NCBI GenBank assembly: GCA_038065355.1
Contig: JBBTRC010000005.1
Location: 30,530 to 94,529, forward strand
Length of the DNA: 64,000 bases
Source: Patescibacteria group bacterium
GTDB lineage: Bacteria; Patescibacteriota; Minisyncoccia; Phycocordibacterales; UBA918
Direction: 5' to 3'
The notes under the pieces were generated by a model that saw only the letters and a program-made list of their open reading frames with translations, had not been told where the DNA came from and made no database searches. Positions 1 through 64,000 of the stretch are shown one piece after another. Position numbers and translations under genes: made by a program. Each line of letters begins with the position of its first letter. Within the stretch, counting starts at the first letter, position 1.

Positions 1-477
1 CAACTCGCTCCATTTTTCAACCTGATACTTTTCACTGATGTCAGCATCAGACAAATTGTTAAGTTGCGTGACAAATGCCCTGTAGATTTCAACTTCACGA
101 GCGAGACGCGCAACCATGACCGACTTTCGCTCGGCATAAAAATTTCCGCAACGGCCAAAGAGCCGTTCAAGCTCTGTCAATTCGGAGCGCTGCAATCCCT
201 GATCTAAGCTCCCTAAAAGTTCATCAAAGCGGGTCCTCTCTTCAAGAGCGCAGTCTCTGATTATTCGTTCCGTCACCGCGTCGGCTCCATTCCGAGCAGT
301 AGTTTCGGCTATCGTAGCTAAAATTCCGGCTTGTTCAGACACTAAAATTTCTGTTTGTAACGTGAGATCGGCTAGACGTTCCTTGATCGCAAATTGAACC
401 ACAAAATAACCGAGCACGAGCACGAGAAGTGTGATTAGCAGAAGACGACTTCTTTCTGAAAGATGTTTTTGTGCCAT
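1..477 (-). CDS. Hypothetical membrane protein, 5' portion only (start codon at 475..477, gene runs off the window start). N-terminal TM helix LLLITLLVLVLGYFVVQF; start lies 1 nt after the stop of the upstream cohesin-like gene.
   Basis: Manual minus-strand translation MAQKHLSERSRLLLITLLVLVLGYFVV...; open to the window edge; tight coupling to 479..2233. Confidence 0.5.
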   Translation of the reverse strand, partial: MAQKHLSERSRLLLITLLVLVLGYFVVQFAIKERLADLTLQTEILVSEQAGILATIAETTARNGADAVTERIIRDCALEERTRFDELLGSLDQGLQRSELTELERLFGRCGNFYAERKSVMVARLAREVEIYRAFVTQLNNLSDADISEKYQVEKWSEL

Positions 478-478
478 G

Positions 479-2233
479 TTATTTGCGACGATCGGTTAAT
501 TTTTTAACGTCCATAATTTCCTTCTCAACGGCCTGTTCGGAAGTCTGGAGAGCCTTGTCAAAATGCTCGAGCATCGCCATTTCAACTTTTGACAATTTCT
601 TAGTCTTTCTGGTCTCAGTCAGCGATGTCTCATATTCACGAAGTTTCTGCTGAAGCGCGTTGAATTCACGATGCAAAATTTCGAGCGCCTCGGTTGATTC
701 GGCTCCGACTTTGGTCCTAAACCGTCGCCAGGACAGGTAGAGTAACCAGAAACCGAGCACCAATAACGCGATGAGACCGAGGAGCGGAATAACTACCGAG
801 AGTACGTTGATGAGAAGTGATCCAATACGTATAAAGCCAGACTGTTGAACGGCAATCCTAATAACTTCAGAACGTTCGCTCTTGGCCCCATAGCTATCGG
901 TTGCGATAGCGGAAAGTTCGTAGACGCCGAGCGAAAAGCGGGCTTCGGGAATGAAAGTAAATGTACCGTGTTCGTCGCTTTGTACTGTATACAGTGAGAC
1001 GGCGTTACCAATTTTTTGCAGTGAGACTTCGACCGTTGCACCGGGTTTTGTTTTACCTTTTATGACCGGAATGACTGTTTCGCTTACTTCAGTCGGGTAT
1101 TCGGTGAATACGGGCCTAGCGAAGGCTTCAATAGTAAGCGCGTACGTAGCGATAAGGCTGTTGGCGGCACGGTCAAATGCTTCGATGATCACCGTGTGAT
1201 AGCCGGGCAAAAGCGATGGCAACGCGATGGTATTTGAGGCGTTTTTGTCTATAAATTCAAATGGTTCCGCTGCGTCAATTTTGACCAGGTAGCGGCCTAT
1301 TCCTGAGGTGACATCGACTACCTTGAGCTTCAAAGTTGGCTGTGGATTACCTAGGTCGGAATTTTCCGTCGATTCGATGGTGAAAGAGATTGGCTTTTCC
1401 GTATCAACAGCCATTTTATAGTGAGTTACTTTTCCCCAGCCATCAGCATTTCTAAATTGGATGTGAAAATAAGAAGCTCCTTCCGGCAAGTCAGGCAGTG
1501 AAATTGAAGAAATTGGCTCATCATATACTTTGGTAGGAATAGTGCTCGGAGATTGATCGAGTAGAGTTCGGACGCTCGTCACTCCGCTTGGGACATTCCA
1601 GGTTAGCTCAGCAGTCTTTTGTGCATACCAGGCGTTTGTATCTGCGTGCGTGGTTGAAACGACTTGCGGTGCGGCCGGGGTATTGGCCGGCGCTACGTAT
1701 TCGATTACTTCAGGCGTCGGCGCTATCGTGGCCGCTTGAATCGTGTAACTGCCGCCATTCATGGCAGTAAGCACATTCGTGCCTTTGCCGTCATTAGCCA
1801 GGACCGAACCACCGGTAAAGGAAACCCGGGGTGCTCCCGCACCGGCCGCTCGGAACGTGATGGTCATAATGGCACCGGCACTGCCGGTGTAGCCAGTCGG
1901 CGATCCGCCGCTAAAACTGATAGTTCCGGCACTGTTTGAAAATGTTGGCTCGGTAACCCAGAGGTTGAATATCGAACTCGACCGACTGACGGCAGTGACC
2001 GAGAGTTCTCGCGGGTTAAAGCTTAACGTACCGTCAGCGGCATTCACCGCTTGCCCGTTCGTGTTTACCATCACTCGTACAGAAAATGTACCGTTTGCTT
2101 GGTACACCCCAGTGGCTGGAGAAAGTGATAAGGTCGCGGCTTCGGCCGACGAAGCCAGCGAAAAAGTAAAAAACAGTAGCGCAAAAGCAAAAAATAATTT
2201 TTTGATGGGTAGTTGTGTAAAATAGCTAGTCAT
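479..2233 (-). CDS. Scaffoldin-like membrane protein. Signal peptide, N-terminal cohesin-like domain, Ig-like region, single TM helix, cytoplasmic coiled-coil tail. Paralog of 30818..32356.
   Basis: 584-aa ORF. Cohesin-like signature SIFNLWVTEPTFSNSAGTISFSGGSPTGYTGSAGAIMTITFRA. TM LLGLIALLVLGFWLLYL followed by a heptad-rich charged tail. Collinear similarity to the 512-aa ORF at 30818..32356. Confidence 0.75.
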   Translation of the reverse strand: MTSYFTQLPIKKLFFAFALLFFTFSLASSAEAATLSLSPATGVYQANGTFSVRVMVNTNGQAVNAADGTLSFNPRELSVTAVSRSSSIFNLWVTEPTFSNSAGTISFSGGSPTGYTGSAGAIMTITFRAAGAGAPRVSFTGGSVLANDGKGTNVLTAMNGGSYTIQAATIAPTPEVIEYVAPANTPAAPQVVSTTHADTNAWYAQKTAELTWNVPSGVTSVRTLLDQSPSTIPTKVYDEPISSISLPDLPEGASYFHIQFRNADGWGKVTHYKMAVDTEKPISFTIESTENSDLGNPQPTLKLKVVDVTSGIGRYLVKIDAAEPFEFIDKNASNTIALPSLLPGYHTVIIEAFDRAANSLIATYALTIEAFARPVFTEYPTEVSETVIPVIKGKTKPGATVEVSLQKIGNAVSLYTVQSDEHGTFTFIPEARFSLGVYELSAIATDSYGAKSERSEVIRIAVQQSGFIRIGSLLINVLSVVIPLLGLIALLVLGFWLLYLSWRRFRTKVGAESTEALEILHREFNALQQKLREYETSLTETRKTKKLSKVEMAMLEHFDKALQTSEQAVEKEIMDVKKLTDRRK

Positions 2234-3284
2234 ATAGAGAAGTGGGTGTTTCTATTTCTTTGTTCATTTCTTCCTCCTCGGGCGTAGCCAACCTCTTCCG
2301 ACGTCGGATGACATGCGTGACAACGATGCCGCCCACGACGAGCAACATGACCACCAAGAGAGCCAACACTCCGTTAAGAATCTGTACTGTAGCAATACCA
2401 CGCATGCTTGAATCCGGCACCAGGGTTGCAATGTATTCGTTCCCGGCCTTATCAAGCGCCCGTACACGGATAATGCTGTTGAGCGATTGGTCTTTGAGCA
2501 CGTAGGGACTGCGGGCAGTTATCCATGGTGCATCGGCGCGGCCCCAGATGAAGGTGCCAAATTCAGCTAGTGGCTGTTCTATTACTTGGTACTGGTCGAC
2601 GCCGGTTTGTTTGTCGGTGGTGTTAAACACAATGTAGTGTTTGCCTCCAAACGCCAACGTGTCCTTTTCGAGAGCGATACTAAACTCTTCCGGCGGCCTA
2701 ACGTCAGCCTGGACTGCTTCACGCCACGGGTCTTCCAACACCGCACCAGCTTTTTTTGTGAGCGCTATGGTCGCGCCGTAGACGGTGGGAGCCACCACAG
2801 TACCTTGCCCGTCGTTTAAATAGGCCGATGTAGCAGGATCAAAGTCAATATGAGCCACTGCGTCGTTCTCTCCACCAATAGCAAAGCCGGGTGATCTAAA
2901 AATTATGTTGATGAGATTATTGGTGAGGCGCGGGTCGCCTGAAATGCGACCGCAGTAACCATTTGGAATTCCGCCGGCAAAAGTGATAGTGCGTTTGTCC
3001 TTGTTAATGATGGGGTTTTCAACCCAGACATTAAAAATCGAATCTCCGATGGAGATATCAATCGGCACGACATTTTCGGTGTAAGTAATGACGGCGTCAA
3101 TCGCGTTCACGCATTCTTGTGCCGCCTCATCAACATCGAGCCGAACCGCGAGTGTGATGGCATCGCCGCGGTTGATCTCGCTGTGACCCGGGTCTATATA
3201 CAGAGACGCGGCAGTGGCCGAAAACGGCACAGCAACGCTACAAAAAAACAGCCCGAGGATAGCAATTCCTAACTTCCCTTTCAT
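2226..3284 (-). CDS. Secreted cohesin-like domain protein with C-terminal TM anchor and basic RRRKR tail.
   Basis: 352-aa ORF. Signal peptide. Motif IFNVWVENPIINKDKRTITFAGGIPNGYCG resembles the cohesin-like domains of 479..2233 and 30818..32356. C-terminal LALLVVMLLVVGGIVV + RRRKR. Overlaps the downstream gene by 8 nt. Confidence 0.7.
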   Translation of the reverse strand: MKGKLGIAILGLFFCSVAVPFSATAASLYIDPGHSEINRGDAITLAVRLDVDEAAQECVNAIDAVITYTENVVPIDISIGDSIFNVWVENPIINKDKRTITFAGGIPNGYCGRISGDPRLTNNLINIIFRSPGFAIGGENDAVAHIDFDPATSAYLNDGQGTVVAPTVYGATIALTKKAGAVLEDPWREAVQADVRPPEEFSIALEKDTLAFGGKHYIVFNTTDKQTGVDQYQVIEQPLAEFGTFIWGRADAPWITARSPYVLKDQSLNSIIRVRALDKAGNEYIATLVPDSSMRGIATVQILNGVLALLVVMLLVVGGIVVTHVIRRRKRLATPEEEEMNKEIETPTSLYD

Positions 3285-3335
3285 ATTCTAGATTATAGCA
3301 GTGAGACAACTCTGAAATGTAACCTGTGCACATAC

Positions 3336-3371
3336 AAAAAACCCTTCTCGTGGTGGGAGATAGGGTTTTTT
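3336..3371 (-). terminator. Stem-loop flanked by A/T runs (aaaaaaccc...gggtttttt); candidate intrinsic terminator after the 3399..4556 gene.
   Basis: Inverted repeat with T-run visible on both strands, 28-60 nt downstream of the stop codon at 3399. Confidence 0.5.
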
Positions 3372-3398
3372 GATTACTCCAAGCTTAGAGCCAATTTT

Positions 3399-4556
3399 TT
3401 AGAAAACTGGTGTTGCTACGTATGTCAACGTAGCTGTGTAGTCGCTAGCTGCTTCCTGCAAGCCGCCAATTTCTACTTTGTAACCGACACGAGTGGTTCC
3501 TTCTCCCTGTCCGGTGCCATCAGCGGGACCGGTGTGCCGAAACACTTCAACTGGTGACGTGAGAGCCGCAACAAAGCGATCCCCGCCGCTACCTACGTTG
3601 AAAGGATTGGTAAGTCCACTCGTGAGAGTGTCGTCATCTGAAGCAACGCCCCAGTGACCGTACGTATCTTCATCTCCGAGAGTCTCAGATGGCGCTTCCC
3701 AAGCAACGGCAACAGTATCTCCGTTACCGTTTCGGAACGAATCGATATCGGCACCATTGGTTGAGCTGAGTTGCTGGTCTGTGACTACCGTGACGACGAA
3801 ACCGTTGCGGGCGTTCGTTGTCACCGCGAGATCTTGAGCGGCAGTACTGGCTGTGTTGGCAGACAGTTCACCAAACGGAATTGTGGTGGCCGTTGTGGCA
3901 CCTCCGGTCGTGTCAGCTGTGTTGACTGCTTGGCCGCTTGTGACTCCACTCACTGTAAAAGTAAAGATGGTGTCGACAGAAGCGGTAACAGTCACTGAGC
4001 TAAGAATCATGACACGAGTTGAACCCGTGTCTGATGCTCCGGCTGTTGCGTTGATCTCATACGAACCAGCGGCAGGGTTGGTGAGCTGTGCGTTACCAGC
4101 ACCTCCTGAAGTGGCGTTGAGGCCAATTTCAATGGTGGTGGTACCGTTCGTTGGAATCGAGCCTCCGTCACCTGCACAAAACGTGATGGTGAGAGTCGTT
4201 CCTGAAAACGCTGCACTCGCTTGTTCCGAACCCGTACAATCAGCCGCTAACGTGAAATCTGAGGTGGTCGCAACGTCAATGTCGGTGTCATTCACTGAAC
4301 CAACGACGAATGGACCATCTGCAAAATCAAGTGTTATGGTTGACCCGTTTGCTACTCCGGTCGGAGTGGTAAACACGATGGTATGGTCTGACGCAACAGT
4401 CGGCGCTGAATCCGAAAGTGTGTCGCTAAAAGAGCTGACATTAGCAGCTTCCGCAAAGCGGAGTGACGGTAAACCTACTGACCAAAGAAAGATGGCGAGG
4501 CCCACAATCGCTGCTGTGGCTTGGAGCACGGAGAACGTTTGTGACGTTCTGTGCAT
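3399..4556 (-). CDS. Secreted Thr/Gly/Ser-rich beta-rich protein, 385 aa, monocistronic. Paralog of 36482..37636. Candidate major surface structural subunit.
   Basis: Signal peptide. Central ~170 aa near-identical to the 36482..37636 product (SDHTIVFTTPTGVANG...AADCTG...AAFSGTTLTITFCAGDGGSIP). Both end ...TLTY(V/I)ATP(V/T)F. Own hairpin downstream. Confidence 0.7.
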   Translation of the reverse strand: MHRTSQTFSVLQATAAIVGLAIFLWSVGLPSLRFAEAANVSSFSDTLSDSAPTVASDHTIVFTTPTGVANGSTITLDFADGPFVVGSVNDTDIDVATTSDFTLAADCTGSEQASAAFSGTTLTITFCAGDGGSIPTNGTTTIEIGLNATSGGAGNAQLTNPAAGSYEINATAGASDTGSTRVMILSSVTVTASVDTIFTFTVSGVTSGQAVNTADTTGGATTATTIPFGELSANTASTAAQDLAVTTNARNGFVVTVVTDQQLSSTNGADIDSFRNGNGDTVAVAWEAPSETLGDEDTYGHWGVASDDDTLTSGLTNPFNVGSGGDRFVAALTSPVEVFRHTGPADGTGQGEGTTRVGYKVEIGGLQEAASDYTATLTYVATPVF

Positions 4557-4706
4557 ATACTCTACGTTGTATTAGCTCACAGACTTATAGCACGTGGTGT
4601 GTGCTACAACCAAGAAAACTTGTGTCGACATACTGGTCTCCACTCCGGTATGCTGAAAAGACGAACTGTGAACATACGTATTTGGTAACACTCGGCTGAA
4701 GCATCC

Positions 4707-4745
4707 CCGGCACCTTCTCTCGTCACTGCCGAGAGAAGGTGCCGG
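4707..4745 (-). terminator. Perfect 16-bp GC-rich hairpin (ccggcaccttctctcg / cgagagaaggtgccgg, 7-nt loop) downstream of the dockerin gene. No U-tract. Terminator-like or regulatory structure.
   Basis: Exact inverted repeat read directly from the sequence, in the 288-nt intergenic region 4557..4844. Confidence 0.4.
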
Positions 4746-4844
4746 GCAGTAGCATTAAATTGACTACCTCCCAAATATGTACTCCTTCATTGTACGATGC
4801 ACCCCAATCTATCCCTTGCAGTTATGCACAAATCTTTATTCATT

Positions 4845-5978
4845 TTATCCGCTCCAATTAAAAAGAAGAATCGAGAAGTCCTCAAGACTCACCCGACCGT
4901 TCCCGTTAATGTCAGCCGGGGGGTCTGAGTCTCCGCCATTGGTTTGCCACCAAAAAATCAAAATTGAAAAGTCGGTAAGATTAATTTTGCCATCGCGATT
5001 CAAGTCAGAGGGTGTAGTCGCACGACCTTCTATGCCCACAAAAAGCTGCAGGGAGCTGCTGAAACTACTTTGTGACGTGAGTGGCGGCGTACCGGCCACC
5101 GTGCGGGCGCGGAGTGTGTGTTCAGCTATGGATAACTGACTGGTGTTTAGACTAATGCTCCAGCTACCGTTAGCCGCCACGCTGGTTCGCTCAATGACGG
5201 TGCTGTTGTCGACATGTAGCTCAAGGGTGGTGTTGGGAACAGACTGACCAGATACAGTGACAGCCGCTCCTGGAATCACATTTGGGTTCGTGACTCGTAT
5301 CGTAGGCGGTAACAGCACGCCGTTAATATTCGTAATGGCGCCTTGCGTCACATCAAAAGTAGTATTGAGGGTGATCGACCGCGTGCCGCTCGTGTCGGTT
5401 GACCACACTCCAAGGGTGGCAGTTCCGGGCGATGCTTCAGCAGCGAACTCAAACGCGCCGCTACTGTTTGACTGTACTGAGCCGACAGATTCAGTGTCAA
5501 TTAAAAAATTTACAGTTCGCGACGGATAGGCTCTTCCGATAACGTTAATTTGGGTGTCTCCAAGATCACGATTACTACCACCGCCGCCGCCAGAGGAGCC
5601 GCCCGAGGAGCCGCCGCCGCCCGAACCGGCCGGCTCGACTTCACAAATTGCCGAGCAGAAGTCACCGTCGGTGTTGTTACCGTCGTCACATTCTTCTTGG
5701 TGAATTGTTTGCAAAATTCCGTCGCCGCAGTAAGGTCCAAATAAACACGAAACGGTGCACTGCCTACCGGCTATGGTTTGGCTATACACTCCGGTTTCGC
5801 CCGGCACGTCACATTGCTCACCGGGATCAACAATGATATTGCCACAAACACTTAAAGTGAGAGTGGTAGTAGCGGTAAACTGTGCCGCTACCGGTGTGGG
5901 CGTAAAGACTCCTAGCGCGTAAACGCACACCAGGGCTACCACCGCAGAGAATGTACAAAAAATGCTAACCTTTCCCAT
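4845..5978 (-). CDS. Secreted dockerin-containing protein with Myxococcus-type cysteine-rich repeats, a Gly/Ser linker and Ig-like repeats. Paralogous C-terminal region to 32919..34814.
   Basis: 377-aa ORF. Signal peptide. Cys-rich repeats (CGNIIVDPGEQCD...CGDGILQ...EECDDGNNTDGDFCSAIC). Linker GGGGSSGGSSGGGGGS. C-terminal duplicated dockerin-type segment DLNRDGKINLTDFSILIFWW...DINGNGRVSLEDFSILLFNW. Confidence 0.75.
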   Translation of the reverse strand: MGKVSIFCTFSAVVALVCVYALGVFTPTPVAAQFTATTTLTLSVCGNIIVDPGEQCDVPGETGVYSQTIAGRQCTVSCLFGPYCGDGILQTIHQEECDDGNNTDGDFCSAICEVEPAGSGGGGSSGGSSGGGGGSNRDLGDTQINVIGRAYPSRTVNFLIDTESVGSVQSNSSGAFEFAAEASPGTATLGVWSTDTSGTRSITLNTTFDVTQGAITNINGVLLPPTIRVTNPNVIPGAAVTVSGQSVPNTTLELHVDNSTVIERTSVAANGSWSISLNTSQLSIAEHTLRARTVAGTPPLTSQSSFSSSLQLFVGIEGRATTPSDLNRDGKINLTDFSILIFWWQTNGGDSDPPADINGNGRVSLEDFSILLFNWSG

Positions 5979-6924
5979 GACGCTTTCGTCGGCGTATGTG
6001 TAGGAAGTAGAGAATCACAATAAGCAGTGAGAAAATCGGCAACAAGACTGAAACTTTGTGCGCGAGTGAAAGCCCAATAAAGCCGAAGCTTGCGACCTGC
6101 AGCGTACCCTCCGGCAAAATACTAAGGCTAAGGTCGCCCTCCTGTTTTATATCTTCCCCATTAAGAATTCGATATCGTGCAATGTAGCTGTCAGCGGGCA
6201 GACGAGTCGGTAATTCGGCCAATACCTCACCGGTCGCGTATGGCGCTATCGGTTTCATTTTGCCAATGTTTTTTGTCTCCTCAAGTAGTACTTTGCCAGT
6301 CCGATCATAAATACGAAAATCCACTTTCGAAGGTGCAATATCGACGTTGCCAGTGTTTTCCACTAACATTTTAAAGCGGATTTTTCCGGGGAAAAATAAC
6401 CACCCGAGCTTGTGCCCTTCGTTTAAATCATCAACGGCCACTTTTCTAATGCGAAAATCTTTTATCTGTTTATCAATGACTGACAACTCAATGTCAACGA
6501 GTGCGCCGAGAGAAATACTCACCGCGCCTATTGCCACTTGTCCGTCCTCCGGCACCGTGCGAATGCGAATCGAACCTTCGTATTCCTTAAACTCAGCATC
6601 AGACGGCACGGTGACCCGTACTGTCATAGGTACCTTTTGTTCACCTCGCGGCAAGGAAATATTTTCACCCTCAACTATTTCTATCCAGGATTCAATTTCT
6701 GGAGCGTCGATGGTGATCTCCGCTTTTTGCGCCACATCAGGGTCACCGCGTACCAGGAGAATTTGCTGTTCATACACTGAGTTGCGAGTCAGGCTGGTGT
6801 TCTTCACATACGGCGGTGTAATACCAAAACCAGCAAAAACATCAGTCACGCCGGCACTGAAAAAAAACACTGGTACCAGCATAGAGACCACACACAGCTG
6901 TCGCGCTAACCCGCCCATGGACAA
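5965..6924 (-). CDS. Tail-anchored cell-surface protein: signal peptide, beta-rich ectodomain, C-terminal TM and RRRKRHGKG tail. Paralogous architecture to 35286..36356.
   Basis: 319-aa ORF. N-terminal signal LVPVFFFSAGVTDVFA. C-terminal LLPIFSLLIVILYFLHI + RRRKR. Overlaps the dockerin gene start by 14 nt. Confidence 0.65.
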   Translation of the reverse strand: MSMGGLARQLCVVSMLVPVFFFSAGVTDVFAGFGITPPYVKNTSLTRNSVYEQQILLVRGDPDVAQKAEITIDAPEIESWIEIVEGENISLPRGEQKVPMTVRVTVPSDAEFKEYEGSIRIRTVPEDGQVAIGAVSISLGALVDIELSVIDKQIKDFRIRKVAVDDLNEGHKLGWLFFPGKIRFKMLVENTGNVDIAPSKVDFRIYDRTGKVLLEETKNIGKMKPIAPYATGEVLAELPTRLPADSYIARYRILNGEDIKQEGDLSLSILPEGTLQVASFGFIGLSLAHKVSVLLPIFSLLIVILYFLHIRRRKRHGKG

Positions 6925-7014
6925 TTCACATAATTATCGAGAAAAAAGCCATAAAAAGCAACAACCACTGCGGGATAACAGTGGTGTTGTGTACAAAGTA
7001 AAGGCGTGGATTTG

Positions 7015-8889
7015 TTACCAGTCGGTCGCTTCGGCCGTGACCGCGTAGAAAGTGTTGAGTCCTTGGTAGCTACCAGCGAGCGTGATGGAGATTGGTACGG
7101 AGATACCCCAGTAGGTCACTCCCGAACTTGGAGTTGAAGTGCTCGTTGTTTTGGCGACATCAAGTTCGACTTCTTGCACCGTTGATGAGGAAAGGATAAT
7201 AGCAAGCGGGCTGTTGTATGCCAGTGAGGTCGAGGCGAATTGTTGTTCGCTTTCAGGAATAGTTGAAGTAGCTGAGGGTGCGCATTCACTGCCAATGGCA
7301 AACGTACCGCACATTGATTCACCTTCAACTTCCTGGTCAAGCCCAGTGTTACCCACTGATAAGACAGAGGTAGTTGCGCTGAGCGTGCCGGTGTCGTCAC
7401 CTGGTTCAAGAGACCCGTACGGAATTTGAGCGGTGAGCAAATCAAGCGCAGTGAAACTAATCAGTTCAACCGGGTTGGTAGTCGTGGCCATTGAACTAGT
7501 CGCAAAGTCATCATCTGCCCCAGCTATTCCGACAGACCAGTTATCAGCCGCAAACGCCGCTGGCGTTTCGGGTGCCGCGTCGGTTGGGTCAGCTACGAAC
7601 CATAATGGGAACGTACAAGTATAGTCGAGTTGGTCGACGAATGGGCTGGTGCACTGCGTGCTCGAGGCAGTACAGCTTAAGTTCCAGGTTGTTGTTGCAA
7701 GGCCATTCGGGTAACAATAATTTGGATTATACGAACCAGCCGCGCCGGTACAGGTAGTGGTGCCGTAACTTGATCTGAACACAGATACTACGTAATCGGT
7801 AATCTCTGAACTTGAAGCGGAGGTCAGACAGCTGTTCGCATCACGAACGGTGAAGTCAAGTGTAAAGCCGGTTGTCTCGGCTCCCTCCTGAGTCAACGTA
7901 ATGTTTGAACCACTATTAAGGCTTATATCGCCGCCGAGGACAACCGGCGCAACGTTATTGACGGTGAAGTTTGATTGGTCGGGGTTAGCTAACGCTTCGT
8001 GTCCATGTTCGTCGATAATATAGCCGTAGGCTGGGTAGGGTGCGTCGCGCAAGATTGAAGCCAGCGTGTATGCCGCGTCTGCGTCAGCCGCCACACCGAC
8101 GGTGGTCGAGGCTAAGAAAGCAGATCCGCAAGAGTTGGTGGTAGGGTTGTAGCTGGTGTTGTCACTACAGACAATTAGATATATGTCATCCTCTCCCCCG
8201 ACGGAATCAGGGTCAGTTGAAGTTGAATTAAAGGTCACGATATCCCCGGGATCCTTCGGGCCGTCGTTCCAGACATTAGTCAAGACCGGGCGACTATTGA
8301 CGTTGAACGGTGACGAATTTGTCGCGCTGAAGCCCTGCACTGGCGTTGCATTACAGCGAGGATTGAATGGATCGTCGTCGCAGACCCAGGCGTACCAAGT
8401 GTTGAGTTCTGCGAAAGGTGCTACTTCTGCGGTAGTGGTAGAGACGCTGGCCAGCGCGCCGCTCGCGGCCGCCGTTGAAACTCCCCATTGTGTACCGCCA
8501 CCACAATCAGGCGGAGCGGTGCCTAGGTTGCCCGGACCAGCGGCCGCGTTGGCGGTCGGAGTGGCATTCGAACTACAAACAAGAAGGAAATACGGGGCGC
8601 CGTTACTGTCTGTGGCCACCGCCGCGAACTGGATGGCGGTACCAGAATTAGTGGGTGATGAAGTTGAGGATTCCACCACCTCATAGGCATCGGTTGTAAA
8701 GAAAGGCGGTGTGTTAAGCACCGTGAGCGTCGTCGTGGCCGACTGCGCTGACACCTTACTCAACTGCTGCGTTCCGGCATCAAATATGAAAGCCACCAAA
8801 AACACCGCCAAACCTACAACGGCGGTGAAGATGGTTATTTTTCCAGCGGTCTTTAGGTAGCGCGACTGCTCTTCTTTGTTATACAACAT
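7015..8889 (-). CDS. N-terminally anchored Thr/Ser/Cys-rich surface protein, 624 aa. Ends with the same YWGIxVP...QGxNxF motif as the 5531-aa giant protein.
   Basis: N-terminal TM ITIFTAVVGLAVFLVAFIF. Cys-rich mid region. C-terminus TSTPSSGVTYWGISVPISITLAGSYQGLNTFYAV aligns with the giant protein C-terminus. Confidence 0.65.
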   Translation of the reverse strand: MLYNKEEQSRYLKTAGKITIFTAVVGLAVFLVAFIFDAGTQQLSKVSAQSATTTLTVLNTPPFFTTDAYEVVESSTSSPTNSGTAIQFAAVATDSNGAPYFLLVCSSNATPTANAAAGPGNLGTAPPDCGGGTQWGVSTAAASGALASVSTTTAEVAPFAELNTWYAWVCDDDPFNPRCNATPVQGFSATNSSPFNVNSRPVLTNVWNDGPKDPGDIVTFNSTSTDPDSVGGEDDIYLIVCSDNTSYNPTTNSCGSAFLASTTVGVAADADAAYTLASILRDAPYPAYGYIIDEHGHEALANPDQSNFTVNNVAPVVLGGDISLNSGSNITLTQEGAETTGFTLDFTVRDANSCLTSASSSEITDYVVSVFRSSYGTTTCTGAAGSYNPNYCYPNGLATTTWNLSCTASSTQCTSPFVDQLDYTCTFPLWFVADPTDAAPETPAAFAADNWSVGIAGADDDFATSSMATTTNPVELISFTALDLLTAQIPYGSLEPGDDTGTLSATTSVLSVGNTGLDQEVEGESMCGTFAIGSECAPSATSTIPESEQQFASTSLAYNSPLAIILSSSTVQEVELDVAKTTSTSTPSSGVTYWGISVPISITLAGSYQGLNTFYAVTAEATDW

Positions 8890-8966
8890 AATAAATTTAT
8901 AATAAAAAACTAGCTTTACACATATTTTACACCGTTACTACACAGCCTATACACAAGTTATACACA

Positions 8967-10190
8967 CTATTCATACCGAATCGCGTCCAGCGGATTGAGA
9001 GATCCGGCACGGCGAGCTGGGAAAATGCCGGTGAGGTAGCCAACGGCGGCGGAGAAAAGTGCGATAAAAAGAAGAAAATCAAGCGGGAACGAAAACAGTG
9101 CCACCGCTTGACCGCCAAATTGACTGGCCAAGACGTTAAGAAAAAGGTTCACCGTCACCCCTAAGGTGACGCCGAGCACAATGCCGCTTAGCCCGCCAAG
9201 AAAACCAACAACGATCGACTCGGAAACGAACAAATTTTTTACATCGTTCGGTGACGCGCCGATGGTGCGCATGATGCCGATTTCTTTGGTACGTTCGAGC
9301 AGTGTCACCGTCATGGTGTTAAACATGCCAATCGCGGACACAACGAGCGCAATGCCACCAAACGTGGCGAGTACCACTTGTATTCCTTGAAAAATCTTGG
9401 AGGCCTGTTCGACGGTCTTTGACAACGCGGTAACGCGGTACCCCTTCTCAATCAGCCAATCTTCAACTGTTGCTAAATTTTCATTCGAATCAACGCGCAC
9501 TTGGATGCGCTCAAATTCTTCTATACCGACGTAATTGCGAAGTTCTGGTAGCATCATCATCACATTGAGTACACCTTCTTCTTTAGTAATGCCGCGTACG
9601 GTGTATTCTTTGTCGATCACAATTTCGTTCACAGCGTCGGTCCCGTCATCGGCCGGCACAAGGAGTCGAAACGACACTTTTTGTCCAATGAACGCATCCA
9701 TTTCTTCGTCAGTAATTCCGAACAATTTTAAAATTGCTGGAGACAGCATAACTGAATTCACATCCCCCGCGTCAGCGTCGGTGAACACCTCTCCGGCGAT
9801 AGCAGTCACGCCGGCGTAGCGAAGATACGGCGGTTCGACTCCCTGCACAAAGACGTTTCCAGTGAGACCCTTGTAGGTGACAAGCGCAGGAAAGCGCGCC
9901 AAGGGTGCCGCATCGAGTACCGCTTCGTTGTTTTCAAATTCGGTAATGGTTTCTGGAGTAAGTCGCAGACCTTGCGCGCCGGTTGAGGAAACGCCGAGTG
10001 AAAGCAGAGTCTCTCCAAAGACAATCTGCTCAAGAATAATTTTTTGCAGGCCGAACCCGAGCCCCACCAAGACAACGACCGCACCGGTGCCGACACCCAT
10101 ACCCAAAATCGTCAACCACGTACGCATCGGGTTGGTTTTGAACATACGCGTCGAAAGCTGTGCCAAGTCTTGCACTCTCACACCAACCAT
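8967..10190 (-). CDS. ABC transporter permease, MacB/FtsX family: N-terminal TM, large extracytoplasmic domain, C-terminal FtsX-type three-TM bundle.
   Basis: 407-aa ORF. Topology and C-terminal region (LATFGGIALVVSAIGMFNTMTVTLLERTKEIGIMRTIGASPNDV) are typical of MacB/LolE-type permeases. Confidence 0.8.
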   Translation of the reverse strand: MVGVRVQDLAQLSTRMFKTNPMRTWLTILGMGVGTGAVVVLVGLGFGLQKIILEQIVFGETLLSLGVSSTGAQGLRLTPETITEFENNEAVLDAAPLARFPALVTYKGLTGNVFVQGVEPPYLRYAGVTAIAGEVFTDADAGDVNSVMLSPAILKLFGITDEEMDAFIGQKVSFRLLVPADDGTDAVNEIVIDKEYTVRGITKEEGVLNVMMMLPELRNYVGIEEFERIQVRVDSNENLATVEDWLIEKGYRVTALSKTVEQASKIFQGIQVVLATFGGIALVVSAIGMFNTMTVTLLERTKEIGIMRTIGASPNDVKNLFVSESIVVGFLGGLSGIVLGVTLGVTVNLFLNVLASQFGGQAVALFSFPLDFLLFIALFSAAVGYLTGIFPARRAGSLNPLDAIRYE

Positions 10191-10210
10191 TATGGCACAT
10201 GCACGATACC

Positions 10211-11533
10211 TTAACTCTTGTAACTCACATCAACTCCCTGTGCGATTACTTTCTCGAAGTAGCGCGTGATATCGTCTGCCTCTTTCTCATCGAGGCCAAG
10301 ACCGCCCGCCCGTACCCCCTTCATCAATCGTTCATTAAATTCTTCATCCTCAATCACACCGGTCACCCGATCAGCAATCAGCTCGGTAAGATTTTCATCC
10401 TGCTCTTTGTTGAGCTTTACTCGGTGTTGTTGGATCAAGTGTTCGCGTAGTCGTTCTGACAATTTGTGCTGACTAAAAAAGATACCGTCGTTGTCTTTGC
10501 GCGCTCTGAATCGCTTGATATCAAGTGCATTCTCCATCATACGACCGGCGATGGTAGCCATTTTGCGCGCTTCTGCCTCCGGCACCTCGACGCCGCCTTT
10601 TTCTAAAGGCAAGACGAGACTTTTTATGTAAGCGTCGCGGTCGATTTTTCCTTTGATAAACATACCCGAAGCGCGCTCCAGCCGGATCAGCTGGTCGAAA
10701 GTGTAGTCTTGCGTCAAATAGTTGACTAAGCTCTTCACTCGGAGCGTGTCCACTGAGTCGTAGGGGTACAGTCGAGCCAGTTGTTCGAGCTCGGTGACGA
10801 TCGTCTCACCTTCCTGCACTGGCTTGATTTGCTTGCGCTGTGGGTTGACGACTTCACGAACGATGAGGCCGTCCTTGAGGTAGTAGACTCGGTGCGCATA
10901 GCTCAAGTGAGCGGCGTTGTGTGACACCATAATGATAGTACGGCGATCGAAGGTGTTGATTTCATCAATTTTATCCATCACTTGCTGTGTCGAAACAGAG
11001 TCAAGGTTGCCAGTTGGTTCGTCTGCGAGAAGAATCTTGGGGTCGTTTACCATCGAACGCGCCACCGACACGCGTTGTTGTTGACCGCCGGAGAGCATAG
11101 CGGGGATTTTATGCGAAACATGCCCCACGCCAAAACGATCGAGAAGCATCTGGGCGCGACGTTCTCTGGTAGTTTTGTCTACGTCGCAAAAAATCATCGG
11201 TAGCGCTACGTTGTCGAGCACCGAGAGCGATTGAATCAGGTTGAATGACTGAAAAATAATTCCCATCACGAAGCGCTGGAAATACACACGCTCGGCCGGC
11301 GGGTACGAATAGATATCGTCACCACGAATGAGGAGCGTGCCCTCGCCAGGCGGAAGTGAGCCTTGAATGGAATACATGAGGGTCGACTTGCCCGAGCCTG
11401 ATGCGCCGAAAAGAATGATGTACTCACCCTCAAAAATATCAGTGTTCACGCCCGTGAGCGCTTTAAATTCGTTCGACTTCCCCTTATTGTAGATAATCGA
11501 AAGATCCCGACAGACGATAAGCGGCTTGGCCAT
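10211..11533 (-). CDS. ABC transporter ATP-binding protein, MacB/LolD-like, with an unusual ~200-aa C-terminal extension of unknown function.
   Basis: Walker A GASGSGKST, ABC signature LSGGQQQRVSVARS and Walker B ILLADEPTGNLD, all within residues ~20-240. Residues ~240-440 carry no recognisable motif. Confidence 0.85.
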   Translation of the reverse strand: MAKPLIVCRDLSIIYNKGKSNEFKALTGVNTDIFEGEYIILFGASGSGKSTLMYSIQGSLPPGEGTLLIRGDDIYSYPPAERVYFQRFVMGIIFQSFNLIQSLSVLDNVALPMIFCDVDKTTRERRAQMLLDRFGVGHVSHKIPAMLSGGQQQRVSVARSMVNDPKILLADEPTGNLDSVSTQQVMDKIDEINTFDRRTIIMVSHNAAHLSYAHRVYYLKDGLIVREVVNPQRKQIKPVQEGETIVTELEQLARLYPYDSVDTLRVKSLVNYLTQDYTFDQLIRLERASGMFIKGKIDRDAYIKSLVLPLEKGGVEVPEAEARKMATIAGRMMENALDIKRFRARKDNDGIFFSQHKLSERLREHLIQQHRVKLNKEQDENLTELIADRVTGVIEDEEFNERLMKGVRAGGLGLDEKEADDITRYFEKVIAQGVDVSYKS

Positions 11534-11554
11534 TAAATGATGAAATGAGTGTAA

Positions 11555-11607
11555 CGATTATTCAGAATTTACTTCCCAATTCGCCGCCCCTAGGGCGAAT
11601 TGCTGGA
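11555..11607. promoter_or_regulatory. Copy 1 of a ~53-nt conserved non-coding element (CGATTATTCWGAATTTACKTCCCAAT - variable hairpin - ATTGCTGGA), in the leader region of the ABC operon.
   Basis: Near-identical flanks to the copy at 12518..12571. Hairpin AATTCGCC-GCCCCTAG-GGCGAATT. Confidence 0.35.
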
Positions 11608-11654
11608 GGCACTGCCACCGGGTCAATACTTCGTTACTTATAAGTACCCCGTGG

Positions 11655-11683
11655 TATTTATATTATGGCATCAATTGTTGCAA
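11655..11683 (-). promoter_or_regulatory. Possible sigma70-type promoter (TTGCAA-N17-TAAATA on the minus strand) for the ABC operon, overlapping an imperfect palindrome CAATTGTTGCAAATTG.
   Basis: Read by eye; sits between the lipoprotein terminator and the ABC ATPase start. Confidence 0.3.
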
Positions 11684-11702
11684 ATTGATCGACACCTCAT
11701 CC

Positions 11703-11743
11703 ACAGAAAAGGCCGCCGCACGACATACGTCGAGGCGGCGGCC
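11703..11743 (-). terminator. Rho-independent terminator downstream of the lipoprotein gene: GC stem ggccgccgc...gcggcggcc followed by a U-tract on the minus strand.
   Basis: Inverted repeat 11711..11719 / 11735..11743 with ttttctgt following on the minus strand, 50-90 nt after the stop at 11793. Confidence 0.6.
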
Positions 11744-11792
11744 AAAATTCAAAAGCAATAAAGATCAGTTTCAGTTCAACTCCTCGCAAGCT

Positions 11793-12323
11793 CTAAGGAC
11801 GAACGGCGAGAAGACGTTCGTTGGGCCCCCAGCCAAGCTCCCACCGGCCGAGGTGGAGCCCCCAGACGCCGTTCCAGCCACCTAATACAAGCACGTGACG
11901 CTCACCGTTGAAAGTAGCGATACTGCCGAAACAAGCCAGCCAGTACGGTGGGGGACCGAGATCAAACTGGTAACGTGCTTTGGCAATAGTCGCGCCGTAG
12001 GCGATGCATTCGGACGTGTTGGCGGGGCGCAGTCCGTAAGCTTTGATTTCCGCGACCGCATTCTCCGAAGAAATACCGCGGTTGAAGGCGACCGTTACCA
12101 GCTGGGCTTCGTAATCGGCCGTAACGGACTCGACTTTGAAGTTGGACTGGATGTCGGAATCGACAAAATCGTAGTGCCCCGCGTCAATGCGAGCCGCAAG
12201 CGATTGGTTTGCTTCGACGACAACTGGTCGGTCGGAACTGATTGTGGTCGGCTTATCCGCCGAATCACAACCCGTGAGCGACAACGCGAACATGGCGAAA
12301 GCCACCAGAAAACGACTTTTCAT
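11793..12323 (-). CDS. Lipoprotein of unknown function; signal peptide with lipobox LTGC. Start assigned to MKSRF (12323), not the upstream MYGL (12350).
   Basis: Lipobox LSLTGCDS. AAGGAGG Shine-Dalgarno 8 nt upstream of the ATG at 12321..12323. Consensus-like promoter upstream. Confidence 0.65.
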   Translation of the reverse strand: MKSRFLVAFAMFALSLTGCDSADKPTTISSDRPVVVEANQSLAARIDAGHYDFVDSDIQSNFKVESVTADYEAQLVTVAFNRGISSENAVAEIKAYGLRPANTSECIAYGATIAKARYQFDLGPPPYWLACFGSIATFNGERHVLVLGGWNGVWGLHLGRWELGWGPNERLLAVRP

Positions 12324-12382
12324 GTGAATGGCCCTCCTTAGGCCGTACAATTCTTGGCAGGATTGCCCTACTTCTATCTTTC

Positions 12383-12410
12383 ATTATACACAATCTGTAT
12401 AAAAAGTCAA
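12383..12410 (-). promoter_or_regulatory. Near-consensus sigma70-type promoter TTGACT-N16-TATAAT driving the lipoprotein gene.
   Basis: Minus-strand reading ttgactttttatacagattgtgtataat, about 55 nt upstream of the RBS/ATG. Confidence 0.55.
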
Positions 12411-12462
12411 GGTTTCGTGCCAGCCCTCTTTCTTCTTGTATTACCGTTGTACTACGAGCGAC

Positions 12463-12495
12463 TTACCCAGCGATGTTTTTTACCCAGCCGAAGGT
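12463..12495 (-). other. Remnant second copy of the 3' end of the FN3-protein gene. Encodes TFGWVKNIAG-stop, differing from the genuine end (12594..12626) only at synonymous positions.
   Basis: Minus-strand translation of 12463..12495 is T F G W V K N I A G *. The real gene ends ...ESTFGWVKNIAG*. Five nucleotide differences are all third-position and synonymous. The frame upstream of the remnant is closed by a stop. Confidence 0.45.
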
Positions 12496-12517
12496 TAAAT
12501 GAAGAAAGGAGCGGCAG

Positions 12518-12571
12518 CGATTATTCTGAATTTACGTCCCAATCTGCTTTTTCCTAAAGCAGATTGCTGGA
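12518..12571. promoter_or_regulatory. Copy 2 of the ~53-nt conserved element, immediately downstream of the FN3-protein stop codon. Hairpin core differs from copy 1 but still pairs (AATCTGCTTT-TTCCT-AAAGCAGATT).
   Basis: Flanks CGATTATTCTGAATTTACGTCCCAAT and ATTGCTGGA match copy 1. Stems covary. Confidence 0.35.
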
Positions 12572-12593
12572 CGAGAAAGCTCCGAGAGCAGAC

Positions 12594-14099
12594 TTATCCG
12601 GCAATGTTCTTAACCCAGCCGAAGGTACTCTCAAAGTTCTCGATAATGAGGTCGATGATGTTTTTTTCTTGAATCGGCGTGAAGAGTACGAAGTTTTCCG
12701 ATTGGACGTCGTTACCGGCTTCGTCGGTACAGGTGAGGTAGAACTGATAGACCGTCGCCGGTGCAAAATCTACCACCACCTCGACGTGCCGCGTGTTGTA
12801 CTCTAATTGCTCTTTCTCAATGGTAAACGGTTCGGTACCGCCGGCGACACCTTCTTGGTAGGTCATGAGACAGTTGGCTGCTTCGTCAGTGTCCCACTCA
12901 ACAATCGTTTGTATGCGCGACTCTCCGCCTGGAAAAAGAGTTGATTCGTTGGTGACGTTGGTGATGATAGGCGCGGCAATGTCGCGAACGGTAATAAATT
13001 GTATCGGTTGGCTACGGATACGGTCGCCGCTTGAATTTTCGGCCGTCACAAAGGCAACGTAGCGGGTGCCGAGCGTAAGATCAGCGAGGCGCATCTGATG
13101 CGTGGTGGCGAGCGTCGGACGTCCGACCGAGCTTTCAGCGCCGGTCGTTTGGTCTTGGTACTCAACGAGCGCCTTCGCCGGCACGGTGGTGTCCCAGGCA
13201 AGCGTGGCGGCGTTTTCTTCTACCTTTACCACTCGCAGGTTGCGGATTTCCGGAGCCGATGCTTTGGTTTTAAATGTGTAGTTGCGGCTCTCGCCGGTAA
13301 TGCCAAAACCGTCGGTCGATTTTACCTTGAAGCTATATTCGGTGAACGCATCGAGTCCGATCAGTTGTATTTCATGATCGGTAGTATCGGCACCAGTTGA
13401 GACTTGTGAAAACGCGTAGCTTGAACCGTCAAAGCCGTTGGTTGGTGAAAAAACTACTTCAGAACTGGCTTCACGGTCGGTTGTCCATTTGATGGTGGCG
13501 GTGGTAGTCTCCGGTAGCACCGTCGGCGGACCAACAATGGTCAAATCCTCAGTAATACCTTGCACAGCTTTGATGGTTTCGTTAATAATTTCCTGCAACT
13601 TTTGAGGGTCGGTAATTTCTTTTATTTGTTCGACGATCTCCTCGGTTTTAATTTCTTCCGTGGTGGCTGTTTGACTGCTCTGTCCTTGTCCTTCCGCTTG
13701 GCCGCTTCCCTCACCTTCTCCGGTTTGCGGGGTGCCTGATGTCTGCACTTTGTAGTCGGCCGAAATGCCTTGATTCCCTTCTTCGTCGGCCGACACGACA
13801 CGGAAGTAGTAGACGCGACCGGGCTCCAAAGCACCGAGCGTAATCGAGTGTGAGGTGCGTTCTGCGACCGGTATGCGCACGATGCCGTAGTCTGGTTGCA
13901 AGCCGTAGTTCACTGATGAGTCGGCATCTTCGTCGGTGTCCCAGGTAATCGTCACGCTGGTTTCGCTGACTTCTTTCACTTCCACGTTGGAAATTTCCGG
14001 AGCTTCTTGATCGCTCGACTGCGCCAAGGTCAAAAGCGGCAACAAAAATAAGAGCGTAACGAGGCGGACTGTGATTGATAAGGACATTTTTTTAATCAT
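12594..14099 (-). CDS. Secreted protein with two fibronectin type III-like domains and a Gly/Glu/Gln-rich linker. Last gene of the giant-protein transcription unit.
   Basis: 501-aa ORF. Signal peptide. FN3-like hallmarks (APEISNVEVKEVSETSVTITWDTDE..., YYFRVVSADEEGN, second module with TEYSFKVKSTDGFG). Start lies 9 nt after the giant ORF stop. Confidence 0.75.
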   Translation of the reverse strand: MIKKMSLSITVRLVTLLFLLPLLTLAQSSDQEAPEISNVEVKEVSETSVTITWDTDEDADSSVNYGLQPDYGIVRIPVAERTSHSITLGALEPGRVYYFRVVSADEEGNQGISADYKVQTSGTPQTGEGEGSGQAEGQGQSSQTATTEEIKTEEIVEQIKEITDPQKLQEIINETIKAVQGITEDLTIVGPPTVLPETTTATIKWTTDREASSEVVFSPTNGFDGSSYAFSQVSTGADTTDHEIQLIGLDAFTEYSFKVKSTDGFGITGESRNYTFKTKASAPEIRNLRVVKVEENAATLAWDTTVPAKALVEYQDQTTGAESSVGRPTLATTHQMRLADLTLGTRYVAFVTAENSSGDRIRSQPIQFITVRDIAAPIITNVTNESTLFPGGESRIQTIVEWDTDEAANCLMTYQEGVAGGTEPFTIEKEQLEYNTRHVEVVVDFAPATVYQFYLTCTDEAGNDVQSENFVLFTPIQEKNIIDLIIENFESTFGWVKNIAG

Positions 14100-14108
14100 A
14101 CCATTGGC

Positions 14109-17100
14109 TTATGGGCCAACCGGCGTAAAGACGTTCTGACCTTGGTGCGGAGCGCTGTTGACGCCAAATGGAACAGCAATGCCCCAGTACACGGTGTCTG
14201 CAACCGGCGGCGTCGTGGTTGTTGGCTTAGACAGATCGACGTTGAGAACTACCGGGGTGGTACTAGAGAGCAAGTTACAGCTGGCACCACAGCCGGAATA
14301 CGTGAAGGTTGAAGTGGCAAACTTCTGCTTTGTCGACGGGATGGTGGAGCTGTAGCCGTCGGTCATGTCGGTACCTTCAACTTCGATATTTATTTCAACG
14401 TTACCTTGGTTTTCAATCGAGGTGGTGGCATTCACCGAGCCGGTGTCTTCCGTTACGGCGACCGAGCCGTAATCTATCGCGCCGTCAATATCAATCGCGC
14501 GCAGTGTATTGAGTTCTTGTCCAATGGATGTTCCAAAATCATAACCACCGCCGGTGTCTTCCACCTCAAGGAACGCAAACCACTCCTCGCCGTCGTAGGC
14601 ACTGCCAGTATCGGTTGGGTCGGCGTGGAAGTAAATATCAGCTTGGCAAGACACGGTGCAACTGTCGCCGGCGCAATCGGTAAATGTACAAGCCGAGCCA
14701 CCGACGCTGTAACAGTTGTTGTTATCGACAGCACAGCTTGCCCCTCCTACGACGCCGCCGCGGTAGAACGTACCGGTAGCGTGAGAGAGGTCAGTGTAGC
14801 CGTTGAGATCCGTTACGGTACCGGTCGCTACGACCGCTGTGGTGGTGCCAGGAAGCAAAGAGATCGCCTCGCCGTTGTTGAGAGTAATGCTGTCAACTAT
14901 CGGGTCAAAGCGAAGGGACATTTTTGCTACTTGCAAGTATGTATCATAGAACGTACCGTTGTCAGTGACGCGGAAACAGAGATTTTCATCAATCACATTG
15001 GATGTTGGCGTGATGACATATTCGAGTTCGGTGTATTCATTTTGGTCAACATCAATGGCACTCGTGGTATTGGAAGGATCTTCGCGCACCTCGCCGGCAG
15101 TGAAGGCGCCTTCGGCATTGACGAGAAGATCGGCAACGCTTGCGCTGTCTGTCACATTATTGGAAGTCTGCATACAGACAGCCGAAGTACCACAGCTGGC
15201 TTGTGGTGGCACCGGAGCGTAGTCTGCTTCATCGACGGCTTCGCAACTCGGCGCGGTATCCTGGGACGCAAATTCAAGCCGAAATTCTTGACCGCCAATT
15301 GCCAGTCCGCTGTTTTCAACGACTACACGTAGGCGCGCCGTGTCGGTCACACTGAAGGTCGCGGCGGTGTTTTGTGCTGCGGCGAAGGATGCTCCTCCAT
15401 CAGCCTGTTCGGCTCCAAAGAGTATGGTTGGTTCGGTCGCGAGGGTCGGTCGTGAGCTAAAGCTGTCAAAGCCTCCTTGATTAAACCAGTAAGTGAAACC
15501 GATACCGCCCGACGTGTACGAGCTGTCAGTCGCCGAGGTGGTCGCGACAAGTGAATGAGAAGCGTCGTAGAGTGATAGGAAGAGTGTATCGTCGGTACCC
15601 CAATCGAGTTCAAACTCATACCAACCGGTAGTGAAAGATACATCGGCGGTCGCGAGTGTGGCGCCAGATGATTCATTTTCAGTTACATCTTCCACGACTG
15701 CGATATGGTCAGTGCCAGGCAACTCAACACAGACCGCGTAGTTGTCGTTTGGCACGTTGGTACCTTGAACGGCAAATTTTGTACATGTCTCGTCGGAAGT
15801 GCCAGCCGTGTCGACGTACTGCCAAAAGCGAATTGTTTCTCCCTGACTGACGGTTTGACCAAATCTGTAAATACCGCCGAGATTCGCTCGACCAGTGGTG
15901 TTGCCGCTGTTGTCGAGACCATAGGTGCCGTCGTAGGCAAACGAGGTGCCTGTGTTGAAAAGACTTGTCTGTCCGCTGTATTCCGAAATATCATCATCTT
16001 CAAAGTCGTCGGCCGCTATAAACACGTCGGTGCTTGAACTGGTAGTGGTAGCGGTTGGGTTGTTGTAATACATGTAGACAGTTGCGGTTTCCTCGGCCGG
16101 TAGTGTCGCAACTTGTACCCACACTTCAGCGATCGTGCTCGCGGTCGTGGAGCCGATCCAGAACGGAAGAGTGGTAGTACCGCTCTCATCGGTAAAGCGA
16201 AGATCGCCAAAATCAGCTTGCATGTCGGAGTCATATTCCACGTACAATTGCACTGCAGCGTTGGTGTAGTTCGTGGCATCAGCGTTTACGACTCGCACTT
16301 GTTTCCGTGCGTTCCAGGCCGCGTCATACCACTCGCTGTCAGGCACTCCCAGTCCGCCGTCGTCATTCCGCCAACGGTAGCCTGTCTGCTGGGTGAGGAG
16401 ACAAGCACTGTCGCTCCAGCGCACCGACCCGCAGTCATCAACTCCGTCGACATCAAAGGCTTCACCGTCGAGGTTACCGGTATGGCTGACAAACGTCCAG
16501 GCGTTGCTGGTTGAACCAGTCATAGTGATGTTCGCTCCACTAATAGCAGTGGTGGTGGCGAAGCGGTTGCCGGTGTGGACCATCGACGCGTTGGCGTTTA
16601 GTGTCGTTGAGGAAAGCGTGAGCAAGGTGCCGCCGTCTACCGCGAGTTCAAAATCTCCGTATGAAAGAGAAGTAATGGCTGGAGTGCCGGATAGTGAAAG
16701 TCCGTTGGCACCAAGATTTCGAAAGATATAACGCTGTGCATTCAGCGTACCACCCGCCACATTGACACTGTAAGTACCACTGCCTTGATTGGTGATGGTG
16801 GTTTCATTTCCACTCTCGCCAACAACTGCCAACGAACCGCTCAAAAGTGTAGTTGTAGCATTCGCTTCGTGTTGCACTGTGACCACTCGCTCGCTACCAA
16901 GAAGACTCACACCATCGAAGTCGGTGGCATAGCTCCAATATTCAGAAGTGGTACCGATAGTGAAGTCGCCATAAATATTCAACGCTCCGTCGACCGCATT
17001 GTGATCTTGAGAGTAGAGCGAGGCGTTCGCCGCGACGGTTGAAGTCGCTCTCGAGTTCCACATGCGAATGTCACTGGCGGCACCGATAGTGAGGCCGTCG

Positions 17101-20100
17101 TACACGTCGCCGCCCGTAGTTTTGGTGTTGAGCGAATAGGCGTTCGCACCATCAAGGGCTAGAGCACTGCCAGTCCAAGTCGTCGCGGCTCCGCCGACAC
17201 TGTTTAAGAACACACCTTCCACTTTTAATGTAGCTCCAGACTGTAAAGTGAAGCTACTCGCGCTCGCCAACGTAAAGTTGTTGGTAGTCGTCGCGGAAGC
17301 CGCCAGCGTGTAGCCCCCGGTCGGTGCACCAATTTGCACGTTGTAGAACGAACTCACGCCTGGATCAATGAATTCCCCACTATCGGAAGAGTTGAACAAC
17401 ACAGTATTTGAAGCGTGAGAGAAGGTGCCGCCACTCGCATCAAAACTGCCGCCGACAGACAGTGTGCCTGATGCCAGCGTGACGTTTCCGTCGGTAATAA
17501 AGACGCTGTCGAGGAAGGTAATATCTTCATCAAGCATGGTGTAAGCGCCTCCGCCAGCGAAGTTGACCGCGTAGAGGTCGGAGCTCGATGCCAAGAGTGT
17601 GGCCGTGGTGGCGTTGATGAGTTTCAAGTCAGCGGTGTTGTGGATGATAGACCCACCAGTATTTGCGAAGTCACCGCCGACAGTGAGACGGCCAGACGGT
17701 AGAGTGATGGTACCGCTTTCGACGGTAAAGACACCGGTCGTGGTGGCGTTGGTGTCGCCCCAGGTGTAGGCGGCGCCGGAAAATGTGACGCCGGCTAGAT
17801 CAGATCCCCCTTCTGTCACAATGCCTGATCCGGTAAAGAGCGCGTGGCCACCATTGGCATCAAAGGTGCCTCCAGTCTGTACCAGCGATCCGGCAAAAGT
17901 AGATGTGCCGATCGGGAACGTGAGTGCACCCGCACTTTTACGCAGATTGCCATCTACGGTGAGCGTGTTGTCCGAAATAACCCAACTTCCCGAACCAGTA
18001 AAATCAAGATGGTGAAAAGAGTGTTCATTCACGTCGATAGTTCGAGCGGCGCCGGTTGTGGTAAACGTCGTCGTGCCATTGCTACTGACAAAATCGGCGT
18101 TGTTACCAAGAATCATACTGCCGCCGACACTGAGAGTTTCTGTACCTTGTCCAGTCCAGAGCGCATCAGCGTGAAGCTCAAGTGTTCCGTCATAGTCGGC
18201 TCCGGCGCCACCGCCAGCCACCGTTACGTTTCCACTCGGCGCAAATTCTTTGGCGTCCCACACAATGAGTTTTCGATTGGCCGGCAAGATGAGTGTGTCG
18301 GTACCGGCATTGACGGCGGTGAATGGAATATCTGCGTCGTCTCCAGAGTCCCATACCGCGAGATCGGCAATGGTAATAGGGTTCACGTTTTCATGGCGCA
18401 CAATCACTCGATTTTCGTAGATATCCAAATCGCCAATGTTTGAGATTGGTTCTTTGGTCACAGTGGCACCCTCTGACGAAGTGCCGCTTATGTACACGAC
18501 AAGTGAGTCGGTGGTACCGTACGAGACATTGGAAATACTGTACGCGCCGGTCGTTGCGTTGCAACTAGCGGTGTACGACGTGATACCGGCCACTGTAAGC
18601 ACGATCACGTTGCTACTGCCGTCGCACACATTTGAAACGGTCGTTCCTTCGTCGCTGTAGACTGCGCCCGCGACCGTGATGAGTGCGGCTGAGTCATCCC
18701 ACGCCACATAACCTGGGTCTCCGCCCGGATCAACGTCATTGGCTTCTCCGTCAATGTCACCGTAGTGATTGGCAAAGCGCCACGCACTGACCGTCGTGCC
18801 GGTGGCGGTGACATTGAATGCACTGCCGACGCCATCGAGTGCAAAGCGGTTTTGTGTGAAGTTCTTGGCTGGGTTATTGGTGATGACCGAGCCGCCGACC
18901 GTTATCGCCGAACCACCGGTTTGCGATACTCCGAAATCCCCGTTTGAAAGTGTAGTCACCTGTGGCAAACCAGTGAAGATGATTCCGTCACTGCCCGTAT
19001 CGCGCACTTCGTAATAGCGAAGCGACGTTGAGGCGGTGCCGCCGATGGTGAGGGCATACGTGCCAGCACCTTGATTTTGTAAGGTCGTTGATGCCGACGA
19101 AACTCCGTAGACTGCGAGCGCGCCGCCGGTGTAGAGCGCGCTAGCTCCAGGGGCAAAGTACACATCAGTTTGGCGCTCGCTACCACTAAGATTAGTACCG
19201 TCAAAATCAGTGCTGTAACTCCAATGATCGGTACCGGTTGATTTTCGGTAAGCTCCCCAAATGTACAGATCACCATTTTGCGCCCCGTGATCTTGCGAGT
19301 AAAGCGACGCAGTGCTTTCTACATCATACGTACCAGCACTCGAGTTCCACATGCGAATTTGTGTGGTGTCGCCAATCGACAAAGTGTCGTAGGAATCGGT
19401 GGTAGTCGCGGTGTTGATACTGTAGTTACCACCGCCATAGAGACGCAAGGTGGCGCCAGTCCAGGTAGTGGCGGCTCCTCCTTCATCATTTACAAAGGTG
19501 CCACCAACCGCCAACACTTGCCCACTACCGGCGGTGAAAGTGTTGGCATTTAGCAGTCTCCAGGCGACGGTCGCAGTGGCGTGCTCGGTTATGGTAATGT
19601 CACCAGTCGTGTTTATGACGACATTGCCAAAACTACTCGTACCGGCGGCAATTATTTGCGTACCCGCGCCGTCAAATGTGAGCGTGCCATTGTTGCTCGT
19701 GAACACACCGTTATTTTCGTAATTGCCAGCCACCGTGAAGCTTGCAGTATCGCTCGCGCCGAGAGTACCATTGCTTTCGATGAAAACATCTCCATTCACA
19801 TCAAGCGCCGGATCACTGGTCGAGAGGTTAAAAGTCGTAGCGGCCGCACCGCCGATAGAAAGGTCATTGTCGACGATGATGCCAAGACCAGTGGCGGTGT
19901 AGGTAGGTGAACCAACAGCAGCGTTTAGTTCTAAATTATAGTACCGAGTTGAAAGCACGTTAGCCCCAGCGCCACTGTAGCGAATAGTGCTGGTGTCTTC
20001 TAAGAGTGTGCCGTTCTCAATAAATACTGTGCCCGTACCGGCTAAATCCCAAGCAGTACCACCGGCGTCGAGGAAGTGAGCGGGAGCGATAGTAAGTCGC

Positions 20101-23100
20101 CCACTTATGGTCGTGGTACTTGTAAATACCGGCGTAGTGGTGCCAATATCTATGCCATCACCGAGTTGTAAGTTGTAGAAAGTCCAAGGGCTCGTGCCGC
20201 CGAGAGTGTTGGTGTTGGCAATCGTCGTCGTACCAGCGCCAAAGGAAAGTATGCCGTTACCGCTTAATGAGCCGTTTTGAAGCGTAATGTCACCAGTACC
20301 GGTCACCGTGCCGGCAGTAAGCGTGAGGTCGCCATTGGTCACAATGTCTGCCCCCACATTCCAACTGCCCCCACTTCCGTTGAATTCAAGCTCGTTGAAT
20401 GCAATCGTACTGCTCGCGGTGATGCTCTTGCCGGAACTGGTAGCGTTCATATGCACCGTCGTACTGGCCGCGTCAAAGGTGGCGCCGTTTTCAAGCACGA
20501 GGCGGCCGCCAATAGTGAGGGTGCTGGTGCTATAGGCGTTCATAGTCGCATTCTCACCTAGGTACAATGTGCCGTCATAACTATTGGCGGCCGCGTTTGC
20601 TGCCAAAGTAACAACCCCATTCGGAGTAAACGTAGATGACGCAAAGACAAAAAGTTCAGTTCCAGCCAGCGTAGTGAGTGTGTTGGGGTTTGAAGTAGTG
20701 GCGGCCAAATAGCGCAGGTCGGTGTCGTTTGAAAAATCATACGTAGCCAAGTTGGCAATGGTAAGTGCTTCGGTATCTTCGTTCCGCACTATCACGCGGT
20801 TGACGTAAATATCCAAGTCGGTAATATCAGCGGTCGGTGTGCGGGTCACTACGCTACCCCGCTCATCACCAGAGGCGTCATCAAGATAGATGGTGAGCGT
20901 CGGGTCACCCACTATCACAATTCCCCCGATGCTATAGGTGCCGTCGACGTTGCTACAACTGCCAGTGTAGGATGCTCCGTTTTCGACTACCACCCGCACA
21001 ACCTGATCGACTCCGTCACAAGTGCCACCGACAAGTGGAGTGGTGCCCGCGTCGCTGTAAACCGTTCCGGCAACCGTAATGGCAAGCGAACTGTCATCAA
21101 AACGGACCGAACCAGGGTCGCCAGTGTCGTTGTCAAAATTTTCTCCATACAAATTGCCGCTTCCCTCTCTAAACCACCAGAATGAGGTTGGGGCGCCGTC
21201 AGTTTGGGCTACGTTAGTAGCAGAAATTGCCGTCGTAGTGGCAAAGTTCACATTGAAAATCTGCTTTGCCGGATTGGCATTAATGGTAGTTGAGGAGAGT
21301 GTGATCGCGGTGCCGCCACCTGCCGCGACCGTGTAGGAACCATCACGTAAATTCGACACATAGGTACCTCCAAGTAGAGATAGGCCAGAGAGACCGAGGT
21401 CAGTAAATTCGTAATATTGTGCCGTGGTGGTTCCGCCTGTCACCGCTACCGTGTAAGTACCAGTACTTTGATTTCTGATTGTGGTTGATGCGGTACTAGT
21501 ACCTGTGATGGAGAGCGTGCTATCGGTGAATGACGCAGTCGCATCAGAGGCAAAGCGTACGTCGATCGCTCGCTCGCTTCCACCTGCGAGCGAGGCGCCA
21601 TCAAAGTCGGTGGCGTAACTCCAGTGCTCAGTGCCGCTTGTCCGCGTGTAATCACCGAAAATGTAGAGGTCGCCGTCTACCGCTCCGTGATCTTGCGAGT
21701 AGAGTGCGCCGCCGCTTTGGGTAGAGTAGGTCGTTGCCGACGAGTACCACATCGCCACCTGTGTACTCGTGCCGACGGAAATGGTGTGATAGGCATCGCC
21801 GTTATCAACTTTAGAGTTGAGACTGTAGGAACCTGATCGGAGCGCGAGCGTCGCACCAGTCCAAGTAGTCGATGCGCCGCCGACGTTGTTGGTAAAAGTT
21901 GCTCCGACAGAAAGAGTTTGGCTCGGTGCGAGGGTAAAATCACTGGCGTTTGTTAAAGCAAAGCTGTTGGTAGTAGTCGCAGGCGCAGCTATCGTCCAGC
22001 CACCCGTCATACTATTGAAAGTAACGTTGTAGAGAGCAGAGTTACCAAAATCAACGATCTCGCCCGCATCGGTTGAATTAAAGAGGATGGTTCCAGAACC
22101 CGGCAACACCGAGGCGGCGTTTTGGTACGAGCCGCCAAGCGCGAGGGTGGCGCTTGGCAAAGAAAGCGTGCCTTGTGCGATGAAAAGGTCACCAGTCATG
22201 GTGGCAGTGGTGTCACTAAACGACCACGAACCAGAGCCATCAAATTGGACAGAATGATACGTCGAGCCGCCGGTTGTGAGAACTTCCGCAACGCTACTAT
22301 AAAACAAGAGAGTGCCGGTGCCGCCAGCAAAACTGCCGCCACCGTCAATGAGGGTACCGCCAATAGCAAACACGCCGGCTGGAAAGTTCAACGTCCCTTG
22401 CAAGACTCGAACGTCGTTCGTGCTGGTAGCGTTGATATCAAGTACAGTCCAACTGCCACCACCGTTGAAGGTGAGGTTGTTGGCCACATTGGTGAAGGTG
22501 CCGCCAGCAAAGGTGAGTGTCTCGGCGGCGTTTGAAGTGAAGTACAGGGTTCCGTTATTGTGTGCAAAGGTGCCGCTTGTTACTAGGAACGATCCGCCGA
22601 CGGTGGTCGTGGCAGTCGGAAGCGTAACCGTACCGGCCGTTACTTGTACATCGTTGCTCGCGTGGAGCGTCGGTTCTGTAAATGACCAACTACCGCCACT
22701 GCCATTGAAGGTAAGATCGTAGAATGCATCGCCGGCAGTGGTAATCGCGTGCGTAGAACTCGTGGCGGCAAACCTCACTTCGCCCGAGCGAGAAACGAAA
22801 TTGTTTTGGTTGTTCCATCGTCCATACACGGTGATATCGAAGTTGCTGGTTGAGGCGTCGAGCGTGTCGTTGGCACCAATTGTGATCGACTCGGCTGTTA
22901 CTGTGCCGGCCAGAGTGACTATTTTTGAAGTACCATCGACCACTACGTGACCGACATTCTGTTTCACTACATTCTGATCATTCCAAGTTGATGCTGTATT
23001 GCCGTCAAAAGTGGTGGTACCGATTCCCGTCCAAAAACCGCTAACGCCTGTGACTACGTTGCCTGCAACTGTTATCGCAGTCGTGCCACGTGCGAGGGTG

Positions 23101-26100
23101 CCTCGATTGACCGATAGGTTGCCATCAACATCAAGCGCGGTAAGCGGTGTCCAGGCACCACTACCGGTCGTCGTACCAAACGTGAGATTCGCGAAGGTGG
23201 TGTTAACGGCTCCAGTGTTGTCAATTGTTTCTGATGTGCTGGTGGCCGAAAACACAACCGTCGATCCGGTTAGTGTCGTCGTGGCGTTGTTGTCCCATGA
23301 ACCATTCACCTCGTGTGTGTACGAACCGGCGACAAAGATACCGTTATTTTCAAAATCATGAGTGACAAAGCGGCCGCCCGGTGTGTAGTACGTATCGGCA
23401 AGGATGTGGAGTTCCACATCTGTACAACCGCCACCGGCACACAATGAAAGGGTTGACCCGGAGAGGTCAAAGAAAACATCTTCGGTGTTTGTGAAATCGT
23501 AGAGACCGATATCGGCATCTGTGAGCGGAGTGGTAGTAGCATCGTTTGAACCGAGCGTGAGATGCCGCTCGTAGAGTACCATGCCATCAATATCACCTTG
23601 ACCATCGTACCTGGTCACGCCAACCGCCTCGTTTGCATCTGGCGCCGAGGTGACAAACACACTAACCACGTCGCCGGGGAAAGCGGTGACATTACTTATG
23701 CTCCAAGTGCCGCCGCCGACAGTGCCGGTCTTACCTGTCTGCAACACACCATTGACTGCAACCGCTACTGTGCCGCTCGTCACCGCTGTCGCTTGGTCAT
23801 ACTCGGCGATGGTGCCTGAAACGGTAATACCGCCCGCCCAGTCAATTTTCCAATCTGAAATGCTGGGGCAATTGCCTGACCCGTCGCAAGCAAGTTCAGC
23901 GTACGGACGAATGACATTGTAAGTATTGGTATTGAGATTACTAAGATCAAACGGCCCGGTTGTGGTACCGGCGACGTTACCCGGGAGATCTGCGTCCGGA
24001 ATAAAAGCCCAACTACCAGTCGCGGTGTAGTACTCTAGATGGTAACTGGCTACACTCGTACCTGGCGTGGCGTCATTCCACGAAAATGAGTCCCAGTAGG
24101 GGCCAGTCCCATCATTGAAATCTAGAGCCGGACTCACTACCGTCGTACCCTCACGACCGGGGTTGCGCGGAGCGAGAGAATAAGGATGGCCGAAAGGCGA
24201 AGTGTCAACTGACGCGTTTGTTTCAAGAGCTGAGAGGCTTGACCAGGTCGTGCCGTTCCAGGTGCTCGCTTGGTACGTATCAGATGGATCGTCAAAGAAG
24301 ACGCCGAGAATGGTGTTGTCGCCCGCTCGCGCCAACTGCAAAGTTGCGTTGTCACCGAGCGTGTCAACATTGCTGATCGACGACCAGGTGCTGGCGTTGT
24401 AAGTGAAGTAGCCAACTGCCGTAGTCGTACTGATGGCAGTCATGATGTAGCCGTTTCTGCCAGTGGTGTCTTCATACACGCAATCAAAACCCGGGTCTGT
24501 TTTGGCATTTCCATTGGCATCAGTCACTAACTCGGTTTGTCCGGCCCACGCCGAACCCGTCCAACGTACCACCCCCGCCGCCGTATCTTCATCCTGGTAA
24601 CAAAGAACCATCGCGTCACTGCCCACATCCCTCGACAACCGGGCCCACTCAAGATCATCACCAATGGCTTCTGTGGCGGCGGTCCCCCAAGTCGTTCCGT
24701 TCCAACTGTTCCAACGAAAACGAGCCGGATTGCCGTCTGAGGTCACAATGAGCGCTTGACCGCCGCTCTCTTCATACATAACCGCCATACCCTCATGAGC
24801 AGTGTCAACGATACTTCCCTGCGTCGTGGCATTACCCCAGCTACTGCCGCTCCAGACTTGAGCCTCATACTGGTTGCCAGCAGCATCCCGGGCCAGGAAG
24901 ACTATTTCGTCCGAAGTTGGGTCGGCCGCCAGCTGTAACCATTCACAATTGCTGGTGCTGTTGAGGTTAATCGTGCCACCGCTCGTCCATCCGGACCCGT
25001 TCCATATATAGTAGCTTGGGTCTGCGTCACCGTCACAGTACGCTACCAGGGCATCACCAGAGTTCGTTTCGTAGGCGATGTCAAAACCTTGCGCATTTAT
25101 GTTGCCGACGTTAGTTGTTAGTTCAAGCAAGTTAGCCCATTCGCCCGTCGCAAAAACTTGCACGTTCACGTCGGCGTCAGACCCGGCAGTGGCGGCCACA
25201 TATTCTTCCCTGGTGGCGCCTGCCTCTACCACTACCCTGCGGAGAGGCGCGCCGATATCAAGAAGGGTGCCTTCACTGCCCCAAAGAGAGCCGTCCCATT
25301 GCCGATAACGAGGCTGTGTCTCCGTACCCTCTCCATATACCAACATCGCCTCAGTGGCTGTGGTTGCCACCGTCACGGTATCGTTCGAAAGCGCAATAGT
25401 TCCTGAGAGAATATTAGAATCAAATTGCTCTTCTGTAGTTTGAAACCAGGTCGAAACGTCCGTGCCCGGTACCATAGTAAAACTTCTCGCTTCAGTCCAA
25501 AATGAGTAGGCATCGTCACCAGTCGTGTCTTTGGCCCGTACCCGCCACCAGTACGTTGTCGAGCCTGATAGTGCGTCTGCCGGCTGAATCGTAAATTGAA
25601 TCGTCTCGCCAGAATTAAATGGATCGGTATCCAGACCGGTGTCGATATTGGTAAATCCAGCAGCCGTGTCGGAGGTCCGGGTGGTCGAGGAAGTAAAATC
25701 GGGCGTAAGCGACCATTGAAGTTGATACGTGAGACTATCGTTTTGCGGATCGGCGGTTGTAAATTCAAATGTTGGTGTGGTGGTACCCACTTGCTCGTTG
25801 GCAAATAATTTTGTAATAGTCGGTGTCTCAACTCGATAGCCCCAATTGATGGTCCAGTCCTGGAGCGAAGGCGAACCACCTGAATTTGTAAACGTGGCGA
25901 CGATCCGCAGTACGTTGTACGTGTCGGTATCGAGCGTCAAGAGAGAGACCGGTGAGGTGTCAAAGCCGCTGCTGTTGCCGGTGAGCGCTGAATCCGGCAC
26001 CAACGACCAGGTATCGTCGGTATCCAAATATTCAATCTGGTATTTAATATCGCCGGCGGTTTCGGTGTCAGAGAAAACAAAGTTGTCCCAGGCGGTGCCC

Positions 26101-29100
26101 AAAGCACCATCGTCAAAATCAATCGCTCCACTTATCATGGTGCCAGTCGTCGAACCACTTATGAGAGATACTTGGTCACTGCCTGTCTGTACGCCGCTTA
26201 AGGCATTGGTATCAAATTGTTCGTCTTCGGTTTGAAACCAAGCGGAAGCGGTCAGTGCAGTATCGACGGTTACACTGTAAGTGGTTGACCAATTGCCCCA
26301 GTCTGCGGACCCATCGGGATCTTCAGCGCGCACTCGCCAGTAATAGGTGGTTCCATTTGTGAGTGACGAAGGAGGAATGACTCTGATTAAGTTACCTTGA
26401 ATAAACGGCGCCTTATCGGAGATGAGCACCTGGTTTTCGAAATAGTCATCTTCACTGGCGTTTTGTGTGTCGAGGTCATGAACTGGTGAAGAAAAATCGT
26501 AGTTGTTATCAATTTCAATTTCGTAATGTATCTTGTCACTCTCTGCATCAGTGGCGTAAAACTCAAACCACGGTGTGGTCGATGCGGTTTTTTCATTGTC
26601 AAACGGTGTTTCGAGCACCAGAGTACCTGGCGCGTCATTCGTGTAAATCTGCGGATAGTTTCCGTACGTTGAAAATGCCGAACCATCTCCTTCAACCAAC
26701 CGGAAACAATAATTGGTGCCAGGAACGGCGTTGTTATGTTGAAGTACGAAGTCCCATTCACCAAAGTCGCCGACTGTTATTTGGTTGGGTGTACTGGATG
26801 CGTAGCCATTTTCCTCGTATGTTTCTGCTACGGTGGACGATGCAAGAAGTTGCGACGTGAGCGTTCCGCTATCAGACACGCTGGTGTTGTTGTACCCACG
26901 CCAGAGTGCCGTCGTAGAAGAAATATCCCCCACATCACGCCAACCGCCAGCGGCGCTACAGGTAGCCGCCGCGGCGTATTGCAGTGTAAACGTCGAACCA
27001 GCACTTGAAGTCGCGTTTGAAACACTGGTGTTTAGACGCAAGCGAATACGCTCACCTTCCTTGACTGGCGTTGAAACAGCCGTTACTGGTTCGTTTTCAG
27101 CTAGATCACTAGCCCCACTTGGCCAAGGATCAGTGGGAACTTGCGCATTGTTGTTTACATACCACCGAAATGCTTGTTCTGTATAGACAGGATCAGTACC
27201 TTGCCGCTTACCAAAGACCACAGTGAGATAAGGCGGCAAGTGGCTGACTGTACTGAAGCTGTTGACATTAACCGAGTGCGTGTGGGCACCGCTCGCACCG
27301 GCGGTACCGCCTGGCTGGTTTCCGGGTGAATTGGCGCTCGGAGCACTCGAAGTGATACCGGTCACATCTGCATTTGTGTGGGTGTTTTGTCCTCCAGTTG
27401 CACTGAAGGTTGTTGATGCTTTGAGGAAACGCTGGTTGAACGGATCGCCGGAAAGCGAAGATATATCCAGCCAGCTGCCATCAACTTCTTCAGTCCACAT
27501 AGCGATGAGTCCGTTTGGCGGTGTGGTCGTCGCGTCGAGTTTACCGAGAATGACCTCGATGTAGCGCGGTTCGGTACTCGTTGAAGCTGTCGAACCGCCA
27601 ACTGTGTGCGTGTGCGTACTAAGCGCACCGGTTGCGGCGCCGCCACCACGGTTGCGGGTGCCAGTGCCGCCAGCTGTGCCGGTTGTACCACTAATTGCGT
27701 GCGTGTGAGTATTCCCGCCGCCGGTTGTACCGGGAGTATTTCCACCGTAGATGTAGTAACCGTCCTGTGCGCTGTATCTTGTCCAGCCGCTCGGAACGGT
27801 TGCGTCAAAGATACCAATGGCGCCGGTCGGAATGTCGGTCGGTTCACCAGCCGCGTCGGTGTACTGAATGACGCGCAACTCGCGATACGCCGGCAAGTTG
27901 GACGCGCTCGCGATAGTCGGCGAGTAGGTATGCGTATGAGCGACCGGAGCAATTGTGCCGGAACCGGATTCGGTGCTCGCAAGCGTGGTGGCCAAAACCG
28001 AGCCCACCGCCGTGTGCGTGTGCGTTGTCGCTCCGCCAGTCGTATTGTAGGTGGAGCTACCGTAGGCGAAGCGCTGGTAAAAAGTCCCAGACCCGCAAGA
28101 AAGACACGTCCAGCCAGTTGGAATCGCCGAACCGTTATCCCAAAATAGGATCATGTTGCCGACGGCATCGGAAGCAATTTGCCACTGCCGGTGCTCTAGG
28201 AACGAAGCGGCGGTCGGCTCCGCTGAAGTCGCTGTTGATGTTCCGCTGACAACAGTCGGTGACTGATTATCGTTTATGAGTTCGGCTGGTCCGAGGTTGT
28301 AAAGATAAGGGGACAAGTCGGGTGCATCAAAATCATACGAGACCGTTTCAGCACCCGCACCGAGAATCGAAATGTCCCAGGTCAGTATTTTTTCGTTGCC
28401 GGTTTGCGTGATGGTCGCATCGGTGTTAAATACGTCAAACTCTGCCGGAATACGTTCGGTCAGTGTACCGGTAAAAGAGCGGTTCGTTTCCACCGTGAGG
28501 TTCATCGGGTAAGGAGCGGGTGGGTAAATGCGAGTTGGACCATCGCGCAAAATTGCCAGTGGTTGATCATCAGCCACTAAAAATGTATCGGAAGTGAAGG
28601 CTAGTACATTGCCGTTTTCGTCGAGACGTTCCAAGTACAATTCGTAGGTGCCGGGAAGCGTGGTCGGTACTGCGGCACTGAAGTCAGGCACGTCTATCAC
28701 GTTGTTACCGTCACAGAAACCAGACTCGGTTACGGCAGGAACGGTAATGATGCCGGCCGGATCAGTCACGAACAAGTTGAAACTAGCTTGGCAGATAGTG
28801 TGTCCGTTTGGTGAGAGTGCTCCGATAGAGATCTCTGCTGTCTCGCCGGTTTGATACTCGCTTTGACTTGGGTTCATGCTTAAAATTCCCCACGCAAAGC
28901 TAAAGGTGTCGGTAAACACTACGCCGCCCTCATTCAGTGAGAGTTCGACTGCGTAGTTGCCTGGGCGAAGTTTTGCCAGATCCTCGTCTTCAAATTCAAC
29001 AGTGATGAGTCCCTCTTTTGTGGTAGTGATGCGAGGAGAAATACCAATCGGACCTTCGCCCTGGTGTCTAACAAGCACCGACTCTACCGTGACCACGTTG

Positions 29101-30704
29101 CCTCCAAGCAAGCTTCGCCAGCCGCGGATCAAAGCGTTACGTTGTTCGTTATACCGTAGGTTAAATACCGGACGTTCAAATCTGCCAAAGTTGAGTTGTT
29201 CACTGACAAGCGTGGTATAGATGGGAGCTTTAAGATGCGTGAGGGCGGCCGGAAGTCCGCGGGCTTTCAGATCTTCCTTGGTAATGACCCGGGTGTGAAG
29301 TTCGAGCCAGACTGCATCAAGAAACATTCCATCTAAAAACTCACTTTCACCATGGTAGCGAAGCACCACAGTGGTACTTGCGAGTGTTTGCACATTCTTT
29401 ACAACCGGTAAGGCGAACAGGAAGTAGCCGCCATTCTGCGCATTTGATACTTCGTCCTCAAGCAAGATGCCGCCGACTGATTGAAGCTGGCTGCCGTCGC
29501 CATAGAGTACTTCAATGTACGGGGCCGTCCCCGACGCAGGAGATTCAAGCTGCGCCGCAAACGATAACCTAAGCTGCATGCTGTCGATAAATTGACCGGG
29601 TTGAAGCGGCGCGGTGTCAAAACTTGAAAGCGTAATTTCATGGACTGATTGGCCGCTCTGTGTGAGTGGAGTTTCCGGTGCTTCGTCGAGAATGGTACTC
29701 GTCGTTGCAATGCTCGATGTCGCCAGGTTCGCCGTGGTTGACGAGTTGGATGACGCACCGTTTGAGTCAGTAAGCAAAGCGGGCAAAGATGAGCTTGCCT
29801 TCTCTGTGGTAGTAGTTGGTGTCGTTTCTGTTTCCGTAATCGCTATTTCCGTTTCTGTCGTGCTGTCAATCTCGGTCAGAGTGGAATCGACAACAGCCGT
29901 GCTCGCTTCCGATTCTTCGGACGTTATTGGACTGGTGCTCGTCAGTGTAAGCTCCGCCAGCGGAAACAAACCAAAAGCTTGTTCAAACACGCCCCATACG
30001 GTGCGCGCCGTTGTTCCGCTCTCCAATCGCGACACTTCTTCAATAGGAACCGACTCGGCGGGGGGAGGAGTCACCACCTCATCAACCGGTTCTGGTGCTA
30101 CCTCTGGAACGTCGACCGGTGTCGCCGCCTCTTCGCTCGCTTCGCTTTCCTCATTCGCAGTGTCGGTTGGGACTGTCTCGCTGTCAGCCTCGCTCGCCGG
30201 CAAGGATTCTTGTGAAGCTTGTTCATTGGAAGAAGCGGCCGTAGTTGATGACACAGTCGGTGATACGGACGAAGAAGATGAGCTTCCGTGTAATGCGTCA
30301 ATCTTAATTAGAGATGTCGAGCTGGCGTGAGATCTGGTAAAAGAATTTGGCAATATCAGTGCGCCTTGTGGCACGTAGGCAGAGTTTATTGCCGAGAATT
30401 CCTGGTACAAGGCATCGTCGGCCAGATCCTGTGAGAAAACATTTTCAACGCCCGCCCAGTCTGCTGTTTCAGCCTCAACGGGATAGATGTTGACCGTTTG
30501 GATTGTGCCAAAATTCAAAACTTGGTTGCGCTTCGACTCAGCGGTTTCTGAAAGCGAGACATTCACCACAATAAGGAGAAGGAGCGCGACCATTGCCTGC
30601 CACAGCAGTCGACCACTAACAAAACCCCGCATCTCACTTTCAGGCGCTTTAAATAACAGTTTTATGAAATTATGTCTTGTGTTGTGACAGCTTTTTTTCT
30701 TCAC
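14109..30704 (-). CDS. Giant multidomain surface protein, 5531 aa. Order: N-terminal TM anchor; acidic Ser/Thr/Glu-rich spacer; triple phage tail-collar-like HTHT repeats; FN3-like modules; predicted beta-propeller with six W-x-G-S-x-W repeats; long beta-helix-like Gly/Thr-rich repeats including three ~770-aa super-repeats; DUF2341-like and LamG/ConA-like lectin domains; Cys-rich region; conserved C-terminal YWGIAVPFG...QGQNVF motif.
   Basis: Uninterrupted 16.6 kb ORF. Domain calls from motifs read in the translation: TGGATTHTHT...LPAYRELRVIQY x3; DLRFTDESGTTTLPFWIG...VWVQV...YMYYNN; three WTGATL(A/R)L... units at residues ~2947, 3748 and 4509. True start may be the downstream Met at ~30632 (MRGFVSGRLLWQAMVALLLLIVV). 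Confidence 0.85.
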   Translation of the reverse strand: MKKKSCHNTRHNFIKLLFKAPESEMRGFVSGRLLWQAMVALLLLIVVNVSLSETAESKRNQVLNFGTIQTVNIYPVEAETADWAGVENVFSQDLADDALYQEFSAINSAYVPQGALILPNSFTRSHASSTSLIKIDALHGSSSSSSVSPTVSSTTAASSNEQASQESLPASEADSETVPTDTANEESEASEEAATPVDVPEVAPEPVDEVVTPPPAESVPIEEVSRLESGTTARTVWGVFEQAFGLFPLAELTLTSTSPITSEESEASTAVVDSTLTEIDSTTETEIAITETETTPTTTTEKASSSLPALLTDSNGASSNSSTTANLATSSIATTSTILDEAPETPLTQSGQSVHEITLSSFDTAPLQPGQFIDSMQLRLSFAAQLESPASGTAPYIEVLYGDGSQLQSVGGILLEDEVSNAQNGGYFLFALPVVKNVQTLASTTVVLRYHGESEFLDGMFLDAVWLELHTRVITKEDLKARGLPAALTHLKAPIYTTLVSEQLNFGRFERPVFNLRYNEQRNALIRGWRSLLGGNVVTVESVLVRHQGEGPIGISPRITTTKEGLITVEFEDEDLAKLRPGNYAVELSLNEGGVVFTDTFSFAWGILSMNPSQSEYQTGETAEISIGALSPNGHTICQASFNLFVTDPAGIITVPAVTESGFCDGNNVIDVPDFSAAVPTTLPGTYELYLERLDENGNVLAFTSDTFLVADDQPLAILRDGPTRIYPPAPYPMNLTVETNRSFTGTLTERIPAEFDVFNTDATITQTGNEKILTWDISILGAGAETVSYDFDAPDLSPYLYNLGPAELINDNQSPTVVSGTSTATSAEPTAASFLEHRQWQIASDAVGNMILFWDNGSAIPTGWTCLSCGSGTFYQRFAYGSSTYNTTGGATTHTHTAVGSVLATTLASTESGSGTIAPVAHTHTYSPTIASASNLPAYRELRVIQYTDAAGEPTDIPTGAIGIFDATVPSGWTRYSAQDGYYIYGGNTPGTTGGGNTHTHAISGTTGTAGGTGTRNRGGGAATGALSTHTHTVGGSTASTSTEPRYIEVILGKLDATTTPPNGLIAMWTEEVDGSWLDISSLSGDPFNQRFLKASTTFSATGGQNTHTNADVTGITSSAPSANSPGNQPGGTAGASGAHTHSVNVNSFSTVSHLPPYLTVVFGKRQGTDPVYTEQAFRWYVNNNAQVPTDPWPSGASDLAENEPVTAVSTPVKEGERIRLRLNTSVSNATSSAGSTFTLQYAAAATCSAAGGWRDVGDISSTTALWRGYNNTSVSDSGTLTSQLLASSTVAETYEENGYASSTPNQITVGDFGEWDFVLQHNNAVPGTNYCFRLVEGDGSAFSTYGNYPQIYTNDAPGTLVLETPFDNEKTASTTPWFEFYATDAESDKIHYEIEIDNNYDFSSPVHDLDTQNASEDDYFENQVLISDKAPFIQGNLIRVIPPSSLTNGTTYYWRVRAEDPDGSADWGNWSTTYSVTVDTALTASAWFQTEDEQFDTNALSGVQTGSDQVSLISGSTTGTMISGAIDFDDGALGTAWDNFVFSDTETAGDIKYQIEYLDTDDTWSLVPDSALTGNSSGFDTSPVSLLTLDTDTYNVLRIVATFTNSGGSPSLQDWTINWGYRVETPTITKLFANEQVGTTTPTFEFTTADPQNDSLTYQLQWSLTPDFTSSTTRTSDTAAGFTNIDTGLDTDPFNSGETIQFTIQPADALSGSTTYWWRVRAKDTTGDDAYSFWTEARSFTMVPGTDVSTWFQTTEEQFDSNILSGTIALSNDTVTVATTATEAMLVYGEGTETQPRYRQWDGSLWGSEGTLLDIGAPLRRVVVEAGATREEYVAATAGSDADVNVQVFATGEWANLLELTTNVGNINAQGFDIAYETNSGDALVAYCDGDADPSYYIWNGSGWTSGGTINLNSTSNCEWLQLAADPTSDEIVFLARDAAGNQYEAQVWSGSSWGNATTQGSIVDTAHEGMAVMYEESGGQALIVTSDGNPARFRWNSWNGTTWGTAATEAIGDDLEWARLSRDVGSDAMVLCYQDEDTAAGVVRWTGSAWAGQTELVTDANGNAKTDPGFDCVYEDTTGRNGYIMTAISTTTAVGYFTYNASTWSSISNVDTLGDNATLQLARAGDNTILGVFFDDPSDTYQASTWNGTTWSSLSALETNASVDTSPFGHPYSLAPRNPGREGTTVVSPALDFNDGTGPYWDSFSWNDATPGTSVASYHLEYYTATGSWAFIPDADLPGNVAGTTTGPFDLSNLNTNTYNVIRPYAELACDGSGNCPSISDWKIDWAGGITVSGTIAEYDQATAVTSGTVAVAVNGVLQTGKTGTVGGGTWSISNVTAFPGDVVSVFVTSAPDANEAVGVTRYDGQGDIDGMVLYERHLTLGSNDATTTPLTDADIGLYDFTNTEDVFFDLSGSTLSLCAGGGCTDVELHILADTYYTPGGRFVTHDFENNGIFVAGSYTHEVNGSWDNNATTTLTGSTVVFSATSTSETIDNTGAVNTTFANLTFGTTTGSGAWTPLTALDVDGNLSVNRGTLARGTTAITVAGNVVTGVSGFWTGIGTTTFDGNTASTWNDQNVVKQNVGHVVVDGTSKIVTLAGTVTAESITIGANDTLDASTSNFDITVYGRWNNQNNFVSRSGEVRFAATSSTHAITTAGDAFYDLTFNGSGGSWSFTEPTLHASNDVQVTAGTVTLPTATTTVGGSFLVTSGTFAHNNGTLYFTSNAAETLTFAGGTFTNVANNLTFNGGGSWTVLDINATSTNDVRVLQGTLNFPAGVFAIGGTLIDGGGSFAGGTGTLLFYSSVAEVLTTGGSTYHSVQFDGSGSWSFSDTTATMTGDLFIAQGTLSLPSATLALGGSYQNAASVLPGSGTILFNSTDAGEIVDFGNSALYNVTFNSMTGGWTIAAPATTTNSFALTNASDFTLAPSQTLSVGATFTNNVGGASTTWTGATLALRSGSYSLNSKVDNGDAYHTISVGTSTQVAMWYSSATTYSTQSGGALYSQDHGAVDGDLYIFGDYTRTSGTEHWSYATDFDGASLAGGSERAIDVRFASDATASFTDSTLSITGTSTASTTIRNQSTGTYTVAVTGGTTTAQYYEFTDLGLSGLSLLGGTYVSNLRDGSYTVAAGGGTAITLSSTTINANPAKQIFNVNFATTTAISATNVAQTDGAPTSFWWFREGSGNLYGENFDNDTGDPGSVRFDDSSLAITVAGTVYSDAGTTPLVGGTCDGVDQVVRVVVENGASYTGSCSNVDGTYSIGGIVIVGDPTLTIYLDDASGDERGSVVTRTPTADITDLDIYVNRVIVRNEDTEALTIANLATYDFSNDTDLRYLAATTSNPNTLTTLAGTELFVFASSTFTPNGVVTLAANAAANSYDGTLYLGENATMNAYSTSTLTIGGRLVLENGATFDAASTTVHMNATSSGKSITASSTIAFNELEFNGSGGSWNVGADIVTNGDLTLTAGTVTGTGDITLQNGSLSGNGILSFGAGTTTIANTNTLGGTSPWTFYNLQLGDGIDIGTTTPVFTSTTTISGRLTIAPAHFLDAGGTAWDLAGTGTVFIENGTLLEDTSTIRYSGAGANVLSTRYYNLELNAAVGSPTYTATGLGIIVDNDLSIGGAAATTFNLSTSDPALDVNGDVFIESNGTLGASDTASFTVAGNYENNGVFTSNNGTLTFDGAGTQIIAAGTSSFGNVVINTTGDITITEHATATVAWRLLNANTFTAGSGQVLAVGGTFVNDEGGAATTWTGATLRLYGGGNYSINTATTTDSYDTLSIGDTTQIRMWNSSAGTYDVESTASLYSQDHGAQNGDLYIWGAYRKSTGTDHWSYSTDFDGTNLSGSERQTDVYFAPGASALYTGGALAVYGVSSASTTLQNQGAGTYALTIGGTASTSLRYYEVRDTGSDGIIFTGLPQVTTLSNGDFGVSQTGGSAITVGGSVITNNPAKNFTQNRFALDGVGSAFNVTATGTTVSAWRFANHYGDIDGEANDVDPGGDPGYVAWDDSAALITVAGAVYSDEGTTVSNVCDGSSNVIVLTVAGITSYTASCNATTGAYSISNVSYGTTDSLVVYISGTSSEGATVTKEPISNIGDLDIYENRVIVRHENVNPITIADLAVWDSGDDADIPFTAVNAGTDTLILPANRKLIVWDAKEFAPSGNVTVAGGGAGADYDGTLELHADALWTGQGTETLSVGGSMILGNNADFVSSNGTTTFTTTGAARTIDVNEHSFHHLDFTGSGSWVISDNTLTVDGNLRKSAGALTFPIGTSTFAGSLVQTGGTFDANGGHALFTGSGIVTEGGSDLAGVTFSGAAYTWGDTNATTTGVFTVESGTITLPSGRLTVGGDFANTGGSIIHNTADLKLINATTATLLASSSDLYAVNFAGGGAYTMLDEDITFLDSVFITDGNVTLASGTLSVGGSFDASGGTFSHASNTVLFNSSDSGEFIDPGVSSFYNVQIGAPTGGYTLAASATTTNNFTLASASSFTLQSGATLKVEGVFLNSVGGAATTWTGSALALDGANAYSLNTKTTGGDVYDGLTIGAASDIRMWNSRATSTVAANASLYSQDHNAVDGALNIYGDFTIGTTSEYWSYATDFDGVSLLGSERVVTVQHEANATTTLLSGSLAVVGESGNETTITNQGSGTYSVNVAGGTLNAQRYIFRNLGANGLSLSGTPAITSLSYGDFELAVDGGTLLTLSSTTLNANASMVHTGNRFATTTAISGANITMTGSTSNAWTFVSHTGNLDGEAFDVDGVDDCGSVRWSDSACLLTQQTGYRWRNDDGGLGVPDSEWYDAAWNARKQVRVVNADATNYTNAAVQLYVEYDSDMQADFGDLRFTDESGTTTLPFWIGSTTASTIAEVWVQVATLPAEETATVYMYYNNPTATTTSSSTDVFIAADDFEDDDISEYSGQTSLFNTGTSFAYDGTYGLDNSGNTTGRANLGGIYRFGQTVSQGETIRFWQYVDTAGTSDETCTKFAVQGTNVPNDNYAVCVELPGTDHIAVVEDVTENESSGATLATADVSFTTGWYEFELDWGTDDTLFLSLYDASHSLVATTSATDSSYTSGGIGFTYWFNQGGFDSFSSRPTLATEPTILFGAEQADGGASFAAAQNTAATFSVTDTARLRVVVENSGLAIGGQEFRLEFASQDTAPSCEAVDEADYAPVPPQASCGTSAVCMQTSNNVTDSASVADLLVNAEGAFTAGEVREDPSNTTSAIDVDQNEYTELEYVITPTSNVIDENLCFRVTDNGTFYDTYLQVAKMSLRFDPIVDSITLNNGEAISLLPGTTTAVVATGTVTDLNGYTDLSHATGTFYRGGVVGGASCAVDNNNCYSVGGSACTFTDCAGDSCTVSCQADIYFHADPTDTGSAYDGEEWFAFLEVEDTGGGYDFGTSIGQELNTLRAIDIDGAIDYGSVAVTEDTGSVNATTSIENQGNVEINIEVEGTDMTDGYSSTIPSTKQKFATSTFTYSGCGASCNLLSSTTPVVLNVDLSKPTTTTPPVADTVYWGIAVPFGVNSAPHQGQNVFTPVGP

Positions 30705-30716
30705 GCGTACAAGCCC

Positions 30717-30790
30717 ACCCGTTTCAAAAGTTAGAAAACGGGCTAATTATAAGTATACCGCGCAAAGCTTTTCTCTGTGCGCGGTATTCT
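30717..30790 (-). terminator. Two hairpins (cccgttt...aaacggg and taccgcgca...tgcgcggta) between the cassette B cohesin-like gene and the giant gene. Probable terminator/attenuator region; a T-run is adjacent on the plus strand only.
   Basis: Inverted repeats read directly from the sequence. Weak U-tract on the minus strand, so the termination role is uncertain. Confidence 0.35.
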
Positions 30791-30817
30791 TACTTTTTGG
30801 GGATAGGGACTGTAGTG

Positions 30818-32356
30818 TTACTTCAAAATTGACTTTACGTCATTAATTTCTTTTTCGATCAAGGTTTCCGAAACTTCAAGCGCTTGAGCTAGACCTTCCA
30901 CTGCCTGCTTTTCATTCTTGGAAAGTCGTTTGCGTTTGGTAATAGTGTTCACTTGGTCGTAAATTTCGTCACGAAGCGCCGAAAATATTTTTTCCATTTG
31001 ATCTTGTATTTCTCTTGTCTCCCGACGAAGTTTTTCTTCTTTTTCCCTCAGCTGTTTATGCTCGTACCAGTAGTACACGATTTGAAGTAGAATTATAACA
31101 ATCAAGAACGCGATGAAGAGGTTCGTTGGAGTAAGAAAGTCGAACAACGACACCTCCTCCACCACTTCAACGGGCTTTACCCAGCCAGCCGTTATGAGTA
31201 CGGCGGTACTGCCTTCCCGCACGTTGCCGGCTTTGTCGGTCGCCACTACCTTTACGGTGTAGGTGCCATCTTCAAGTTCCTTCAGCAAATACCCAAGTCG
31301 TGCCTCATCAGGAGTGATGTGAATTGGCTCTTTATTGGCCACCGTCATATCGTAGTACTCGATACCGGAGGTAAGATCCTTCGCCTCAAAGACTATAAGT
31401 GGGAACGAGTTTGGTGTGGTACCCGCGCGTACGCTGATAGCAAACGGTTGCGGCGGCTGTGTGTCGATTTGCAACTTGCGGTTCGTGACCGCGCCCCAGC
31501 CAACTTGGTTTTGGAAGTTTACGCTCACGTACTGAACGCCCTCTTTTAGCAACTCACTGGACACCGCAAATTCTTCAACCGGCGGATCGAGGACTGCATC
31601 TTCATTCTCTTCAGGTTTGTTGTCACTGTCGCTCGCAATCTCGACCGCAACCGCCGTTATATCGAATGGGAGTGTCCAGGTGAAGACTCCCTCGGTTTTG
31701 TTGTACCACACGTCTGGATCAAGGAAAGTCTGTGAGCCAACTTCCGGAGGCCGCGGAGGATCGCCAAAGATAATGGCTTCGTCCTCGTCAGTGTTTGGCG
31801 TTGGTGTGACCGAAGAAGGAGGCGGGGTTGGTGTCGGAGTTGGTGTCGCCGCACCAGTGATTGTATAGTTTCCGCCGGTTGAGTTCTTATACACATCGGT
31901 GCCGCGTCCATCAGCGGCCAAGACAGAGGCGTTACTGAAAGTGACACTGCCGGCTCCCTGTGCCACCGTACGGAAGGTGATCGTCAGAATATTTGATGTA
32001 TTGCTAAATGGAGTCGGACTACCGCCGCCGAAGCTCACCGTACCATTGGCGTTTGAAAAAGTTGGTTCGGTCGTCCAGAGCGAAAACACCGACCCGTCCT
32101 TACTCACACTCACTACCGAAAGCGCTTTAGGATCAAATTTTAGCGTCGACTCAACCGCGTTTACGTTGTCCCCATTGGGGGCAACCTTGACTACGGTGGT
32201 GAAAGTCTGGCCTGCGGCGTACGTCCCGGTACTCGGCGTGAGGGACAAGTCGGCAGCAAACACACTCGTATGAAAGGCAAAGAAAAACAAACCGACCACT
32301 AACGGGAGTAAGTGCAGTTTGAATTTCTGTAATAATGTTGGAAGGGACTGTGACAT
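30818..32356 (-). CDS. Scaffoldin-like membrane protein, paralog of 479..2233. Signal peptide, cohesin-like domain, Pro/Thr linker, Ig-like region, TM, cytoplasmic coiled-coil tail.
   Basis: 512-aa ORF. VFSLWTTEPTFSNANGTVSFGGGSPTPFSNTSNILTITFRT aligns with the 479..2233 cohesin-like motif. TM FIAFLIVIILLQIVYYW followed by EKEEKLRRETREIQDQ... heptads. Confidence 0.75.
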   Translation of the reverse strand: MSQSLPTLLQKFKLHLLPLVVGLFFFAFHTSVFAADLSLTPSTGTYAAGQTFTTVVKVAPNGDNVNAVESTLKFDPKALSVVSVSKDGSVFSLWTTEPTFSNANGTVSFGGGSPTPFSNTSNILTITFRTVAQGAGSVTFSNASVLAADGRGTDVYKNSTGGNYTITGAATPTPTPTPPPSSVTPTPNTDEDEAIIFGDPPRPPEVGSQTFLDPDVWYNKTEGVFTWTLPFDITAVAVEIASDSDNKPEENEDAVLDPPVEEFAVSSELLKEGVQYVSVNFQNQVGWGAVTNRKLQIDTQPPQPFAISVRAGTTPNSFPLIVFEAKDLTSGIEYYDMTVANKEPIHITPDEARLGYLLKELEDGTYTVKVVATDKAGNVREGSTAVLITAGWVKPVEVVEEVSLFDFLTPTNLFIAFLIVIILLQIVYYWYEHKQLREKEEKLRRETREIQDQMEKIFSALRDEIYDQVNTITKRKRLSKNEKQAVEGLAQALEVSETLIEKEINDVKSILK

Positions 32357-32381
32357 AAGAACTGAAAGAGCTGGTCGTTGA

Positions 32382-32855
32382 TTATTCTTTTTGAGACACC
32401 GTTCCCTTGGTGCCTCGAGTGACTTTTAATTTTACTTTCTCCTTCTCACCCGGCTTCAGCAATGGAAGAATGAGGATGAGAACACCATTTTTAATTTTTG
32501 CTTCGGCTTTCTCAATGTTGACACTTTCCGGCAGAATAATGCGCCGGTAAAAATCTCCCCACACGCACTCTTCTGCAACGAACGCTCCTTTGACTTTGGT
32601 TTTGGGGAACACGATGTACTCCGGCCGCACACGCTTTCCTTCGATGAGGACAATGTCAGCGTCACCCTCAATCGAGACGTGCACATCGTTCATATCAGCA
32701 CCAGCAGATTGTGCGTACACGACAATCATGTGTTCATTTTGGAACACATCGACGTGTAGTTGCGCCACTTTATCAACCGCGGTTTCTTCCGCATCTGATT
32801 GTAGCGATTCGCCGGATCGAACTCCCCTCCCCTTAAGCCGCTGCAGAAAAGACAT
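32382..32855 (-). CDS. Small heat-shock protein, Hsp20/alpha-crystallin family.
   Basis: 157-aa ORF with alpha-crystallin domain hallmarks (HVDVFQNEHMIVVYA...GDFYRRIILPESVNIEKAEAKIKNGVLILILP). Confidence 0.8.
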   Translation of the reverse strand: MSFLQRLKGRGVRSGESLQSDAEETAVDKVAQLHVDVFQNEHMIVVYAQSAGADMNDVHVSIEGDADIVLIEGKRVRPEYIVFPKTKVKGAFVAEECVWGDFYRRIILPESVNIEKAEAKIKNGVLILILPLLKPGEKEKVKLKVTRGTKGTVSQKE

Positions 32856-32918
32856 ACTTCTACATTATATAGTGTAGTTTTTCTTTTTAACTCACTTTTA
32901 CCCACACACGGAAAGTGC

Positions 32919-34814
32919 TTAACCCGTCCAATTGAAGAGCATGATTGAAAAGTCGGTGAGGTTTACACGACCGTCGCGGTTGATATCGGCCGGTGGATCT
33001 GAATCTCCGCCGCTCCCATTCCACCAAAACAGCAAAATTGAAAAGTCGGTGAGGTTTACACGACCGTCGCGGTTGAGGTCTGCGTTCAGTGGTACCGACG
33101 CTGACTGTCCGACGCCATAGAACGTGTAGTTCGAAAAGTTCGTACTCACGCCGCTGGTTTGTACAGATTTTGCTCGTACCTGGTAGGTACCGACGGAAAA
33201 GCCGTCTGTGTTTGTGGTGGCTGTCCACTTGCCGCTAGCATCCGCTGTCGCAGTGATAGCTGTACCACCAGTATTCACTTTGCCATTCTCGAGGGTGATG
33301 TTGGAATTTGGAAGACCGTACCCAGAAAACGTGACTGTTTGCCCAGGTGAGACTGGATTCGGACTTACTTTTATTGAGGGTGCTACGTTCACATTTGAAA
33401 GCGTGGAGGTTCGGGCACCAGTGACTGTAAATGATGTACTAAATGTCGAAGAACGGACAGCGTCAGGACCCTCGGCGTAGACGCCGAAGGTGTAGGCACC
33501 ACGGGCTATTTCGTCGAGTGTGAGAGAATACACGCCGGTGCTATTACTTCTTACCGTTTGTGCAACCTTGCCATCAACTAAAGTGGTAACGGTGCTGTTT
33601 GGGTAGGCATGTCCGGAAATGATGACTCGGCCGTCACCGCTTTGGTATGGTGCATCAGTTGATTCAAAACCGCCTCCAGCCGTATCGCCATCGTCTCCAC
33701 CCGAACCTCCTCCGCCACCACCACCCGAACCACCCGAACCCTCATCTTCACCCTCTTCCGGTTCTTCGCCGTCCGAACCGCCCGTGCTGCCGCCGGCACC
33801 GCTACCGGTTCCCGAGCCTTCATTTCCCGAACCGGTACCACTACCCTCAACGTCTCCTTCGGTATTTGGATCGCCGGTTGGAGTATCGTTGACTGTAAAC
33901 GTAATTATGAAGTCGTCGGTGTTAAAGTTGCCTTCGTCGTCGATACAGCGCACATAGAAAGTCTCTGTGGTGTTCGGTGTCACCGATACCACCTGTGAAT
34001 GGAAAACGAAGCCGGTGTTCGCGAAAACTAGCGACATTGAATTGAAATCGGTACCAGCCACAGTATCGTACCGACAGACAGCCAATTCGTCAGTCTCAAG
34101 CGAGAGTTCGACGCTCAGCGTGGTACCACCAACCGTACTGGTCGGTGCTCCGTTAAAGCGGTATGGCGGCACGACCTCGGTAGTGTCTACGTTCGGCACC
34201 GACACCTTTTCGACAATCGCAATTAAGAAGCCGGCGCGGGCGACGAGACCACCGTCATAGATTTCCATACGCACCTCATGGGTGCCCACTGTAGCCGAGT
34301 TCACGATTGGCTCCACGTCGCCAGCGGTCGTAGTCGTGCCAGTCGAGGTGCTGTAAGTAACAGAAGCCGGTACTGCATTTGATGTGTGATTGCCAACTCG
34401 AAACTGAATACGCTCCCCATTGCTTAACCCCGAGTCCGGCGCTAGTGTGTACCGTAGTAAGCCAGGGGTTCCTGGAGTAATCTCCACTTGGTCTACGCCG
34501 GCGGCGGCTGTGGCCGCCGCCGGCCTCGGCGTGCCGTCCACATACATTTCAACATTTCTTATAGCAAAGGTGGAAGTGGCCAATATTTCAAACCCAGCTG
34601 GCGGAGTAATCTCGATGACGCCCCCCGGCGACACGTCCGTGTTGAGCCGAAAATCAAACGTGTGGTTGGATTGGAAATTAGGGCCGGAGTCACTAAGCGT
34701 GTCTTTGTACTCAAGAATATTAAGCGCCTCTACTCGTCCTGCAGTCAGTAAAGATAGTACTCCGAGTACGAGTACAAGTGCCAAAAACGTCCACGCTTTC
34801 TGTACGGCGCTCAT
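32919..34814 (-). CDS. Secreted dockerin-containing protein with Ig-like modules and a long Gly/Ser/Glu linker. Dockerin paralog of 4845..5978.
   Basis: 631-aa ORF. Signal peptide. Linker GSGTGSGNEGSGTGSGAGGSTGGSDGEEPEEGEDEGSGGSGGGGGGGSGG. C-terminal DLNRDGRVNLTDFSILLFWW...DINRDGRVNLTDFSIMLFNW. Confidence 0.75.
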   Translation of the reverse strand: MSAVQKAWTFLALVLVLGVLSLLTAGRVEALNILEYKDTLSDSGPNFQSNHTFDFRLNTDVSPGGVIEITPPAGFEILATSTFAIRNVEMYVDGTPRPAAATAAAGVDQVEITPGTPGLLRYTLAPDSGLSNGERIQFRVGNHTSNAVPASVTYSTSTGTTTTAGDVEPIVNSATVGTHEVRMEIYDGGLVARAGFLIAIVEKVSVPNVDTTEVVPPYRFNGAPTSTVGGTTLSVELSLETDELAVCRYDTVAGTDFNSMSLVFANTGFVFHSQVVSVTPNTTETFYVRCIDDEGNFNTDDFIITFTVNDTPTGDPNTEGDVEGSGTGSGNEGSGTGSGAGGSTGGSDGEEPEEGEDEGSGGSGGGGGGGSGGDDGDTAGGGFESTDAPYQSGDGRVIISGHAYPNSTVTTLVDGKVAQTVRSNSTGVYSLTLDEIARGAYTFGVYAEGPDAVRSSTFSTSFTVTGARTSTLSNVNVAPSIKVSPNPVSPGQTVTFSGYGLPNSNITLENGKVNTGGTAITATADASGKWTATTNTDGFSVGTYQVRAKSVQTSGVSTNFSNYTFYGVGQSASVPLNADLNRDGRVNLTDFSILLFWWNGSGGDSDPPADINRDGRVNLTDFSIMLFNWTG

Positions 34815-34858
34815 TGCCTATATATTGTACCGTTCCCGAATGGCCAAAAACGAATGTA

Positions 34859-35260
34859 TTACACAGTTACGGCGTTTCTTTCTTCGCGCGAGCGCAAGTA
34901 GTCTAGCGTATAGTTCAACAAAATGAGCACCAGCAAAATAAACAAGATACTGGCAAGGACGTAGGTTGAGTAATTTTCACTTCCCCCAGAGCCAAGCCCG
35001 ATGTTGAGCTCGCGTTCTTTGAGCGCCGCCTCGCGAGCGTCAAGTTCCCGCTTTTGCGCGGTAAGCTCGGCCGTGAGCTGATTTAATTCGGTCGGCGCAA
35101 CACTGGCACCTACCCCAATGACACTTGCCACATAAGACTGCGTACCATGAGAAAGTACGGCAGTGCGGCTAAACAGAAGTCCGCTATCAAACACGAGTAC
35201 CAGCGCCAGCACGAGCGCGCCTACACGAAGCAATTTATGATAGTGCGTGTGTTCCATCAC
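34859..35260 (-). CDS. Small two-TM membrane protein with an intervening coiled-coil segment; unknown function.
   Basis: 133-aa ORF. Hydrophobic segments LRVGALVLALVLVF and LASILFILLVLILL. Heptad-like LTAELTAQKRELDAREAALKERE. Confidence 0.5.
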   Translation of the reverse strand: MMEHTHYHKLLRVGALVLALVLVFDSGLLFSRTAVLSHGTQSYVASVIGVGASVAPTELNQLTAELTAQKRELDAREAALKERELNIGLGSGGSENYSTYVLASILFILLVLILLNYTLDYLRSREERNAVTV

Positions 35261-35285
35261 ACATATATTGTACCAAAACTTGTAG

Positions 35286-36356
35286 TTAAGCGAACAAGGT
35301 AAGGAGAATAATGAGGAAAAACGCCGTCATAAAAAGCAGTGCGACCGTAAGAAAAAGCGTAGTCGGCGGTCCTGAACGGCGGCGGCGGTGAACTATTCTC
35401 GTGCTACCCTGCGTTAAATGAGCGAGTGTTCGGCTGATGTACATGCGTACAAAGATGAACGTCACGAGAAGCAGTACCGCGAGCACACCGAGAGCCGGAC
35501 CAATAATATGGAGGGGTAAAATCCAGAACGACACCGTGCTCGACATGGTCTTTTTGGCACCGACATCGCCATACGATGCGCTAAGGACAGCCTCATACCG
35601 GCCAAAACCGATGCTGTCGCCGGTCCATTGCGATGCGAATTCTTGTGACCGATGTGGAAACACCCCTCCTTGTGATTTGTTGAAATTTACAGTGTCAACT
35701 TTCTGCCCCAGCATGTTTTCAATTTCAATCAAGCCAATTGGTCGGACGAGTACGTTACCGACGTTTTCAATTTTTGCAGAAAAATCAACATTTTGCGAAC
35801 CGTAAAAGAATTTGTTGGTGGAAAACTGTCTAATACTTGCTTCTTCTACCACCTCGCCAGTGACGCGAATGCTGATGATATTGCCGACTTGGTAGCCGAC
35901 CGCCGCGCCGCTCTTTTCGATTTCTGGCGCATCCACAGAAATAAACACACTTCCAAAGTGACTGCCGGGGGACGCGTCTTCTGGTAGGTTGAGCTGAAAG
36001 GTAATTCTTTCACTGCCGCCGGCCGGAAGTGTAATAGACGAGACCGGCAACACGATCCAGTCGCTCAACTCCATTCCGGTCTCCTCTCCTTCGTCAGCAA
36101 ACACTGGCACACTACCGTCGCGAACGTCGGAAATGTTTCGGGTGAAGAGAAAGAAGGTTTGTTCGGAGTTGTTAAGGTTTTTTATGGTGACAGTGTGTTC
36201 TTCGTGTACTCCTGGATCCAGTGTCTCTTCAATCAGTGCCGGTTCGATGCTTACGCCAACCTGTTGAGCTGCAACCGACTGTGGCTGAAGAGTCCATACA
36301 AAAATAAAACAAAAAAAGACAAGCGTCGCTCGCCAACTAGAAAAATTTCCACTCAC
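35286..36356 (-). CDS. Tail-anchored cell-surface protein: signal peptide, beta-rich ectodomain, C-terminal TM segments with RRRRS basic stretch. Paralogous architecture to 5965..6924.
   Basis: 356-aa ORF. Signal FFCFIFVWTLQPQSVAA. C-terminal hydrophobic helices plus HRRRRSGPP. Confidence 0.65.
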   Translation of the reverse strand: MSGNFSSWRATLVFFCFIFVWTLQPQSVAAQQVGVSIEPALIEETLDPGVHEEHTVTIKNLNNSEQTFFLFTRNISDVRDGSVPVFADEGEETGMELSDWIVLPVSSITLPAGGSERITFQLNLPEDASPGSHFGSVFISVDAPEIEKSGAAVGYQVGNIISIRVTGEVVEEASIRQFSTNKFFYGSQNVDFSAKIENVGNVLVRPIGLIEIENMLGQKVDTVNFNKSQGGVFPHRSQEFASQWTGDSIGFGRYEAVLSASYGDVGAKKTMSSTVSFWILPLHIIGPALGVLAVLLLVTFIFVRMYISRTLAHLTQGSTRIVHRRRRSGPPTTLFLTVALLFMTAFFLIILLTLFA

Positions 36357-36433
36357 AGTGCCATAACATTAGGTATAACCCACCCATCATACCACCGCGC
36401 CTAAAAGCACTGTCGAGTTGTTCACGGTCCAGG

Positions 36434-36465
36434 TACACAAAAACCTCCCGAGGGAGGTGTTTGTG
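36434..36465 (-). terminator. Rho-independent terminator after the 36482..37636 gene: GC stem cctcc-cgag-ggagg extended with an A/U-rich stem, followed by a U-run on the minus strand.
   Basis: Inverted repeat 20-50 nt downstream of the stop codon at 36482. Confidence 0.5.
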
Positions 36466-36481
36466 CGTAGGAACTACTACG

Positions 36482-37636
36482 TTAGAAAGTTGGAGTGGCT
36501 ATGTAGGTGAGCGTGGTGTTGTAGTCGTCAGCTGCTTCTTGGAGGGCAGTGATTTCTATTTGATACAGCACGTCAGCTTGGCCTACGTTTTGCGTCGAGC
36601 CGTCGGCAGGTCCATTGTGGTGGAACACTTCTCGCGGTGTGGTTGAGGCGGCAATGAATTCATTGGCCCCAAATTCACCGGAGTAGAATCCGCCAACAGA
36701 GTTCAAGTCTCCATCGTTTGATGTGAGGCCCCAGTGACCCCAAGTGGTCTCGTCGTTGATGTTATTTGATGGGGAGTTCCAAGCAGTGCCCGTGTCTGAC
36801 ACATCGGAAGCTTCGTCAAAGTTGTCAATGATGGCGCCGTTTGAAGATTCAAGGTCGCCGTCAGATTCTATTGTCACTACGAAGCCGTTACGGGCATTGG
36901 TTGCGACATTGAGTCTTTGAGCGAGAGACTTGATCTGGTTGGCCGTAAGTACACCGAAGTCAATGAGGGTGGGTGAAGTTGAGCCGGTGGTTGAAGTACC
37001 GTTAACTGCGGTTGTAGTAGCAAGACCAGTAATAGTGAAGTCGAAGGTGGTATTGACGACCGCCGTGACCAGCACGTTATCGATTATTGCAATTCGAGTG
37101 CGACCCGTGTCTGAAGTCCCCGCGGTGATTACAAGTTCGTATGATCCAGCCACTGGATTTGTAAGCTCGGCGTTGCCGGCTACTTGCGAAGTTGCATTAA
37201 GACCGATTTCAATGGTAGTGGTGCCGTTGGCCGGGATTGAACCACCATCTCCAGCACAAAACGTAATAGTGAGAGTGGTACCGGAGAAGGCTGCGCTGGC
37301 ATCTTCAGCACCGGTGCAGTCAGCTGCCAGAGTGAAGTCTGAAGTGGTGGCAACGTCGATATCAGTGTGATCGACAGTACCGACCACAAACGGACCGTCT
37401 GAAAAGTCGACAGTAATCGTTTCACCGTTTGCGACACCAGTTGGGGTTGTAAACACAATGGTGTGATCTGAAGCAACGCTCACATCTGAGTCAGTGAGGG
37501 TGTCACTGACTTGTACTAAGTTAGCTGCTTGAGCAGTGTTGAGGTACACTCCGGCAGAGAAGAGTACCACTGCGCAGGCAACAAGTGTCGCGACCACCCG
37601 TTGCGAAATGCCAACGTGAGTTGGATTTGCGGACAT
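36482..37636 (-). CDS. Secreted Thr/Gly/Ser-rich beta-rich protein, 384 aa. Close paralog of 3399..4556.
   Basis: Signal peptide ending AQA. Long near-identical block with 3399..4556. Same C-terminal ...NTTLTYIATPTF. Own terminator and a ~300-nt AT-rich upstream region. Confidence 0.7.
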   Translation of the reverse strand: MSANPTHVGISQRVVATLVACAVVLFSAGVYLNTAQAANLVQVSDTLTDSDVSVASDHTIVFTTPTGVANGETITVDFSDGPFVVGTVDHTDIDVATTSDFTLAADCTGAEDASAAFSGTTLTITFCAGDGGSIPANGTTTIEIGLNATSQVAGNAELTNPVAGSYELVITAGTSDTGRTRIAIIDNVLVTAVVNTTFDFTITGLATTTAVNGTSTTGSTSPTLIDFGVLTANQIKSLAQRLNVATNARNGFVVTIESDGDLESSNGAIIDNFDEASDVSDTGTAWNSPSNNINDETTWGHWGLTSNDGDLNSVGGFYSGEFGANEFIAASTTPREVFHHNGPADGSTQNVGQADVLYQIEITALQEAADDYNTTLTYIATPTF

Positions 37637-37933
37637 GTTTTATTGATTATTGAATAAATAACTAATTGCTTCTGCGCGACAACTTGCGAAGCAGCTCGAT
37701 TGACGGTGGAGATATGAGAGCTTTTTTATGAAAAGATTCAGCCTGAAAAAAGTTCTTATATGTCGTCAATCGATCTTCCTTTATTTTACTTTGTCTTTAA
37801 AGTGCTGTCCTTAGTAGTGCTGTTGATAACCTTTTATCCGTGACTTTTGTTCCTTTTAAAAATCGTTTATTTATGGCCCAGCTACACTTTTTCGAAGACA
37901 CACTTGATATAAGACTTATGGTACACGTGTCTA

Positions 37934-39178
37934 TTAGTTAGCAGACACACGCGGGAGTTGTGACCAATTAGTAGTGTATGCCGGCGAACGAGTATCGGAG
38001 CGACTGTGCCACTCGCTCATTTTTAAATGATTGCCCATGGTGATAAGCGGCTTGCCAGCTTCTTTATTGAGTTTATCAATTACCACATCAAGCTCGGTCG
38101 TAGTAGCCGCTAGGTCAGTAAATAAGGGTTGTTGGTCAAAAGATTGAGGGACGAAGTGCGAAAAGAATACACCAGCTTTTTTGTAGGGAACGTTCGGTTG
38201 GAAATTTTTTTTGAGTAATTCATGTGTCACTTGTAGCAGTTCTTTCGTTTCGTTAGTGGGCACCTCGAGGTATTTCTCACCTGAAATACCCTGCAAAACA
38301 TAGTCGCTATAGCGGCTAGGCTGTACCGATACGCGCAGATGGCCCGCTCGCATGCACATAGCTCGTAGCTCTTCGGCGGCCTGACGAACATGATACGCCA
38401 CCGCATCAGCCACCACCTCATAGTTGGTCGTTGTCGCCTGGAATGAACGTGAGCTCATAAGGCTTTTTTGCGGTGTATGGATAACTGTCTCGTGGAGATT
38501 CACGGTTCCCAAAAGTTCAGCTCGTAGCCGCACGCCAAACACGCCGAATACCTGTTCGAGTTGGGCGGGATCAATGGCTAGAAAGTCTGCCGCTGTGTGC
38601 AGTCCAAGTTTTTGAAAAACCACCGTTGTCTGTCGGCCCACGCCCCAAAGATCCCGAAGCAACGTGCGAGCGCGTTCCTCTTCCCATCCTGCGTCGGTAA
38701 ACCACGTAACGCCGGTCGTTCGTTTTGCCACGCCATTTGCTAGTTTAGCCAGTGTCTTTGATCGTCCAACTCCAATTGACACCGGGATTCCAACCACCTG
38801 CTCTACTTTGTCCTTTATAGAGGAGGCGAACTGCATTACCTCGTCACTGTCGTTTATTAGAAAGAAGGCTTCGTCAACAGAATATTGTTCTACGGTATCT
38901 AACTTATCTTTCATTACCGTGAATACACGTTGTGAAATATCGCGATACAAAGCGAAATGTGAGGAAAATACTACTACGCTGTTGTCCTTTATTGTGTCTT
39001 TTACCTTGAAATAAGGGACACCCATCGGTATTCCCATGTCCTTTACTTCTTGAGAACGTGCCACCACACACCCGTCGTTAGACGATAGTACAATAACCGG
39101 CTTATCGTGAAGGTCAGGACGAAACAACCGCTCGCACGAGACAAAAAAATTATTGCAGTCCAGTACGCCAACGTATGT
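37934..39178 (-). CDS. umuC: Y-family translesion DNA polymerase, UmuC-like.
   Basis: N-terminus MTYVGVLDCNNFFVSCERLFRPDLHDKPVIVLSSNDGCVVARSQEVKDMGIPMGVPYFK closely matches the UmuC/DinB/ImpB family N-terminal signature. ORF in the track begins 6 codons earlier at 39196. Confidence 0.8.
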   Translation of the reverse strand, partial: TYVGVLDCNNFFVSCERLFRPDLHDKPVIVLSSNDGCVVARSQEVKDMGIPMGVPYFKVKDTIKDNSVVVFSSHFALYRDISQRVFTVMKDKLDTVEQYSVDEAFFLINDSDEVMQFASSIKDKVEQVVGIPVSIGVGRSKTLAKLANGVAKRTTGVTWFTDAGWEEERARTLLRDLWGVGRQTTVVFQKLGLHTAADFLAIDPAQLEQVFGVFGVRLRAELLGTVNLHETVIHTPQKSLMSSRSFQATTTNYEVVADAVAYHVRQAAEELRAMCMRAGHLRVSVQPSRYSDYVLQGISGEKYLEVPTNETKELLQVTHELLKKNFQPNVPYKKAGVFFSHFVPQSFDQQPLFTDLAATTTELDVVIDKLNKEAGKPLITMGNHLKMSEWHSRSDTRSPAYTTNWSQLPRVSAN

Positions 39179-39294
39179 CATGATCAAGTATATCATTTTA
39201 CTACTTTATTGCTTTTTATAGTTTTTGTGATATAGTACTAACGTCTGAGCGCTCTCCATTGTGGAGGCAGGATAGACATACGAAGGAGATGACA

Positions 39295-39864
39295 ATGGGT
39301 AGAATGACCGGCCGCGACATGGTTCGCGCGATGGGTGCGGGTATGGCGCTTCTTGATCTTCTTGAAAAGGAAATTACCAGCCAGAGCGGCGACTCAATAA
39401 TCCTTGCCTGGCTTACAAAATCACGTTTCAGAAAAAATCTGAAGAAGATAGTTTCAACCATGATTGAGTGTGATTGGAGGATTCGAGCTTCAGAGATGCG
39501 CCGACTGGCCGAAAAAAGCGCCCGGCTGAACTTCGCCAACTCGTCGCAAGCCGATCTTGAGTACTTTCGCCATTTCTATTGGGTTCCGGTTTTGATCGAC
39601 CTCGGCATTCCGTTTAAACGCTTTGACGGGCCGGCCGGCGATGAAGGTGACCCGAGACTGCCAAAAATGCTTGAAGCGCAGCTACGAGAAACGACGGCGA
39701 CACACCCCATCAGACTGACCTACCGTGGGAAAACCTATGTTGTGGTCAATTTTGATTACAATTACAGGAGTACTGGTTACCTGCAAGCTGGTGAACTAAT
39801 CGATGTTTCAGAAATAGTGCACATCTCCCTCGCTGAAGCCAGTTACTTTGACTTCGACAACTGA
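39295..39864 (+). CDS. Hypothetical protein, 190 aa, divergently oriented from umuC.
   Basis: Start MGRMTG chosen 7 nt after an AAGGAG Shine-Dalgarno. No recognisable motifs. Followed by a strong terminator. Confidence 0.5.
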   Translation: MGRMTGRDMVRAMGAGMALLDLLEKEITSQSGDSIILAWLTKSRFRKNLKKIVSTMIECDWRIRASEMRRLAEKSARLNFANSSQADLEYFRHFYWVPVLIDLGIPFKRFDGPAGDEGDPRLPKMLEAQLRETTATHPIRLTYRGKTYVVVNFDYNYRSTGYLQAGELIDVSEIVHISLAEASYFDFDN

Positions 39865-39893
39865 TCTTTCGGGCTTTTGCTCACAAAATAATT

Positions 39894-39925
39894 GCCGCCG
39901 ACGGTTCCCGTCGGCGGCATTTTTT
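39894..39925. terminator. Bidirectional rho-independent terminator (gccgccgacgg-ttcc-cgtcggcggc, flanked by A-run and T-run) between convergent genes.
   Basis: Perfect GC-rich inverted repeat followed by attttttaaa. Confidence 0.6.
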
Positions 39926-39951
39926 AAAGGGTTAATGCATTTTTGATTTCG

Positions 39952-41169
39952 TCAAAACAAATCCCAAAGTTCTTCGTCTTCCTCGCCGTCAATTTTAAAG
40001 ATAGCAGTGCCGCGCAGGTTATACTTGTCAACCAATTCTACTTTATCTGCAATCGCCGCCGCGTCACTCCACGTCACAAAGCGCACTGGTAGTTCAATCT
40101 CGGCGACAGTCGCCACAAGAAGCGCTTTGGCGGCAGCCTCATAGCCAAGCGGGGTACCGGTTGGCGTTGGCAACTGGTTAAAGATTTTCCATACTGAATC
40201 TTCCGGAAAATAACTTACCACTGCTTCGCCGCCCGCCGTCCGCCCAATTGGCACGCCATACTTCTGCACGATATTTAACACATCTTCATGGTTGAGAGTC
40301 GCGACCGGCGTGTAGTCACGATACCATTCTTTGGCCACAGTGATGTCCCAGGCGCGGCCATACGTCGGCACACCCAACATGACTTTATCATTATCAAAAT
40401 CTTCTAGTGCGAGATCTAAAACCTTCTCCACCCACTCGACATCCGCCACCGGCATGTACGGCACGCCCTTCCGCTCGTCATTGAGCTTCAGGTCGGCACG
40501 TTGCTGGTCGTACGCCATAATCTCAATCCAGTCACAATGACGATTGATGGCTCGGTAGTCATTTGAGTACTCGATTCTTTTTGGCACGTCGCGCCAGAGA
40601 GATTCGGGTGGGGTTCTGGCTTCGACGGTACAAGTAAGCACCGTCTTGCGCGGCAACGCATCGGCAAGCTCTTCCAAAAAGAGCGAGTAGTCGTCAATGG
40701 TTTCGGCCAAACGTGATTCGTAGTCAATGTTGATACCGTCAAAGTCGTTATTTTTGACTAAACGGACAATATCACGAATGTGGTCGTCTCTTTTCTCGTC
40801 ATCATGGAGCACTTCATGTATCGCATCGCCATCAAACCAAGAAATGGTGGGAATTACCTTTACATCCTCATCTCTGGCCTCATTCAATAAACGGCGCCAG
40901 TGCCGGTCACGCAAGTCGACTTTATTTACAATGTCCGCATCCGTCGATACTTCGTAGACAAACGGATACAAAATATCTAGTTCATCTATGTGTTTAAGGG
41001 CGCTTTTGGCACCGGATTCTTCGGCAAACCAAGGCACCCACGCCGCCACCTCGGCGGCGTGGGTTGTTCCGGGCACATTTGCCGACAAGAAGAGTATCAC
41101 CGCGATAGTTGATCGCACTAACAAAGCGTTATTGAACCTCATATTTGTAGTGACGCTGTACTCCCCCAT
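39952..41169 (-). CDS. Secreted glycoside hydrolase family 18-like protein (chitinase / peptidoglycan-hydrolase-like TIM barrel).
   Basis: Signal peptide. Catalytic-site-like motif NNDFDGINIDYE (the GH18 DxxDxDxE pattern). Confidence 0.6.
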   Translation of the reverse strand: MGEYSVTTNMRFNNALLVRSTIAVILFLSANVPGTTHAAEVAAWVPWFAEESGAKSALKHIDELDILYPFVYEVSTDADIVNKVDLRDRHWRRLLNEARDEDVKVIPTISWFDGDAIHEVLHDDEKRDDHIRDIVRLVKNNDFDGINIDYESRLAETIDDYSLFLEELADALPRKTVLTCTVEARTPPESLWRDVPKRIEYSNDYRAINRHCDWIEIMAYDQQRADLKLNDERKGVPYMPVADVEWVEKVLDLALEDFDNDKVMLGVPTYGRAWDITVAKEWYRDYTPVATLNHEDVLNIVQKYGVPIGRTAGGEAVVSYFPEDSVWKIFNQLPTPTGTPLGYEAAAKALLVATVAEIELPVRFVTWSDAAAIADKVELVDKYNLRGTAIFKIDGEEDEELWDLF

Positions 41170-41172
41170 ATC

Positions 41173-41637
41173 TTACGAAAATATCCGAACACTACCGGTC
41201 ACCACGCCCCAAATAAACACATCGTCAGCGTCGGCCACCATGATTGGCTTGTACCCAGCTTTGGCTGACACCAATGCCATGCTTCCTTCGTGTTTGAGGA
41301 GACGCTTTACCACTAATTCACCGTACACAGCCGCCACCACGATCTTGCCAATCGCAGGGTTAATCGATCGGTCAACAATCAAAATATCTCCGTCAAAAAT
41401 ACCGGCTTCTTCCATCGAATCGCCCGCGACACGAACAAAAAACGTAGCGGCCGGATTATCTATCAGCAGATCATTCAAATCAAGCGGTCGCTCGACAAGG
41501 TCATCGCCCGGAGTGGGAAAGCCGGCCGAGGGCCTGGTGGCGTACAGTGGAATGTTAGAAAAAGGCCCGTCTTTAGTTAATTTTTTTTCTGCGAGTGGCA
41601 GGGAAGTCGCACGTTTTTTCACTTCTGTAGTGTACAA
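41173..41637 (-). CDS. umuD: UmuD-like S24 peptidase: LexA/UmuD C-terminal self-cleaving domain with no N-terminal HTH.
   Basis: 154-aa ORF with Ser-Lys dyad context: VAGDSMEEAGIFDGDILIVDRS and GELVVKRL. Confidence 0.75.
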   Translation of the reverse strand: MYTTEVKKRATSLPLAEKKLTKDGPFSNIPLYATRPSAGFPTPGDDLVERPLDLNDLLIDNPAATFFVRVAGDSMEEAGIFDGDILIVDRSINPAIGKIVVAAVYGELVVKRLLKHEGSMALVSAKAGYKPIMVADADDVFIWGVVTGSVRIFS

Positions 41638-41654
41638 AGAAACGGTGATTCAAG

Positions 41655-42731
41655 CTAGATGACAACCGCGCCGCCGGTGAGGAGTGAGTGGATAAACCAA
41701 AGCCCACCCATACCAAAAATAAGCAAGACGCCGTAGGCCGCCTGCGTAAAATGTAAACGTCGTGTTTCAACCGCCACCGAAATAACGAGTAGCAAGAACA
41801 CCAGGAGCGCTAGTCCCACATATATGCGCTGGAGTAATTTGTTTGGCTGTGTGGCAATGCCAGCTTTTGGCTTTGAGATTTCAGTGGGAGCCTCTTCTAC
41901 TACCGTCGCGACCGCCAGTCCAGAAGACGTAGCCATGAGTGCGGTTTCAACTACGATCACATCCAGAGTATCGGCTACTTCTTCACTGGCTTCGGCGGCT
42001 AAGACCGGCTCCGTGCTTGTGCTCTTAGGCTCAGTCACCGCAACGCTTTCTCCAAACGGCTCACTGTCGATGCCAGCTACGACCTCTGGCGCGGCTTCCG
42101 TTTCCGTATATACGACAGTGAGCGGTAACACTTCTGTCGGAGTAACACGAGGAGCGGTGGAAACAGCGACTGCTTCCGATACTGCTGGCAAAACGGCCGG
42201 CGTGCCAAATAGCTGTACGACGTACACCGTATCGTACCCGTCGAAGACGCCTTTGGCGGTGCCAACTCCGATTTCGGTGAATTGGCTGTTGACAATGTTT
42301 TCGCGGTGCTTTGGTGAATCCATCCACGCTTCAACGACTTCCGACGAGTCGGTAAAATGAATAGCGAGATTTTCGCCGGCATGCGCGTAGACATATCCTG
42401 CCTCATCAAACCAATGCCAAGGCGATACACCAGCTGGGCTGTAGTGCGCAAAGTATTGATGCTCTGCCATATCTTGCGCTTTTAAACGAGCGGCCTCATC
42501 TAAGACTGAATTGCGGTGCAATGGCCCCGCATGCTCGGCACTACGTTCTTCATTCGTGAGCTCAACAATGACCGCCGGTAGTACGGTCGAAACCAACCAG
42601 CGCGAAGACTGCCAGAGCTTGGCGTGAAGGTTCGCCGCCACAAACGTGAGTAGAATTAACGACACCATCAAAACCAGCGATACGCGCTGTAATGGATCGA
42701 GCGTGGTGTTTCGAAATCGAAACCATCTCAT
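41655..42731 (-). CDS. Membrane-anchored CAP/SCP (YkwD-like) domain protein with a low-complexity Ala/Thr/Glu/Val region and a C-terminal TM.
   Basis: CAP domain motifs LTNEERSAEHAGPLHRNSVLDEAARLKAQDMAEHQYFAHYSP...GENLA...WMDSPKHRENIVNSQFTEIGVG. Confidence 0.7.
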   Translation of the reverse strand: MRWFRFRNTTLDPLQRVSLVLMVSLILLTFVAANLHAKLWQSSRWLVSTVLPAVIVELTNEERSAEHAGPLHRNSVLDEAARLKAQDMAEHQYFAHYSPAGVSPWHWFDEAGYVYAHAGENLAIHFTDSSEVVEAWMDSPKHRENIVNSQFTEIGVGTAKGVFDGYDTVYVVQLFGTPAVLPAVSEAVAVSTAPRVTPTEVLPLTVVYTETEAAPEVVAGIDSEPFGESVAVTEPKSTSTEPVLAAEASEEVADTLDVIVVETALMATSSGLAVATVVEEAPTEISKPKAGIATQPNKLLQRIYVGLALLVFLLLVISVAVETRRLHFTQAAYGVLLIFGMGGLWFIHSLLTGGAVVI

Positions 42732-42803
42732 ATGATATATTTTATAATGTAATTGATATTTGTCAACATTAGCGAGGGGAATGTGTTCGGCGAGACCTCC
42801 CCC

Positions 42804-43442
42804 TTACTCCCCTGCCACAAGACGAGCGTAGACGACTCGATTGTGGCTGTAGCGGTCAGCGCTCCGGCTATATTGGCCGGAGCAAGTAATCAGGCGCAGG
42901 CCCGCATACTCAATATCACCATACACTTCAGCAGTCGGAAATGCCGACTGTGGATATACTTCTGACTTTTCTACCACAAACCGCGCTTCCCGACCGCCGC
43001 TTAATGTAATGAAAACTTCGTCACCCTCGGTCAGCTGACCAAGCGAGTAGAATACGGCCGGACCTCGATACGAATCCACGTGTCCCAGCACCACCGCCGG
43101 GCCGATGCTTCCCGGCACCGGACCATGCTGATACCAACCAACTGTGTCGAACATTTTTGGTACTTCAATTTCACCGTTGCTTCTAAGTCCGAGTGGTTCT
43201 TCAAACGCCGCCTCGACGCTAATTTTTGGAATACGAAGGCTGACTGGGAAAAGGTTCGGGTCAGTTTGGAGAGATGTGACCGTGCTACTAGCCGCAACCG
43301 GCAGTGGCGCCGGCACCGAGTTGGTTCCCCGCGGCCAAAAGTTGGCAATGAGAACCAGAGTCCCCATGACGGCAAAAACCACTCCGAGTTTGAAGTGGTC
43401 TTTGCGTAGATTTTTTGTAATGGTTTCTGCGAGATTAGGCAT
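42804..43442 (-). CDS. Sortase-family transpeptidase.
   Basis: 212-aa ORF. N-terminal TM. His-containing VVLGHVD and active-site LRLITCSG (TLxTC motif) with downstream Arg. Overlaps the upstream adhesin gene by 8 nt. Confidence 0.8.
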   Translation of the reverse strand: MPNLAETITKNLRKDHFKLGVVFAVMGTLVLIANFWPRGTNSVPAPLPVAASSTVTSLQTDPNLFPVSLRIPKISVEAAFEEPLGLRSNGEIEVPKMFDTVGWYQHGPVPGSIGPAVVLGHVDSYRGPAVFYSLGQLTEGDEVFITLSGGREARFVVEKSEVYPQSAFPTAEVYGDIEYAGLRLITCSGQYSRSADRYSHNRVVYARLVAGE

Positions 43443-46400
43443 TCTCTGTACGAGTTCGTACGGTGAGCGCGGCCAGCAAGATTACGAGAAGGGTAAACAC
43501 GGCGGCAGTGTCATCGCTGCCAGTACCGGTATTGGCTCCGCCAAAGGGCACGAGGCTAACTTGCTCGCCCAAGACCAGCGGAGTTGGTGCTGGCGTATCA
43601 TTTCCGTCATTATCACCACCCGAAGAGCCGTGTGAACGACGGCCACCTCCGCCACCGGATTGAGTGCCAGGAGTTTCTGGTTCTTCATCGATGATACTTT
43701 CATCAAAGAAGTTGTAGAAGTCGCATTGGTAGTCATCTGATTCTGATTCGCTTGAAATTTCGAAGAGACAGTATAGTTCGTCGCTATCAAGTTCGACTGA
43801 ACTTCCGTTTTGCTGTACGTCGTCTTGGAACCAGTGCTCAGGTAGTGCTTCGTACACTTTCCAGTCGCCAGCCGTGACTTCAAATGAGTAGTGGCCGGTT
43901 TGGTCGGTGGTAGTTGAGAGAACTTCTTCGCCATCGGTCGCATAGATTGTCCAACCGGCTACTGGAGTTGGGTCAGCGTCGGTTACCACTTCGTACTTAT
44001 AGCCATCAAGTAGGTAGGTTTCGTTCTCGGGTTCTGGTGCTGTGGTCACTTCGCAACCGACTTCGCCGGTCACATCAAGACGGAAAAGAAGTCCGGCTGG
44101 ATTTTGAACCTGGTTGGCACCATCGACACCTAAGTTGGTAACTTCAATGCGTAAGGTATTCTCGGCGTTCTCAAATAAAAACGGTAGAATGTCGACATCA
44201 TCCTTTTGCGTGTGGGCTTGGAAGTTGTTTTCGACATCAGAACGGTCAAGCGCCAAGCTGTCGTTTACATACACTCGGTAACTATTGTCGGCAGCCACAT
44301 CGAGCAAAGCAACCAGCGGATCGTTCACGGTGAATGTTTCAATGAAGTTGAAAGTCGTGTCAACTTCAGGATCTTCAATATATTCTGTCGGCCAGATCCA
44401 AGTGGCATCGGTAATATCGGCCGTCCAAGCTTCGTGTTCATTGGCGTGCACAGGGAAACCATTGGTTTCAAATACCAAGGTGGTTTCGTCGCTTACAATT
44501 TCGAGCGTACAGCGATCTACTTCCGGTTCTATTGGTACGTTCCAGGCGACGCAGTGATACGTTTGGTCGTCAGAAATACCGTCGACACGGTCAAAGTTGT
44601 CGTAGTTTTTGCCGTCGGTGTGACAATACAGTTCTGCCGTCACATCGTCGTCGTTGGTAAGATTGCCAGGACCGTAGGTGAACGGAATGTAGCCATCTTT
44701 CAATACTTCGCGCACCCATAGGTGACCAGCTTCGCCAAGCTGGGCAAGACTGATTTCTGTGGTTGTTCGGCCATCGGCGTTCGTCTCACCAAAGAGGTGC
44801 CAGTTGCCTGAGGCTGTGCCATAAAATGGCGAGTCGGGCAGATTGCTGTCGGGATTGGTGTTATCAGGCAACGCCCACTCAAATTCCCAGCCTGCTGCCA
44901 AACGGCAAGACTCGTGTTCAGCGACCCAGTCGGCGGCGGTTTCGTTCGTGATGTCGGGCGCGCCGTCGGCATTATTGTTCCAGTCTGGCAAATCTTCTTC
45001 ATCTGAACAGACGATCTTGTCAGCTACTAAATTAAAAGTTGGTGCTTCGGTAATATTGCGATTGACTACTTTGAATCGCTTGTGCGGTTCGTTAACGTTC
45101 ACTTGTTTCAAACCAGATACGTTCTCCCAGCCGTCTTGCAGAATTTCATTCACGCGATACTCACCGTACGGTACGTTGTTGAAGGTGACACAGCCGTTTT
45201 CACCAGTCACGCCAGTGTAGCCCTCGAAGAGGTCAACACCAATGACGCCGGTGTTGTCGTTGTACCAGTCGGGTTGCGGAGTCGTACCACTGCCGTCAAA
45301 AATACGGAAGTTGGCTGAGCCAGTCGTACTAGGAACAAAGCCCTGCATGTAGCGATGGAGGCTGTTGTACGGACCCCAGTTTGAGTTTGGATCGAAAGCT
45401 TGATTGATCTGAAGTTCAAGGATGTCGGTTTGGAAGCCGATGAAGCCGTCCATGTGAGTCGACCAACCGTCTTCAGTTGAGTATTCGGCATCCACCGTGT
45501 TGAGCGGAGTGCGGTTGTTATTCCACGTTCCTTGAGCTTTCGCGACATACGACTGCCCAGCTTGAAGAATGGTGGTCGTATCCAAGCCAGCCACAAGATT
45601 GGCTGGCACATTTATGTCTTCGAGTTTCTGGCCAAGCAGAGAGAGTTGCCAGCCTGAGAGTGGGTGTTGGTCAGGATCAAATTTACAAATGGTCACTTCG
45701 GCTTTGGGATGCGGTTCTTCACACACCCCTTCGGTAATCACAACCGCATCAAGGTCAAAACCGTCAGCAAGGGCGACGTGAAGCGCCGGGTTCGTGGTGT
45801 CGGTGAGGCGCACGTACTTGATCCAGGTAAGGCCGGTGCCTGCAAAGTCGATAAAACTAATGCGGTTAGGGGCTGGGTTGTTCGCAACACCGGCTACAAA
45901 CCAGGTCGTGCCGTCTTGACTCACTTCGACGGTGGCTTGTTCAACTGGGTACGTAGTGCCATTGGTCGCTTCGTAAATAGTAATGTCGGTGCCGGGTACT
46001 TCAAGCGCAAACTGCGTGAAGGCGAGCGTAATCGAGCCGCCGAAGCCAATCGAAAAGAAACCGGTGCCGCCGCCCGATACCCAGTCGGGCTGGCCAAGCG
46101 CCGCCGCTGGATCGATGCGTTCAGCTTGCGTAATTGGGTTGCCGTTTTTAAGGGTGCCTTGATTGGCTTCCAACACCGTCGCGGCGCCAATGTGTTCGCC
46201 TGCTTCACACTGTTCGACTTCGACTTCACGGTTTATGAATACACAGCGATATTCTGGTTCTTCAATCACTACGTCTGAAATCGAAAGAATTTGATTTTCT
46301 GGTATTTCGGTTATTTCTTCGTTAAAGAAAGTACAGATTTCAGCCTGTTCATACTCTTCGACATCGCCAAAGGTAGCCGAAACATCGACTTGGTACCAAT

Positions 46401-47478
46401 TGTCACGCACCTCTTCGATAACCTTCCAAGGGCCATTTTCCGGGTCAACCGCCACATCAGCACAGCCGAGCGGCCCGGTTTCTTTGATATAACTTTCGTC
46501 TCCGTTCGTGAAGGTAATGTGCCAGCCAGCGATTGGGTTTTCTTGTCCGTCATATTTACAGGCCGTGATTACTTCTTTGTCAGTGCCAATCGGTTCGCAA
46601 GCTGGATACTCTCCAACCGTGCCTTCCGGACATACTTCTACCGGCGGTACACAGTCTGGGAAAGTACCGGTGTACCCAAGTGGACATTCTTCAACTACTG
46701 GTTCACCGTCACAACCTCCTTGATTGTAGATTTGTTCCCCAGTTAGGCCGTTGCTGTAAAGGGTAGTCCAGTTTTTTCCGTCGTAATGCTCAATCGCACC
46801 ACCGTCGAAATTGTAGTCAAAGGGTGGAATGATATCTCCAAGGTCGTCCAAACCACCATCAATGTGGTCATCATGTCCGTTTGGCAGATTTACGATACTT
46901 TTTGCGTCAACAGTATTAACGATATAGGGGTTAGCATCCGCTTCCGTTGCATGACAGAGAGTGATGTTTGGATTTAGTTCTTCTGCCGGTGGTTCAGCCA
47001 CGTCGCCTGTGACTTGGTAGTTAGTGATGGAAACCTCGTCGTCTTCCGCATTGGCTGTCATTTCAAAATAAATTTGCAAATCAGCCGCTTGTGCTTCTAG
47101 AGGCAAATTGATCAAGATCGAGCCGGTTTCATCTGTGGCTGGATTTTGGCCTGTCTCGTTCTTACCATTCACGAAACCAAGTTCATTATCAACACTGACA
47201 GATCGCCAGCCATACGTGAATTTGTCTCCCGAATCAATCAACTCGGCATTGTAATCAAAAGACAGCACTAAGTTCGTATGGCTCGCCGCGTCCACTGAAC
47301 TCGAGTCATGTCGCGGTGAGGCTTGCGTTAAAGCCGCATTAGCTGGACCTAAAATACTGGTCGCCGCAAACGCGACAAAAAAAGACGCCGGGAAGGCGCT
47401 TAATACTAAAGACAGAACGGTCACAGCTGCAAAAAAGCGCGCAGTGAAGCGTTGCTTTGTGAAAGTAATGATATTCAT
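43435..47478 (-). CDS. Large secreted adhesin/pilin-like protein (~1347 aa from Met MNIITF; 1381 aa from the first ATG) with multiple CnaB/SpaA-type domains, a Gly-rich linker, and a C-terminal sorting-signal-like tail (motif region + hydrophobic helix + RTRTENA). Probable sortase substrate.
   Basis: Signal peptide FAAVTVLSLVLSAFPASFFVAFAA. Repeated G(E/D/P)(Y/W)(K/R)V.E....(G/N/H)W..D motifs. C-terminus ...SLVPFGGANTGTGSDDTAAVFTLLVILLAALTVRTRTENA lacks a canonical LPXTG. Confidence 0.7.
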   Translation of the reverse strand: MNIITFTKQRFTARFFAAVTVLSLVLSAFPASFFVAFAATSILGPANAALTQASPRHDSSSVDAASHTNLVLSFDYNAELIDSGDKFTYGWRSVSVDNELGFVNGKNETGQNPATDETGSILINLPLEAQAADLQIYFEMTANAEDDEVSITNYQVTGDVAEPPAEELNPNITLCHATEADANPYIVNTVDAKSIVNLPNGHDDHIDGGLDDLGDIIPPFDYNFDGGAIEHYDGKNWTTLYSNGLTGEQIYNQGGCDGEPVVEECPLGYTGTFPDCVPPVEVCPEGTVGEYPACEPIGTDKEVITACKYDGQENPIAGWHITFTNGDESYIKETGPLGCADVAVDPENGPWKVIEEVRDNWYQVDVSATFGDVEEYEQAEICTFFNEEITEIPENQILSISDVVIEEPEYRCVFINREVEVEQCEAGEHIGAATVLEANQGTLKNGNPITQAERIDPAAALGQPDWVSGGGTGFFSIGFGGSITLAFTQFALEVPGTDITIYEATNGTTYPVEQATVEVSQDGTTWFVAGVANNPAPNRISFIDFAGTGLTWIKYVRLTDTTNPALHVALADGFDLDAVVITEGVCEEPHPKAEVTICKFDPDQHPLSGWQLSLLGQKLEDINVPANLVAGLDTTTILQAGQSYVAKAQGTWNNNRTPLNTVDAEYSTEDGWSTHMDGFIGFQTDILELQINQAFDPNSNWGPYNSLHRYMQGFVPSTTGSANFRIFDGSGTTPQPDWYNDNTGVIGVDLFEGYTGVTGENGCVTFNNVPYGEYRVNEILQDGWENVSGLKQVNVNEPHKRFKVVNRNITEAPTFNLVADKIVCSDEEDLPDWNNNADGAPDITNETAADWVAEHESCRLAAGWEFEWALPDNTNPDSNLPDSPFYGTASGNWHLFGETNADGRTTTEISLAQLGEAGHLWVREVLKDGYIPFTYGPGNLTNDDDVTAELYCHTDGKNYDNFDRVDGISDDQTYHCVAWNVPIEPEVDRCTLEIVSDETTLVFETNGFPVHANEHEAWTADITDATWIWPTEYIEDPEVDTTFNFIETFTVNDPLVALLDVAADNSYRVYVNDSLALDRSDVENNFQAHTQKDDVDILPFLFENAENTLRIEVTNLGVDGANQVQNPAGLLFRLDVTGEVGCEVTTAPEPENETYLLDGYKYEVVTDADPTPVAGWTIYATDGEEVLSTTTDQTGHYSFEVTAGDWKVYEALPEHWFQDDVQQNGSSVELDSDELYCLFEISSESESDDYQCDFYNFFDESIIDEEPETPGTQSGGGGGRRSHGSSGGDNDGNDTPAPTPLVLGEQVSLVPFGGANTGTGSDDTAAVFTLLVILLAALTVRTRTENA

Positions 47479-47607
47479 AAATTTTACCCTGACTAACGAA
47501 GTAATCACACGGCAGAAAGAGATTTGTCGTGTTACGGTTACTTTACTCCTTTCTTTCAAAAAAGCAAGTCTAGAACACAAGAGTCCAAATTTGGCAATAG
47601 ACAGGGG

Positions 47608-48576
47608 CTAGAAGCTATGGCACGCGACTTGCTCACACCTGATTCCCAATTTGCGCATAATGGCCAGATTAGCACATATGCCAACCGGTACAGCGGTGGT
47701 AGTCGCAACACCAGCGAACGCTTCCTTCTCGAGCATGAGGAGACGCTCGTCAGCTCGGTGCATATGTTCATAAGCTCGCTCCAGAAACGCCCGCCGCTCT
47801 GCGCTTAGTTCTCGGGAAGAAAAATTGTCGTCAAGTAACCACGGAAACGCTCCGCAGGTATGAAAATTTTTATTGCCTTCGTCTGTGATGGTGCCGATGA
47901 GCCGGACGGTTTTTTGGCTACGCAAAAGTTCCAGGTCGCGAGGCAATAGTTCGGTCACGTTCGTCACCCAGCGGTTGCCAGAAATATCCTCAAACACGAT
48001 TGTCGTGGCCGGCGCGTCTGTCTCCTCGAGTACCCGACGACCAATAAGTCGCCCTTCCGCTGGCACCTGCCAGAGTTTTTGCTCCAGCTTTTCCTGTGAC
48101 ATGTAAATGGCCAGTTGTTGCCCGAGCGTGTGGTCGATGAGATAACCAAAACCAAACGCCTGCAAGAGCGCGCCGCCAGCAAAACTAAACATGACACTGC
48201 TCGAGACCAAAAGCCAGAGCGGGTGTCGGTAGCCTCGTTTGGTCTGCCGCAAGTTGTAGACTCCCATGAGCACCATGCCCGCCAACACCGCAAACCAGAG
48301 GTATGGCAAAAATTCTACAAAAAAAGTAGTGAAGTTTTCGTGGGTTGCCTCGTAGAGCGCATACTGGCGGTGGGTCACGACAAATAGCGTGACCGCGATC
48401 GCTACCGCCCCTATGAACACGGCGACCGCCCACAAGAACCAAATAAAACTATCCTGGCACCAGAAAAACCAGCGAGACTTGGGGCAGACCCGCTCCTCTT
48501 CGATGCGTTCCAAAACCGCCTGTTTGAGTTCTTGTGGTGGTTGCTCGGCCATATCACTATATACGTATTGCTTCAT
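47608..48576 (-). CDS. Putative anti-sigma factor: cytoplasmic N-terminus, single TM, large extracytoplasmic domain. Co-transcribed with the ECF sigma factor.
   Basis: Overlaps the sigma gene by 20 nt. N-terminal ~35 cytoplasmic residues then TM FIWFLWAVAVFIGAVAIAVTLFVV. Confidence 0.55.
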   Translation of the reverse strand: MKQYVYSDMAEQPPQELKQAVLERIEEERVCPKSRWFFWCQDSFIWFLWAVAVFIGAVAIAVTLFVVTHRQYALYEATHENFTTFFVEFLPYLWFAVLAGMVLMGVYNLRQTKRGYRHPLWLLVSSSVMFSFAGGALLQAFGFGYLIDHTLGQQLAIYMSQEKLEQKLWQVPAEGRLIGRRVLEETDAPATTIVFEDISGNRWVTNVTELLPRDLELLRSQKTVRLIGTITDEGNKNFHTCGAFPWLLDDNFSSRELSAERRAFLERAYEHMHRADERLLMLEKEAFAGVATTTAVPVGICANLAIMRKLGIRCEQVACHSF

Positions 48577-49141
48577 GATTTAATGCAGCTTTTAGCTGTT
48601 TTTTGCCCCTATGAATAAGTGTTCCTACCGAACCTATTGGTATCTGCAAAATATCTGATATTTCATCATACTCTTTGTGTTCAAAAAAGCGTAAGACGAG
48701 TACTTGCCGGTATTTGTCGTGGAGTGAAAAGAGCGCTTTGTTCAATTCTGCCACATTGATAGTTTTATCAAACTGCACATCAGCTCGAATATCCTTGCTC
48801 GCCAAAAGCGAAAAAATTTCATCGCTGTCTGACACCAGATGCCCCTCGGGTCGGACCGATGATTTCCGGTACCAGCTAACCGCCTCATTGTGGGCGATGC
48901 GGTAAATCCACGACGAAAATGAGAGCGTGGTATCAAAGCCGTTTAGGTTTTTATACACCTTGATAAATATTTCTTGCAAGACATCCCGCTGATCTTCCGC
49001 ATTGCGGATACCGAGCCGGGCGATGTAGCGTGTGAGTTTCGCTTCGTACCGATCAATCAACTCGCCGAACTGCTCCTTGTCTACCAAGGTTTTTTTAACC
49101 AATTCCTCATCACTCGGTGGCAAAGCGTAAGGTTGTTCCAT
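48557..49141 (-). CDS. ECF-type RNA polymerase sigma-70 factor.
   Basis: Region 2 (VLQEIFIKVYKNLNGFD...FSSWIYRIAHNEAVSWYRK) and region 4 (YRQVLVLRFFEHKEYDEISDILQIPIGSVGTLIHRGKKQL). Confidence 0.85.
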   Translation of the reverse strand: MEQPYALPPSDEELVKKTLVDKEQFGELIDRYEAKLTRYIARLGIRNAEDQRDVLQEIFIKVYKNLNGFDTTLSFSSWIYRIAHNEAVSWYRKSSVRPEGHLVSDSDEIFSLLASKDIRADVQFDKTINVAELNKALFSLHDKYRQVLVLRFFEHKEYDEISDILQIPIGSVGTLIHRGKKQLKAALNHEAIRI

Positions 49142-49409
49142 AAAGCGCGTGCTGTCAATAGTGACACGAAAACGAATAATTTGAAACTCGCTACTGTCAG
49201 AATTGGTAGGAATAGGTGGGATATCGAAACCCGCCCCTCATTGCCTATTTTGAACGTCCGCGGGGGTACAGTGCTTGTAGTGGTGTCCAAACATCGGAGC
49301 GTGTGAAAAATAGGCAACGAGGGGACAACTCCCGGAATATCCACACATTCTTATGTCACCGAACTGTTATAAAAGTTGCATTTCGCTCGCACTGTGACAT
49401 AGTGTCGAA

Positions 49410-50117
49410 ATGAAATTTCCCATTCGAATTAATAAATACCTGGCCGAAATGGGCGTCGCCTCTCGGCGCGAGGCCGATGTGCGTATCGCCGCCGGTCACG
49501 TGTTGGTGAATGGAAAACCGGCTGTGATTGGGCAGATGGTAAGTGAGACTGACCAGATAAAAGTAACAGGAACGACCAAAGACAAAAGTTACTACGCTTA
49601 CTACAAAGGCCGGGGCGTCGTGACTCACGGCGGTGACGATGAAGAGCGTGACGTCCTCACGCGTATTCAAAAAGAGCACGGCCTCGCTCACGTCGCGCCA
49701 ATTGGCCGGTTGCCGAAGGGTGCCGAAGGGTTGCTCATTTTAAGCGACGACGGCCGCGTCACTGCCCCACTGCTCGACCCTGAAGCCGGACACGAGAAAG
49801 AATACGACGTCACGGTCGACAAAAACATTTCGCCGATGTTTCAAAGAGTGATGGCGAGCGGCGTCGACATCGAAGGCTATCGTACAAAACCAGCCCGTCT
49901 CATCCCTCACGAAGCAAACGAGAAACGTTTTCGTATCATTCTCACCGAAGGCAAAAAACACCAACTCGACCGCATGTGCGCGGCCCTCGGATACCAAGTA
50001 GAGACGTTGAAGCGCGTCCGTGTGCTCAACATCGAGCTTGGGAAATTAAAGCCAAATCAGTACCGAAAAATAACCGGCGAGGAACTCAAAGTATTTTTAA
50101 AGACTCTCGGCATCTAG
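49410..50117 (+). CDS. RsuA/RluB-family rRNA pseudouridine synthase with N-terminal S4 RNA-binding domain.
   Basis: S4 motif IRINKYLAEMGVASRREADVRIAAGHVLVNG. Catalytic-region motif GRLPKGAEGLLILSDDG. Confidence 0.8.
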   Translation: MKFPIRINKYLAEMGVASRREADVRIAAGHVLVNGKPAVIGQMVSETDQIKVTGTTKDKSYYAYYKGRGVVTHGGDDEERDVLTRIQKEHGLAHVAPIGRLPKGAEGLLILSDDGRVTAPLLDPEAGHEKEYDVTVDKNISPMFQRVMASGVDIEGYRTKPARLIPHEANEKRFRIILTEGKKHQLDRMCAALGYQVETLKRVRVLNIELGKLKPNQYRKITGEELKVFLKTLGI

Positions 50118-50128
50118 CGGAACGATTA

Positions 50129-51139
50129 CTATGGAAGGTTGAGGATGATTACACTGCGCTTCATCATCGTCTCGCGAGTTTTTTCGTCGTAGACACCTTT
50201 CTCGAACGCTATCACCTGATCTTCCTGATATTCGGTGAGTGCCGCAACCGTCACATTTCCAAAATAGCCAGTCGGACCAACCGACGCCAACGCGTCCCGC
50301 GCTGGACCGTCGGAAGCGTAGATCAAATAGAGTTGGAGTAGCGCCACCGTACTTCCCTGGTCTCCTCGTGTCAGTCCAGAAGCCACCGCTTTTGGTATGC
50401 TGGCAACGAGAGCAGAGAGTTCTTGGAGCGCGGTTCTTTGACTTACAATTCCCTTTTCCGCCAAGGTTTCTTCGACTACCGGTGGTACATTAAGGCCGGC
50501 TTGGACGGCCGTTTCTAAATCGGTGGCAAAATTCGCAACCAAAAATTCTGCATACTCTTCGTCATTTCTAATATTGCTAAAAATACCCCGGAGGAACGAC
50601 ATTTTTTCTTTGAGCGTGAAGCTGTCGGTCAGGCGCGGATAAGGATCAGTTGCTTGGTCGTCTTCGTCTCGAATTTCAAAATGTAGGTGATACACGCCAG
50701 GAGGAGCATTTCCGGTGTCTCCGACCGTGCCGATAAAATCTCCCGGTTCAAGCTCGTCTCCCGAGTTAAGGTTGGCGATCGTGTCGAGGTGCAAGTAGCG
50801 GAATGTCTCGCCGCCCGGGTTGGCTGTGTAGACGTACTTGCCAGCACTTTTTTCCTCGCCGGTTTTAAGTACGATCGCGGCCGTCGGCGAAACCACTGGA
50901 GCGCCTTGGGGCGCCAGTAAATCTTCTCCTTCATGTGAGCGCTCACCATCATCGCGCGCTTCACCAAAGTCAGGATCAATGTCCGCAAAAGAAACACCGA
51001 ATAAGATCGGTATCGGAATTGACGCTACTGTATCCGAATCAAGCCTGCTTCGGTCAACCGGATATGAACCGTATTCCGCTAGTGTAAGGTGTGGCGAAAT
51101 AAGCAATATTGCCACGAGTGAAATGTATAGAATTTTCAT
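50129..51139 (-). CDS. Secreted M23-family metallopeptidase with a C-terminal peptidoglycan-binding-like domain.
   Basis: HEGEDL...DTGNAPPGVYHLHFE (HxxxD / HxH motifs). C-terminal PG_binding_1-like segment GDQGSTVALLQLYLIYAS... Confidence 0.8.
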   Translation of the reverse strand: MKILYISLVAILLISPHLTLAEYGSYPVDRSRLDSDTVASIPIPILFGVSFADIDPDFGEARDDGERSHEGEDLLAPQGAPVVSPTAAIVLKTGEEKSAGKYVYTANPGGETFRYLHLDTIANLNSGDELEPGDFIGTVGDTGNAPPGVYHLHFEIRDEDDQATDPYPRLTDSFTLKEKMSFLRGIFSNIRNDEEYAEFLVANFATDLETAVQAGLNVPPVVEETLAEKGIVSQRTALQELSALVASIPKAVASGLTRGDQGSTVALLQLYLIYASDGPARDALASVGPTGYFGNVTVAALTEYQEDQVIAFEKGVYDEKTRETMMKRSVIILNLP

Positions 51140-51159
51140 ATATTTACATTATGCCATAG

Positions 51160-51189
51160 AAAAACGAGGTCTCGCAGACCTCGTTTTTC
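51160..51189 (-). terminator. Rho-independent terminator (aaaaacgaggtct-cgcag-agacctcgttttt) after the 51199..51747 gene; usable on either strand.
   Basis: Perfect inverted repeat flanked by A-run and T-run. Confidence 0.55.
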
Positions 51190-51198
51190 CCCTAAGCA

Positions 51199-51747
51199 TC
51201 ATTGAATGTAGTGTTTGACCAAATTGCCAAACTTGCTCGTTATAAGATTGTGGTATTCCCAGTCACCCCAGACTGCCCAGTCAGGGTTGCCGGTGTAGCG
51301 CGGGTCGTCCTTATGGACAATCAGGTAGTTGTACTGATTGTTATCGTCGTAGCCGGAGCAGTTGATAAGATTGAGAATGGAACCGGTGTTCATGAACTCA
51401 TCGTTACCAAAATCCGCCCGATAGTTGATCACATAGTCACAGACAGTAAGAAATTCGGGATCGAGGTATTCAATACCCGGCACCGTACCCTGCACGCGAC
51501 CGTCACCCAGATCCCAATACCAGTTGGCGTCGTCGTAGGCATACACAGAAGTGTAGTGACCGTTGACGAACTGTCCGGCATCTGGATGGCCATTGTGATC
51601 TGCATCGAAGCGCTCGTGTCCCGGCACGACTGTAGTACTGGCTTCGGTGACGCTGGTGGCCACCAGAAGTAAGAGCGTCGCTATGGCCGCATATAGGTAT
51701 AGTTTGATAATTGTTGAAGCTATTTGATGAGTTGTCATAGACATCAA
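51199..51747 (-). CDS. Hypothetical secreted/anchored protein, Trp/Tyr/Asp-rich.
   Basis: 182-aa ORF with N-terminal hydrophobic segment LYLYAAIATLLLLVATSV. No recognisable motifs. Confidence 0.45.
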   Translation of the reverse strand: MMSMTTHQIASTIIKLYLYAAIATLLLLVATSVTEASTTVVPGHERFDADHNGHPDAGQFVNGHYTSVYAYDDANWYWDLGDGRVQGTVPGIEYLDPEFLTVCDYVINYRADFGNDEFMNTGSILNLINCSGYDDNNQYNYLIVHKDDPRYTGNPDWAVWGDWEYHNLITSKFGNLVKHYIQ

Positions 51748-51784
51748 ATTAGTCGAATAATCTCTACCTTACTATTGTAGCAAA

Positions 51785-51814
51785 AGAAAAGGCCGTCCGC
51801 GCGGACGGCCTTTT
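51785..51814 (-). terminator. Rho-independent terminator (aaaaggccgtccgc / gcggacggcctttt).
   Basis: Perfect GC-rich inverted repeat with flanking A/T runs, just downstream of the 51823..52173 ORF. Confidence 0.55.
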
Positions 51815-51822
51815 AAAGTTTT

Positions 51823-52173
51823 CTAGTTAAGGTAACGAGGTGTGGGCTGATACTCAAGCGCGGCGTGTAAAAAGTGCGAGTTCACCACCCAAAATTCGCG
51901 CCGCACCGCATCAACTGAATTGTAGTCGGTAGTTCTTAGTACCGCACGCAAAAGTAGCATTTGCTTGATTACCGCTTCGAGATTTTCGCCAAGTTTTGTC
52001 ATTCCGGGCGGTAGCGGCACTTTGCCCTCAAGAAGAGCTTCCGCGTAATTGTAAAATGCAACAATCTCCGGCCCAGACATGGGTTCAAGTTCCATCGTAT
52101 GTTCCTTTCCAAACGAAGGATACGATGGTAAACGACGGTATGTCAATACTACTTCCCTAGCCAGTACTTCCAT
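51823..52173 (-). CDS. Hypothetical protein, 116 aa; start codon uncertain.
   Basis: ORF only. Overlaps 52149..52778 by 25 nt. No motifs recognised. Confidence 0.35.
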   Translation of the reverse strand: MEVLAREVVLTYRRLPSYPSFGKEHTMELEPMSGPEIVAFYNYAEALLEGKVPLPPGMTKLGENLEAVIKQMLLLRAVLRTTDYNSVDAVRREFWVVNSHFLHAALEYQPTPRYLN

Positions 52174-52778
52174 TCAGACAGCTTCACTTCAATGAGGAAC
52201 GCCATGTCTTTAAGTTCGTCGGTCAAGCGTTGCACCCAGTCAGCTTTCGGCACTTCATACACGGCCGGTTCCTGTTCTTCTTCACTGTCTTCTAGCGCCT
52301 TCAAGAGTTTCTTCGCAATATCAGAACCGGCCTGATGAACGTTCACGACCGTTGGTAGGTCAAAAACGCTGACGGGGATGTTGATCACATATATGTTTTC
52401 CGTACCAATTTGCGGCGGTTCCCCGGCGCAAAGATAATTCCAAGTGTCATTTCGTTCAAAGTAAACCCATTGACCATCTGGAGCGGTACCTTTGTGTGCT
52501 GTGTTGATGTCCAAAAACTGTGCTGTGTACCCGCTGTCGTACAGACCTTCCATGTCGGCTTTCTTTTTGACATGTTCACGATTTTCTTTCGGCGTGGCAG
52601 TGACAATGAGGTAGTTTGGTTCCTTTACGCTGTACCCCACCATTCCCTCCGGATCGATACAGCTAAGTGCCTGTCCGACACTTGGAAAACTTATAAAAAA
52701 GACTCCTGCCACTAAAAGGTATATGTATTTCATATATAGATTATGACTTCTCAGTTGGATTTTTCTTACAACAGCCAA
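52149..52778 (-). CDS. Hypothetical secreted protein, 209 aa.
   Basis: N-terminal signal-like YIYLLVAGVFFISFPSVGQA. No motifs recognised. Confidence 0.45.
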   Translation of the reverse strand: MAVVRKIQLRSHNLYMKYIYLLVAGVFFISFPSVGQALSCIDPEGMVGYSVKEPNYLIVTATPKENREHVKKKADMEGLYDSGYTAQFLDINTAHKGTAPDGQWVYFERNDTWNYLCAGEPPQIGTENIYVINIPVSVFDLPTVVNVHQAGSDIAKKLLKALEDSEEEQEPAVYEVPKADWVQRLTDELKDMAFLIEVKLSEWKYWLGK

Positions 52779-52787
52779 ATATTTTCC

Positions 52788-53324
52788 TCAATCTACGAGA
52801 ATTTGCGTAGAATTAGGTAGGTTTTTTCTAATTATTTCAAGATCGAAGGTTGAATAGTCAGTACCTCGTAAGTCGAGCACTCTGAGCTTTTGCAAATTTC
52901 CCAATTCTTGCGGAAGGCCGGTGAGAGGATTGTGAGACAAGTTAAGAATTTCGAGCTGTGATAGTTGTCCGACCTCAGCTGGTAGTCCGGTGAAGTTGTT
53001 GCGACTAAGGTTAAGCTCCTGGAGTGAAGACAGGTGACGAATCTCCGCTTTCAGTGAACCAGAGAGACCGCGGCCTGATAGATCGAGGGTGGTCGTGTCG
53101 GTGGGCACATTGAAACCGTCATACACCACAACCATAGTGTTCGAACGAGCTGCCGAACCACCAAGCAAATCAGCGGCTTCCTTGGCGGCGTCAATTGACT
53201 CTTGGTAGGTTGATTCTGTCGCCTCGCTATCGCGAGGCGACACCGAAAGCGGCCCGCTACTCGTCAGCCACCACGCCGCTAAAGCCATCGTGACGAGCAG
53301 TCCGATGAGTCCAAAAAACTGCAT
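52788..53324 (-). CDS. Membrane-anchored leucine-rich-repeat protein. Start assigned to the internal Met MQFFGLIGLL.
   Basis: LRR units LQELNLSRNNFTGLPAEVGQLSQLEILNLSHNPLTGLPQELGNLQKLRVLDL. The chosen start removes the 67-nt overlap with the upstream gene. Confidence 0.6.
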   Translation of the reverse strand: MQFFGLIGLLVTMALAAWWLTSSGPLSVSPRDSEATESTYQESIDAAKEAADLLGGSAARSNTMVVVYDGFNVPTDTTTLDLSGRGLSGSLKAEIRHLSSLQELNLSRNNFTGLPAEVGQLSQLEILNLSHNPLTGLPQELGNLQKLRVLDLRGTDYSTFDLEIIRKNLPNSTQILVD

Positions 53325-53326
53325 GT

Positions 53327-53713
53327 TTACAAAACCGCGTGCGTCAAGATCATGATGAGTGCCATCACGAGGATGTAGCTTGCGTCTACCCAAATTGCGT
53401 ACTTACTCTTCTGTGAGAAAAGTCCGGCCGCTTTCACAAGTACTGCGAAAGTAATCGCGATTAAAATGGCGAGCGCAATGTTGCTGGTTGTTTCGGTGAC
53501 ACCGATGACCCAAGCGAATAAAAACGTGCCGACTGCTTGTGCGAGCATTGGCGCCATAGGCATCTGCTTGGTGCCGCTCATCGTAATTTTTGAGCCGCTG
53601 GCCCATTTGGTGCCAAATACTTTCGGTGAGTACCATACCCACCCGGCAATAAACGCTAACACTGCACCGACAACAACCGCGGTCCAGTTCACATCCAACA
53701 TGATTGATTCCAT
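53327..53713 (-). CDS. Small polytopic membrane protein (DUF1761-like).
   Basis: 128-aa ORF with 3-4 hydrophobic helices. Resembles the DUF1761 family by length and hydrophobicity pattern only. Confidence 0.5.
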   Translation of the reverse strand: MESIMLDVNWTAVVVGAVLAFIAGWVWYSPKVFGTKWASGSKITMSGTKQMPMAPMLAQAVGTFLFAWVIGVTETTSNIALAILIAITFAVLVKAAGLFSQKSKYAIWVDASYILVMALIMILTHAVL

Positions 53714-53760
53714 ATATATAAGGTTACTTTGTAACTTTTTTATTATACTCCGGTTTTAGA

Positions 53761-53796
53761 AAAAGTGGCGGGTGCATACGCACCCGCTACTTTTTC
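53761..53796. terminator. Bidirectional terminator hairpin (12-bp stem agtggcgggtgc / gcacccgctact) flanked by aaa and tttt, downstream of bipA.
   Basis: Inverted repeat read directly from the sequence. A second smaller hairpin lies at ~53806..53830. Confidence 0.5.
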
Positions 53797-53835
53797 TACC
53801 CTTAGCCTGCGCCTTAAGACGCAGGAATATATAAA

Positions 53836-55623
53836 TCATCTAGGTGTCCTTTTCCGGTCTCCTTCTTTGAGTTTTTGCTTGCGGAGGCGGATGGATTTTG
53901 GACAGACTTCGAGGTACTCGTCCTCTTGCATGATTTCAAGACCAATCTCAATCGTGAGCGGACGGTGCGGCGTCAGCGTGATGGCGTCGTCGCTGCCGGA
54001 CGCGCGAACGTTGGTGAGCTGTTTGCCTTTGGTTGGATTGACCACCATCTCTTCGCCTTTTGACGTATTGCCAACCACCATACCCTCATACACTTCGGTA
54101 CCAGGACCGATGTACAATTCGCCGCGGTCTTGGAGATTCCAGAGCGCAAAGCCGAGCGCTTTGCCGCTCTCCATTGAGATCATACTGCCAACCTGGCGTT
54201 TCTTGATCTCCCCGATGTATGGACGGAACTCAATAAAGCGCGAAGCTAGAATTCCCTCTCCTTTAGTATCAATCACAAACTGATTCTTGTAACCGAGAAG
54301 CCCCCGCGTTGGGCCTTCAAAGAGGAGGCGAACTTGGTTTTCATGGATAAACATGTTTTGCATGATGAAGCCGCGGTTCGAGAGCCGCTCGATGACCGCT
54401 CCTTGGTATTCATTTGGCACATCAACAGTGACTTCTTCAAACGGTTCAAGTTTTTCGCCGTTTTCTTCTTTGATGATGACCTTTGGCTGTGAGACTGAGA
54501 GCTCGTAACCTTCTCGGCGCATGTTCTCAAGGAGAATCGCAATGTGCATTTCACCGCGACCAAAGACACTATAGGCATCGCCGCCAGCCGCTTCGACGTG
54601 GAGGCCGACGTTGATTTCTTTTTCCTTCATCAGCCGCTCGCCGATTTGGCGAGAGGTGACATATTTACCTTCGCGGCCGGCGAGCGGCGATGAGTTAACC
54701 AAAAACTGCAGACCGACGGTCGGCTCGTCGATGGAAATGGCAGGTAAAATATCCGCTCCCTCCTGGTCGGTGATGGTTTCGCCGATGTTAATGTCTTCAA
54801 GACCGGCAATGAGCACAATGTCGCCCGCTCCGGCCTCTTGAATTTCTACCTGCCGGACACCTTGGTAGCCAGAGAGTTTCACAATCTTTCCCTTTTTTAT
54901 CGGCTGCCCGTCGGCCTTGATAAAGACCGGCATGCCCTTTGCTATCTTCCCATCATACACGCGTGCAACGGCCAGGCGGCCAAGGAAATTGTCGTAGCCA
55001 AGGTTGAACACCTGAGCGCGAAGCGCTTCGCCTTCTACGTAACTTTTTGCCGCCGGCACTTTTTCGAGCACCACGTCGAGCACGGGCGAAAGATCTTTGA
55101 GTTCGTCGTCCATTTTTCGTTTGGCGACTTTATTGCGGCCAATCGCGTACACCACTGGGAAATTTGACTGTTCGTCAGATGCACCGAGTTCGAGAAAGAG
55201 TTCAAGCACCTGCTCCTCAGTGCGGTGCGGGTCAGCCGCTGGCTTGTCGATTTTGTTGATAACTACAATTGGTTTGAGACCGAGTTCGAGGGATTTTTTG
55301 AGCACAAAGCGAGTCTGTGGCATCGGCCCTTCCTGGGCATCGACAACCAAAAGCACAGAGTCGATAGACCGGAGCACGCGTTCCACTTCCGAACCAAAGT
55401 CAGCGTGGCCGGGGGTATCGACAATGTTGATTTTGGTGCCCTTGTAGGTCACTGAGGTGTTTTTCGCGTAAATCGTAATGCCACGCTCCTGCTCGAGCGC
55501 GTTGCTGTCCATCGACTGCCCCTCCTCGCGCGCGCCGGTAAATTCCATGAGACCATCGGTGAGCGTGGTCTTGCCATGGTCGACGTGAGCGATGATGGCG
55601 ATATTGCGAATTTCTTGTGACAT
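53836..55623 (-). CDS. typA: Translational GTPase BipA/TypA.
   Basis: G1 [21 protein letters not shown] and NKIDK motifs. ~595 aa, typical length. Start at [13 protein letters not shown]. Confidence 0.9.
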
Positions 55624-55784
55624 AAAGGATAAAAATAAATGAGAAAGGGGCGCCCGCTTGCGGGCGCCCCTCAAGCGGAGCTAGTATGCCCCGAAACTAC
55701 TATTTCGTCAATTACAACTGGCCGAGAAAGGCTAGATTCGCAAAATACATCAAAACCAGACCGGCGATGAAGATGACCAAAAAT

Positions 55785-56432
55785 TTAAGCCACATGAGCA
55801 ATCTGTTTACGTCGTCGCCAAGTAATGTACAACCCGGCCAACACAATGATGATGCCGACTGGGTAATACACATACGATGAAGCAAAAATGTGTAGCCACG
55901 AAAGTTTGAAATTTTGCTGTGTTTCAAAGATATTGCCGAGCATAGCGAAGTATCCGGCTTTCGTCGGCATCTCGCCAAACACCAACATATACTCGCCACC
56001 GTTGTCGGGCGTGCTGATTTCGACTCGGTACGTACCGGCCTCGACTGGTACTTGTAGCGGCTCGCTCACCAAAAACTTCATTCCCATGACGCTATCACTC
56101 ACCTGGCGCCATTCTTCGATTGGCTGTTTCAAGCGAGCAATTTCCGTGACACCAGTGCCGTCTTCGTTGACTCGTACCGCGATCAGCGCAAATTCATACG
56201 GCTCTCCTTGGTCACGCTGTCGAATTTCAACCGTGAGTGTAAACGGCTCGGCTGAAGAAAGTTCCATCATTTCTGGGAAATCATCGAGCTGACCGAGGTA
56301 TTCTCGCGCGACGGAAGGTTCACCATTAAAAACTTCTACTGGTTCATACGGTTCGGACGGATCAATAGTGGTCGGATTGTAAGCGAGCGTGGGCGCTGCG
56401 AAAAAGATAAGCAGGAGGAGCGTTTTTTTCAT
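55785..56432 (-). CDS. Secreted protein with C-terminal TM anchor and RRRK tail; unknown function.
   Basis: Signal MKKTLLLLIFFAAPTLA. C-terminal VGIIIVLAGLYITW + RRRKQ. Confidence 0.5.
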   Translation of the reverse strand: MKKTLLLLIFFAAPTLAYNPTTIDPSEPYEPVEVFNGEPSVAREYLGQLDDFPEMMELSSAEPFTLTVEIRQRDQGEPYEFALIAVRVNEDGTGVTEIARLKQPIEEWRQVSDSVMGMKFLVSEPLQVPVEAGTYRVEISTPDNGGEYMLVFGEMPTKAGYFAMLGNIFETQQNFKLSWLHIFASSYVYYPVGIIIVLAGLYITWRRRKQIAHVA

Positions 56433-56490
56433 CGCTCAATCATAACAAAAGAAGTGCCTGGTCGCACTTCTTTTGCAAGAAATAGAAATG

Positions 56491-57099
56491 TTAACGGTGC
56501 CAGTGCGGACCCCGATCGACTCCAGCCTCTTCCAAGATCGCTTGGACGGCTTCTCGGTCGTTGGCTTGTTTCGCAACAGAAAGCGCATCTCTCTGCTCAC
56601 TGGTCAACTCGCTTCCCTGGTGCCAAAAGAAGTGTCCGTGCGGATGCAGCGACGGCTGAATGCCTAAGTCATCAAGCACACTTTGCGCTTCGTCTAATTT
56701 GCCGGCGTTTTTGAGTTCGTGCGCCTCAACAAAGGCTTGGAAGTCTGCTTCAGTGGTGATTAAGTCTTCAAGTGGCGTGTCGACAATGGCACGTTTGAAC
56801 GCCGCAAAATCTCCTGCCAGAACTGCCATATGCATTTCTTGACGAGCGTCTCGGGCCGCCTTCCTAATTGCCTCTAGAGTTTCCTCGGTCACTCCTGCTT
56901 CTTCAAGCACGCCGCGCGCCGCCGTATAGTCTCCGTCTTCTCGTAGTTGGCGCGCTTCTTCAAATGCCACCTGCTCTGCCTCACTCAAACCCGCTCTTCG
57001 GAGTAGGTCTTTGCCACCATAGGCCTGCACGCCGGTTGCGGTTAGTGCGAGCGCCGCAATGGCGATCAACAATGATTTAGATTGCATAGGTACGTTCAA
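56491..57099 (-). CDS. Secreted helical-repeat protein with a His-rich C-terminus; unknown function.
   Basis: Signal peptide. Repeated EEAG(V/V)...E...A(I/L) units. HPHGHFFWH and GPHWH. Confidence 0.45.
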   Translation of the reverse strand: MNVPMQSKSLLIAIAALALTATGVQAYGGKDLLRRAGLSEAEQVAFEEARQLREDGDYTAARGVLEEAGVTEETLEAIRKAARDARQEMHMAVLAGDFAAFKRAIVDTPLEDLITTEADFQAFVEAHELKNAGKLDEAQSVLDDLGIQPSLHPHGHFFWHQGSELTSEQRDALSVAKQANDREAVQAILEEAGVDRGPHWHR

Positions 57100-57173
57100 A
57101 TTCCGTTAAGAACAAAGTGCAGGATAGCTACCCCTGCACTTTTTCATACGTGAGACTTTTTTAGAACTTTCAC

Positions 57174-57683
57174 CTAAATGCGGTTTTCAAAATAATTCCA
57201 AATTTTGGCAAGGCTGGTCCAGAGCGGACTGTCAGCCAAGGTGGCGGTACCGCATGAATTTAAGATAAATTCGTCTCCATTTTGCGTGATAGTGTAGCGC
57301 ACATCAATACCGTCAGTATATGAATTACACACCGCCGGCTGAATTTTTTTAGACTGTGCAATAAGTTCAAGGCGGGTGATGTTTTTTTTCAGCTCAGATT
57401 GGAGAGTAAGCGGCAAAATACCCTCGCGAACGACTTGATCCAACCCTACGCCTGGGGTGTAGAGGTAGCGGTATTCGCCGTTGTGTTCGAGCTTAAACGA
57501 CGGGCAGAGGTTGCGACAGCCGCCGTAGGCCTCTCCGACGATGGTAAAGGTATCGACTTCCTCGGCGGTAGCCACCACATCAGGATTATAGAGAGTGGCA
57601 AACTGCGTCACATAGAGGTACGCGCCACCCAAAAATCCGACCACGAAAGTAACGAGGAGGCTTAAGAGGTCAGATTTTTTCAT
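57174..57683 (-). CDS. Hypothetical N-terminally anchored protein. Start assigned to MKKSDLLSLLVTFVVGFLGG.
   Basis: ORF with N-terminal TM. No motifs recognised. Confidence 0.45.
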   Translation of the reverse strand: MKKSDLLSLLVTFVVGFLGGAYLYVTQFATLYNPDVVATAEEVDTFTIVGEAYGGCRNLCPSFKLEHNGEYRYLYTPGVGLDQVVREGILPLTLQSELKKNITRLELIAQSKKIQPAVCNSYTDGIDVRYTITQNGDEFILNSCGTATLADSPLWTSLAKIWNYFENRI

Positions 57684-57762
57684 GGCACCATTATACCTAG
57701 AAAAACAAGAAACCGCCGCCAAGCAAAAGCAAGGCGGCGGTGTGTACTTCAGCTTGCGCATT

Positions 57763-57939
57763 TCAGCGCAAACCATTGGTGCGGTTGCGGCGGGTGAAGA
57801 TCATTATGATCGAAATCACCAGCAGAGGCATGATCAGGTTGCCGCTGAGATACCATGGAAATTTATCAAGGCAGTGGGCAGCTCGATATTGAATAAAACC
57901 ATAGGCAACGCACAAAAGCACGGCAATGAGGCTGTACAT
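57763..57939 (-). CDS. Small membrane protein (58 aa) not in the supplied ORF track.
   Basis: Manual translation MYSLIAVLLCVAYGFIQYRAAHCLDKFPWYLSGNLIMPLLVISIIMIFTRRNRTNGLR, preceded by GGAGG 7 nt upstream of the ATG. Confidence 0.4.
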   Translation of the reverse strand: MYSLIAVLLCVAYGFIQYRAAHCLDKFPWYLSGNLIMPLLVISIIMIFTRRNRTNGLR

Positions 57940-58012
57940 AGCACGTCCTCCTGTTGCAAAAAAGAACCGAGTCGTCGTCTTTATACGTCAATGCCCGCAA
58001 TCTGTCAAAAAT

Positions 58013-59098
58013 TTAACGAGGGTGATTGAACTGCTTTTCCACGTCCTCAATCAAGTAGAGCACGTGGAGGAGAGGCACAGCGATTGTTCTGGTATAGTCG
58101 GACACCTCGCTGTCGGTCAGCCTCCCCACACTGCGGCCAAGCCTAATTTTATTATCCGGATACAGCAGGTACACCTGATTACCGATGAACGAGATGCGAA
58201 TGTTCGCTTTCCTCCCTTGCCACCAGTTGTGCAAGTCGCTCATGAAATCGGTAGAAAGCACATACCGCGCCTCAATAGGATCGGTTGTAGCCACGTGTAG
58301 TAATTTTTCAAAATCATTCCACTCAAGCTCGGTCGTGAGAGCGCCAGCCCCGGCCAACGATTTCCAAAATGACCGGTGGCCAAAGCCGTGCTTATCACCT
58401 TCGGTTGAGACAAAGGTTTTGCCTACCAGCGTTCGATCAAGCTCGAATGAAGCAAAATAGCCTTTGAAAATATGTTTGACATGACGATTTTTGCCGCTAC
58501 CAGTCTGGTGCGAGAGATCAAGTTCTGTTACCTGAAAGTGCTTGCCGCCAATTCTTGTTTCATACGCGTCATCAACTGTGTTGGTGTTATGCGGCTCAGT
58601 CACGAGCTCCGAAGCGGCAAGCACGTTCAATACTATCTCCTTTTTCGCTTGGTCGTCGGTGAGAGAAATATCAGCCAGGGTCGATGCGGCTGTAATTTCA
58701 ACCGCACTACCGACTGTCTCGCTCTTTAGGTCAAACAGTGAGAAAACCAACGGGAACAGCAGTGCGTTTAATTTTTTGTTGAACTTAGCGATGAAGGTAC
58801 CAGCTTTGAAAATCCACCAGCCGCCCGTGCCCGCGAGCAAGCATGAGAGGAATAAGAGTGAAAAAAACAGCGGTGGCGACGAATCGTACACACCAAATGA
58901 TCCATCGGTAAAAAATGTAAATAAAATAAAACCAGCGACGGCGAAAACTATTCCCAAAACAAACTTCCCTTTCTGCCGTATATATTCGGCCTCGTCGCTC
59001 TCAAGCGCCTGTCTAAGACTTTGTAACAGTTCCGGTACCCGCCGGTCGATCTCACCGACCAGCGTCTCTTCATTTGGGTAGCGCGCTTTTATTTGCAT
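58013..59098 (-). CDS. Membrane protein with two N-terminal TM helices and a ~250-aa cytoplasmic domain (DUF3137-like).
   Basis: TM pair FVLGIVFAVAGFILFTFF / LFFSLLFLSCLLAGTGGWWIF. Family assignment tentative. Confidence 0.45.
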   Translation of the reverse strand: MQIKARYPNEETLVGEIDRRVPELLQSLRQALESDEAEYIRQKGKFVLGIVFAVAGFILFTFFTDGSFGVYDSSPPLFFSLLFLSCLLAGTGGWWIFKAGTFIAKFNKKLNALLFPLVFSLFDLKSETVGSAVEITAASTLADISLTDDQAKKEIVLNVLAASELVTEPHNTNTVDDAYETRIGGKHFQVTELDLSHQTGSGKNRHVKHIFKGYFASFELDRTLVGKTFVSTEGDKHGFGHRSFWKSLAGAGALTTELEWNDFEKLLHVATTDPIEARYVLSTDFMSDLHNWWQGRKANIRISFIGNQVYLLYPDNKIRLGRSVGRLTDSEVSDYTRTIAVPLLHVLYLIEDVEKQFNHPR

Positions 59099-59127
59099 AG
59101 GTAATATTATAAAAATAGTGACTGCTC

Positions 59128-59454
59128 TTACCTACTCGCATTAATGGCCGTCGCAACCCACTCCTTCAACTCGTCACGGTTTTCATAGACCGCCTCTCCG
59201 ACCAACCAATAATTCATCGTGTACGTTTTCCCGTCTCGTTTGCTGTAGGCAAATGGGTGGCTGGCACGTTCCAAGAAAAATTTCTTTGTGCTTTCGTTTG
59301 CTTTGAAATACAGTTCACCATCCACAATGATGGCAAATATCTTCCCTTGCTGATATACACCATGTCCGCCAAACATCGCTCGGCTTGTGATGTCTGAGAT
59401 GTCGCGAAGCACATCATACACAATATAGTCGTGAAATGAGGTGTCTTTCGCCAT
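59128..59454 (-). CDS. TfoX/Sxy N-terminal-domain protein.
   Basis: 108-aa ORF. RAMFGGHGVYQQGKIFAIIVDGELYFKA matches the TfoX_N pattern. Confidence 0.6.
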   Translation of the reverse strand: MAKDTSFHDYIVYDVLRDISDITSRAMFGGHGVYQQGKIFAIIVDGELYFKANESTKKFFLERASHPFAYSKRDGKTYTMNYWLVGEAVYENRDELKEWVATAINASR

Positions 59455-59483
59455 CGCTTTTATTCTAGCAAAAACGCTGTTCG

Positions 59484-59933
59484 CTAGTTACTGCCTTGAG
59501 CTAGAGCACTCGACTTCTCAATCTCCTTCACTGCTTCTTCCTTTCCTAAAAAATTTCCCACCCTCGTATTTCGGTTCGGTTGATCTTGGTAGTATCGAGC
59601 GTTAAAATCCAGCAGTTTTGTTTTAACCTCAGCATCAACCTTAAAATCCTCTCCCTTTAAGGAGATCAGTATTTTATGGTCCGGTTGATCATCTTCGAAA
59701 TACTCAACCATTCCTATTGGTTCACCTTCAATTATTGAGCACGCCTCCAGCTTTTTGTTTGTGATAACGTAACAATCTAATTCGCCGCCGTCTGAAGCGA
59801 GGGTACCTAAGATGTACCCGTATGCATAGGGGTACGTGACATGAAAATCCACAGTCCGTTCATACACTCCTGTTTCTTTATTAAAAATGTTCCGCTTGCG
59901 TTTTTCTCCTGATTGCTCAATAAAAATTCTCAT
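59484..59933 (-). CDS. ppa: Family I inorganic pyrophosphatase, short form.
   Basis: YPYAYGYILGTLASDGGELDCYVIT...IGMVEYFEDDQPDHKIL matches the PPase YPxNYGFIP...DGDPLDVLV...D.GE.D.K signature. Confidence 0.6.
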   Translation of the reverse strand: MRIFIEQSGEKRKRNIFNKETGVYERTVDFHVTYPYAYGYILGTLASDGGELDCYVITNKKLEACSIIEGEPIGMVEYFEDDQPDHKILISLKGEDFKVDAEVKTKLLDFNARYYQDQPNRNTRVGNFLGKEEAVKEIEKSSALAQGSN

Positions 59934-60152
59934 ATAGACAGTGTAGCAGTACTATGTGGGTCTGTCCTATTAAGTTCTTGGTGCGGGAACGATTGTCGGA
60001 ACTTTGAACCAAAGATACGGTACGGTTCACATTCGAGAATCTTGATAAAAGTGTACAAAAACTAAAAGGTGTTCACAAAATTCACCTTCAACGGTTCAAG
60101 GTTGCCCAAGCCAAAGTCAAATAAAAGGTAAGGGTGCGGTGGATTACTCAAA

Positions 60153-61124
60153 TTAGTACGCCGTAGTCCTTGTCCGATGGAAGGGCGTGTCTGCATTTCC
60201 TCCGACAGACCATAAATAATCGTTAATGTTCAAAGCAGAAACTTCTATATTTTGAACTTCAAGTGTTTTTCGTATCAATTCAATCGCCCAAATTGTACAA
60301 GACCTTATCTCAACTTCTTCAGGACTGCCTTTCGGTAGCAATTCTTCATTATCAATTTTTTTGCTCAACTCTGCCGAATACTCAAGTACTCCAAGTTTTC
60401 GCAATAGATTAGGAATTATATAATCGGCTAAGGCAGTAAGAGCTCCTATATTTTTTAACTCGCCATATCCTTTGCCTTGAAAGATTGAATAAATACCTTC
60501 AACAAGTGCTTGCGCTCTTTTCTGAAAAAATACTTTTTCTGATTTGTACAATGCAAAATCCTGAAAAGAAGGAAACGTTTCAAGGATAAGGTCTACCAAA
60601 ACAATTGCGTCATTCTTTGATTCGCGTATTAAGGATGAAAATTGTCCATCAAATTTTTGTACTAAGATTGTACCTACTTCATTAAGGATTTTTACCCTTT
60701 CTTCCAATAGTGGGATTTCCACATTGCCCCTTAAAATTTTGGACAATTCTTCTTTAGAGACAGTTGCAAGAAACACAGGATTCAAAATATCCGCACCTTC
60801 TTCTATTGCTCTGAAAATACTTGCGACCAAACTCCACGAACCTCTCGTATAAAGTTTTCCTTTGTATTCAACATTCCAGTATGGATTTCCCCAATATGAA
60901 AAACTAATTACATTAAATACCACAATAAACATCAACTTTTGATTTGTGCTTAATTGTTCAATATCAAACGGCGAATCCCTCAGCCAATAATGATTCGCAT
61001 GCTTTTCAAAACCGCCTGAAAATTCTGTTATTTTGGTGTGGTTGATTTTTACAAAATTTGCATTTTGCACAACATGCCAAGTTGACTCTAAGATTTGGTT
61101 ATTTTTTGCTTTCATAGATAGCAA
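60153..61124 (-). CDS. Hypothetical protein, 323 aa (possibly queuosine-salvage DUF2419-like), in an AT-rich segment.
   Basis: ORF only. Family suggestion from length and general composition; not verifiable here. Confidence 0.35.
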   Translation of the reverse strand: MLSMKAKNNQILESTWHVVQNANFVKINHTKITEFSGGFEKHANHYWLRDSPFDIEQLSTNQKLMFIVVFNVISFSYWGNPYWNVEYKGKLYTRGSWSLVASIFRAIEEGADILNPVFLATVSKEELSKILRGNVEIPLLEERVKILNEVGTILVQKFDGQFSSLIRESKNDAIVLVDLILETFPSFQDFALYKSEKVFFQKRAQALVEGIYSIFQGKGYGELKNIGALTALADYIIPNLLRKLGVLEYSAELSKKIDNEELLPKGSPEEVEIRSCTIWAIELIRKTLEVQNIEVSALNINDYLWSVGGNADTPFHRTRTTAY

Positions 61125-61839
61125 TATTGTGTGTTATTTTCTCGGAACTTATTTTTGCGGCTATTTCATCTCCCCAAATAATCTTAAAAACACCCTTTGC
61201 AGTTTCTAAATTTCTAAATTCAAAAAATGTTTCAAAAGATTGTGCTTTTCTAAATCCCGATTTTTCTAACCATTCCTGCTTAATGCGTGTCTTTCCATTT
61301 CCAGCTTCGCCTTCAATAATGTTTTTAAATTCTCCACTGACATCGTTCTCTACGAGATAAATTGAGCCATCTAGTTTGAGGATTCTTCTAAGCTCTGTGA
61401 TTGTTCTGGCTCTCAAGTCTAGGTTGTGAATTGACCCAATCACCCAACTTGCGAAAATTACATCGACCGAATCTGATTCCAGCGATATAGTATTCTCGTC
61501 GTTTTTTAAAAATTTTACATTATGAAATGCTCCGGCTTTCTTTCGAGCAATCGCCAATTGATTTTCTGAAATATCAACTGCCCAATATGTTTTTGCCAAG
61601 GGGGCAAATTCGGAGATAAATTTACCCGTACCACATCCAAAATCTAAAACTACTTTTCCTTCCATTTTTGATGCCAAAAAACCAACTACTTTTTTAGGAG
61701 CGTCTTCTGCTTGGCTAAACTCTTCATACACACTGGCTTTGCCATTGTAAAATTCAGAACCAGCGCCCAGTTTGTCATTTTCCCAAAGTGGATGGTCTTT
61801 CATAAATTTATTTAAAAGCTCGTCGTTTGAAACCTTCAA
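61099..61839 (-). CDS. Class I SAM-dependent methyltransferase.
   Basis: Motif I VVLDFGCGTGKF and downstream acidic/aromatic motifs. Confidence 0.75.
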   Translation of the reverse strand: MKVSNDELLNKFMKDHPLWENDKLGAGSEFYNGKASVYEEFSQAEDAPKKVVGFLASKMEGKVVLDFGCGTGKFISEFAPLAKTYWAVDISENQLAIARKKAGAFHNVKFLKNDENTISLESDSVDVIFASWVIGSIHNLDLRARTITELRRILKLDGSIYLVENDVSGEFKNIIEGEAGNGKTRIKQEWLEKSGFRKAQSFETFFEFRNLETAKGVFKIIWGDEIAAKISSEKITHNIAIYESKK

Positions 61840-61887
61840 CGCTCTAGGAATTTCCTGATAGTGGCTAGGGTTGGGTTTTCATTTTTT

Positions 61888-61975
61888 TGGCGGAAGAGAC
61901 AGGATTTGAACCTGCGAAGGGTTGCCCCTTACACGCTTTCCAAGCGTGCGCCTTAAACCGCTCGGCCACTCTTCC
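61888..61975 (-). tRNA. tRNA-Ser (anticodon GGA), 88 nt, long variable arm, CCA encoded.
   Basis: Reverse complement folds as a cloverleaf: acceptor GGAAGAG/CTCTTCC, D-arm GCC...GGC, anticodon stem CACGC/GCGTG with loop TTGGAAA, 18-nt variable arm, T-arm GCAGG-TTCAAAT-CCTGT, then GCCA. Confidence 0.85.
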
Positions 61976-62001
61976 GTGACAAATGTTATATCACATTTGT
62001 C

Positions 62002-62904
62002 TTAACCCATGTCGCGCAGGCGCTTGATGCGTTCGGCGGCGGGTGGATGGGTTTGGAAGAGGCTAGAAATCTTTTGCGTCATGCTGCGTTTGTCGCCGCC
62101 AAACGGATCGGCGATGAAGAGGTGCGCGGTGGCGTTGTTGGCCCGGCGCATGGGGCGGCCGTAGGCATGGATCTTTTCAAGTGCAGAGGCGAGCCCTTCT
62201 GGATAGCGGGTCAAGAGCGCGCCCGAAGCATCAGCCAAGTATTCGCGCCGGCGCGAGATGGCGAGCTGTATGAGCTGGGCGGCAAGCGGCGCGAGGATGA
62301 TGCCGATAATTCCCAGCACAAAGAATACCGCGCCGGCGCGATTGTCGTCACGATTGCCTCCGCCGCCAAACATCATGGCGCGCATAAAGAAGTCGGACAA
62401 AATGGCGATGAAGCCCGCGAGCACAACGGCCACCGTCGACACCAGCATGTCGCGATTGCCGATATGCGAAAGCTCGTGTGCCATCACGCCTTCAAGCTCG
62501 GTTTGATTAAGAATTTGCAGTATGCCGGTTGTAGCCGCGACCGCCGCATGCTCTGGGTCACGACCGGTCGCAAAGGCGTTCGGTGCCGGATCTTCTACTA
62601 CATACACTTTCGGCATGGGTAAACCGGCGGTGATGGAAAGGTTTTCGACGGTATTCCAAAGCACCGGGTAGGCTTCACGAGTGGCTGGCTTGGCACCAGT
62701 CATGGCTATTACCAATTTATCTGAATACCAGTAGCTACCGACATTCATCACGAGAGCAAACACAATGGCGCCATACAGTATGGTGGAGTCACCGAGAAGG
62801 TAGGCCGCTATGTACCCAATTAAAATGACCAACACAAAAAACCCAACCATCAAAAACCAGGTCTTCCGAATATTCGCACCTTGCTGTGTGTAGAGGGTGG
62901 CCAT
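62002..62904 (-). CDS. htpX: Membrane zinc metalloprotease HtpX (M48 family).
   Basis: Four TM segments. HELSHIGNRD (HExxH) motif. Typical HtpX N-terminus. Confidence 0.85.
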   Translation of the reverse strand: MATLYTQQGANIRKTWFLMVGFFVLVILIGYIAAYLLGDSTILYGAIVFALVMNVGSYWYSDKLVIAMTGAKPATREAYPVLWNTVENLSITAGLPMPKVYVVEDPAPNAFATGRDPEHAAVAATTGILQILNQTELEGVMAHELSHIGNRDMLVSTVAVVLAGFIAILSDFFMRAMMFGGGGNRDDNRAGAVFFVLGIIGIILAPLAAQLIQLAISRRREYLADASGALLTRYPEGLASALEKIHAYGRPMRRANNATAHLFIADPFGGDKRSMTQKISSLFQTHPPAAERIKRLRDMG

Positions 62905-63099
62905 GAATGAGAAAACGAGCGCGTAGCGCGACTATTTCGAATAACCTAGAAATTAAAGAGAGTTTACTCGACTATAATTTCGGAAATACTCTTGTGGTGT
63001 TATACAGGCGCCTCGGCAGATTCGACCTACCGAGGGAGAATCTGCCGGCGGCGAGCTGTAGAGTTATTCTAACTTACTGCGTAGTAAAGTAAACTTTTA

Positions 63100-63483
63100 T
63101 TACAAAGGGATTCCTTGCGGCGTTTCGTCGGATTTATAGTCGACATCGGCTGACCACTGAAGAAAGTAGCCGTGCTTATACGCGCCCTTTTTTAGTAGGT
63201 TGGCTTTACGTGCTTCCATAATCTCGTCCTTGGGAATTTCCAGCTGACTGATGAGTGTTTCAAGCACCACCATAAGGTCGCTGTACTCTTCCAGAAAAAC
63301 GTCTTTGGTTCGTGCCATTGAAAGCGACTGGGCCTCTTCGCGGATTTTTTTGAAGAGCTCTTGCTGGAGCTCCTGCACATCGCACACCTTGCGAACCTCA
63401 CAGGCTTCATGTTTCGCTTCTATTTTCGCCGGTACGTTATCCCGGATCAGCTTGTTGTAGTAAACGCGAGTAACTTCAGACAT
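63100..63483 (-). CDS. MazG-like / HisE-like all-alpha nucleotide pyrophosphohydrolase.
   Basis: 127-aa ORF. N-terminal YNKLIRDNVP and metal-binding EEYSDLMVVLETL (EExxD/E pattern). Confidence 0.55.
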   Translation of the reverse strand: MSEVTRVYYNKLIRDNVPAKIEAKHEACEVRKVCDVQELQQELFKKIREEAQSLSMARTKDVFLEEYSDLMVVLETLISQLEIPKDEIMEARKANLLKKGAYKHGYFLQWSADVDYKSDETPQGIPL

Positions 63484-63486
63484 ATC

Positions 63487-64000
63487 TTAGAAACTCACCT
63501 TTACCGGTTCGCGCTCTACGCCGTTTTCTGGCAGTTCGAAAAATTGCGTTGATTTGAAATTGAAAGCGTTGCCAATGAGATTTGATGGGAATGACTGTAG
63601 GGCGATATTGAGGTCACGGACGTTGCCGTTGTAGAAGCGGCGGGCGGCTTGAATTTTATTCTCGGTGTCAGAGAGCTCACGCTGGAGTTCCAAGAAGTTG
63701 GTGTTGGCTTTAAGGTCTGGGTAATTTTCAGCAATCGCCAAAAGACGTCCCAGTGCGCCGGTAAGCGCTGCTTCGGCACCAGCCATGGCCGCCACTTGCT
63801 CCGCCGTCACTTTACCCGCATCAACATGAATTTGTGTGGCTTTGGCACGCGCTTGCGTTACGTTATCAAGCGTCTCGCGCTCATGCGCCGCATACCCTTT
63901 TACCGTCTCAATCAAGTTAGGGATGAGGTCGTAGCGACGCTTCAACTGTACATCGATATCTGCCCAGGCTTCTTTGGCGCGTTGAATGAGTTTGATGAAC
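63487..64000 (-). CDS. lemA: LemA-family protein; N-terminus lies beyond the window end.
   Basis: KRRYDLIPNLIETVKGYAAHE...YPDLKANTNFLELQRELSDTENKIQAARRFYN is the LemA signature. The reading frame stays open through 64000. Confidence 0.75.
   Translation of the reverse strand, partial: FIKLIQRAKEAWADIDVQLKRRYDLIPNLIETVKGYAAHERETLDNVTQARAKATQIHVDAGKVTAEQVAAMAGAEAALTGALGRLLAIAENYPDLKANTNFLELQRELSDTENKIQAARRFYNGNVRDLNIALQSFPSNLIGNAFNFKSTQFFELPENGVEREPVKVSF

Follow-up and report, generated by a model that had tools for sequence, protein, structure and literature searches.

A previously undescribed family of interspersed two-hairpin repeats of about 80 nt in Patescibacteria

Introduction

REP units are imperfect palindromes of 20-40 nt with a GTAG or GGAG head, usually arranged as inverted pairs, and the gene for the cognate RAYT, a Y1 HUH enzyme, is typically flanked by REP sequences. 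The ends of IS200/IS605-type elements carry subterminal hairpins, with a 4-5-nt motif for targeting or cleavage immediately 5' to the left end and an orientation tied to the lagging-strand template. Correia elements of Neisseria (CREE/NEMIS) and ERIC sequences of enterobacteria are non-autonomous repeats of about 100-150 nt that lie near genes and share their transcripts. In the RNA, their hairpins undergo processing or change the stability of the mRNA, and ERIC sequences show compensatory changes.

REP/BIME elements and REPINs are mobilised by RAYT tyrosine transposases (PMC3337134). The motifs GCGNAGC and GCGNNAGC, termed 'mini-hairpin DNA', have a far higher stability as DNA than as RNA and are known from single-strand initiation sites and hairpin promoters (PMC13037366). 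Documented cases include the primase site and origin of phage G4, ssiA of RSF1010 (CCGAAGG), and the early hairpin promoters of phage N4 (PMC13037366).

Here, we describe a family of interspersed repeats of about 80 nt in Patescibacteria (Paceibacteria-type genomes) that was previously undescribed. Three of its copies lie in the window, that is, the whole 64-kb stretch of DNA that was analysed, from a genome of the Hainich wells.

Structure and sequence family

A preliminary description of the window reported a conserved non-coding element of about 53 nt, present twice, with identical flanks around a covarying hairpin core. Both stretches lie where they were placed and agree with it letter for letter, and the window contains exactly two occurrences of the 26-nt flank consensus, where 100 shuffles give an expectation of 0.00. 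Both central stems are perfect and unlike each other in sequence. The length was underestimated by about 25 nt, since homology runs about 21 nt further left on the + strand, to 11534 in copy 1 and 12496 in copy 2. The stretch taken for a conserved flank belongs to a second hairpin, which has three parts, and forms one of its arms. The palindrome ATTC-W-GAAT noticed there is not conserved and arises as a by-product, W being one base of the covarying dinucleotide in the second helix. The count of two was also incomplete, as a third, divergent copy is present.

The element comprises two hairpins, 38 and 40 nt long, which abut each other and whose internal loops are conserved. Copy 1 spans 11534..11610 on the + strand (77 nt; covariance-model match of 86.6 bits, E=2e-16) and is listed as a match on the - strand because the model was built in gene-sense orientation. 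Copy 2 spans 12496..12574 on the + strand (79 nt; 93.6 bits, E=6e-18). Hairpin P2' of copy 1 (11534..11571, +), in a register backed by covariation across the family, reads UAAAU / GA / UGAA / AUGA / GU-GUA-AC / GAUUA / UUCA / GA / AUUUA, and its dinucleotide pair UG/CA is one of the eight complementary combinations found in the family. Hairpin P1' (11572..11608, +) contains a basal helix, a CU bulge, and the variable stem CAAUUCGCC/GGCGAAUUG, and corresponds to the hairpin core reported earlier. In copy 2, P2' (12496..12534, +) ends in the apical hairpin GC-GGCA-GC, which fits GCGNNAGC, and P1' (12535..12573, +) has the variable stem CAAUCUGCUUU/AAAGCAGAUUG. Copy 3 (62905..63058, +) is composite and gives a partial match of 19.8 bits. 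About 55 nt of spacer separate its P2 module (62905-62944) from a long hairpin domain of 'type-B' (63000-63058); the GA/TC dinucleotides are complementary, and the apical hairpin on the + strand is GCGC-GTA-GCGC.

A pattern scan of metagenomes combined with the covariance model yielded 73 matches, 62 of them distinct, so that the element is far from restricted to two copies. Across this family the covariation first deduced for the hairpin core holds, with substitutions on both sides in 22 of 26 base pairs. Paired cells amount to 92.4%, compared with 73.0% in shuffles. The covariation score of 0.471 (0.143 in shuffles) was reached in 0 of 500 shuffles and falls to 0.05-0.09 when the pairing partners are slid. 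At the free dinucleotide pair, 57 of 60 copies keep complementarity, and they do so with 8 different combinations. The variable stems of copies 1 and 2 represent different subfamilies, each of which also occurs in other genomes, and the loop sequences are invariant across strongly diverged hosts.

Searches of existing collections returned no counterpart. At the gathering threshold, Rfam 15 matched only a tRNA in the window (61891-61975) and only tRNA in ten related loci, leaving the element without a matching family; a relaxed search of region 11400-12700 (E<=5) gave two chance-level matches, both outside the element. Neither phage nor plasmid collections contained a blastn match to the element, and a pattern scan of viral contigs produced three matches, all of which lack the hairpins. 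In the literature, no interspersed repeat or RNA motif of this kind was found for Patescibacteria. Two other delimitations of the unit were discarded: a small + strand ORF, whose frame varies between copies and whose changes are non-synonymous, and a longer shared element including the flanks, which match between orthologous loci only.

Strand asymmetry and the apical mini-hairpin

The better-folding strand is the + strand of the window, which is antisense to the local genes. Copy 1 folds at -23.6 kcal/mol on the + strand (z -3.1) and at -16.8 kcal/mol on the - strand (z -1.2); the corresponding values for copy 2 are -28.2 (z -4.5) and -23.6 kcal/mol (z -3.0). Family-wide, 52 of 58 copies are more stable in the + strand form (p=4e-9). 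Most mismatches of the gene-sense strand are A·C, equivalent to G·T on the opposite strand. Tandem GA/GA loops occur on the + strand in 57 of 62 copies, and the gene-sense strand presents pyrimidine-pyrimidine loops opposite these G·A motifs. The window itself has a weak GC skew that changes sign near 32-40 kb.

A GNA triloop is present on the + strand in 45 of 62 copies. The tip is exactly GCGNAGC or GCGNNAGC in 41 of the 62 distinct copies, with all four bases at N, and GTGTAAC in 4 further copies; in one copy (L059) it is CCGAAGG, identical to ssiA of RSF1010. Judged from the motif, the GCGNAGC mini-hairpin is a stronger sign of DNA than of RNA. Since all Watson-Crick helices of the element also form in RNA of either strand, a role as RNA is compatible with the same structure. 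The preliminary description had offered a structured RNA or a mobile hairpin repeat; the second of these fits best, and the apical motif speaks for DNA over RNA. Its placement of the element on transcripts of the surface-protein locus agrees with the positions near genes, but the best-folding strand is antisense to those transcripts.

Two signals acting in transcription were considered and rejected. No T-run follows either hairpin on either strand and copies sit within operons, which excludes an intrinsic terminator. A boxA-like antitermination signal, GCTCATTT, is incompatible with the random orientation of the copies.

Genomic context

Copy 1 abuts the ATG of the ABC ATPase gene (11533-11531, minus strand) with no spacer and lies between promoter and start codon, as had been proposed. 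The ancestral promoter of this gene (11662..11705, -) includes a TGTGGATGAG box at 11696-11705 and an extended -10, TGCCATAAT, at 11662-11670. Among relatives (16 orthologous loci compared), the -10 sits 6-8 nt from the ATG, the layout of a leaderless gene. In the window, the two are now separated by copy 1 and about 50 nt more, and the gene is intact. Local alignments of the upstream side of copy 1 with the FN3 end or the ABC start were no better than shuffles, and the presence of a decayed form of either on that side was rejected. Copy 2 follows the stop codon of the FN3 gene (12594-12596) at a distance of 19 nt, close to the earlier estimate, and the P2 module of copy 3 adjoins the ATG (62904) of an M48 peptidase gene. 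As for a promoter within the element or at a fixed distance from it, -10-like hexamers are not positionally enriched; a gene-sense AATAAT occurs 23 nt from the ATG, without a conserved TG or -35.

Abutment on a genuine start codon, with a spacing of 0-1 nt, is seen in 15 of 66 distinct copies, which is 15 of the 24 that lie no more than 400 nt from a co-oriented ORF of at least 80 aa. At least 10 families are represented among the abutted genes, including ABC ATPase, permease, EF-P, RecR, topoisomerase I, Dus, and M48 peptidase. A second spacing cluster at 67-82 nt places the element upstream of the whole promoter, and intermediate spacings are rare. An ATG that does not belong to a gene occupies the abutment position in only 2 copies; because it is so rare at the junction, a preference for the target sequence does not account for the abutment. 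The exact fit may reflect a function, or a constraint, that acts at the level of RNA or expression. In some copies, the end of the element supplies the stop codon of a gene.

Orthologous operons of other species lack the element in 16 of 17 cases, and in one orthologous locus (L019) it occupies other operon junctions than in the window. Its ends are sharp: flanks carry no information beyond 1 nt, and information there is at most 0.3 bit except at one A-or-T position. Seven copy pairs are at least 93% identical yet lie in unrelated flanks, and flank similarity is confined to orthologous loci. The copies occur singly, without inverted pairing. Terminal inverted repeats and target duplication are absent as general features, the ends being two unrelated hairpins; flanking direct repeats accompany only 2 of 59 copies. 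Some copies lie inside essential operons, in both orientations and with the operons unbroken, and one ribosomal-protein operon holds 5 copies in 14 kb. Of the downstream genes, 24 share the strand of the element and 22 are encoded on the other one; between co-directional genes 9 copies are sense and 10 antisense. This roughly even orientation argues against a dedicated cis-acting mRNA element, and a cis-regulatory leader or riboswitch, which would call for a consistent sense orientation, was rejected on the same counts. Upstream of efp, the element occupies the same place in lineages with strongly diverged EF-P proteins. This shared position could reflect long-term retention rather than recent insertion and counts against recent mobility.

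The 3 kb around each copy were free of genes for a transposase, integrase, or reverse transcriptase, and clustering of the ORFs in these neighbourhoods returned housekeeping genes only. Pfam scans of 35 window ORFs gave no mobility genes. Among 3302 ORFs in 1.06 Mb of loci, phmmer found no match to a Y1/RAYT-like protein, a weak negative from two approximate transposase queries.

A further trait concerns duplicated gene ends. A six-frame peptide search located an orphan end of the FN3 gene, its last 10 codons and stop (TFGWVKNIAG plus stop), at 12463..12495 (-), directly adjoining the P2 end of copy 2. The intact partner, the real 3' end of the FN3 gene with the same peptide, is at 12594..12626 (-), and the two differ at 5 positions, all of them synonymous third codon positions. 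Four loci (the window, L019, L100, and L119) share this layout, with a truncated gene end joined to the P2 end of the element and the intact gene end on the P1 side, the two differing almost only at synonymous sites. Gene-end duplication was found in 2 of about 55 copies tested at the protein level, and the flanking direct repeats at the DNA level in 2 of 59; on these counts, a long target-site duplication was rejected as a general trait.

Interpretation

We favour, at roughly even chances, a mobile element that is non-autonomous and functions as single-stranded DNA in its folded form. This reading builds on what is directly observed, namely the family, its structure and strand asymmetry, the sharp ends, presence and absence at orthologous loci, and near-identical copies in unrelated flanks. 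From these we infer a single-stranded DNA intermediate and the kind of enzyme involved. Spread would proceed by copying and insertion through the single-stranded form, in which the strand equal to window + would fold as the two abutting hairpins P2' and P1'. The predicted P2' rises from a 5-bp base through a tandem G·A loop and a 4-bp helix containing the free dinucleotide pair to a second, purine-rich loop and the GCGNAGC tip; P1' would combine a 5-bp base, the CU bulge, and a freely varying stem of 10-11 bp. The invariant loops and the bulge may form the recognition surface for an enzyme acting in trans, possibly a nickase or a transposase working on hairpin DNA, and covariation would arise because the stems need pairing only. 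The window copies would then be insertions into a conserved surface-protein/ABC-transporter operon, copy 1 having parted the ABC gene from its leaderless-type promoter and copy 2 having landed after the FN3 gene. Against mobility stand the lack of an enzyme gene near the copies and in the window, the lack of a conserved 4-5-nt target motif in the flanks, and the exact abutment on genuine start codons.

Other explanations account for parts of the same data. Two obvious copies within 1 kb of each other might suggest that the similarity is due to chance or that a single intergenic segment underwent simple local duplication. This option is already refuted by the shuffle expectation of 0.00 for the flank pattern, by the unrelated flanks of the two copies, and by the 62 distinct homologues elsewhere, the variable stems coming from different subfamilies. 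A discrete unit with sharp ends and a structure strongly conserved on one strand would also suit a multi-copy small RNA gene with independent transcription from the + strand of the window, which we hold to be very improbable: flank information is near zero and neither side has a conserved promoter at a fixed distance, a U-tract is absent after both hairpins, and in the 15 copies that have an opposite-strand coding start directly 5' of the + form there is no room for a promoter. A structured RNA module within mRNAs, for which mobility is merely the means of spread, is unlikely but carries more weight. Sense copies would here serve as 5' leaders, cleaved at their 3' boundary by a host RNase or by the RNA itself to leave an mRNA starting at AUG, as in the leaderless mRNAs that these genomes seem to have; copies in the opposite orientation right after a stop codon would be 3' hairpins for stabilisation or processing. 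The 15 abutments on genuine start codons in at least 10 gene families, for which a sequence preference is insufficient given only 2 copies beside a non-gene ATG, agree with such a module, as do the second spacing cluster at 67-82 nt with few copies between clusters, the intact ABC gene despite copy 1 between its leaderless promoter and ATG, and the unbroken essential operons that hold copies both ways round. It is opposed by the even orientation relative to genes (24 vs 22; 9 to 10) and by a gene-sense strand that is the weaker folder, with pyrimidine-pyrimidine loops; Rfam-based searches detected no known ribozyme or RNase motif in the element, and the cleavage step would be purely conjectural.

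Less probable still is a dispersed single-stranded DNA signal used by the host and not selfish, whether as a priming or single-strand initiation site, as a hairpin promoter, or in protecting or directing incoming single-stranded DNA during natural transformation and recombination. Its tip motif is that of the sites of phage G4, ssiA of RSF1010, and phage N4 (PMC13037366), its invariant loops are kept across very diverged hosts, and the four loci with duplicated ends fit donor strands that end at the hairpin, with one homologous and one illegitimate end. The density speaks against a host signal, being low and uneven: the window has 3 copies in 64 kb, most orthologous loci have none, and one operon elsewhere has 5 in 14 kb. 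Copies that are nearly identical despite unrelated flanks resemble transposition, and gene-end duplication touches only 2 of about 55 copies. We place similarly little trust in a combined scheme, in which a selfish single-stranded DNA hairpin module caps the 5' end of an incoming strand and transcripts are cut at the 3' boundary of the element. The capped foreign strand would integrate by homology on one side and by an illegitimate join at the hairpin end, carrying neighbouring gene ends between species and leaving the orphan ends in the window, L019, L100, and L119. After an insertion between a leaderless promoter and AUG, the cut would restore an mRNA starting at AUG, and exact start-codon abutment would follow from cutting at this boundary.

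Patescibacteria have very small, streamlined genomes, and an 80-nt structured repeat within their essential operons would mean that mobile non-coding DNA is tolerated there. The family offers a ready marker for recombination and gene flow among uncultivated lineages. Its start and stop junctions, together with orphan ends that differ almost only at synonymous positions, could reveal the mode of insertion and how leaderless genes continue to be expressed. The invariant loops provide a clear bait for a protein partner of the element.

Relation to described repeats

Like REP sequences and REPINs, the element is a short, extragenic, non-coding hairpin repeat present in multiple copies and both orientations, often directly after stop codons, with compensatory stem changes and one strand presumed to be recognised as a hairpin by an enzyme in trans. 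It differs in consisting of two different hairpins (38 and 40 nt) instead of a palindrome or an inverted REP pair, in lacking a GTAG/GGAG head, and in numbering at most tens per genome, compared with hundreds for REP; start-codon abutment is not a REP trait. IS200/IS605 elements and PATEs share with it a hairpin at each end and the absence of terminal inverted repeats and target duplication, and its strand-specific asymmetry would fit their single-stranded 'peel and paste' route. Unlike in IS200/IS605, the hairpins extend to the very ends, no conserved tetra- or pentanucleotide target lies beside one end, and no TnpA or TnpB gene was found near copies (ORFs within 3 kb; approximate queries in 1.06 Mb).

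Correia and ERIC sequences are likewise small non-autonomous repeats inserted close to genes, although theirs is one long imperfect palindrome built from terminal inverted repeats with a TA target duplication, both absent here. Classical MITEs also differ in having terminal inverted repeats and a short target duplication of fixed length. Integron attC sites resemble the element in their variable sequence with conserved pairing, strand-specific folding, extrahelical bases, and flanks that differ from copy to copy. An attC site forms one hairpin instead of two, however, and its RYYYAAC/GTTRRRY core sites are missing from the element consensus; there is also no array of promoterless cassettes, and the window contains no integrase gene. 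The mini-hairpin DNA sites carry the same GCGNAGC/GCGNNAGC (and CCGAAGG) tip atop a longer hairpin and function in single-stranded DNA (PMC13037366), but they are single functional sites of phages and plasmids, whereas the present family is interspersed in chromosomes and known from sequence.

Copies in the window and structure of the repeat

In the surface-protein locus, all genes near the first two copies of the element lie on the minus strand. In transcriptional order, a surface protein of 5531 aa is followed by the FN3 protein (501 aa; 12594-14099), copy 2 (12496-12574), a small lipoprotein gene with its own promoter and terminator (11793-12323), a further promoter, copy 1 (11534-11610), the ABC ATPase (440 aa; 10211-11533), a MacB-type permease and a Tad-like protein. 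The two stretches reported in the preliminary description are present with the coordinates and sequence it gave, and the 64-kb window contains two exact matches to their 26-nt flank consensus, where shuffles predict 0.00. Their position holds, but the left boundary (plus strand) does not: alignment of the copies extends the similarity by about 21-25 nt, and in copy 1 its limit coincides with the ABC gene's start codon (ATG). Copies 1 and 2 are both covariance-model matches. A composite third copy (62905-63058, minus strand) is a partial match whose P2 module adjoins an M48 peptidase gene at its ATG; a spacer of about 55 nt and a long 'type-B' hairpin domain follow, and similar domains occur at three metagenome or species-scan loci (L019, L059 and L113). 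Elsewhere in the window, plus-strand GC skew passes from slightly positive to negative within 32000-40000; the values are small and the genes lie on the minus strand throughout.

The unit consists of two abutting hairpins. P1, which corresponds to the hairpin core proposed earlier, has a base of 5 bp and, beyond a bulge of 2 nt, a freely varying stem of 10-11 bp; the supposed conserved flank is an arm of the second hairpin. That hairpin, P2, rises from a basal helix of 4-5 bp through a 2x2 internal loop to a 4-bp helix in which two positions are free; a further internal loop separates this helix from a tip hairpin of 2-4 bp. The ATTC-W-GAAT palindrome, previously listed as a feature, is an accident of the P2 helix with its free dinucleotide pair. 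Covariation of the core is borne out in an alignment of distinct copies, which was fitted to the covariance model and thus favours the modelled structure: 92.4% of its cells are paired, as opposed to 73.0% in shuffles, and both partners have changed in 22 of the 26 pairs. The covariation score of 0.471 is reached by 0 of 500 shuffles, for which it is 0.143, and drops to 0.05-0.09 once partners are slid. Of 60 copies counted from raw pattern matches, independently of that alignment, 57 have a complementary free P2 dinucleotide pair, in eight different combinations.

Family membership and genomic behaviour

A metagenome scan with a pattern common to three copies returned at least 119 loci, a sample biased by the search pattern, of which about two thirds are true family members. 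The covariance model suggested earlier was built from 17 seeds and run on the window and 152 loci (E<1e-7); it gave 73 matches, 62 of them distinct among the matches listed, which takes the family beyond a chance pair. The element has no match in Rfam or in phage and plasmid collections. One 90%-identity cluster of neighbouring proteins includes a protein named at NCBI from a Candidatus Paceibacteria MAG. Variants include a tandem array of 47-nt units with the P2 module only (L108:1-120), an extra hairpin within the tip loop (L115:233-333) and a solo P1 hairpin beside a full copy (L068:11-82).

Element boundaries are sharp, with flank information content near zero on both sides, except that the base immediately past one end is A or T. 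Terminal inverted repeats are absent from the element, and a flanking direct repeat occurs in only 2 of 59 copies. Flanks are common only to orthologous loci, and seven copy pairs at least 93% identical, variable stem included, lie in unrelated flanks. The copies face either way relative to neighbouring genes in about equal numbers; one ribosomal-protein operon holds five copies in a 14-kb stretch, in both orientations. Neighbouring proteins are ordinary housekeeping ones (EF-P, RecR, GreA, DnaG and others). No mobility gene recurs within 3 kb of the copies, and none occurs in the window.

Junctions with genes and duplicated gene ends

With gene starts taken from simple ORF calls, 15 of 66 distinct copies among the matches listed have one end of the element (…TCATTYA in gene-sense orientation) set against a genuine start codon, 0-1 nt away; 24 copies have a co-oriented ORF of 80 aa or more within 400 nt, and these include all 15. 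At least 10 gene families are involved, and further copies form a second group, at 67-82 nt upstream of the start codon. An ATG that occupies the junction position but starts no gene was seen in only two copies; target-sequence preference therefore does not account for the abutment. In reverse orientation this end reads TAAATGA or TGAATGA and supplies or overlaps the stop codon of the incoming gene in about eight copies. The opposite end never adjoins coding sequence in that manner.

The same end also carries duplicated gene fragments. Directly against copy 2 lies a second copy of the last ten FN3 codons and stop (12463-12495, minus strand), which differs from the real end (12594-12626) at five positions, all synonymous. 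A like duplicate stands beside the element in L019 (7140-7283), with four synonymous differences, and the arrangement recurs in L119 (1-150) and L068. In L100 (2908-3080) the duplicate comprises the first 13 codons of pth, in which five changes are synonymous and one is non-synonymous. The truncated fragment always sits at that one end, and the intact gene lies past the other. By a rough estimate, neutral drift from an exact duplication would have left about six first- or second-codon-position changes in the window copy and about four in L019. Because neither has any, orphan and intact ends more likely derive from different lineages, which would fit recombination with one homologous and one illegitimate end.

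Orthologous operons

The FN3 protein is 75-82% identical in many Patescibacteria, and scanning one genome per species gave 17 orthologous operons. Most have the FN3 gene, about 60 nt and then the ABC gene, without the element; there the ABC gene shows a -10 box (TGYCATAAT) 6-8 nt from the ATG, a leaderless arrangement. Related elements occur only in L019, at junctions other than those of the window: two follow the FN3 gene and one adjoins the permease ATG. Since most operons lack the element and the L019 copies occupy other junctions, comparison of these loci identifies it as an insertion here and not an ancestral component.

Several further features of these operons were recorded. The operon (7015-30704, minus strand; L004-L020) encodes a giant surface protein, FN3, ABC ATPase, MacB-type permease and Tad-like proteins and is syntenic across Paceibacteria-type genomes; its FN3, ABC and permease proteins share 67-88% identity, unusually high conservation for surface-associated genes. 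A conserved box, TTGTGGATGAG/TTGGGGATAG, lies 27-32 nt upstream of TGYCATAAT (11662-11705, minus strand; L004-L020) and may be a regulator site of the ABC ATPase gene, whose promoter is of the leaderless type. The AT-rich permease-to-Tad spacer (8890-8966; L004-L020) contains conserved motifs, TGTGTATAAC/TGTGTATAAG and GTACAAT/GTAAAAT, which precede the Tad-like gene in every orthologue and probably represent a promoter or operator. After the FN3 stop, L016 (4690-4900) and L020 (7490-7680) carry a distinct structured insert, about 170 nt long, whose closing helix covaries and whose junction sequences (TCGACACGCGTTCA, GCCGCTATGCTCG and CTGCGCAATGTCTC) are conserved. Another insert recurs there in L008 (7470-7570), L010 (7590-7700), L011 (7460-7560), L014 (7500-7610) and L018 (1170-1420, two copies), in which the hairpin that contains the stop codon is followed by one rich in GC and then by the conserved tail CCGATGT...GG(A/T)GG. 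Neither insert has an Rfam match.

Folding strand and possible mode of action

The preliminary description read the element on the plus strand, which is indeed the better folder, as mismatch type, energies, z-scores, loops and tip all indicate; relative to local transcripts, that strand is antisense. Gene-sense mismatches are mostly A·C, which the complement reads as G·T or G·U, and one basal pair is split between A-T (33 copies) and A·C (29). The complement folds more stably in 52 of 58 copies (mean -23.2 vs -20.5 kcal/mol, p=4e-9), and copies 1 and 2 have z of -3.1 and -4.5 on the plus strand against -1.2 and -3.0 on the minus strand. On the plus strand, 57 of 62 copies have GA/GA as the 2x2 loop, and the second loop is ANGA/GAYUA; 45 of 62 have a GNA triloop at the tip, which is GCGNAGC or GCGNNAGC in 41 of 62, with all four bases at N. 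These tips are 'mini-hairpin DNA', much stabler as DNA than as RNA and described at the phage G4 primase site, ssiA of RSF1010 and phage N4 hairpin promoters (PMC13037366). The case for DNA over RNA is computational, combining motif knowledge with folding energies from RNA parameters.

The best-supported explanation, which we regard as an even call, is that of a non-autonomous mobile element acting as folded single-stranded DNA, whose invariant loops and bulge would be recognised by a putative enzyme supplied in trans. The main competing explanation places its role within mRNAs, where cleavage at the boundary would restore leaderless messages. Such a role accounts well for the exact start-codon junctions; against it stand the balanced orientations of the copies and the less stable folding of the sense strand, and we consider it rather unlikely. 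A single-strand DNA signal used by the host, for priming, as a hairpin promoter or in handling incoming DNA, appears distinctly improbable. The mobile-element, mRNA and host-signal readings are not mutually exclusive, and a mobile element may survive only at sites where its transcript does no harm. With promoter and terminator both absent, an independent small RNA gene is unlikely.

Relation to known systems

No description of such an element was found in the literature on Patescibacteria. The identities of classical MITE, attC site, terminator and riboswitch were all considered and rejected. In its working mode, the element is most like REP/REPIN and IS200/IS605-type hairpin elements. However, it lacks features that define them, namely the GTAG head and inverted-pair organization of the former and the conserved target motif of the latter, and no partner gene was found in the loci searched. 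We file it among the small interspersed hairpin repeats.

Follow-up and report, generated by a model that had tools for sequence, protein, structure and literature searches.

A gene for an FN3-domain surface protein, located in a 64-kb stretch of a groundwater Patescibacteria genome (the whole stretch analysed, hereafter the window), is followed 131 nt downstream by a second copy of its own 3' end, promoterless and start-less. Where did this displaced gene end come from, and what process joined it to the structured element that separates it from the functional terminus? The genomes of Patescibacteria (CPR) are tiny, and how genes are rearranged or regulated in them is poorly understood. All genes at the locus are carried by the minus strand, and its features are collected in Table 1.

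Table 1. Features of the FN3-ABC locus, in the direction of transcription (window coordinates).
Feature	Position	Strand	Remarks
FN3-domain surface protein gene	12594..14099	(-)	501 aa, ends ...ENFESTFGWVKNIAG*; ORF and translation
Copy A, 41 nt	12586..12626	(-)	Last 10 codons + TAA + GTCTGCTC; functional gene terminus, attL-like
Linker, 12 nt	12574..12585	(-)	TCGGAGCTTTCT; between copy A and E2
E2, 78 nt	12496..12573	(-)	Structured leader-like element; orphan, abuts copy B and not an ATG
Copy B, 40 nt	12456..12495	(-)	TFGWVKNIAG* + GTCGCTC; displaced FN3 terminus, no start codon, attR-like
Sigma-70-type promoter	12383..12410	(-)	TTGACT-16-TATAAT, 11/12 match; drives inserted lipoprotein-like gene
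Lipoprotein-like gene, 176 aa	11793..12323	(-)	SD AAGGAGG; module translocated into FN3-ABC spacer
Intrinsic terminator of 176-aa gene	11707..11743	(-)	GGCCGCCGC...GCGGCGGCC TTTT
Ancestral leaderless ABC promoter region	11654..11706	(-)	CTGTGGATGAGG...TGCCATAAT ATAAATAC; kept, now apart from ATG
44-nt insert	11610..11653	(-)	Came with E1 between ancestral promoter and ABC start
E1	11534..11609	(-)	Second element copy, other tail subfamily than E2; abuts ABC ATPase ATG directly
ABC transporter ATPase, 440 aa	10211..11533	(-)	Pfam
FtsX/MacB permease	8967..10190	(-)	Pfam; after ABC ATPase

The FN3 protein, to which Pfam assigns fn3 / Pur_ac_phosph_N, has the C-terminus ...STFGWVKNIAG. All 120 homologues (72-82% identity) end in STFGWV(K/Q)NIxx, and no part of the family is more conserved than the C-terminus; TFGWVKNIxx, which an earlier note on this DNA had suggested seeking on other genes, is thus the native end of the FN3 family. 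Copy A (12626..12594) reads ACC TTC GGC TGG GTT AAG AAC ATT GCC GGA TAA, and copy B (12495..12463) reads ACC TTC GGC TGG GTA AAA AAC ATC GCT GGG TAA, so that 28 of the 33 positions are identical. These sequences bear out the recurrence of the gene end at 12463..12495, with five synonymous third-position changes, that the earlier note had reported. Its extent for the repeat, ten codons and the stop, was right as far as it went, but the real span is 41 nt including 8 nt of 3' flank: the 41/40-nt repeat runs past the stop by 7-8 nt through TAAGTC(T)GCTC (local alignment score 50; 0/2000 shuffles). A degenerate pattern for the TFGWVKNIAG peptide matched only twice in the 64 kb, at A and at B, and none of 100 shuffles held any match. 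The junction reads identically in an independent Logan assembly (L001) and is therefore not an assembly artefact. The frame upstream of the second copy is closed, as had been noted, with a TAA 22 codons upstream and no ATG, GTG or TTG thereafter. Read-through of the FN3 stop into copy B was considered and rejected: beyond the stop the FN3 frame is open for 39 codons across E2, but copy B lies in another frame (131-nt offset), and in L048, an assembly of another species described below, a stop comes at once.

Between the two copies the earlier note had seen a conserved hairpin, with a second copy elsewhere. Both are real, but this is not just a hairpin: element E is a leader-like element of 77-78 nt that as a rule abuts a start codon. 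In E2 an outer helix (12573-12569 / 12539-12535) encloses an inner one formed by the hairpin arms (12566-12556 / 12550-12540), followed by a conserved tail, GTAAATTCAGAATAATCG...CTTCATTTA; the tail of E is near-invariant. The two copies in the window score 94.7 and 93.7 bits with a covariance model. Compensatory double changes occur at 11 of the 16 pairs, paired cells amount to 91.5% as against 24-55% in slid controls, and the covariation score was reached by none of 500 shuffles. E is a structured cis-acting RNA, its pairs backed by compensatory changes across homologues. Rfam 15 yielded a single tRNA in the window at the gathering threshold and, at E <= 10, nothing over E1 or E2; the element, structured and leader-like, had not been catalogued before. 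Its distance to the start codon is 0-1 nt at the ABC gene of the window and, in other genomes, at efp, rpiB-rpe and ftsX, and 3 nt at rpsR; several E sites are translation genes (efp, rpsF, rpsR), and in some places E is also found orphan and antisense. At E2 the ACC of copy B stands exactly in the ATG position and in register. A plus-strand ORF over E2 (12499..12672, 57 aa) was judged spurious; at E1 its frame stops after 3 codons.

E has no terminal inverted repeats, and its matches in viral contigs are chance matches only (<= 13 bits). No flanking direct repeats were found at the 10 E copies outside FN3 spacers with flanks long enough, so that the duplication belongs to the FN3 site, and E insertion in general does not bring it about. 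A transposon or MITE with a target-site duplication (short, identical, 2-15 bp) was set aside, the repeat here being 38-41 nt and diverged; the earlier note was right that this is no fresh target-site duplication.

The arrangement in the window is derived. At about 22 orthologous loci (among them 17 GTDB species loci and the closest relatives, FN3 identity 80-82%) the FN3 stop is followed by 51-66 nt, or by other inserts, and then by a leaderless ABC gene, with neither E nor remnant. The absence of both from relatives indicates that the window carries a derived insertion, and supports the earlier suggestion of an insertion into the gene end. Synteny is kept in all relatives (giant protein - FN3 - ABC - FtsX - Tad-like), and in them unrelated insertions cluster in the FN3-ABC spacer, a hot spot with gaps from 56 to 2001 nt. 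In the window, the ancestral promoter region (11654..11706) matches, column by column, the corresponding TG(T/G)GGAT..TGYCATAAT-N6-8-ATG stretches in 16 relatives. Homologues of the 176-aa lipoprotein-like gene lie elsewhere, between ruvA and rpsT, and in L043-L046 they are preceded by the same promoter and 5'UTR architecture. The 44-nt extension before E1 has no similarity to the FN3 terminus (p = 0.47-0.86), and the 12-nt linker none of significance to other spacers, being weakly like that of L042. Over ABC+FtsX the window is about equally distant from many loci (0.85-0.87). A donor-type arrangement, FN3 - short spacer - E - ATG(ABC), was not found among the best ABC homologues; the searches turned up JACKGF01-type arrays.

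What distinguishes copy B from an ordinary dead remnant is the kind of change it carries. All five differences (GTT/GTA, AAG/AAA, ATT/ATC, GCC/GCT, GGA/GGG) are synonymous, at third positions, and only 20 of the 90 single-base changes possible in the ten codons are synonymous. The probability of five synonymous changes in five is 5e-4 with drift in both copies and 0.006 with drift in B alone. Of about 9 synonymous sites 5 differ between the copies, which amounts to saturation; at that rate some 9 non-synonymous and some 6 flank substitutions are expected, and none is seen, the 8-nt non-coding 3' flanks being alike except for one indel. Copy B has therefore not been drifting neutrally since its split from copy A, and the claim that the remnant stems from a homologous coding sequence under selection holds even if only B is allowed to drift. 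The GGC and the 3' flank are common to A and B and absent from relatives L038, L039 and L042. Codons of these relatives gave no signal as to which terminus, A or B, is native, with ten codons and saturated synonymous sites to go by; nor is there a compositional break across the junction (GC3 0.55-0.64 for FN3, ABC and neighbours alike).

The same join exists in another species, represented by three assemblies (L048, JACKGF010000001.1; L047; L058). Here the FN3 end is followed by a 33-nt spacer and E, and right behind E stands a copy of the FN3 terminus native to the genome in question, with 4, 3 and 2 terminus copies in L048, L047 and L058, respectively. Gene-end remnants beside other copies of the element, for which the earlier note had proposed a check, are thus present. 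In these genomes CATTTA, the end of E, runs into TTCGG or ATCTTCGG, and in the window into ACCTTCGG. On both partners the three junctions lie no more than 3 nt apart, with ACC, TTC and ATC as first codons, and the repeat counted from TTCGG is 38 nt in both the window and the L048-type genome despite stop codons at different positions. Within this species the join is seen with two different E variants; the four termini of L048 are identical (38/38), although the adjacent E copies are only 76% identical. L047 and L048 contain perfect 148-nt tandem units. The number of repeat units varies between the assemblies of this species, although differing copy numbers of a 148-nt tandem repeat in metagenome assemblies could be partly assembly artefacts.

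Over ABC+FtsX the loci nearest to L048 are L004 and L003 (0.91/0.89), both with plain junctions, so that the L048 lineage is not sister to that of the window. The L048 spacer behind the native terminus resembles the TGGGGATAT box behind FN3 in L003 (15/18, p = 0.006), and behind the last copy of the terminus the spacer opens as in L004; it thus appears that two different versions of this region have been strung together. The array then continues with an ancestral-type spacer and leaderless ABC promoter, not with E-ATG. Since the join recurs in a non-sister species and with variable copy number, the best reading is that it reflects repeatable recombination, not a random scar.

We therefore put about even chances on a recurrent, site-preferring recombination in which a homologous terminus with E displaces the resident gene end, followed by unequal crossing-over. 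In this model the 131-bp interval would be a recombination joint, concatenating two homologous versions of the path from the FN3 end into the downstream spacer. The upstream version would bring the working terminus (copy A), the linker and a complete E, which in its source presumably served as the 5' leader running into the ATG of the next gene; the downstream version would begin at FN3 codon -10, as the displaced copy B, and run on into the resident spacer. The join itself falls precisely where E ends at its 3' side, and in FN3 at the Thr/Phe codons of ...S-T-F-G-W-V. Judged by layout, the joint resembles attL - insert - attR, with the gene terminus forming the 38-41-nt direct repeat. One of the two termini would come from a closely related strain or species where it was a working FN3 end, which would explain both the purely synonymous divergence and the conserved 3' flank. 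The preferred site may be due to a recombinase or nuclease acting in trans, or to joining guided by short homology. Neither the 90-nt insert, which has no ORF, nor, by Pfam, the ~35 ORFs of the window yielded an integrase, transposase or reverse transcriptase, and inspection of the repeat by eye revealed no palindromic 11-6-11 layout of dif/Xer or attC character. Once two termini are present, unequal crossing-over could add units or remove them cleanly, and as any terminus copy can become the real gene end, coding capacity would be maintained. The proposal in the earlier note, that the element or a cassette carrying it was inserted or recombined into the 3' end of an ancestral gene and possibly brought a replacement terminus, is in essence supported by the derived state, the recurrence and the synonymous pattern. 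One may also speculate, with small probability, that E is a movable 5'-leader module with a processing or recombination point at its exact 3' boundary, and that it is joined repeatedly into the conserved FGWV-coding sequence without a classical integrase. E could be cut precisely at its 3' end, freeing a downstream mRNA that starts with AUG, and the substrate for joining could then be FN3 mRNA with E at its end, or else a DNA break at the E boundary.

Several other explanations deserve weighing. The three junctions could derive from one ancient joint, changed by ACC to ATC and a 3-nt deletion and spread by homologous recombination, in which case the argument from independent recurrence is weaker. 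We think it unlikely, though well worth keeping in view, that a single ancient composite of FN3 end, E and FN3 end was kept in a few lineages by concerted evolution, every copy staying translatable through unequal crossing-over and gene conversion among the termini, lost scarlessly in most relatives and perhaps passed on by homologous recombination. With ACC/ATC and a 3-nt gap as their sole differences, the junctions fit common descent, the identity of the L048 termini beside the diverged E copies looks like homogenisation, assemblies with 2, 3 and 4 copies indicate that expansion and contraction occur, and recombination between the repeats would restore an exact plain junction. Such a history, however, needs many independent losses, as L004/L003 and the nearest relatives of the window are plain; the spacers between terminus and E (12 nt and 33 nt) are unrelated in the two genomes; and the synonymous saturation of A and B in the window precludes recent homogenisation, yet no non-synonymous change has accumulated. 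A one-off scar, left by a homology-facilitated illegitimate or other illegitimate join with DNA of a related strain and without site preference, would account for the synonymous divergence and the displaced terminus, would suit a spacer that is an insertion hot spot, and would follow a mechanism documented in other bacteria (PMC5361080). It is nevertheless improbable, because a like join (E boundary 0-2 nt from the ATG position, codon -10/-11, 38-nt repeat) is found in a non-sister species and with two E variants, and random breakpoints would not coincide three times.

An in-situ tandem duplication of the segment from the FN3 end through E, with neutral decay of the useless copy, seems very improbable. 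The joint of the end of E to the start of the FN3 terminus does have the topology of a tandem duplication, and 148-nt tandem units exist in L047/L048; but the P of about 0.006 and the missing non-synonymous and flank changes reject neutral decay. Moreover, the tail subtype of E2 is that of the L048 copies and unlike that of E1, which rules out E1 and E2 as a pair duplicated in situ, and the ancestral-type spacer and leaderless promoter behind the L048 array mean that a unit was inserted there, not simply duplicated. Less credible still is that copy B is expressed, with E2 as a translation leader that starts decoding after itself and yields a selected peptide of 10-12 residues from the FN3 C-terminus. 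Copy B begins in frame at the very position of the ATG behind other E copies, and both genomes keep its peptide, which comes from the family's best-conserved part. Yet it lacks ATG, GTG or TTG, its first codon varies among the three junctions, the conserved non-coding flank is left unexplained, and we know of no AUG-independent initiation in bacteria. Diversity-generating retroelements are common in Patescibacteria and target gene 3' ends; on such a reading copy B would be the template repeat and copy A the variable region. The mismatches (pairs T/A, G/A, T/C, C/T and A/G, with A in copy B at 2/5 and in copy A at 1/5), which in such a system would be confined to adenines of the template, refute it. 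The differences also leave the protein unchanged, the repeat is 41 nt long, and no reverse transcriptase was found in the 64 kb; we give this reading practically no chance.

Taken with recurrent recombination as the leading reading, the locus shows a conserved surface-apparatus operon with an intergenic hot spot for cassette turnover, in which an uncatalogued leader element was recently placed before genes that are leaderless in relatives. Repeatedly, E sits directly against a second copy of a gene end at a single exact point, and the resulting arrays differ from one population to another. Should a dedicated mechanism make the join, it would amount to a minimal, integrase-less gene-end displacement; if none does, the locus offers a clean natural case of purifying selection readable from a 'dead' 33-nt remnant. 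The speculative variant, if true, would be a new and possibly RNA-linked way to spread regulatory leaders and duplicate gene termini. In this phylum initiation occurs mostly on leaderless mRNAs, and our literature search on leaderless translation in Patescibacteria found no paper in the library searched; E is a concrete candidate for the study of leadered translation in such organisms.

How does this joint compare with known systems? Gene 3' ends can serve as attB, as in the case of e14/phage 21 in icd of E. coli, and CIMEs by definition lack a recombinase, which is then required in trans. Integrative elements that use a protein-gene 3' end as attB and carry a replacement terminus, integrase-less CIMEs and tandem accretion have been described (Guedon et al. 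2017, PMC5704250). As in these, direct repeats of 41/40 nt (12626-12586, 12495-12456) hold the terminus, the FN3 ORF is intact via the proximal repeat, the distal one holds a displaced gene end that may differ synonymously, one site is used in different genomes (L047/L048/L058 and the window), and tandem units are possible. Unlike them, the insert is only 90-110 nt, with no integrase found in it or in the window; all that can be recognised in it is an RNA-leader-like element, which in other places serves as an ordinary 5' UTR, and the spacer beside the terminus looks like ordinary FN3-ABC intergenic DNA.

C-terminal displacement with orphan 3' ends is known from Rhs, CDI and T6SS effector loci, where homology-facilitated illegitimate recombination (HFIR) was proposed (Kirchberger et al. 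2017, PMC5361080, citing Jackson 2009, de Vries & Wackernagel 2002). There, too, incoming homologous DNA replaces the 3' part, the old end is pushed downstream without a promoter, and arrays can build up; copy B is such an old 3' end retained downstream of a new 3' region. The arbitrary microhomology breakpoints of HFIR are not seen, the three junctions lying within 3 nt and the breakpoint being the same in independent cases. Both termini here encode the same peptide, only ten codons are retained, and there is no diversification, toxin or immunity gene. Plain expansion and contraction of tandem repeats, by unequal crossing-over or slippage, matches the perfect 148-nt units of L047/L048 and the 2, 3 or 4 copies among assemblies, but leaves the first joint and the synonymous divergence in the window unexplained. 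E itself, finally, resembles cis-regulatory 5' leader RNAs, such as the ribosomal-protein leaders in Rfam, in being a hairpin with a single-stranded tail before start codons. It differs from known leaders in preceding unrelated genes (ABC, ftsX, rpiB-rpe), in matching nothing in Rfam 15, and in being newly inserted, in some genomes, between a leaderless promoter and its ATG.

The last ten codons and stop of the FN3 gene (12626..12594, copy A) are repeated at 12495..12463 (copy B), with 28 of 33 positions identical and all five differences being synonymous third-position changes, as the earlier note had described. A degenerate pattern for the encoded peptide matched only these two copies in the 64 kb searched and had no match in 100 shuffles. 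The repeat extends beyond the stop codon (TAAGTCTGCTC in copy A, TAAGTC-GCTC in copy B), reaching 41 and 40 nt, respectively. Copy B has no start codon and a closed frame upstream, consistent with its description as a remnant, and the junction is identical in the independent Logan assembly L001. The ten codons allow 90 single-base changes, of which only 20 are synonymous; the probability that all five would be so is 5e-4 under drift of both copies and 0.006 under drift of the remnant alone. At the synonymous-site rate, copy B should carry ~9 non-synonymous changes and ~6 substitutions in its 8-nt flank; it carries none of either, with a single flank indel. Copy B is therefore not a neutral fossil over the time since the copies separated.

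Features of the duplicated gene end, its surroundings and a distant relative of element E
Feature	Coordinates	Strand	Basis or remarks
FN3-domain protein gene (secreted, 501 aa, C-terminal end ...IIENFESTFGWVKNIAG, stop)	12594..14099	-	ORF, translation, Pfam
Linker, 12 nt	between copy A and E2	-	sequence
E2, 78 nt	12573..12496	-	downstream of copy A plus 12 nt
Strong sigma-70-type promoter, then 176-aa lipoprotein-like gene led by a Shine-Dalgarno sequence (SD), then terminator	3' of copy B		
E1, 75% identical to E2	11609..11534	-	adjoins ATG of ABC ATPase gene
ABC-transporter ATPase gene	10211..11533	-	Pfam
Distant E relative abutting ATG of M48 peptidase gene	63047..62905	-	hairpin 63047-63014, AGGCGCCTGTATAA, tail ...AAATAGTCGCGCTACGCGCTCGTTTTCTCATTC; 16 bits with model

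Between the two copies, where a hairpin element had been noted, lies E2, a copy of the structured element E. A pattern applied to JGI metagenomes, together with covariance-model searches, yielded further copies. Among eleven copies, 11 of the 16 hairpin pairs show compensatory changes and 91.5% of cells pair, versus 24-55% with the partner slid; compensating changes also separate the hairpins of E1 and E2. The 3' tail (TAAATTC-NN-AATAATCG...CTCATTTCTTCATTTA) is almost invariant, and Rfam 15 holds no family matching E. The element occurs directly upstream of efp in four contigs, and upstream of an rpiB-rpe fusion, ftsX (1 nt), rpsR (3 nt) and rpsF (24 nt), with the genes confirmed by Pfam. One further copy is an orphan, and another is antisense to its neighbours. 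The antisense copy (L035, 11108-11187 (+)) sits between two co-directional minus-strand genes: the stop codon of one directly precedes it, and the other begins 18 nt further on. E is thus not in every case a sense leader.

At most gene starts in the window (for example 3284, 32855, 34814 and 42731), a TATAAT-like box lies 6-8 nt before the ATG and an SD is lacking; leaderless mRNAs therefore appear to predominate in this organism, and the 176-aa gene, with the SD AAGGAGG, is an exception. E looks like a portable 5' leader of ~77 nt in otherwise leaderless organisms, abutting the ATG of efp, rpsR, rpiB-rpe, ftsX and ABC genes in different Patescibacteria, and it has been installed ahead of genes whose counterparts in relatives are leaderless. 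In the window, the region downstream of the 176-aa gene terminator matches the leaderless ABC promoter of 16 relatives column by column (TGTGGATGAG...TGCCATAAT-N8); this ancestral promoter (11654-11706 (-)) is intact, but an insertion of 44 nt plus E1 now lies precisely between it and the ATG. The ftsX gene of the relative L039 has a matching architecture (promoter, N8, E-like, ATG), and its leader is resembled by that of the M48 peptidase gene.

When E2 and E1 are aligned, ...CATTTA/ACC TTC GGC of copy B coincides with ...CATTTA/ATG GCC after E1, such that the displaced terminus begins, in frame, at the usual start-codon position. Homologues of the 176-aa gene (58% identical; L043-L046) lie between ruvA and rpsT in other genomes and have the same promoter and 5' UTR, which identifies this gene as a translocated module; the unit (11793-12410 (-)) brought its own promoter, 5' UTR hairpin, SD and terminator into the FN3-ABC spacer.

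The comparison with relatives that the earlier note had called for shows a plain junction. The FN3 protein is strongly conserved (72-82% identity in Paceibacteria/Kaiserbacteria/Nomurabacteria-type MAGs), with STFGWV(K/Q)NIxx as the native end of the family. The order giant protein - FN3 - ABC - FtsX - Tad-like is kept in 17 species-representative loci and in the closest relatives (L038, L039-41, L042, L049, L057), inspected over +/-3-10 kb around each homologue. Their FN3-ABC spacers range from 56 to ~2000 nt, and none contains E or a second FN3 terminus; the window arrangement is thus derived. In several relatives (L007, L009, L010, L013, L014, L017/L050, L051) a different conserved structured element lies just 3' of the FN3 stop. 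Its first hairpin, a 14-17-bp inverted repeat, takes in the last codons and the stop; two more hairpins follow, with AGG(T/A)GGG at the end. L017/L050 have two copies of it and L051 has one. The giant ORF of the window (5531 aa, 14109-30704 (-)), of DUF2341 type in relatives, has internal repeats of ~2.3-2.4 kb (D3, D6, D8), and with its cohesin/dockerin, Ig-like, sortase and Tad-like neighbours looks like a cell-surface apparatus. Two paralogous pairs (3399-5978 and 32919-37636 (-)), each a dockerin-containing protein and a 384/385-aa protein, share 70-72% DNA identity over 160-300 nt (repeat families D1, D2).

The decisive comparative result is the recurrence of the join in another species, represented by L048 (Ca. 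Nomurabacteria JACKGF010000001.1, found via the best ABC homologue, P0126, 87%), L047 and L058. There, a 33-nt spacer separates the native terminus (TTCGGTTGGGTTAAGAATATCAGCGGAGGAGGTTAG, FGWVKNISGGG and stop) from an E copy, which ends ...CTCATTTA and is joined straight to another terminus copy. L048 has two of these 148-nt units, L047 one and L058 none. Next comes a second E variant (76% identical), whose end, ...GTTCATTTA/ATC TTCGG..., leads directly into the last terminus copy; beyond that lie a spacer of ancestral type and the leaderless promoter of the ABC gene. Terminus copies number 4, 3 and 2, as counted from short-read assemblies, and those of L048 are all identical to its native terminus. 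The repeat measures 38 nt from TTCGG in the window and in L048 alike, despite differing stop-codon positions, and the tail subtype CGCTNCCGCTC is common to E2 and the L048 E copies but not E1. The earlier note's inference, that the remnant comes from a homologous coding sequence under selection and that the element or a cassette recombined into a gene 3' end, is essentially borne out. Gene-end remnants do accompany E in this second species, whereas flanking direct repeats were found at none of the 10 E copies outside FN3 spacers with testable flanks. An 83-nt tandem repeat (three units in L048, 2523-2798; two in L047, 2618-2781; two in L058) lies inside an E hairpin; within it are an SD formed from the hairpin loop (GGAAGGGG) and a hydrophobic ORF of 18 aa (MSKIFYSIGFLTAFGFTF, stop). 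Upstream of ftsX (L048, 4417-4440) there are also E 5' halves truncated at GGAAGG. The sequences suggest that the E loop is a rearrangement hot spot.

We give about an even chance to a recurrent, site-preferring displacement, in which 'FN3 terminus - short spacer - E' would be joined repeatably to codon -10/-11 of a resident FN3 gene, with the topology attL - insert - attR and the gene terminus as the repeat. Two versions of the FN3-ABC intergenic region would thereby be concatenated, the upstream one stopping where E would meet the next ATG. In L048, the native terminus is followed by a spacer resembling the TGGGGATAT box downstream of FN3 in L003 (15/18, p = 0.006), and the spacer beyond the last copy starts like that of L004, which suggests such a concatenation. 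For the window, synonymous-only divergence and a conserved flank would be expected if, prior to the join, one terminus was the working FN3 end of a close relative. The same pattern would be expected if unequal crossing-over lets every copy take over as the working end, an option made plausible by the polymorphism of two, three and four copies in the short-read assemblies.

An ancient origin with concerted evolution, with which common descent of all three junctions is compatible, seems to us rather unlikely. L048 is nearest to L004 and L003 (0.91 and 0.89 identity over ABC+FtsX), both with plain junctions of 56-66 nt, and the window is about equidistant (0.85-0.87) from many loci, so the two carriers do not form sister lineages. 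Each remaining rival is, in our judgement, highly improbable. A random illegitimate scar does not fit, as the recurring joints lie no more than 3 nt apart on both partners. The substitution pattern, the differing subtypes of E1 and E2, and the L048 array, which leads into an ancestral spacer rather than into E-ATG, lead us to reject in-situ tandem duplication with decay. For a diversity-generating retroelement the mismatch pattern is wrong and no reverse transcriptase was found in the 64-kb window, which excludes it.

Among known processes, the nearest are integration at the 3' ends of genes, where a replacement terminus is brought in, including integrase-less CIME derivatives with tandem accretion (PMC5704250), and C-terminal displacement through homology-facilitated illegitimate recombination (PMC5361080). 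The FN3 case departs from both: the insert is only ~90-110 nt and what it carries is a leader RNA element, no recombinase is found in it or elsewhere in the 64-kb window, and one and the same peptide is encoded by the displaced and the new terminus. The locus would thus couple gene-terminus displacement, or att-like duplication, to an RNA element outside Rfam.

What the first reader, a model, noticed from the sequence alone, without database searches (positions are those of the whole stretch)
14109..14195. Shared C-terminal YWGIxVP...QGxNxF motif on two otherwise unrelated surface proteins
The giant protein ends ...KPTTTTPPVADTVYWGIAVPFGVNSAPHQGQNVFTPVGP. The 624-aa protein encoded at 7015..8889 ends ...KTTSTSTPSSGVTYWGISVPISITLAGSYQGLNTFYAVTAEATDW. 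Both have a Thr-rich linker, then (V/T)YWGI(A/S)VP(F/I), ~10 residues, then QG(Q/L)N(V/T)F, directly at the C-terminus. Neither is followed by a TM segment. Both proteins have N-terminal anchors. A short conserved C-terminal tag on cargo proteins of one locus is how sorting or secretion signals look (compare T9SS CTDs, PEP-CTERM, LPXTG). This tag matches none of those, so it may mark a locus-specific recognition, processing or cell-wall attachment signal. It could also be the epitope bound by the neighbouring cohesin-like proteins.
Basis: seen in the sequence. Interest (0 to 1): 0.7.

Follow-up and report, generated by a model that had tools for sequence, protein, structure and literature searches.

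The report
Shared C-terminal Ig-like docking module
The short "tag" is the last two beta-strands of a folded, unannotated C-terminal domain of about 260-300 residues, which a giant surface protein and a smaller neighbour inherited from a common ancestor; it is widespread in ultra-small (CPR) bacteria and probably docks both proteins to a common partner rather than acting as a sorting signal.

Summary
The motif is real. Both ORFs end with (V/T)YWGI(A/S)VP…QGxNxF. But the two proteins are not "otherwise unrelated". They share about 260-300 homologous C-terminal residues (BLASTP E 2e-20; independent profiles E 2e-33 and 2.7e-36).

AlphaFold2 folds the giant's last 253 residues into two Ig-like beta-sandwiches (pLDDT 96.6). 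YWGIAVP and QGQNVF lie in the last two strands, and the "Thr-rich linker" is an ordered loop.

The module has no Pfam, NCBIfam or PDB sequence match. It is found in at least 2,115 protein clusters, apparently all Patescibacteria, and lies at the extreme C-terminus in 148 of the top 150.

Best reading: a non-covalent docking or assembly domain that works like WxL/WxLIP. It is not a linear sorting tag and not a cohesin epitope. The function is inferred, not shown.

The parts
14109..14195 (-). The finding itself: last 28 codons plus stop of the giant ORF. It holds YWGIAVP (penultimate beta-strand), a 13-residue loop and QGQNVF (last beta-strand).
   Evidence: Translation. In the AF2 model, strands E224-232 and E246-251 have pLDDT 96-98. 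This is the most conserved 8-mer of the module.
14109..14897 (-). C-terminal module of the giant protein (residues about 5270-5531): two tandem Ig-like beta-sandwiches with conserved cysteines, an ADPTD motif and the YWGI/GxNxF hairpin.
14109..30704 (-). Giant protein, 5531 aa. It has one N-terminal hydrophobic segment (residues 28-55), DUF2341 and Ig_Rha78A_N domains, no internal repeats, and the module at its C-terminus.
   Evidence: It is 45-60% identical to 35 orthologues along its last 3,300 aa.
7015..7116 (-). Tail of the 624-aa protein: TYWGISVPISITLAGSYQGLNTFYAVTAEATDW plus stop. Most orthologues end in Trp or within three residues after it.
7015..7932 (-). C-terminal module of the 624-aa protein (residues about 320-624), homologous to the giant's module.
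   Evidence: Giant-only profile hits residues 320-618, E 2.7e-36. BLASTP.
7015..8889 (-). 624-aa protein: N-terminal hydrophobic segment (14-41, weak TadE/G-like hit), about 280 residues of its own, then the shared module.
   Evidence: An orthologue is present in every related locus whose contig reaches that far.
5965..6924 (-). 319-aa protein directly downstream: signal peptide, invariant FGITPPYV segment, two beta-sandwich domains and a C-terminal TM helix. Candidate membrane-anchored partner of the module.
8967..11533 (-). MacB-type ABC transporter pair between the two module genes: a permease with MacB_PCD and FtsX domains (8967-10190), and a 440-aa ATPase, roughly twice the length of the Pfam ABC_tran match (10211-11533).
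   Evidence: Pfam. Median identity is about 80% across more than 40 loci. The pair is absent between the module genes in L053 and L054.
12594..14099 (-). 501-aa secreted protein with fibronectin-III repeats. It starts 9 nt after the giant's stop codon, so it is probably co-transcribed.
   Evidence: Pfam fn3 and Pur_ac_phosph_N. Synteny in 46 loci.

Best explanation
Shown: YWGIxVP…GxNxF is the last two beta-strands (a hairpin) of the final Ig-like beta-sandwich in a two-sandwich C-terminal module of about 260-300 residues. The giant protein and the 624-aa protein share this module by common descent. It defines a large, unannotated family of Patescibacteria surface proteins and is almost always at the extreme C-terminus. 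Module-bearing genes come in sets: a large one with a variable payload plus a smaller one, sometimes consisting of the module alone. A conserved gene follows them, encoding a protein with a signal peptide, two Ig-like domains and a C-terminal TM helix (p319 here).

Inferred mechanism: after Sec export, the module serves as a common, non-covalent docking or assembly domain. It holds both proteins on the same envelope partner, most likely p319. This is how the C-terminal WxL domains of large and small WxL proteins are held by the membrane-anchored WxL-interacting protein in Firmicutes, perhaps by beta-strand augmentation. The conserved Y/W/I/V/P and G-N-F residues are then fold-core and edge-strand residues of that domain, not a linear signal. 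In the Kaiserbacteria-like clade, the MacB-type ABC pair may add ATP-driven mechanical work outside the membrane.

The stated confidence is for the whole package. The 'folded homologous domain, not a linear tag' part alone is about 0.9. The docking-to-p319 part is about 0.35.
For: - Homology of the two ends over about 260-300 residues.
- AF2 gives pLDDT 96.6 with the motif inside strands E224-232 and E246-251.
- The family is large: 2,115 representatives at E<=1e-3 and 916 at E<=1e-30. In 148 of the top 150 the match ends within 11 residues of the protein end.
- The motif is conserved in both subfamilies across 48 genomes.
- Two members carry a beta-propeller insertion of about 400 residues inside the last sandwich, yet keep the hairpin to close it.
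- Gene order is fixed in 48 genome loci.
- In L054 the large module protein, the small one and the p319 homologue sit together with no ABC or fn3 genes between them. In L053 the p319 homologue likewise follows the two module genes directly.
- Small proteins consisting of the module alone exist.
- p319 has invariant segments (FGITPPYV at 33-40; FGF.GLS at 280-286) that fall in low-pLDDT regions. That is what a segment that orders on binding would look like.
- WxL biology is taken from PMC9772566 and PMC10599100.
Against: - No interaction was tested or modelled.
- The p319 model is only moderately confident (pLDDT 66.5, pTM 0.38), and Ig-like folds match many things.
- The p319 family gives no Pfam WxLIP hit, and the module gives no Pfam WxL hit.
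- The module is no more conserved than the rest of the giant protein, so conservation does not single it out as the partner-binding part.
- If the N-terminal segments are permanent anchors, the module would sit at the distal tip rather than at the cell surface.
- Synteny links the module equally well to the ABC pair and the fn3 protein in the main clade.
Confidence: 0.55

Rival explanations
1. Distal adhesin tip. Both proteins stay anchored by their N-terminal TM segments. The shared C-terminal tandem-Ig module is the far end, which contacts the host cell or a substrate.
For: Each protein has one N-terminal hydrophobic segment and no C-terminal anchor. Structural matches include two-domain tip adhesins and pilins such as CsuE, CfaB and CsuA/B. 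CPR bacteria are often epibionts (general knowledge; abstracts listed).
Against: The module is conserved across many genera and is no more variable than the rest of the protein. Proteins consisting of the module alone exist. Payload domains (DUF2341, LamG, BNR, Kelch, propellers) are the variable parts, while the module is the constant one. That pattern suits a base better than a specificity tip.
Confidence: 0.2
2. Folded C-terminal secretion or assembly signal, read by the co-encoded MacB-type ABC transporter. In concept this resembles T9SS C-terminal domains or T1SS C-terminal signals.
For: The module is almost always C-terminal. The ABC ATPase and permease genes lie between the two 'cargo' genes in more than 40 loci and are the best-conserved genes of the cluster. 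T9SS C-terminal domains are also folded Ig-like sandwiches (established knowledge).
Against: Both proteins have Sec-type N-termini. MacB/FtsX-type transporters are not known to export polypeptides across the cytoplasmic membrane (established knowledge). In L053 and L054 the two module genes and the p319 homologue are adjacent with no ABC genes between them. In P0255 the module is internal, followed by a Kelch domain. The extreme C-terminal residues vary in sequence and length in the giant subfamily. There is no T9SS, PEP-CTERM or T1SS family hit.
Confidence: 0.12
3. Pilus-like polymerisation. The terminal Ig domain takes part in donor-strand exchange, as in chaperone-usher or CPR Pam pili, with p319 as a membrane-anchored chaperone.
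Against: The monomer model is a complete, very confident sandwich closed by its own C-terminal strands. The module gives no hit to NCBIfam CPR_Pam_pilin_C. A 5531-aa subunit is an unlikely repeating pilin.
Confidence: 0.08
4. Epitope bound by the neighbouring cohesin-like proteins, or a sortase-type covalent attachment signal.
For: A cohesin domain protein lies next to the giant gene (30818-32356; Pfam Cohesin 31.1 bits, above the 24.1 cut-off). A class F sortase is in the window.
Against: Two proteins in the locus carry canonical dockerins, which are the expected cohesin ligands. There is no LPXTG-like motif, TM segment or charged tail after the motif. The sortase gene overlaps a 1381-aa SpaA/SdrD-like gene whose product does end in a TM segment plus RTRTENA.
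Confidence: 0.04

Closest known systems
WxL domain proteins and the WxL-interacting protein (WxLIP; DUF916-DUF3324-TM) of Enterococcus, Listeria and Lactobacillus (PMC9772566, PMC10599100)
   Same: A beta-rich domain that always sits at the C-terminus. Its best-conserved motif is a Trp-x-aliphatic strand close to the end. It is carried by both a large multidomain protein and a small protein in one gene cluster. The cluster also encodes a protein with a signal peptide, two Ig-like domains and a C-terminal TM helix, whose closest structural match here is WxLIP itself.
   Different: There is no sequence match to Pfam WxL or WxLIP models. Only one W-x-[ILV] motif lies in the terminal sandwich; the other invariant Trp is in the preceding sandwich. 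The module is about 260-300 residues (two sandwiches) against 160-190. The hosts are Patescibacteria, not Firmicutes. The main clade adds a MacB-type ABC pair and an fn3 protein. No peptidoglycan binding is known.
Pam pili of CPR bacteria and classical chaperone-usher pili (bioRxiv 10.64898/2026.03.03.709456)
   Same: CPR-specific Ig-fold surface proteins, assembled without an outer membrane by PapD-like proteins anchored through a C-terminal TM helix. Genes like Pam pilins and Pam chaperones lie in the same clusters. In chaperone-usher pilins the C-terminal strand is both a fold element and the chaperone-recognition motif (established knowledge).
   Different: The module does not match CPR_Pam_pilin_C, and it models as a self-complete fold. 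The carriers are a giant protein of about 5,500 aa and a 600-aa protein, not 35-55 kDa repeating pilins.
T9SS C-terminal domains, LPXTG and PEP-CTERM sorting signals
   Same: A conserved C-terminal element shared by several exported proteins. T9SS C-terminal domains are also Ig-like sandwiches.
   Different: There is no family hit, no cleavage or sorting motif, and no TM segment plus basic tail. No T9SS-type family was matched by the window proteins that were scanned. The module can be internal or split by insertions.

Membership tests
WxL domain (Pfam PF13731) | Match to the WxL profile | tested here: not met
   No Pfam hit at E<=1 for either window module or for any of 72 family members.
WxL domain (Pfam PF13731) | Two Trp-x-Leu motifs on adjacent antiparallel strands of one domain | tested here: inconclusive
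   One invariant W-G-[ILV] lies in the penultimate strand (W229). The only other invariant Trp (W97, W-x-A) lies in the first sandwich according to the secondary-structure map. Model coordinates could not be inspected.
WxL domain (Pfam PF13731) | Always the C-terminal domain, present on a large and a small protein of one cluster | tested here: met
   148 of the top 150 representatives end with the module. Large plus small pairs occur in all loci examined that extend far enough.
WxL domain (Pfam PF13731) | Cluster encodes a WxLIP (DUF916-DUF3324-TM) | tested here: inconclusive
WxL domain (Pfam PF13731) | Non-covalent binding to peptidoglycan or the cell surface | not testable with these tools
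   Needs biochemistry.
Sortase (LPXTG-type) sorting signal | LPXTG-like pentapeptide, then a hydrophobic segment, then a basic tail at the C-terminus | tested here: not met
   No such motif or TM segment lies in the last 60 residues of either protein. The 1381-aa protein next to the class F sortase does end in a TM segment plus RTRTENA.
T9SS C-terminal domain / PEP-CTERM | Match to the curated CTD or PEP-CTERM models; PEP motif plus TM segment plus Arg-rich tail | tested here: not met
   No NCBIfam or Pfam hit at E<=1. No TM segment after the motif.
Type I secretion C-terminal signal | HlyB-type ABC exporter with membrane-fusion protein; substrates lack an N-terminal signal | tested here: not met
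   The adjacent ABC system is of MacB_PCD/FtsX type. Both proteins have N-terminal hydrophobic segments.
Pam / chaperone-usher pilin | Truncated Ig fold completed by a donor strand; match to CPR_Pam_pilin_C | tested here: not met
Dockerin (cohesin ligand) | Duplicated Ca-binding EF-hand-like Dockerin_1 repeat | tested here: not met
   No Dockerin_1 hit in the module. Dockerin_1 is found instead in 4845-5978 and 32919-34814.

The most novel reading that the evidence does not exclude
The module and p319 are the core of a previously undescribed, Patescibacteria-wide surface-display system. In it, a constant C-terminal tandem-Ig 'base' docks interchangeable payload proteins, up to about 7,700 aa, onto a membrane-anchored WxLIP/PapD-like receptor by strand augmentation. 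One clade adds a MacB-type mechanotransmitting ABC pump as an energy source. The system would be an independent or very remote counterpart of the Firmicute WxL/WxLIP system and of the CPR Pam pilus chaperones. It would link all three into one ancient family of monoderm anchoring machines.
Probability: 0.25. Interest if true: 0.7.

Novelty: new variant of a known kind. Interest (0 to 1): 0.45.

Why it matters
Patescibacteria (CPR) have tiny genomes. Yet many Paceibacteria devote about 17 kb to one gene and keep a fixed ten-gene surface cluster around it, and none of the cluster's non-transporter proteins has an assigned function. Three results make the giant proteins tractable. First, the giant and its small neighbour share a defined, confidently foldable C-terminal module. 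Second, this module is the constant part of a large family with swappable payloads. Third, a WxLIP/PapD-like membrane protein always follows. Together these give a concrete binding hypothesis that can be tested with two small recombinant domains. They also supply a domain definition that could be added to Pfam or NCBIfam to annotate thousands of 'hypothetical' proteins. The sub-threshold WxLIP_PGBD hits of the Pam-chaperone-like proteins hint that Firmicute WxL clusters and CPR pili share assembly components.

Tried and rejected
- Intramolecular Lys-Asn isopeptide (K215, N246 of GxNxF, acidic EVEG): rejected. K and N are only about 90% conserved (K to Q; N to T, D or S in several members). From the strand order they should lie at opposite ends of the sandwich.
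- Pfam, NCBIfam and PDB-sequence searches of the module found nothing.
- The afdb50 fold library was unavailable.
- The search for related loci with the mixed alignment failed for lack of a conserved stretch. It was repeated with the giant-type alignment.
- I tested whether the module is more conserved than the rest of the giant, which would point to a partner-binding base. It is not: identity is a uniform 45-60%.
- I looked for further copies of the module or motif in the window. There are none beyond the two.
- I looked for internal repeats in the giant. There are none at E<1e-5.
- Literature searches found no description of this cluster or module.
- A mixed-family profile suggested a shared region of 350-385 residues. 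Because both subfamilies were in that alignment, I rely instead on the single-subfamily profiles, which give about 260-300 residues.
Full report
**1. The observation**

The giant ORF 14109..30704 (-, 5531 aa) ends ...KPTTTTPPVADTVYWGIAVPFGVNSAPHQGQNVFTPVGP*. ORF 7015..8889 (-, 624 aa) ends ...TYWGISVPISITLAGSYQGLNTFYAVTAEATDW*. In all six reading frames of the window, YWG[IVL] and W[GA][ILV].[ILV]P occur only at these two C-termini. Neither is followed by a TM segment, and each protein has a single N-terminal hydrophobic segment. So the reported motif is there.

The proteins are not "otherwise unrelated". Three comparisons show this:
- BLASTP aligns 239 columns at 33% identity, E 2e-20.
- A profile made only from 36 orthologues of the 624-aa protein hits giant residues 5270-5527, E 2e-33.
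- A profile made only from 35 giant orthologues hits residues 320-618 of the 624-aa protein, E 2.7e-36.

The motif is therefore the end of a homologous C-terminal module of about 260-300 residues. Outside the module the two proteins show no similarity.

**2. What the module is**

AlphaFold2 was run on the giant's last 253 residues with a 72-sequence alignment. It gave mean pLDDT 96.6 and pTM 0.86. The model is all-beta, with two tandem Ig-like sandwiches. YWGIAVP (residues 228-234) lies in strand E224-232, and QGQNVF (243-248) runs into the last strand, E246-251. The "Thr-rich linker" KPTTTTPPV is the ordered loop before that hairpin (block pLDDT 96-97).

Conserved positions are spread over the whole module. 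They include six cysteines, ADPTD, NNCY, IDYG, GN and Q.FA. VYWGIAVP is the single most conserved 8-mer (3.54 bits against a mean of 2.50), but several other motifs come close. That explains why a reader without tools saw only the tail.

No Pfam or NCBIfam model matches either window copy, and no Pfam model recurs among 72 family members scanned. No solved structure matches by sequence. Fold searches give only generic Ig-like matches:
- Foldseek finds tandem-Ig proteins such as RbmA, antibody light chains, CsuE and CfaB, with TM-score at most 0.38.

**3. Distribution**

An exhaustive profile search found 2,115 cluster representatives at E<=1e-3 and 916 at E<=1e-30. Carriers include giants of 5,000-7,700 aa and proteins of about 600 aa. 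The sources that give a name call them Parcubacteria, Kaiserbacteria, Paceibacterota or Patescibacteria.

In 148 of the top 150, the module ends within 11 residues of the protein end. The exceptions are informative:
- P0255 has the module followed by a Kelch propeller.
- P0253 has about 107 extra residues after the module.
- P0245 and P0249 carry beta-propeller-like insertions of about 400 residues inside the last sandwich. They still finish with ...KPTS...YWGL.IP...G.(N/D)TF..., which closes the sandwich.

This is how a structural element of a domain behaves, not a linear terminal signal.

The two subfamilies have different ends. The giant type ends about 24-28 residues after YWG, with variable last residues (TPVSP, AIGD, ATSD and others). 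The 624 type ends about 32 residues after it, mostly in Trp.

**4. Genomic context**

Forty-eight genome loci from Paceibacteria-type MAGs were fetched, plus two metagenome loci. All show the same gene order as the window:
1. giant protein
2. fn3 protein (about 500 aa)
3. ABC ATPase (440 aa)
4. MacB_PCD/FtsX permease
5. 624-aa-type protein
6. 319-aa protein
7. dockerin protein
8. a 385-aa protein with a weak CPR_Pam_pilin_C hit
9. further TM-anchored proteins (the homologues of the 352-aa and 584-aa ORFs)

Median identities to the window proteins are FtsX 82%, ABC 78%, fn3 68%, p319 65%, giant C-terminus 54% and p624 52%.

Three divergent loci are more telling:
- L054 comes from a 1.1-Mb contig. 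It has a 1493-aa module protein, then a 562-aa full-length orthologue of the 624-aa protein, then a p319 homologue. No ABC or fn3 genes lie between them.
- L053 has a module-plus-Kelch protein, then a 308-aa protein that is essentially signal peptide plus module, then a p319 homologue. After that come a dockerin-type protein and homologues of the 352-aa and 584-aa window proteins. The contig begins at the first module gene, so what lies upstream is unknown.
- L052 has three to four module proteins in tandem, including a 304-aa module-only protein.

The recurrent core is therefore a large module protein, a small module protein and p319. The payloads (DUF2341, LamG, BNR, Kelch, propellers) vary.

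**5. p319**

The 319-aa protein (5965-6924) has a signal peptide and an invariant FGITPPYV segment. Two beta-sandwiches and a C-terminal TM helix follow. Its AF2 model is only moderately confident (pLDDT 66.5, pTM 0.38).

The invariant segments 33-40 and 280-286 fall in the low-pLDDT stretches of the model. This is compatible with segments that order on binding, but it is an inference.

**6. Mechanism**

Shown: the tag is part of a folded, homologous C-terminal module with a conserved genomic partner set.

Inferred: the module is a common docking or assembly domain that attaches both proteins non-covalently to one envelope partner, most plausibly p319.

The closest worked-out analogy is the Firmicute WxL cluster. 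There, a large and a small protein both end in a WxL domain. A protein built as DUF916-DUF3324-TM (WxLIP) is proposed to bind and stabilise that domain, and AlphaFold predicts that one of its beta-hairpins inserts into it (PMC9772566, PMC10599100). The CPR Pam pilus offers a second analogy, with PapD-like chaperones anchored by a C-terminal TM helix (bioRxiv 10.64898/2026.03.03.709456).

I could not model complexes. No coordinates were available for inspection. The interaction therefore remains a hypothesis, at about 0.35.

**7. Rivals**

- A distal adhesin tip is possible if the N-terminal segments are permanent anchors (0.2). It fits poorly with the module being the constant part of the family and with module-only proteins.
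- A folded secretion or assembly signal for the MacB-type ABC pair (0.12) is weakened by several points. Both proteins have Sec-type N-termini. MacB/FtsX systems are not known to export polypeptides. The L053 and L054 loci have no ABC genes between the module genes. P0255 has the module in an internal position.
- Donor-strand polymerisation (0.08) is weakened by the self-complete monomer model and by the lack of any Pam-pilin match.
The locus has a real cohesin (30818-32356) and two real dockerins (4845-5978, 32919-34814). The class F sortase (42804-43442) overlaps a 1381-aa SpaA/SdrD-like gene whose product ends in a TM segment plus a basic tail.

**8. Novelty and verdict**

The interpretation as a linear sorting tag is not supported. 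The broader intuition, a shared C-terminal recognition element for proteins of one locus, survives as a folded domain.

The module is an unannotated domain family of considerable size. With p319, it forms an arrangement that resembles WxL/WxLIP without being a detectable member of that family. I file it as a new variant of a known kind, with interest 0.45.

Noticed in passing
window 42804-43442 (-) and 43435-47580 (-): A class F sortase (NCBIfam 164.7 bits, just under the 166 cut-off) overlaps by 8 nt the end of a 1381-aa gene with SpaA, SdrD_B and CarboxypepD_reg domains. That protein ends ...VPFGGANTGTGSDDTAAVFTLLVILLAALTVRTRTENA, a TM segment plus basic tail but no canonical LPXTG. It may be a sortase substrate with a variant motif in a CPR bacterium.
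   Followed up: partly
window 3399-4556 (-), 36482-37636 (-), 35286-36356 (-); L054 6999-9967: Two paralogous proteins of about 385 aa end ...Y(T/N)(A/T)TLTY(V/I)ATP(V/T)F and give sub-threshold hits to NCBIfam CPR_Pam_pilin_C (E 1e-3 and 1e-4). A protein with a signal peptide, an Ig-like domain and TM helices lies next to the second paralogue (window 35286-36356). Two similar proteins flank the L054 homologue. All three of these give sub-threshold, near-full-length hits to Pfam WxLIP_PGBD (E 5e-5 to 4e-3). This suggests Pam-like pili in Paceibacteria and a remote link between Pam chaperones and WxLIP.
   Followed up: partly
window 30818-32356 (-), 479-2233 (-), 2226-3284 (-), 4845-5978 (-), 32919-34814 (-): This looks like a cohesin-dockerin set. 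The 512-aa protein has a Pfam Cohesin domain above threshold plus a C-terminal TM segment and a coiled-coil tail. The 584-aa protein has a similar N-terminal sequence and layout (TM segment near the C-terminus, charged tail). The 377-aa and 631-aa proteins end in nearly identical Dockerin_1 repeats.
   Followed up: partly
window 14109-30704 (-): The 5531-aa protein has no internal repeats detectable by BLASTP (E<1e-5). It is uniformly 45-60% identical to 35 orthologues over its last 3,300 residues. That is unusual for a giant surface protein; such proteins are usually repetitive and variable.
   Followed up: partly
window 11793-12350 (-): A 185-aa ORF with a lipoprotein-like signal (…LSLTGC) lies between the fn3 and ABC genes. 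It has no counterpart in any of the 50 related loci compared, so it is either a lineage-specific insertion or not a gene.
   Followed up: partly
window 10211-11533 (-): The ABC ATPase of the MacB-type pair is 440 aa, and its ABC_tran match covers only residues 26-174. This length recurs in the two loci with called genes, and the protein is about 78% identical across 45 loci. The function of the long C-terminal part is unknown.
   Followed up: no
window 60001-62000: GC content drops to 0.37, against about 0.51 elsewhere. The drop covers a queuosine-salvage gene (60153-61124) and a methyltransferase gene (61099-61839), directly beside tRNA-Ser(GGA) at 61888-61975. This may be a small horizontally acquired islet.
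   Followed up: partly
P0245, P0249, P0255 (loci L052, L051, L053): Some family members have a beta-propeller-like repeat region of about 400 residues inserted inside the last Ig sandwich of the module. One has a Kelch propeller appended after the module. The module thus acts as a scaffold that tolerates large loop insertions.
   Followed up: yes
window 37934-39196 (-): A 420-aa protein resembling UmuC or DNA polymerase IV (Y-family polymerase) is encoded between the surface-protein clusters.
   Followed up: no
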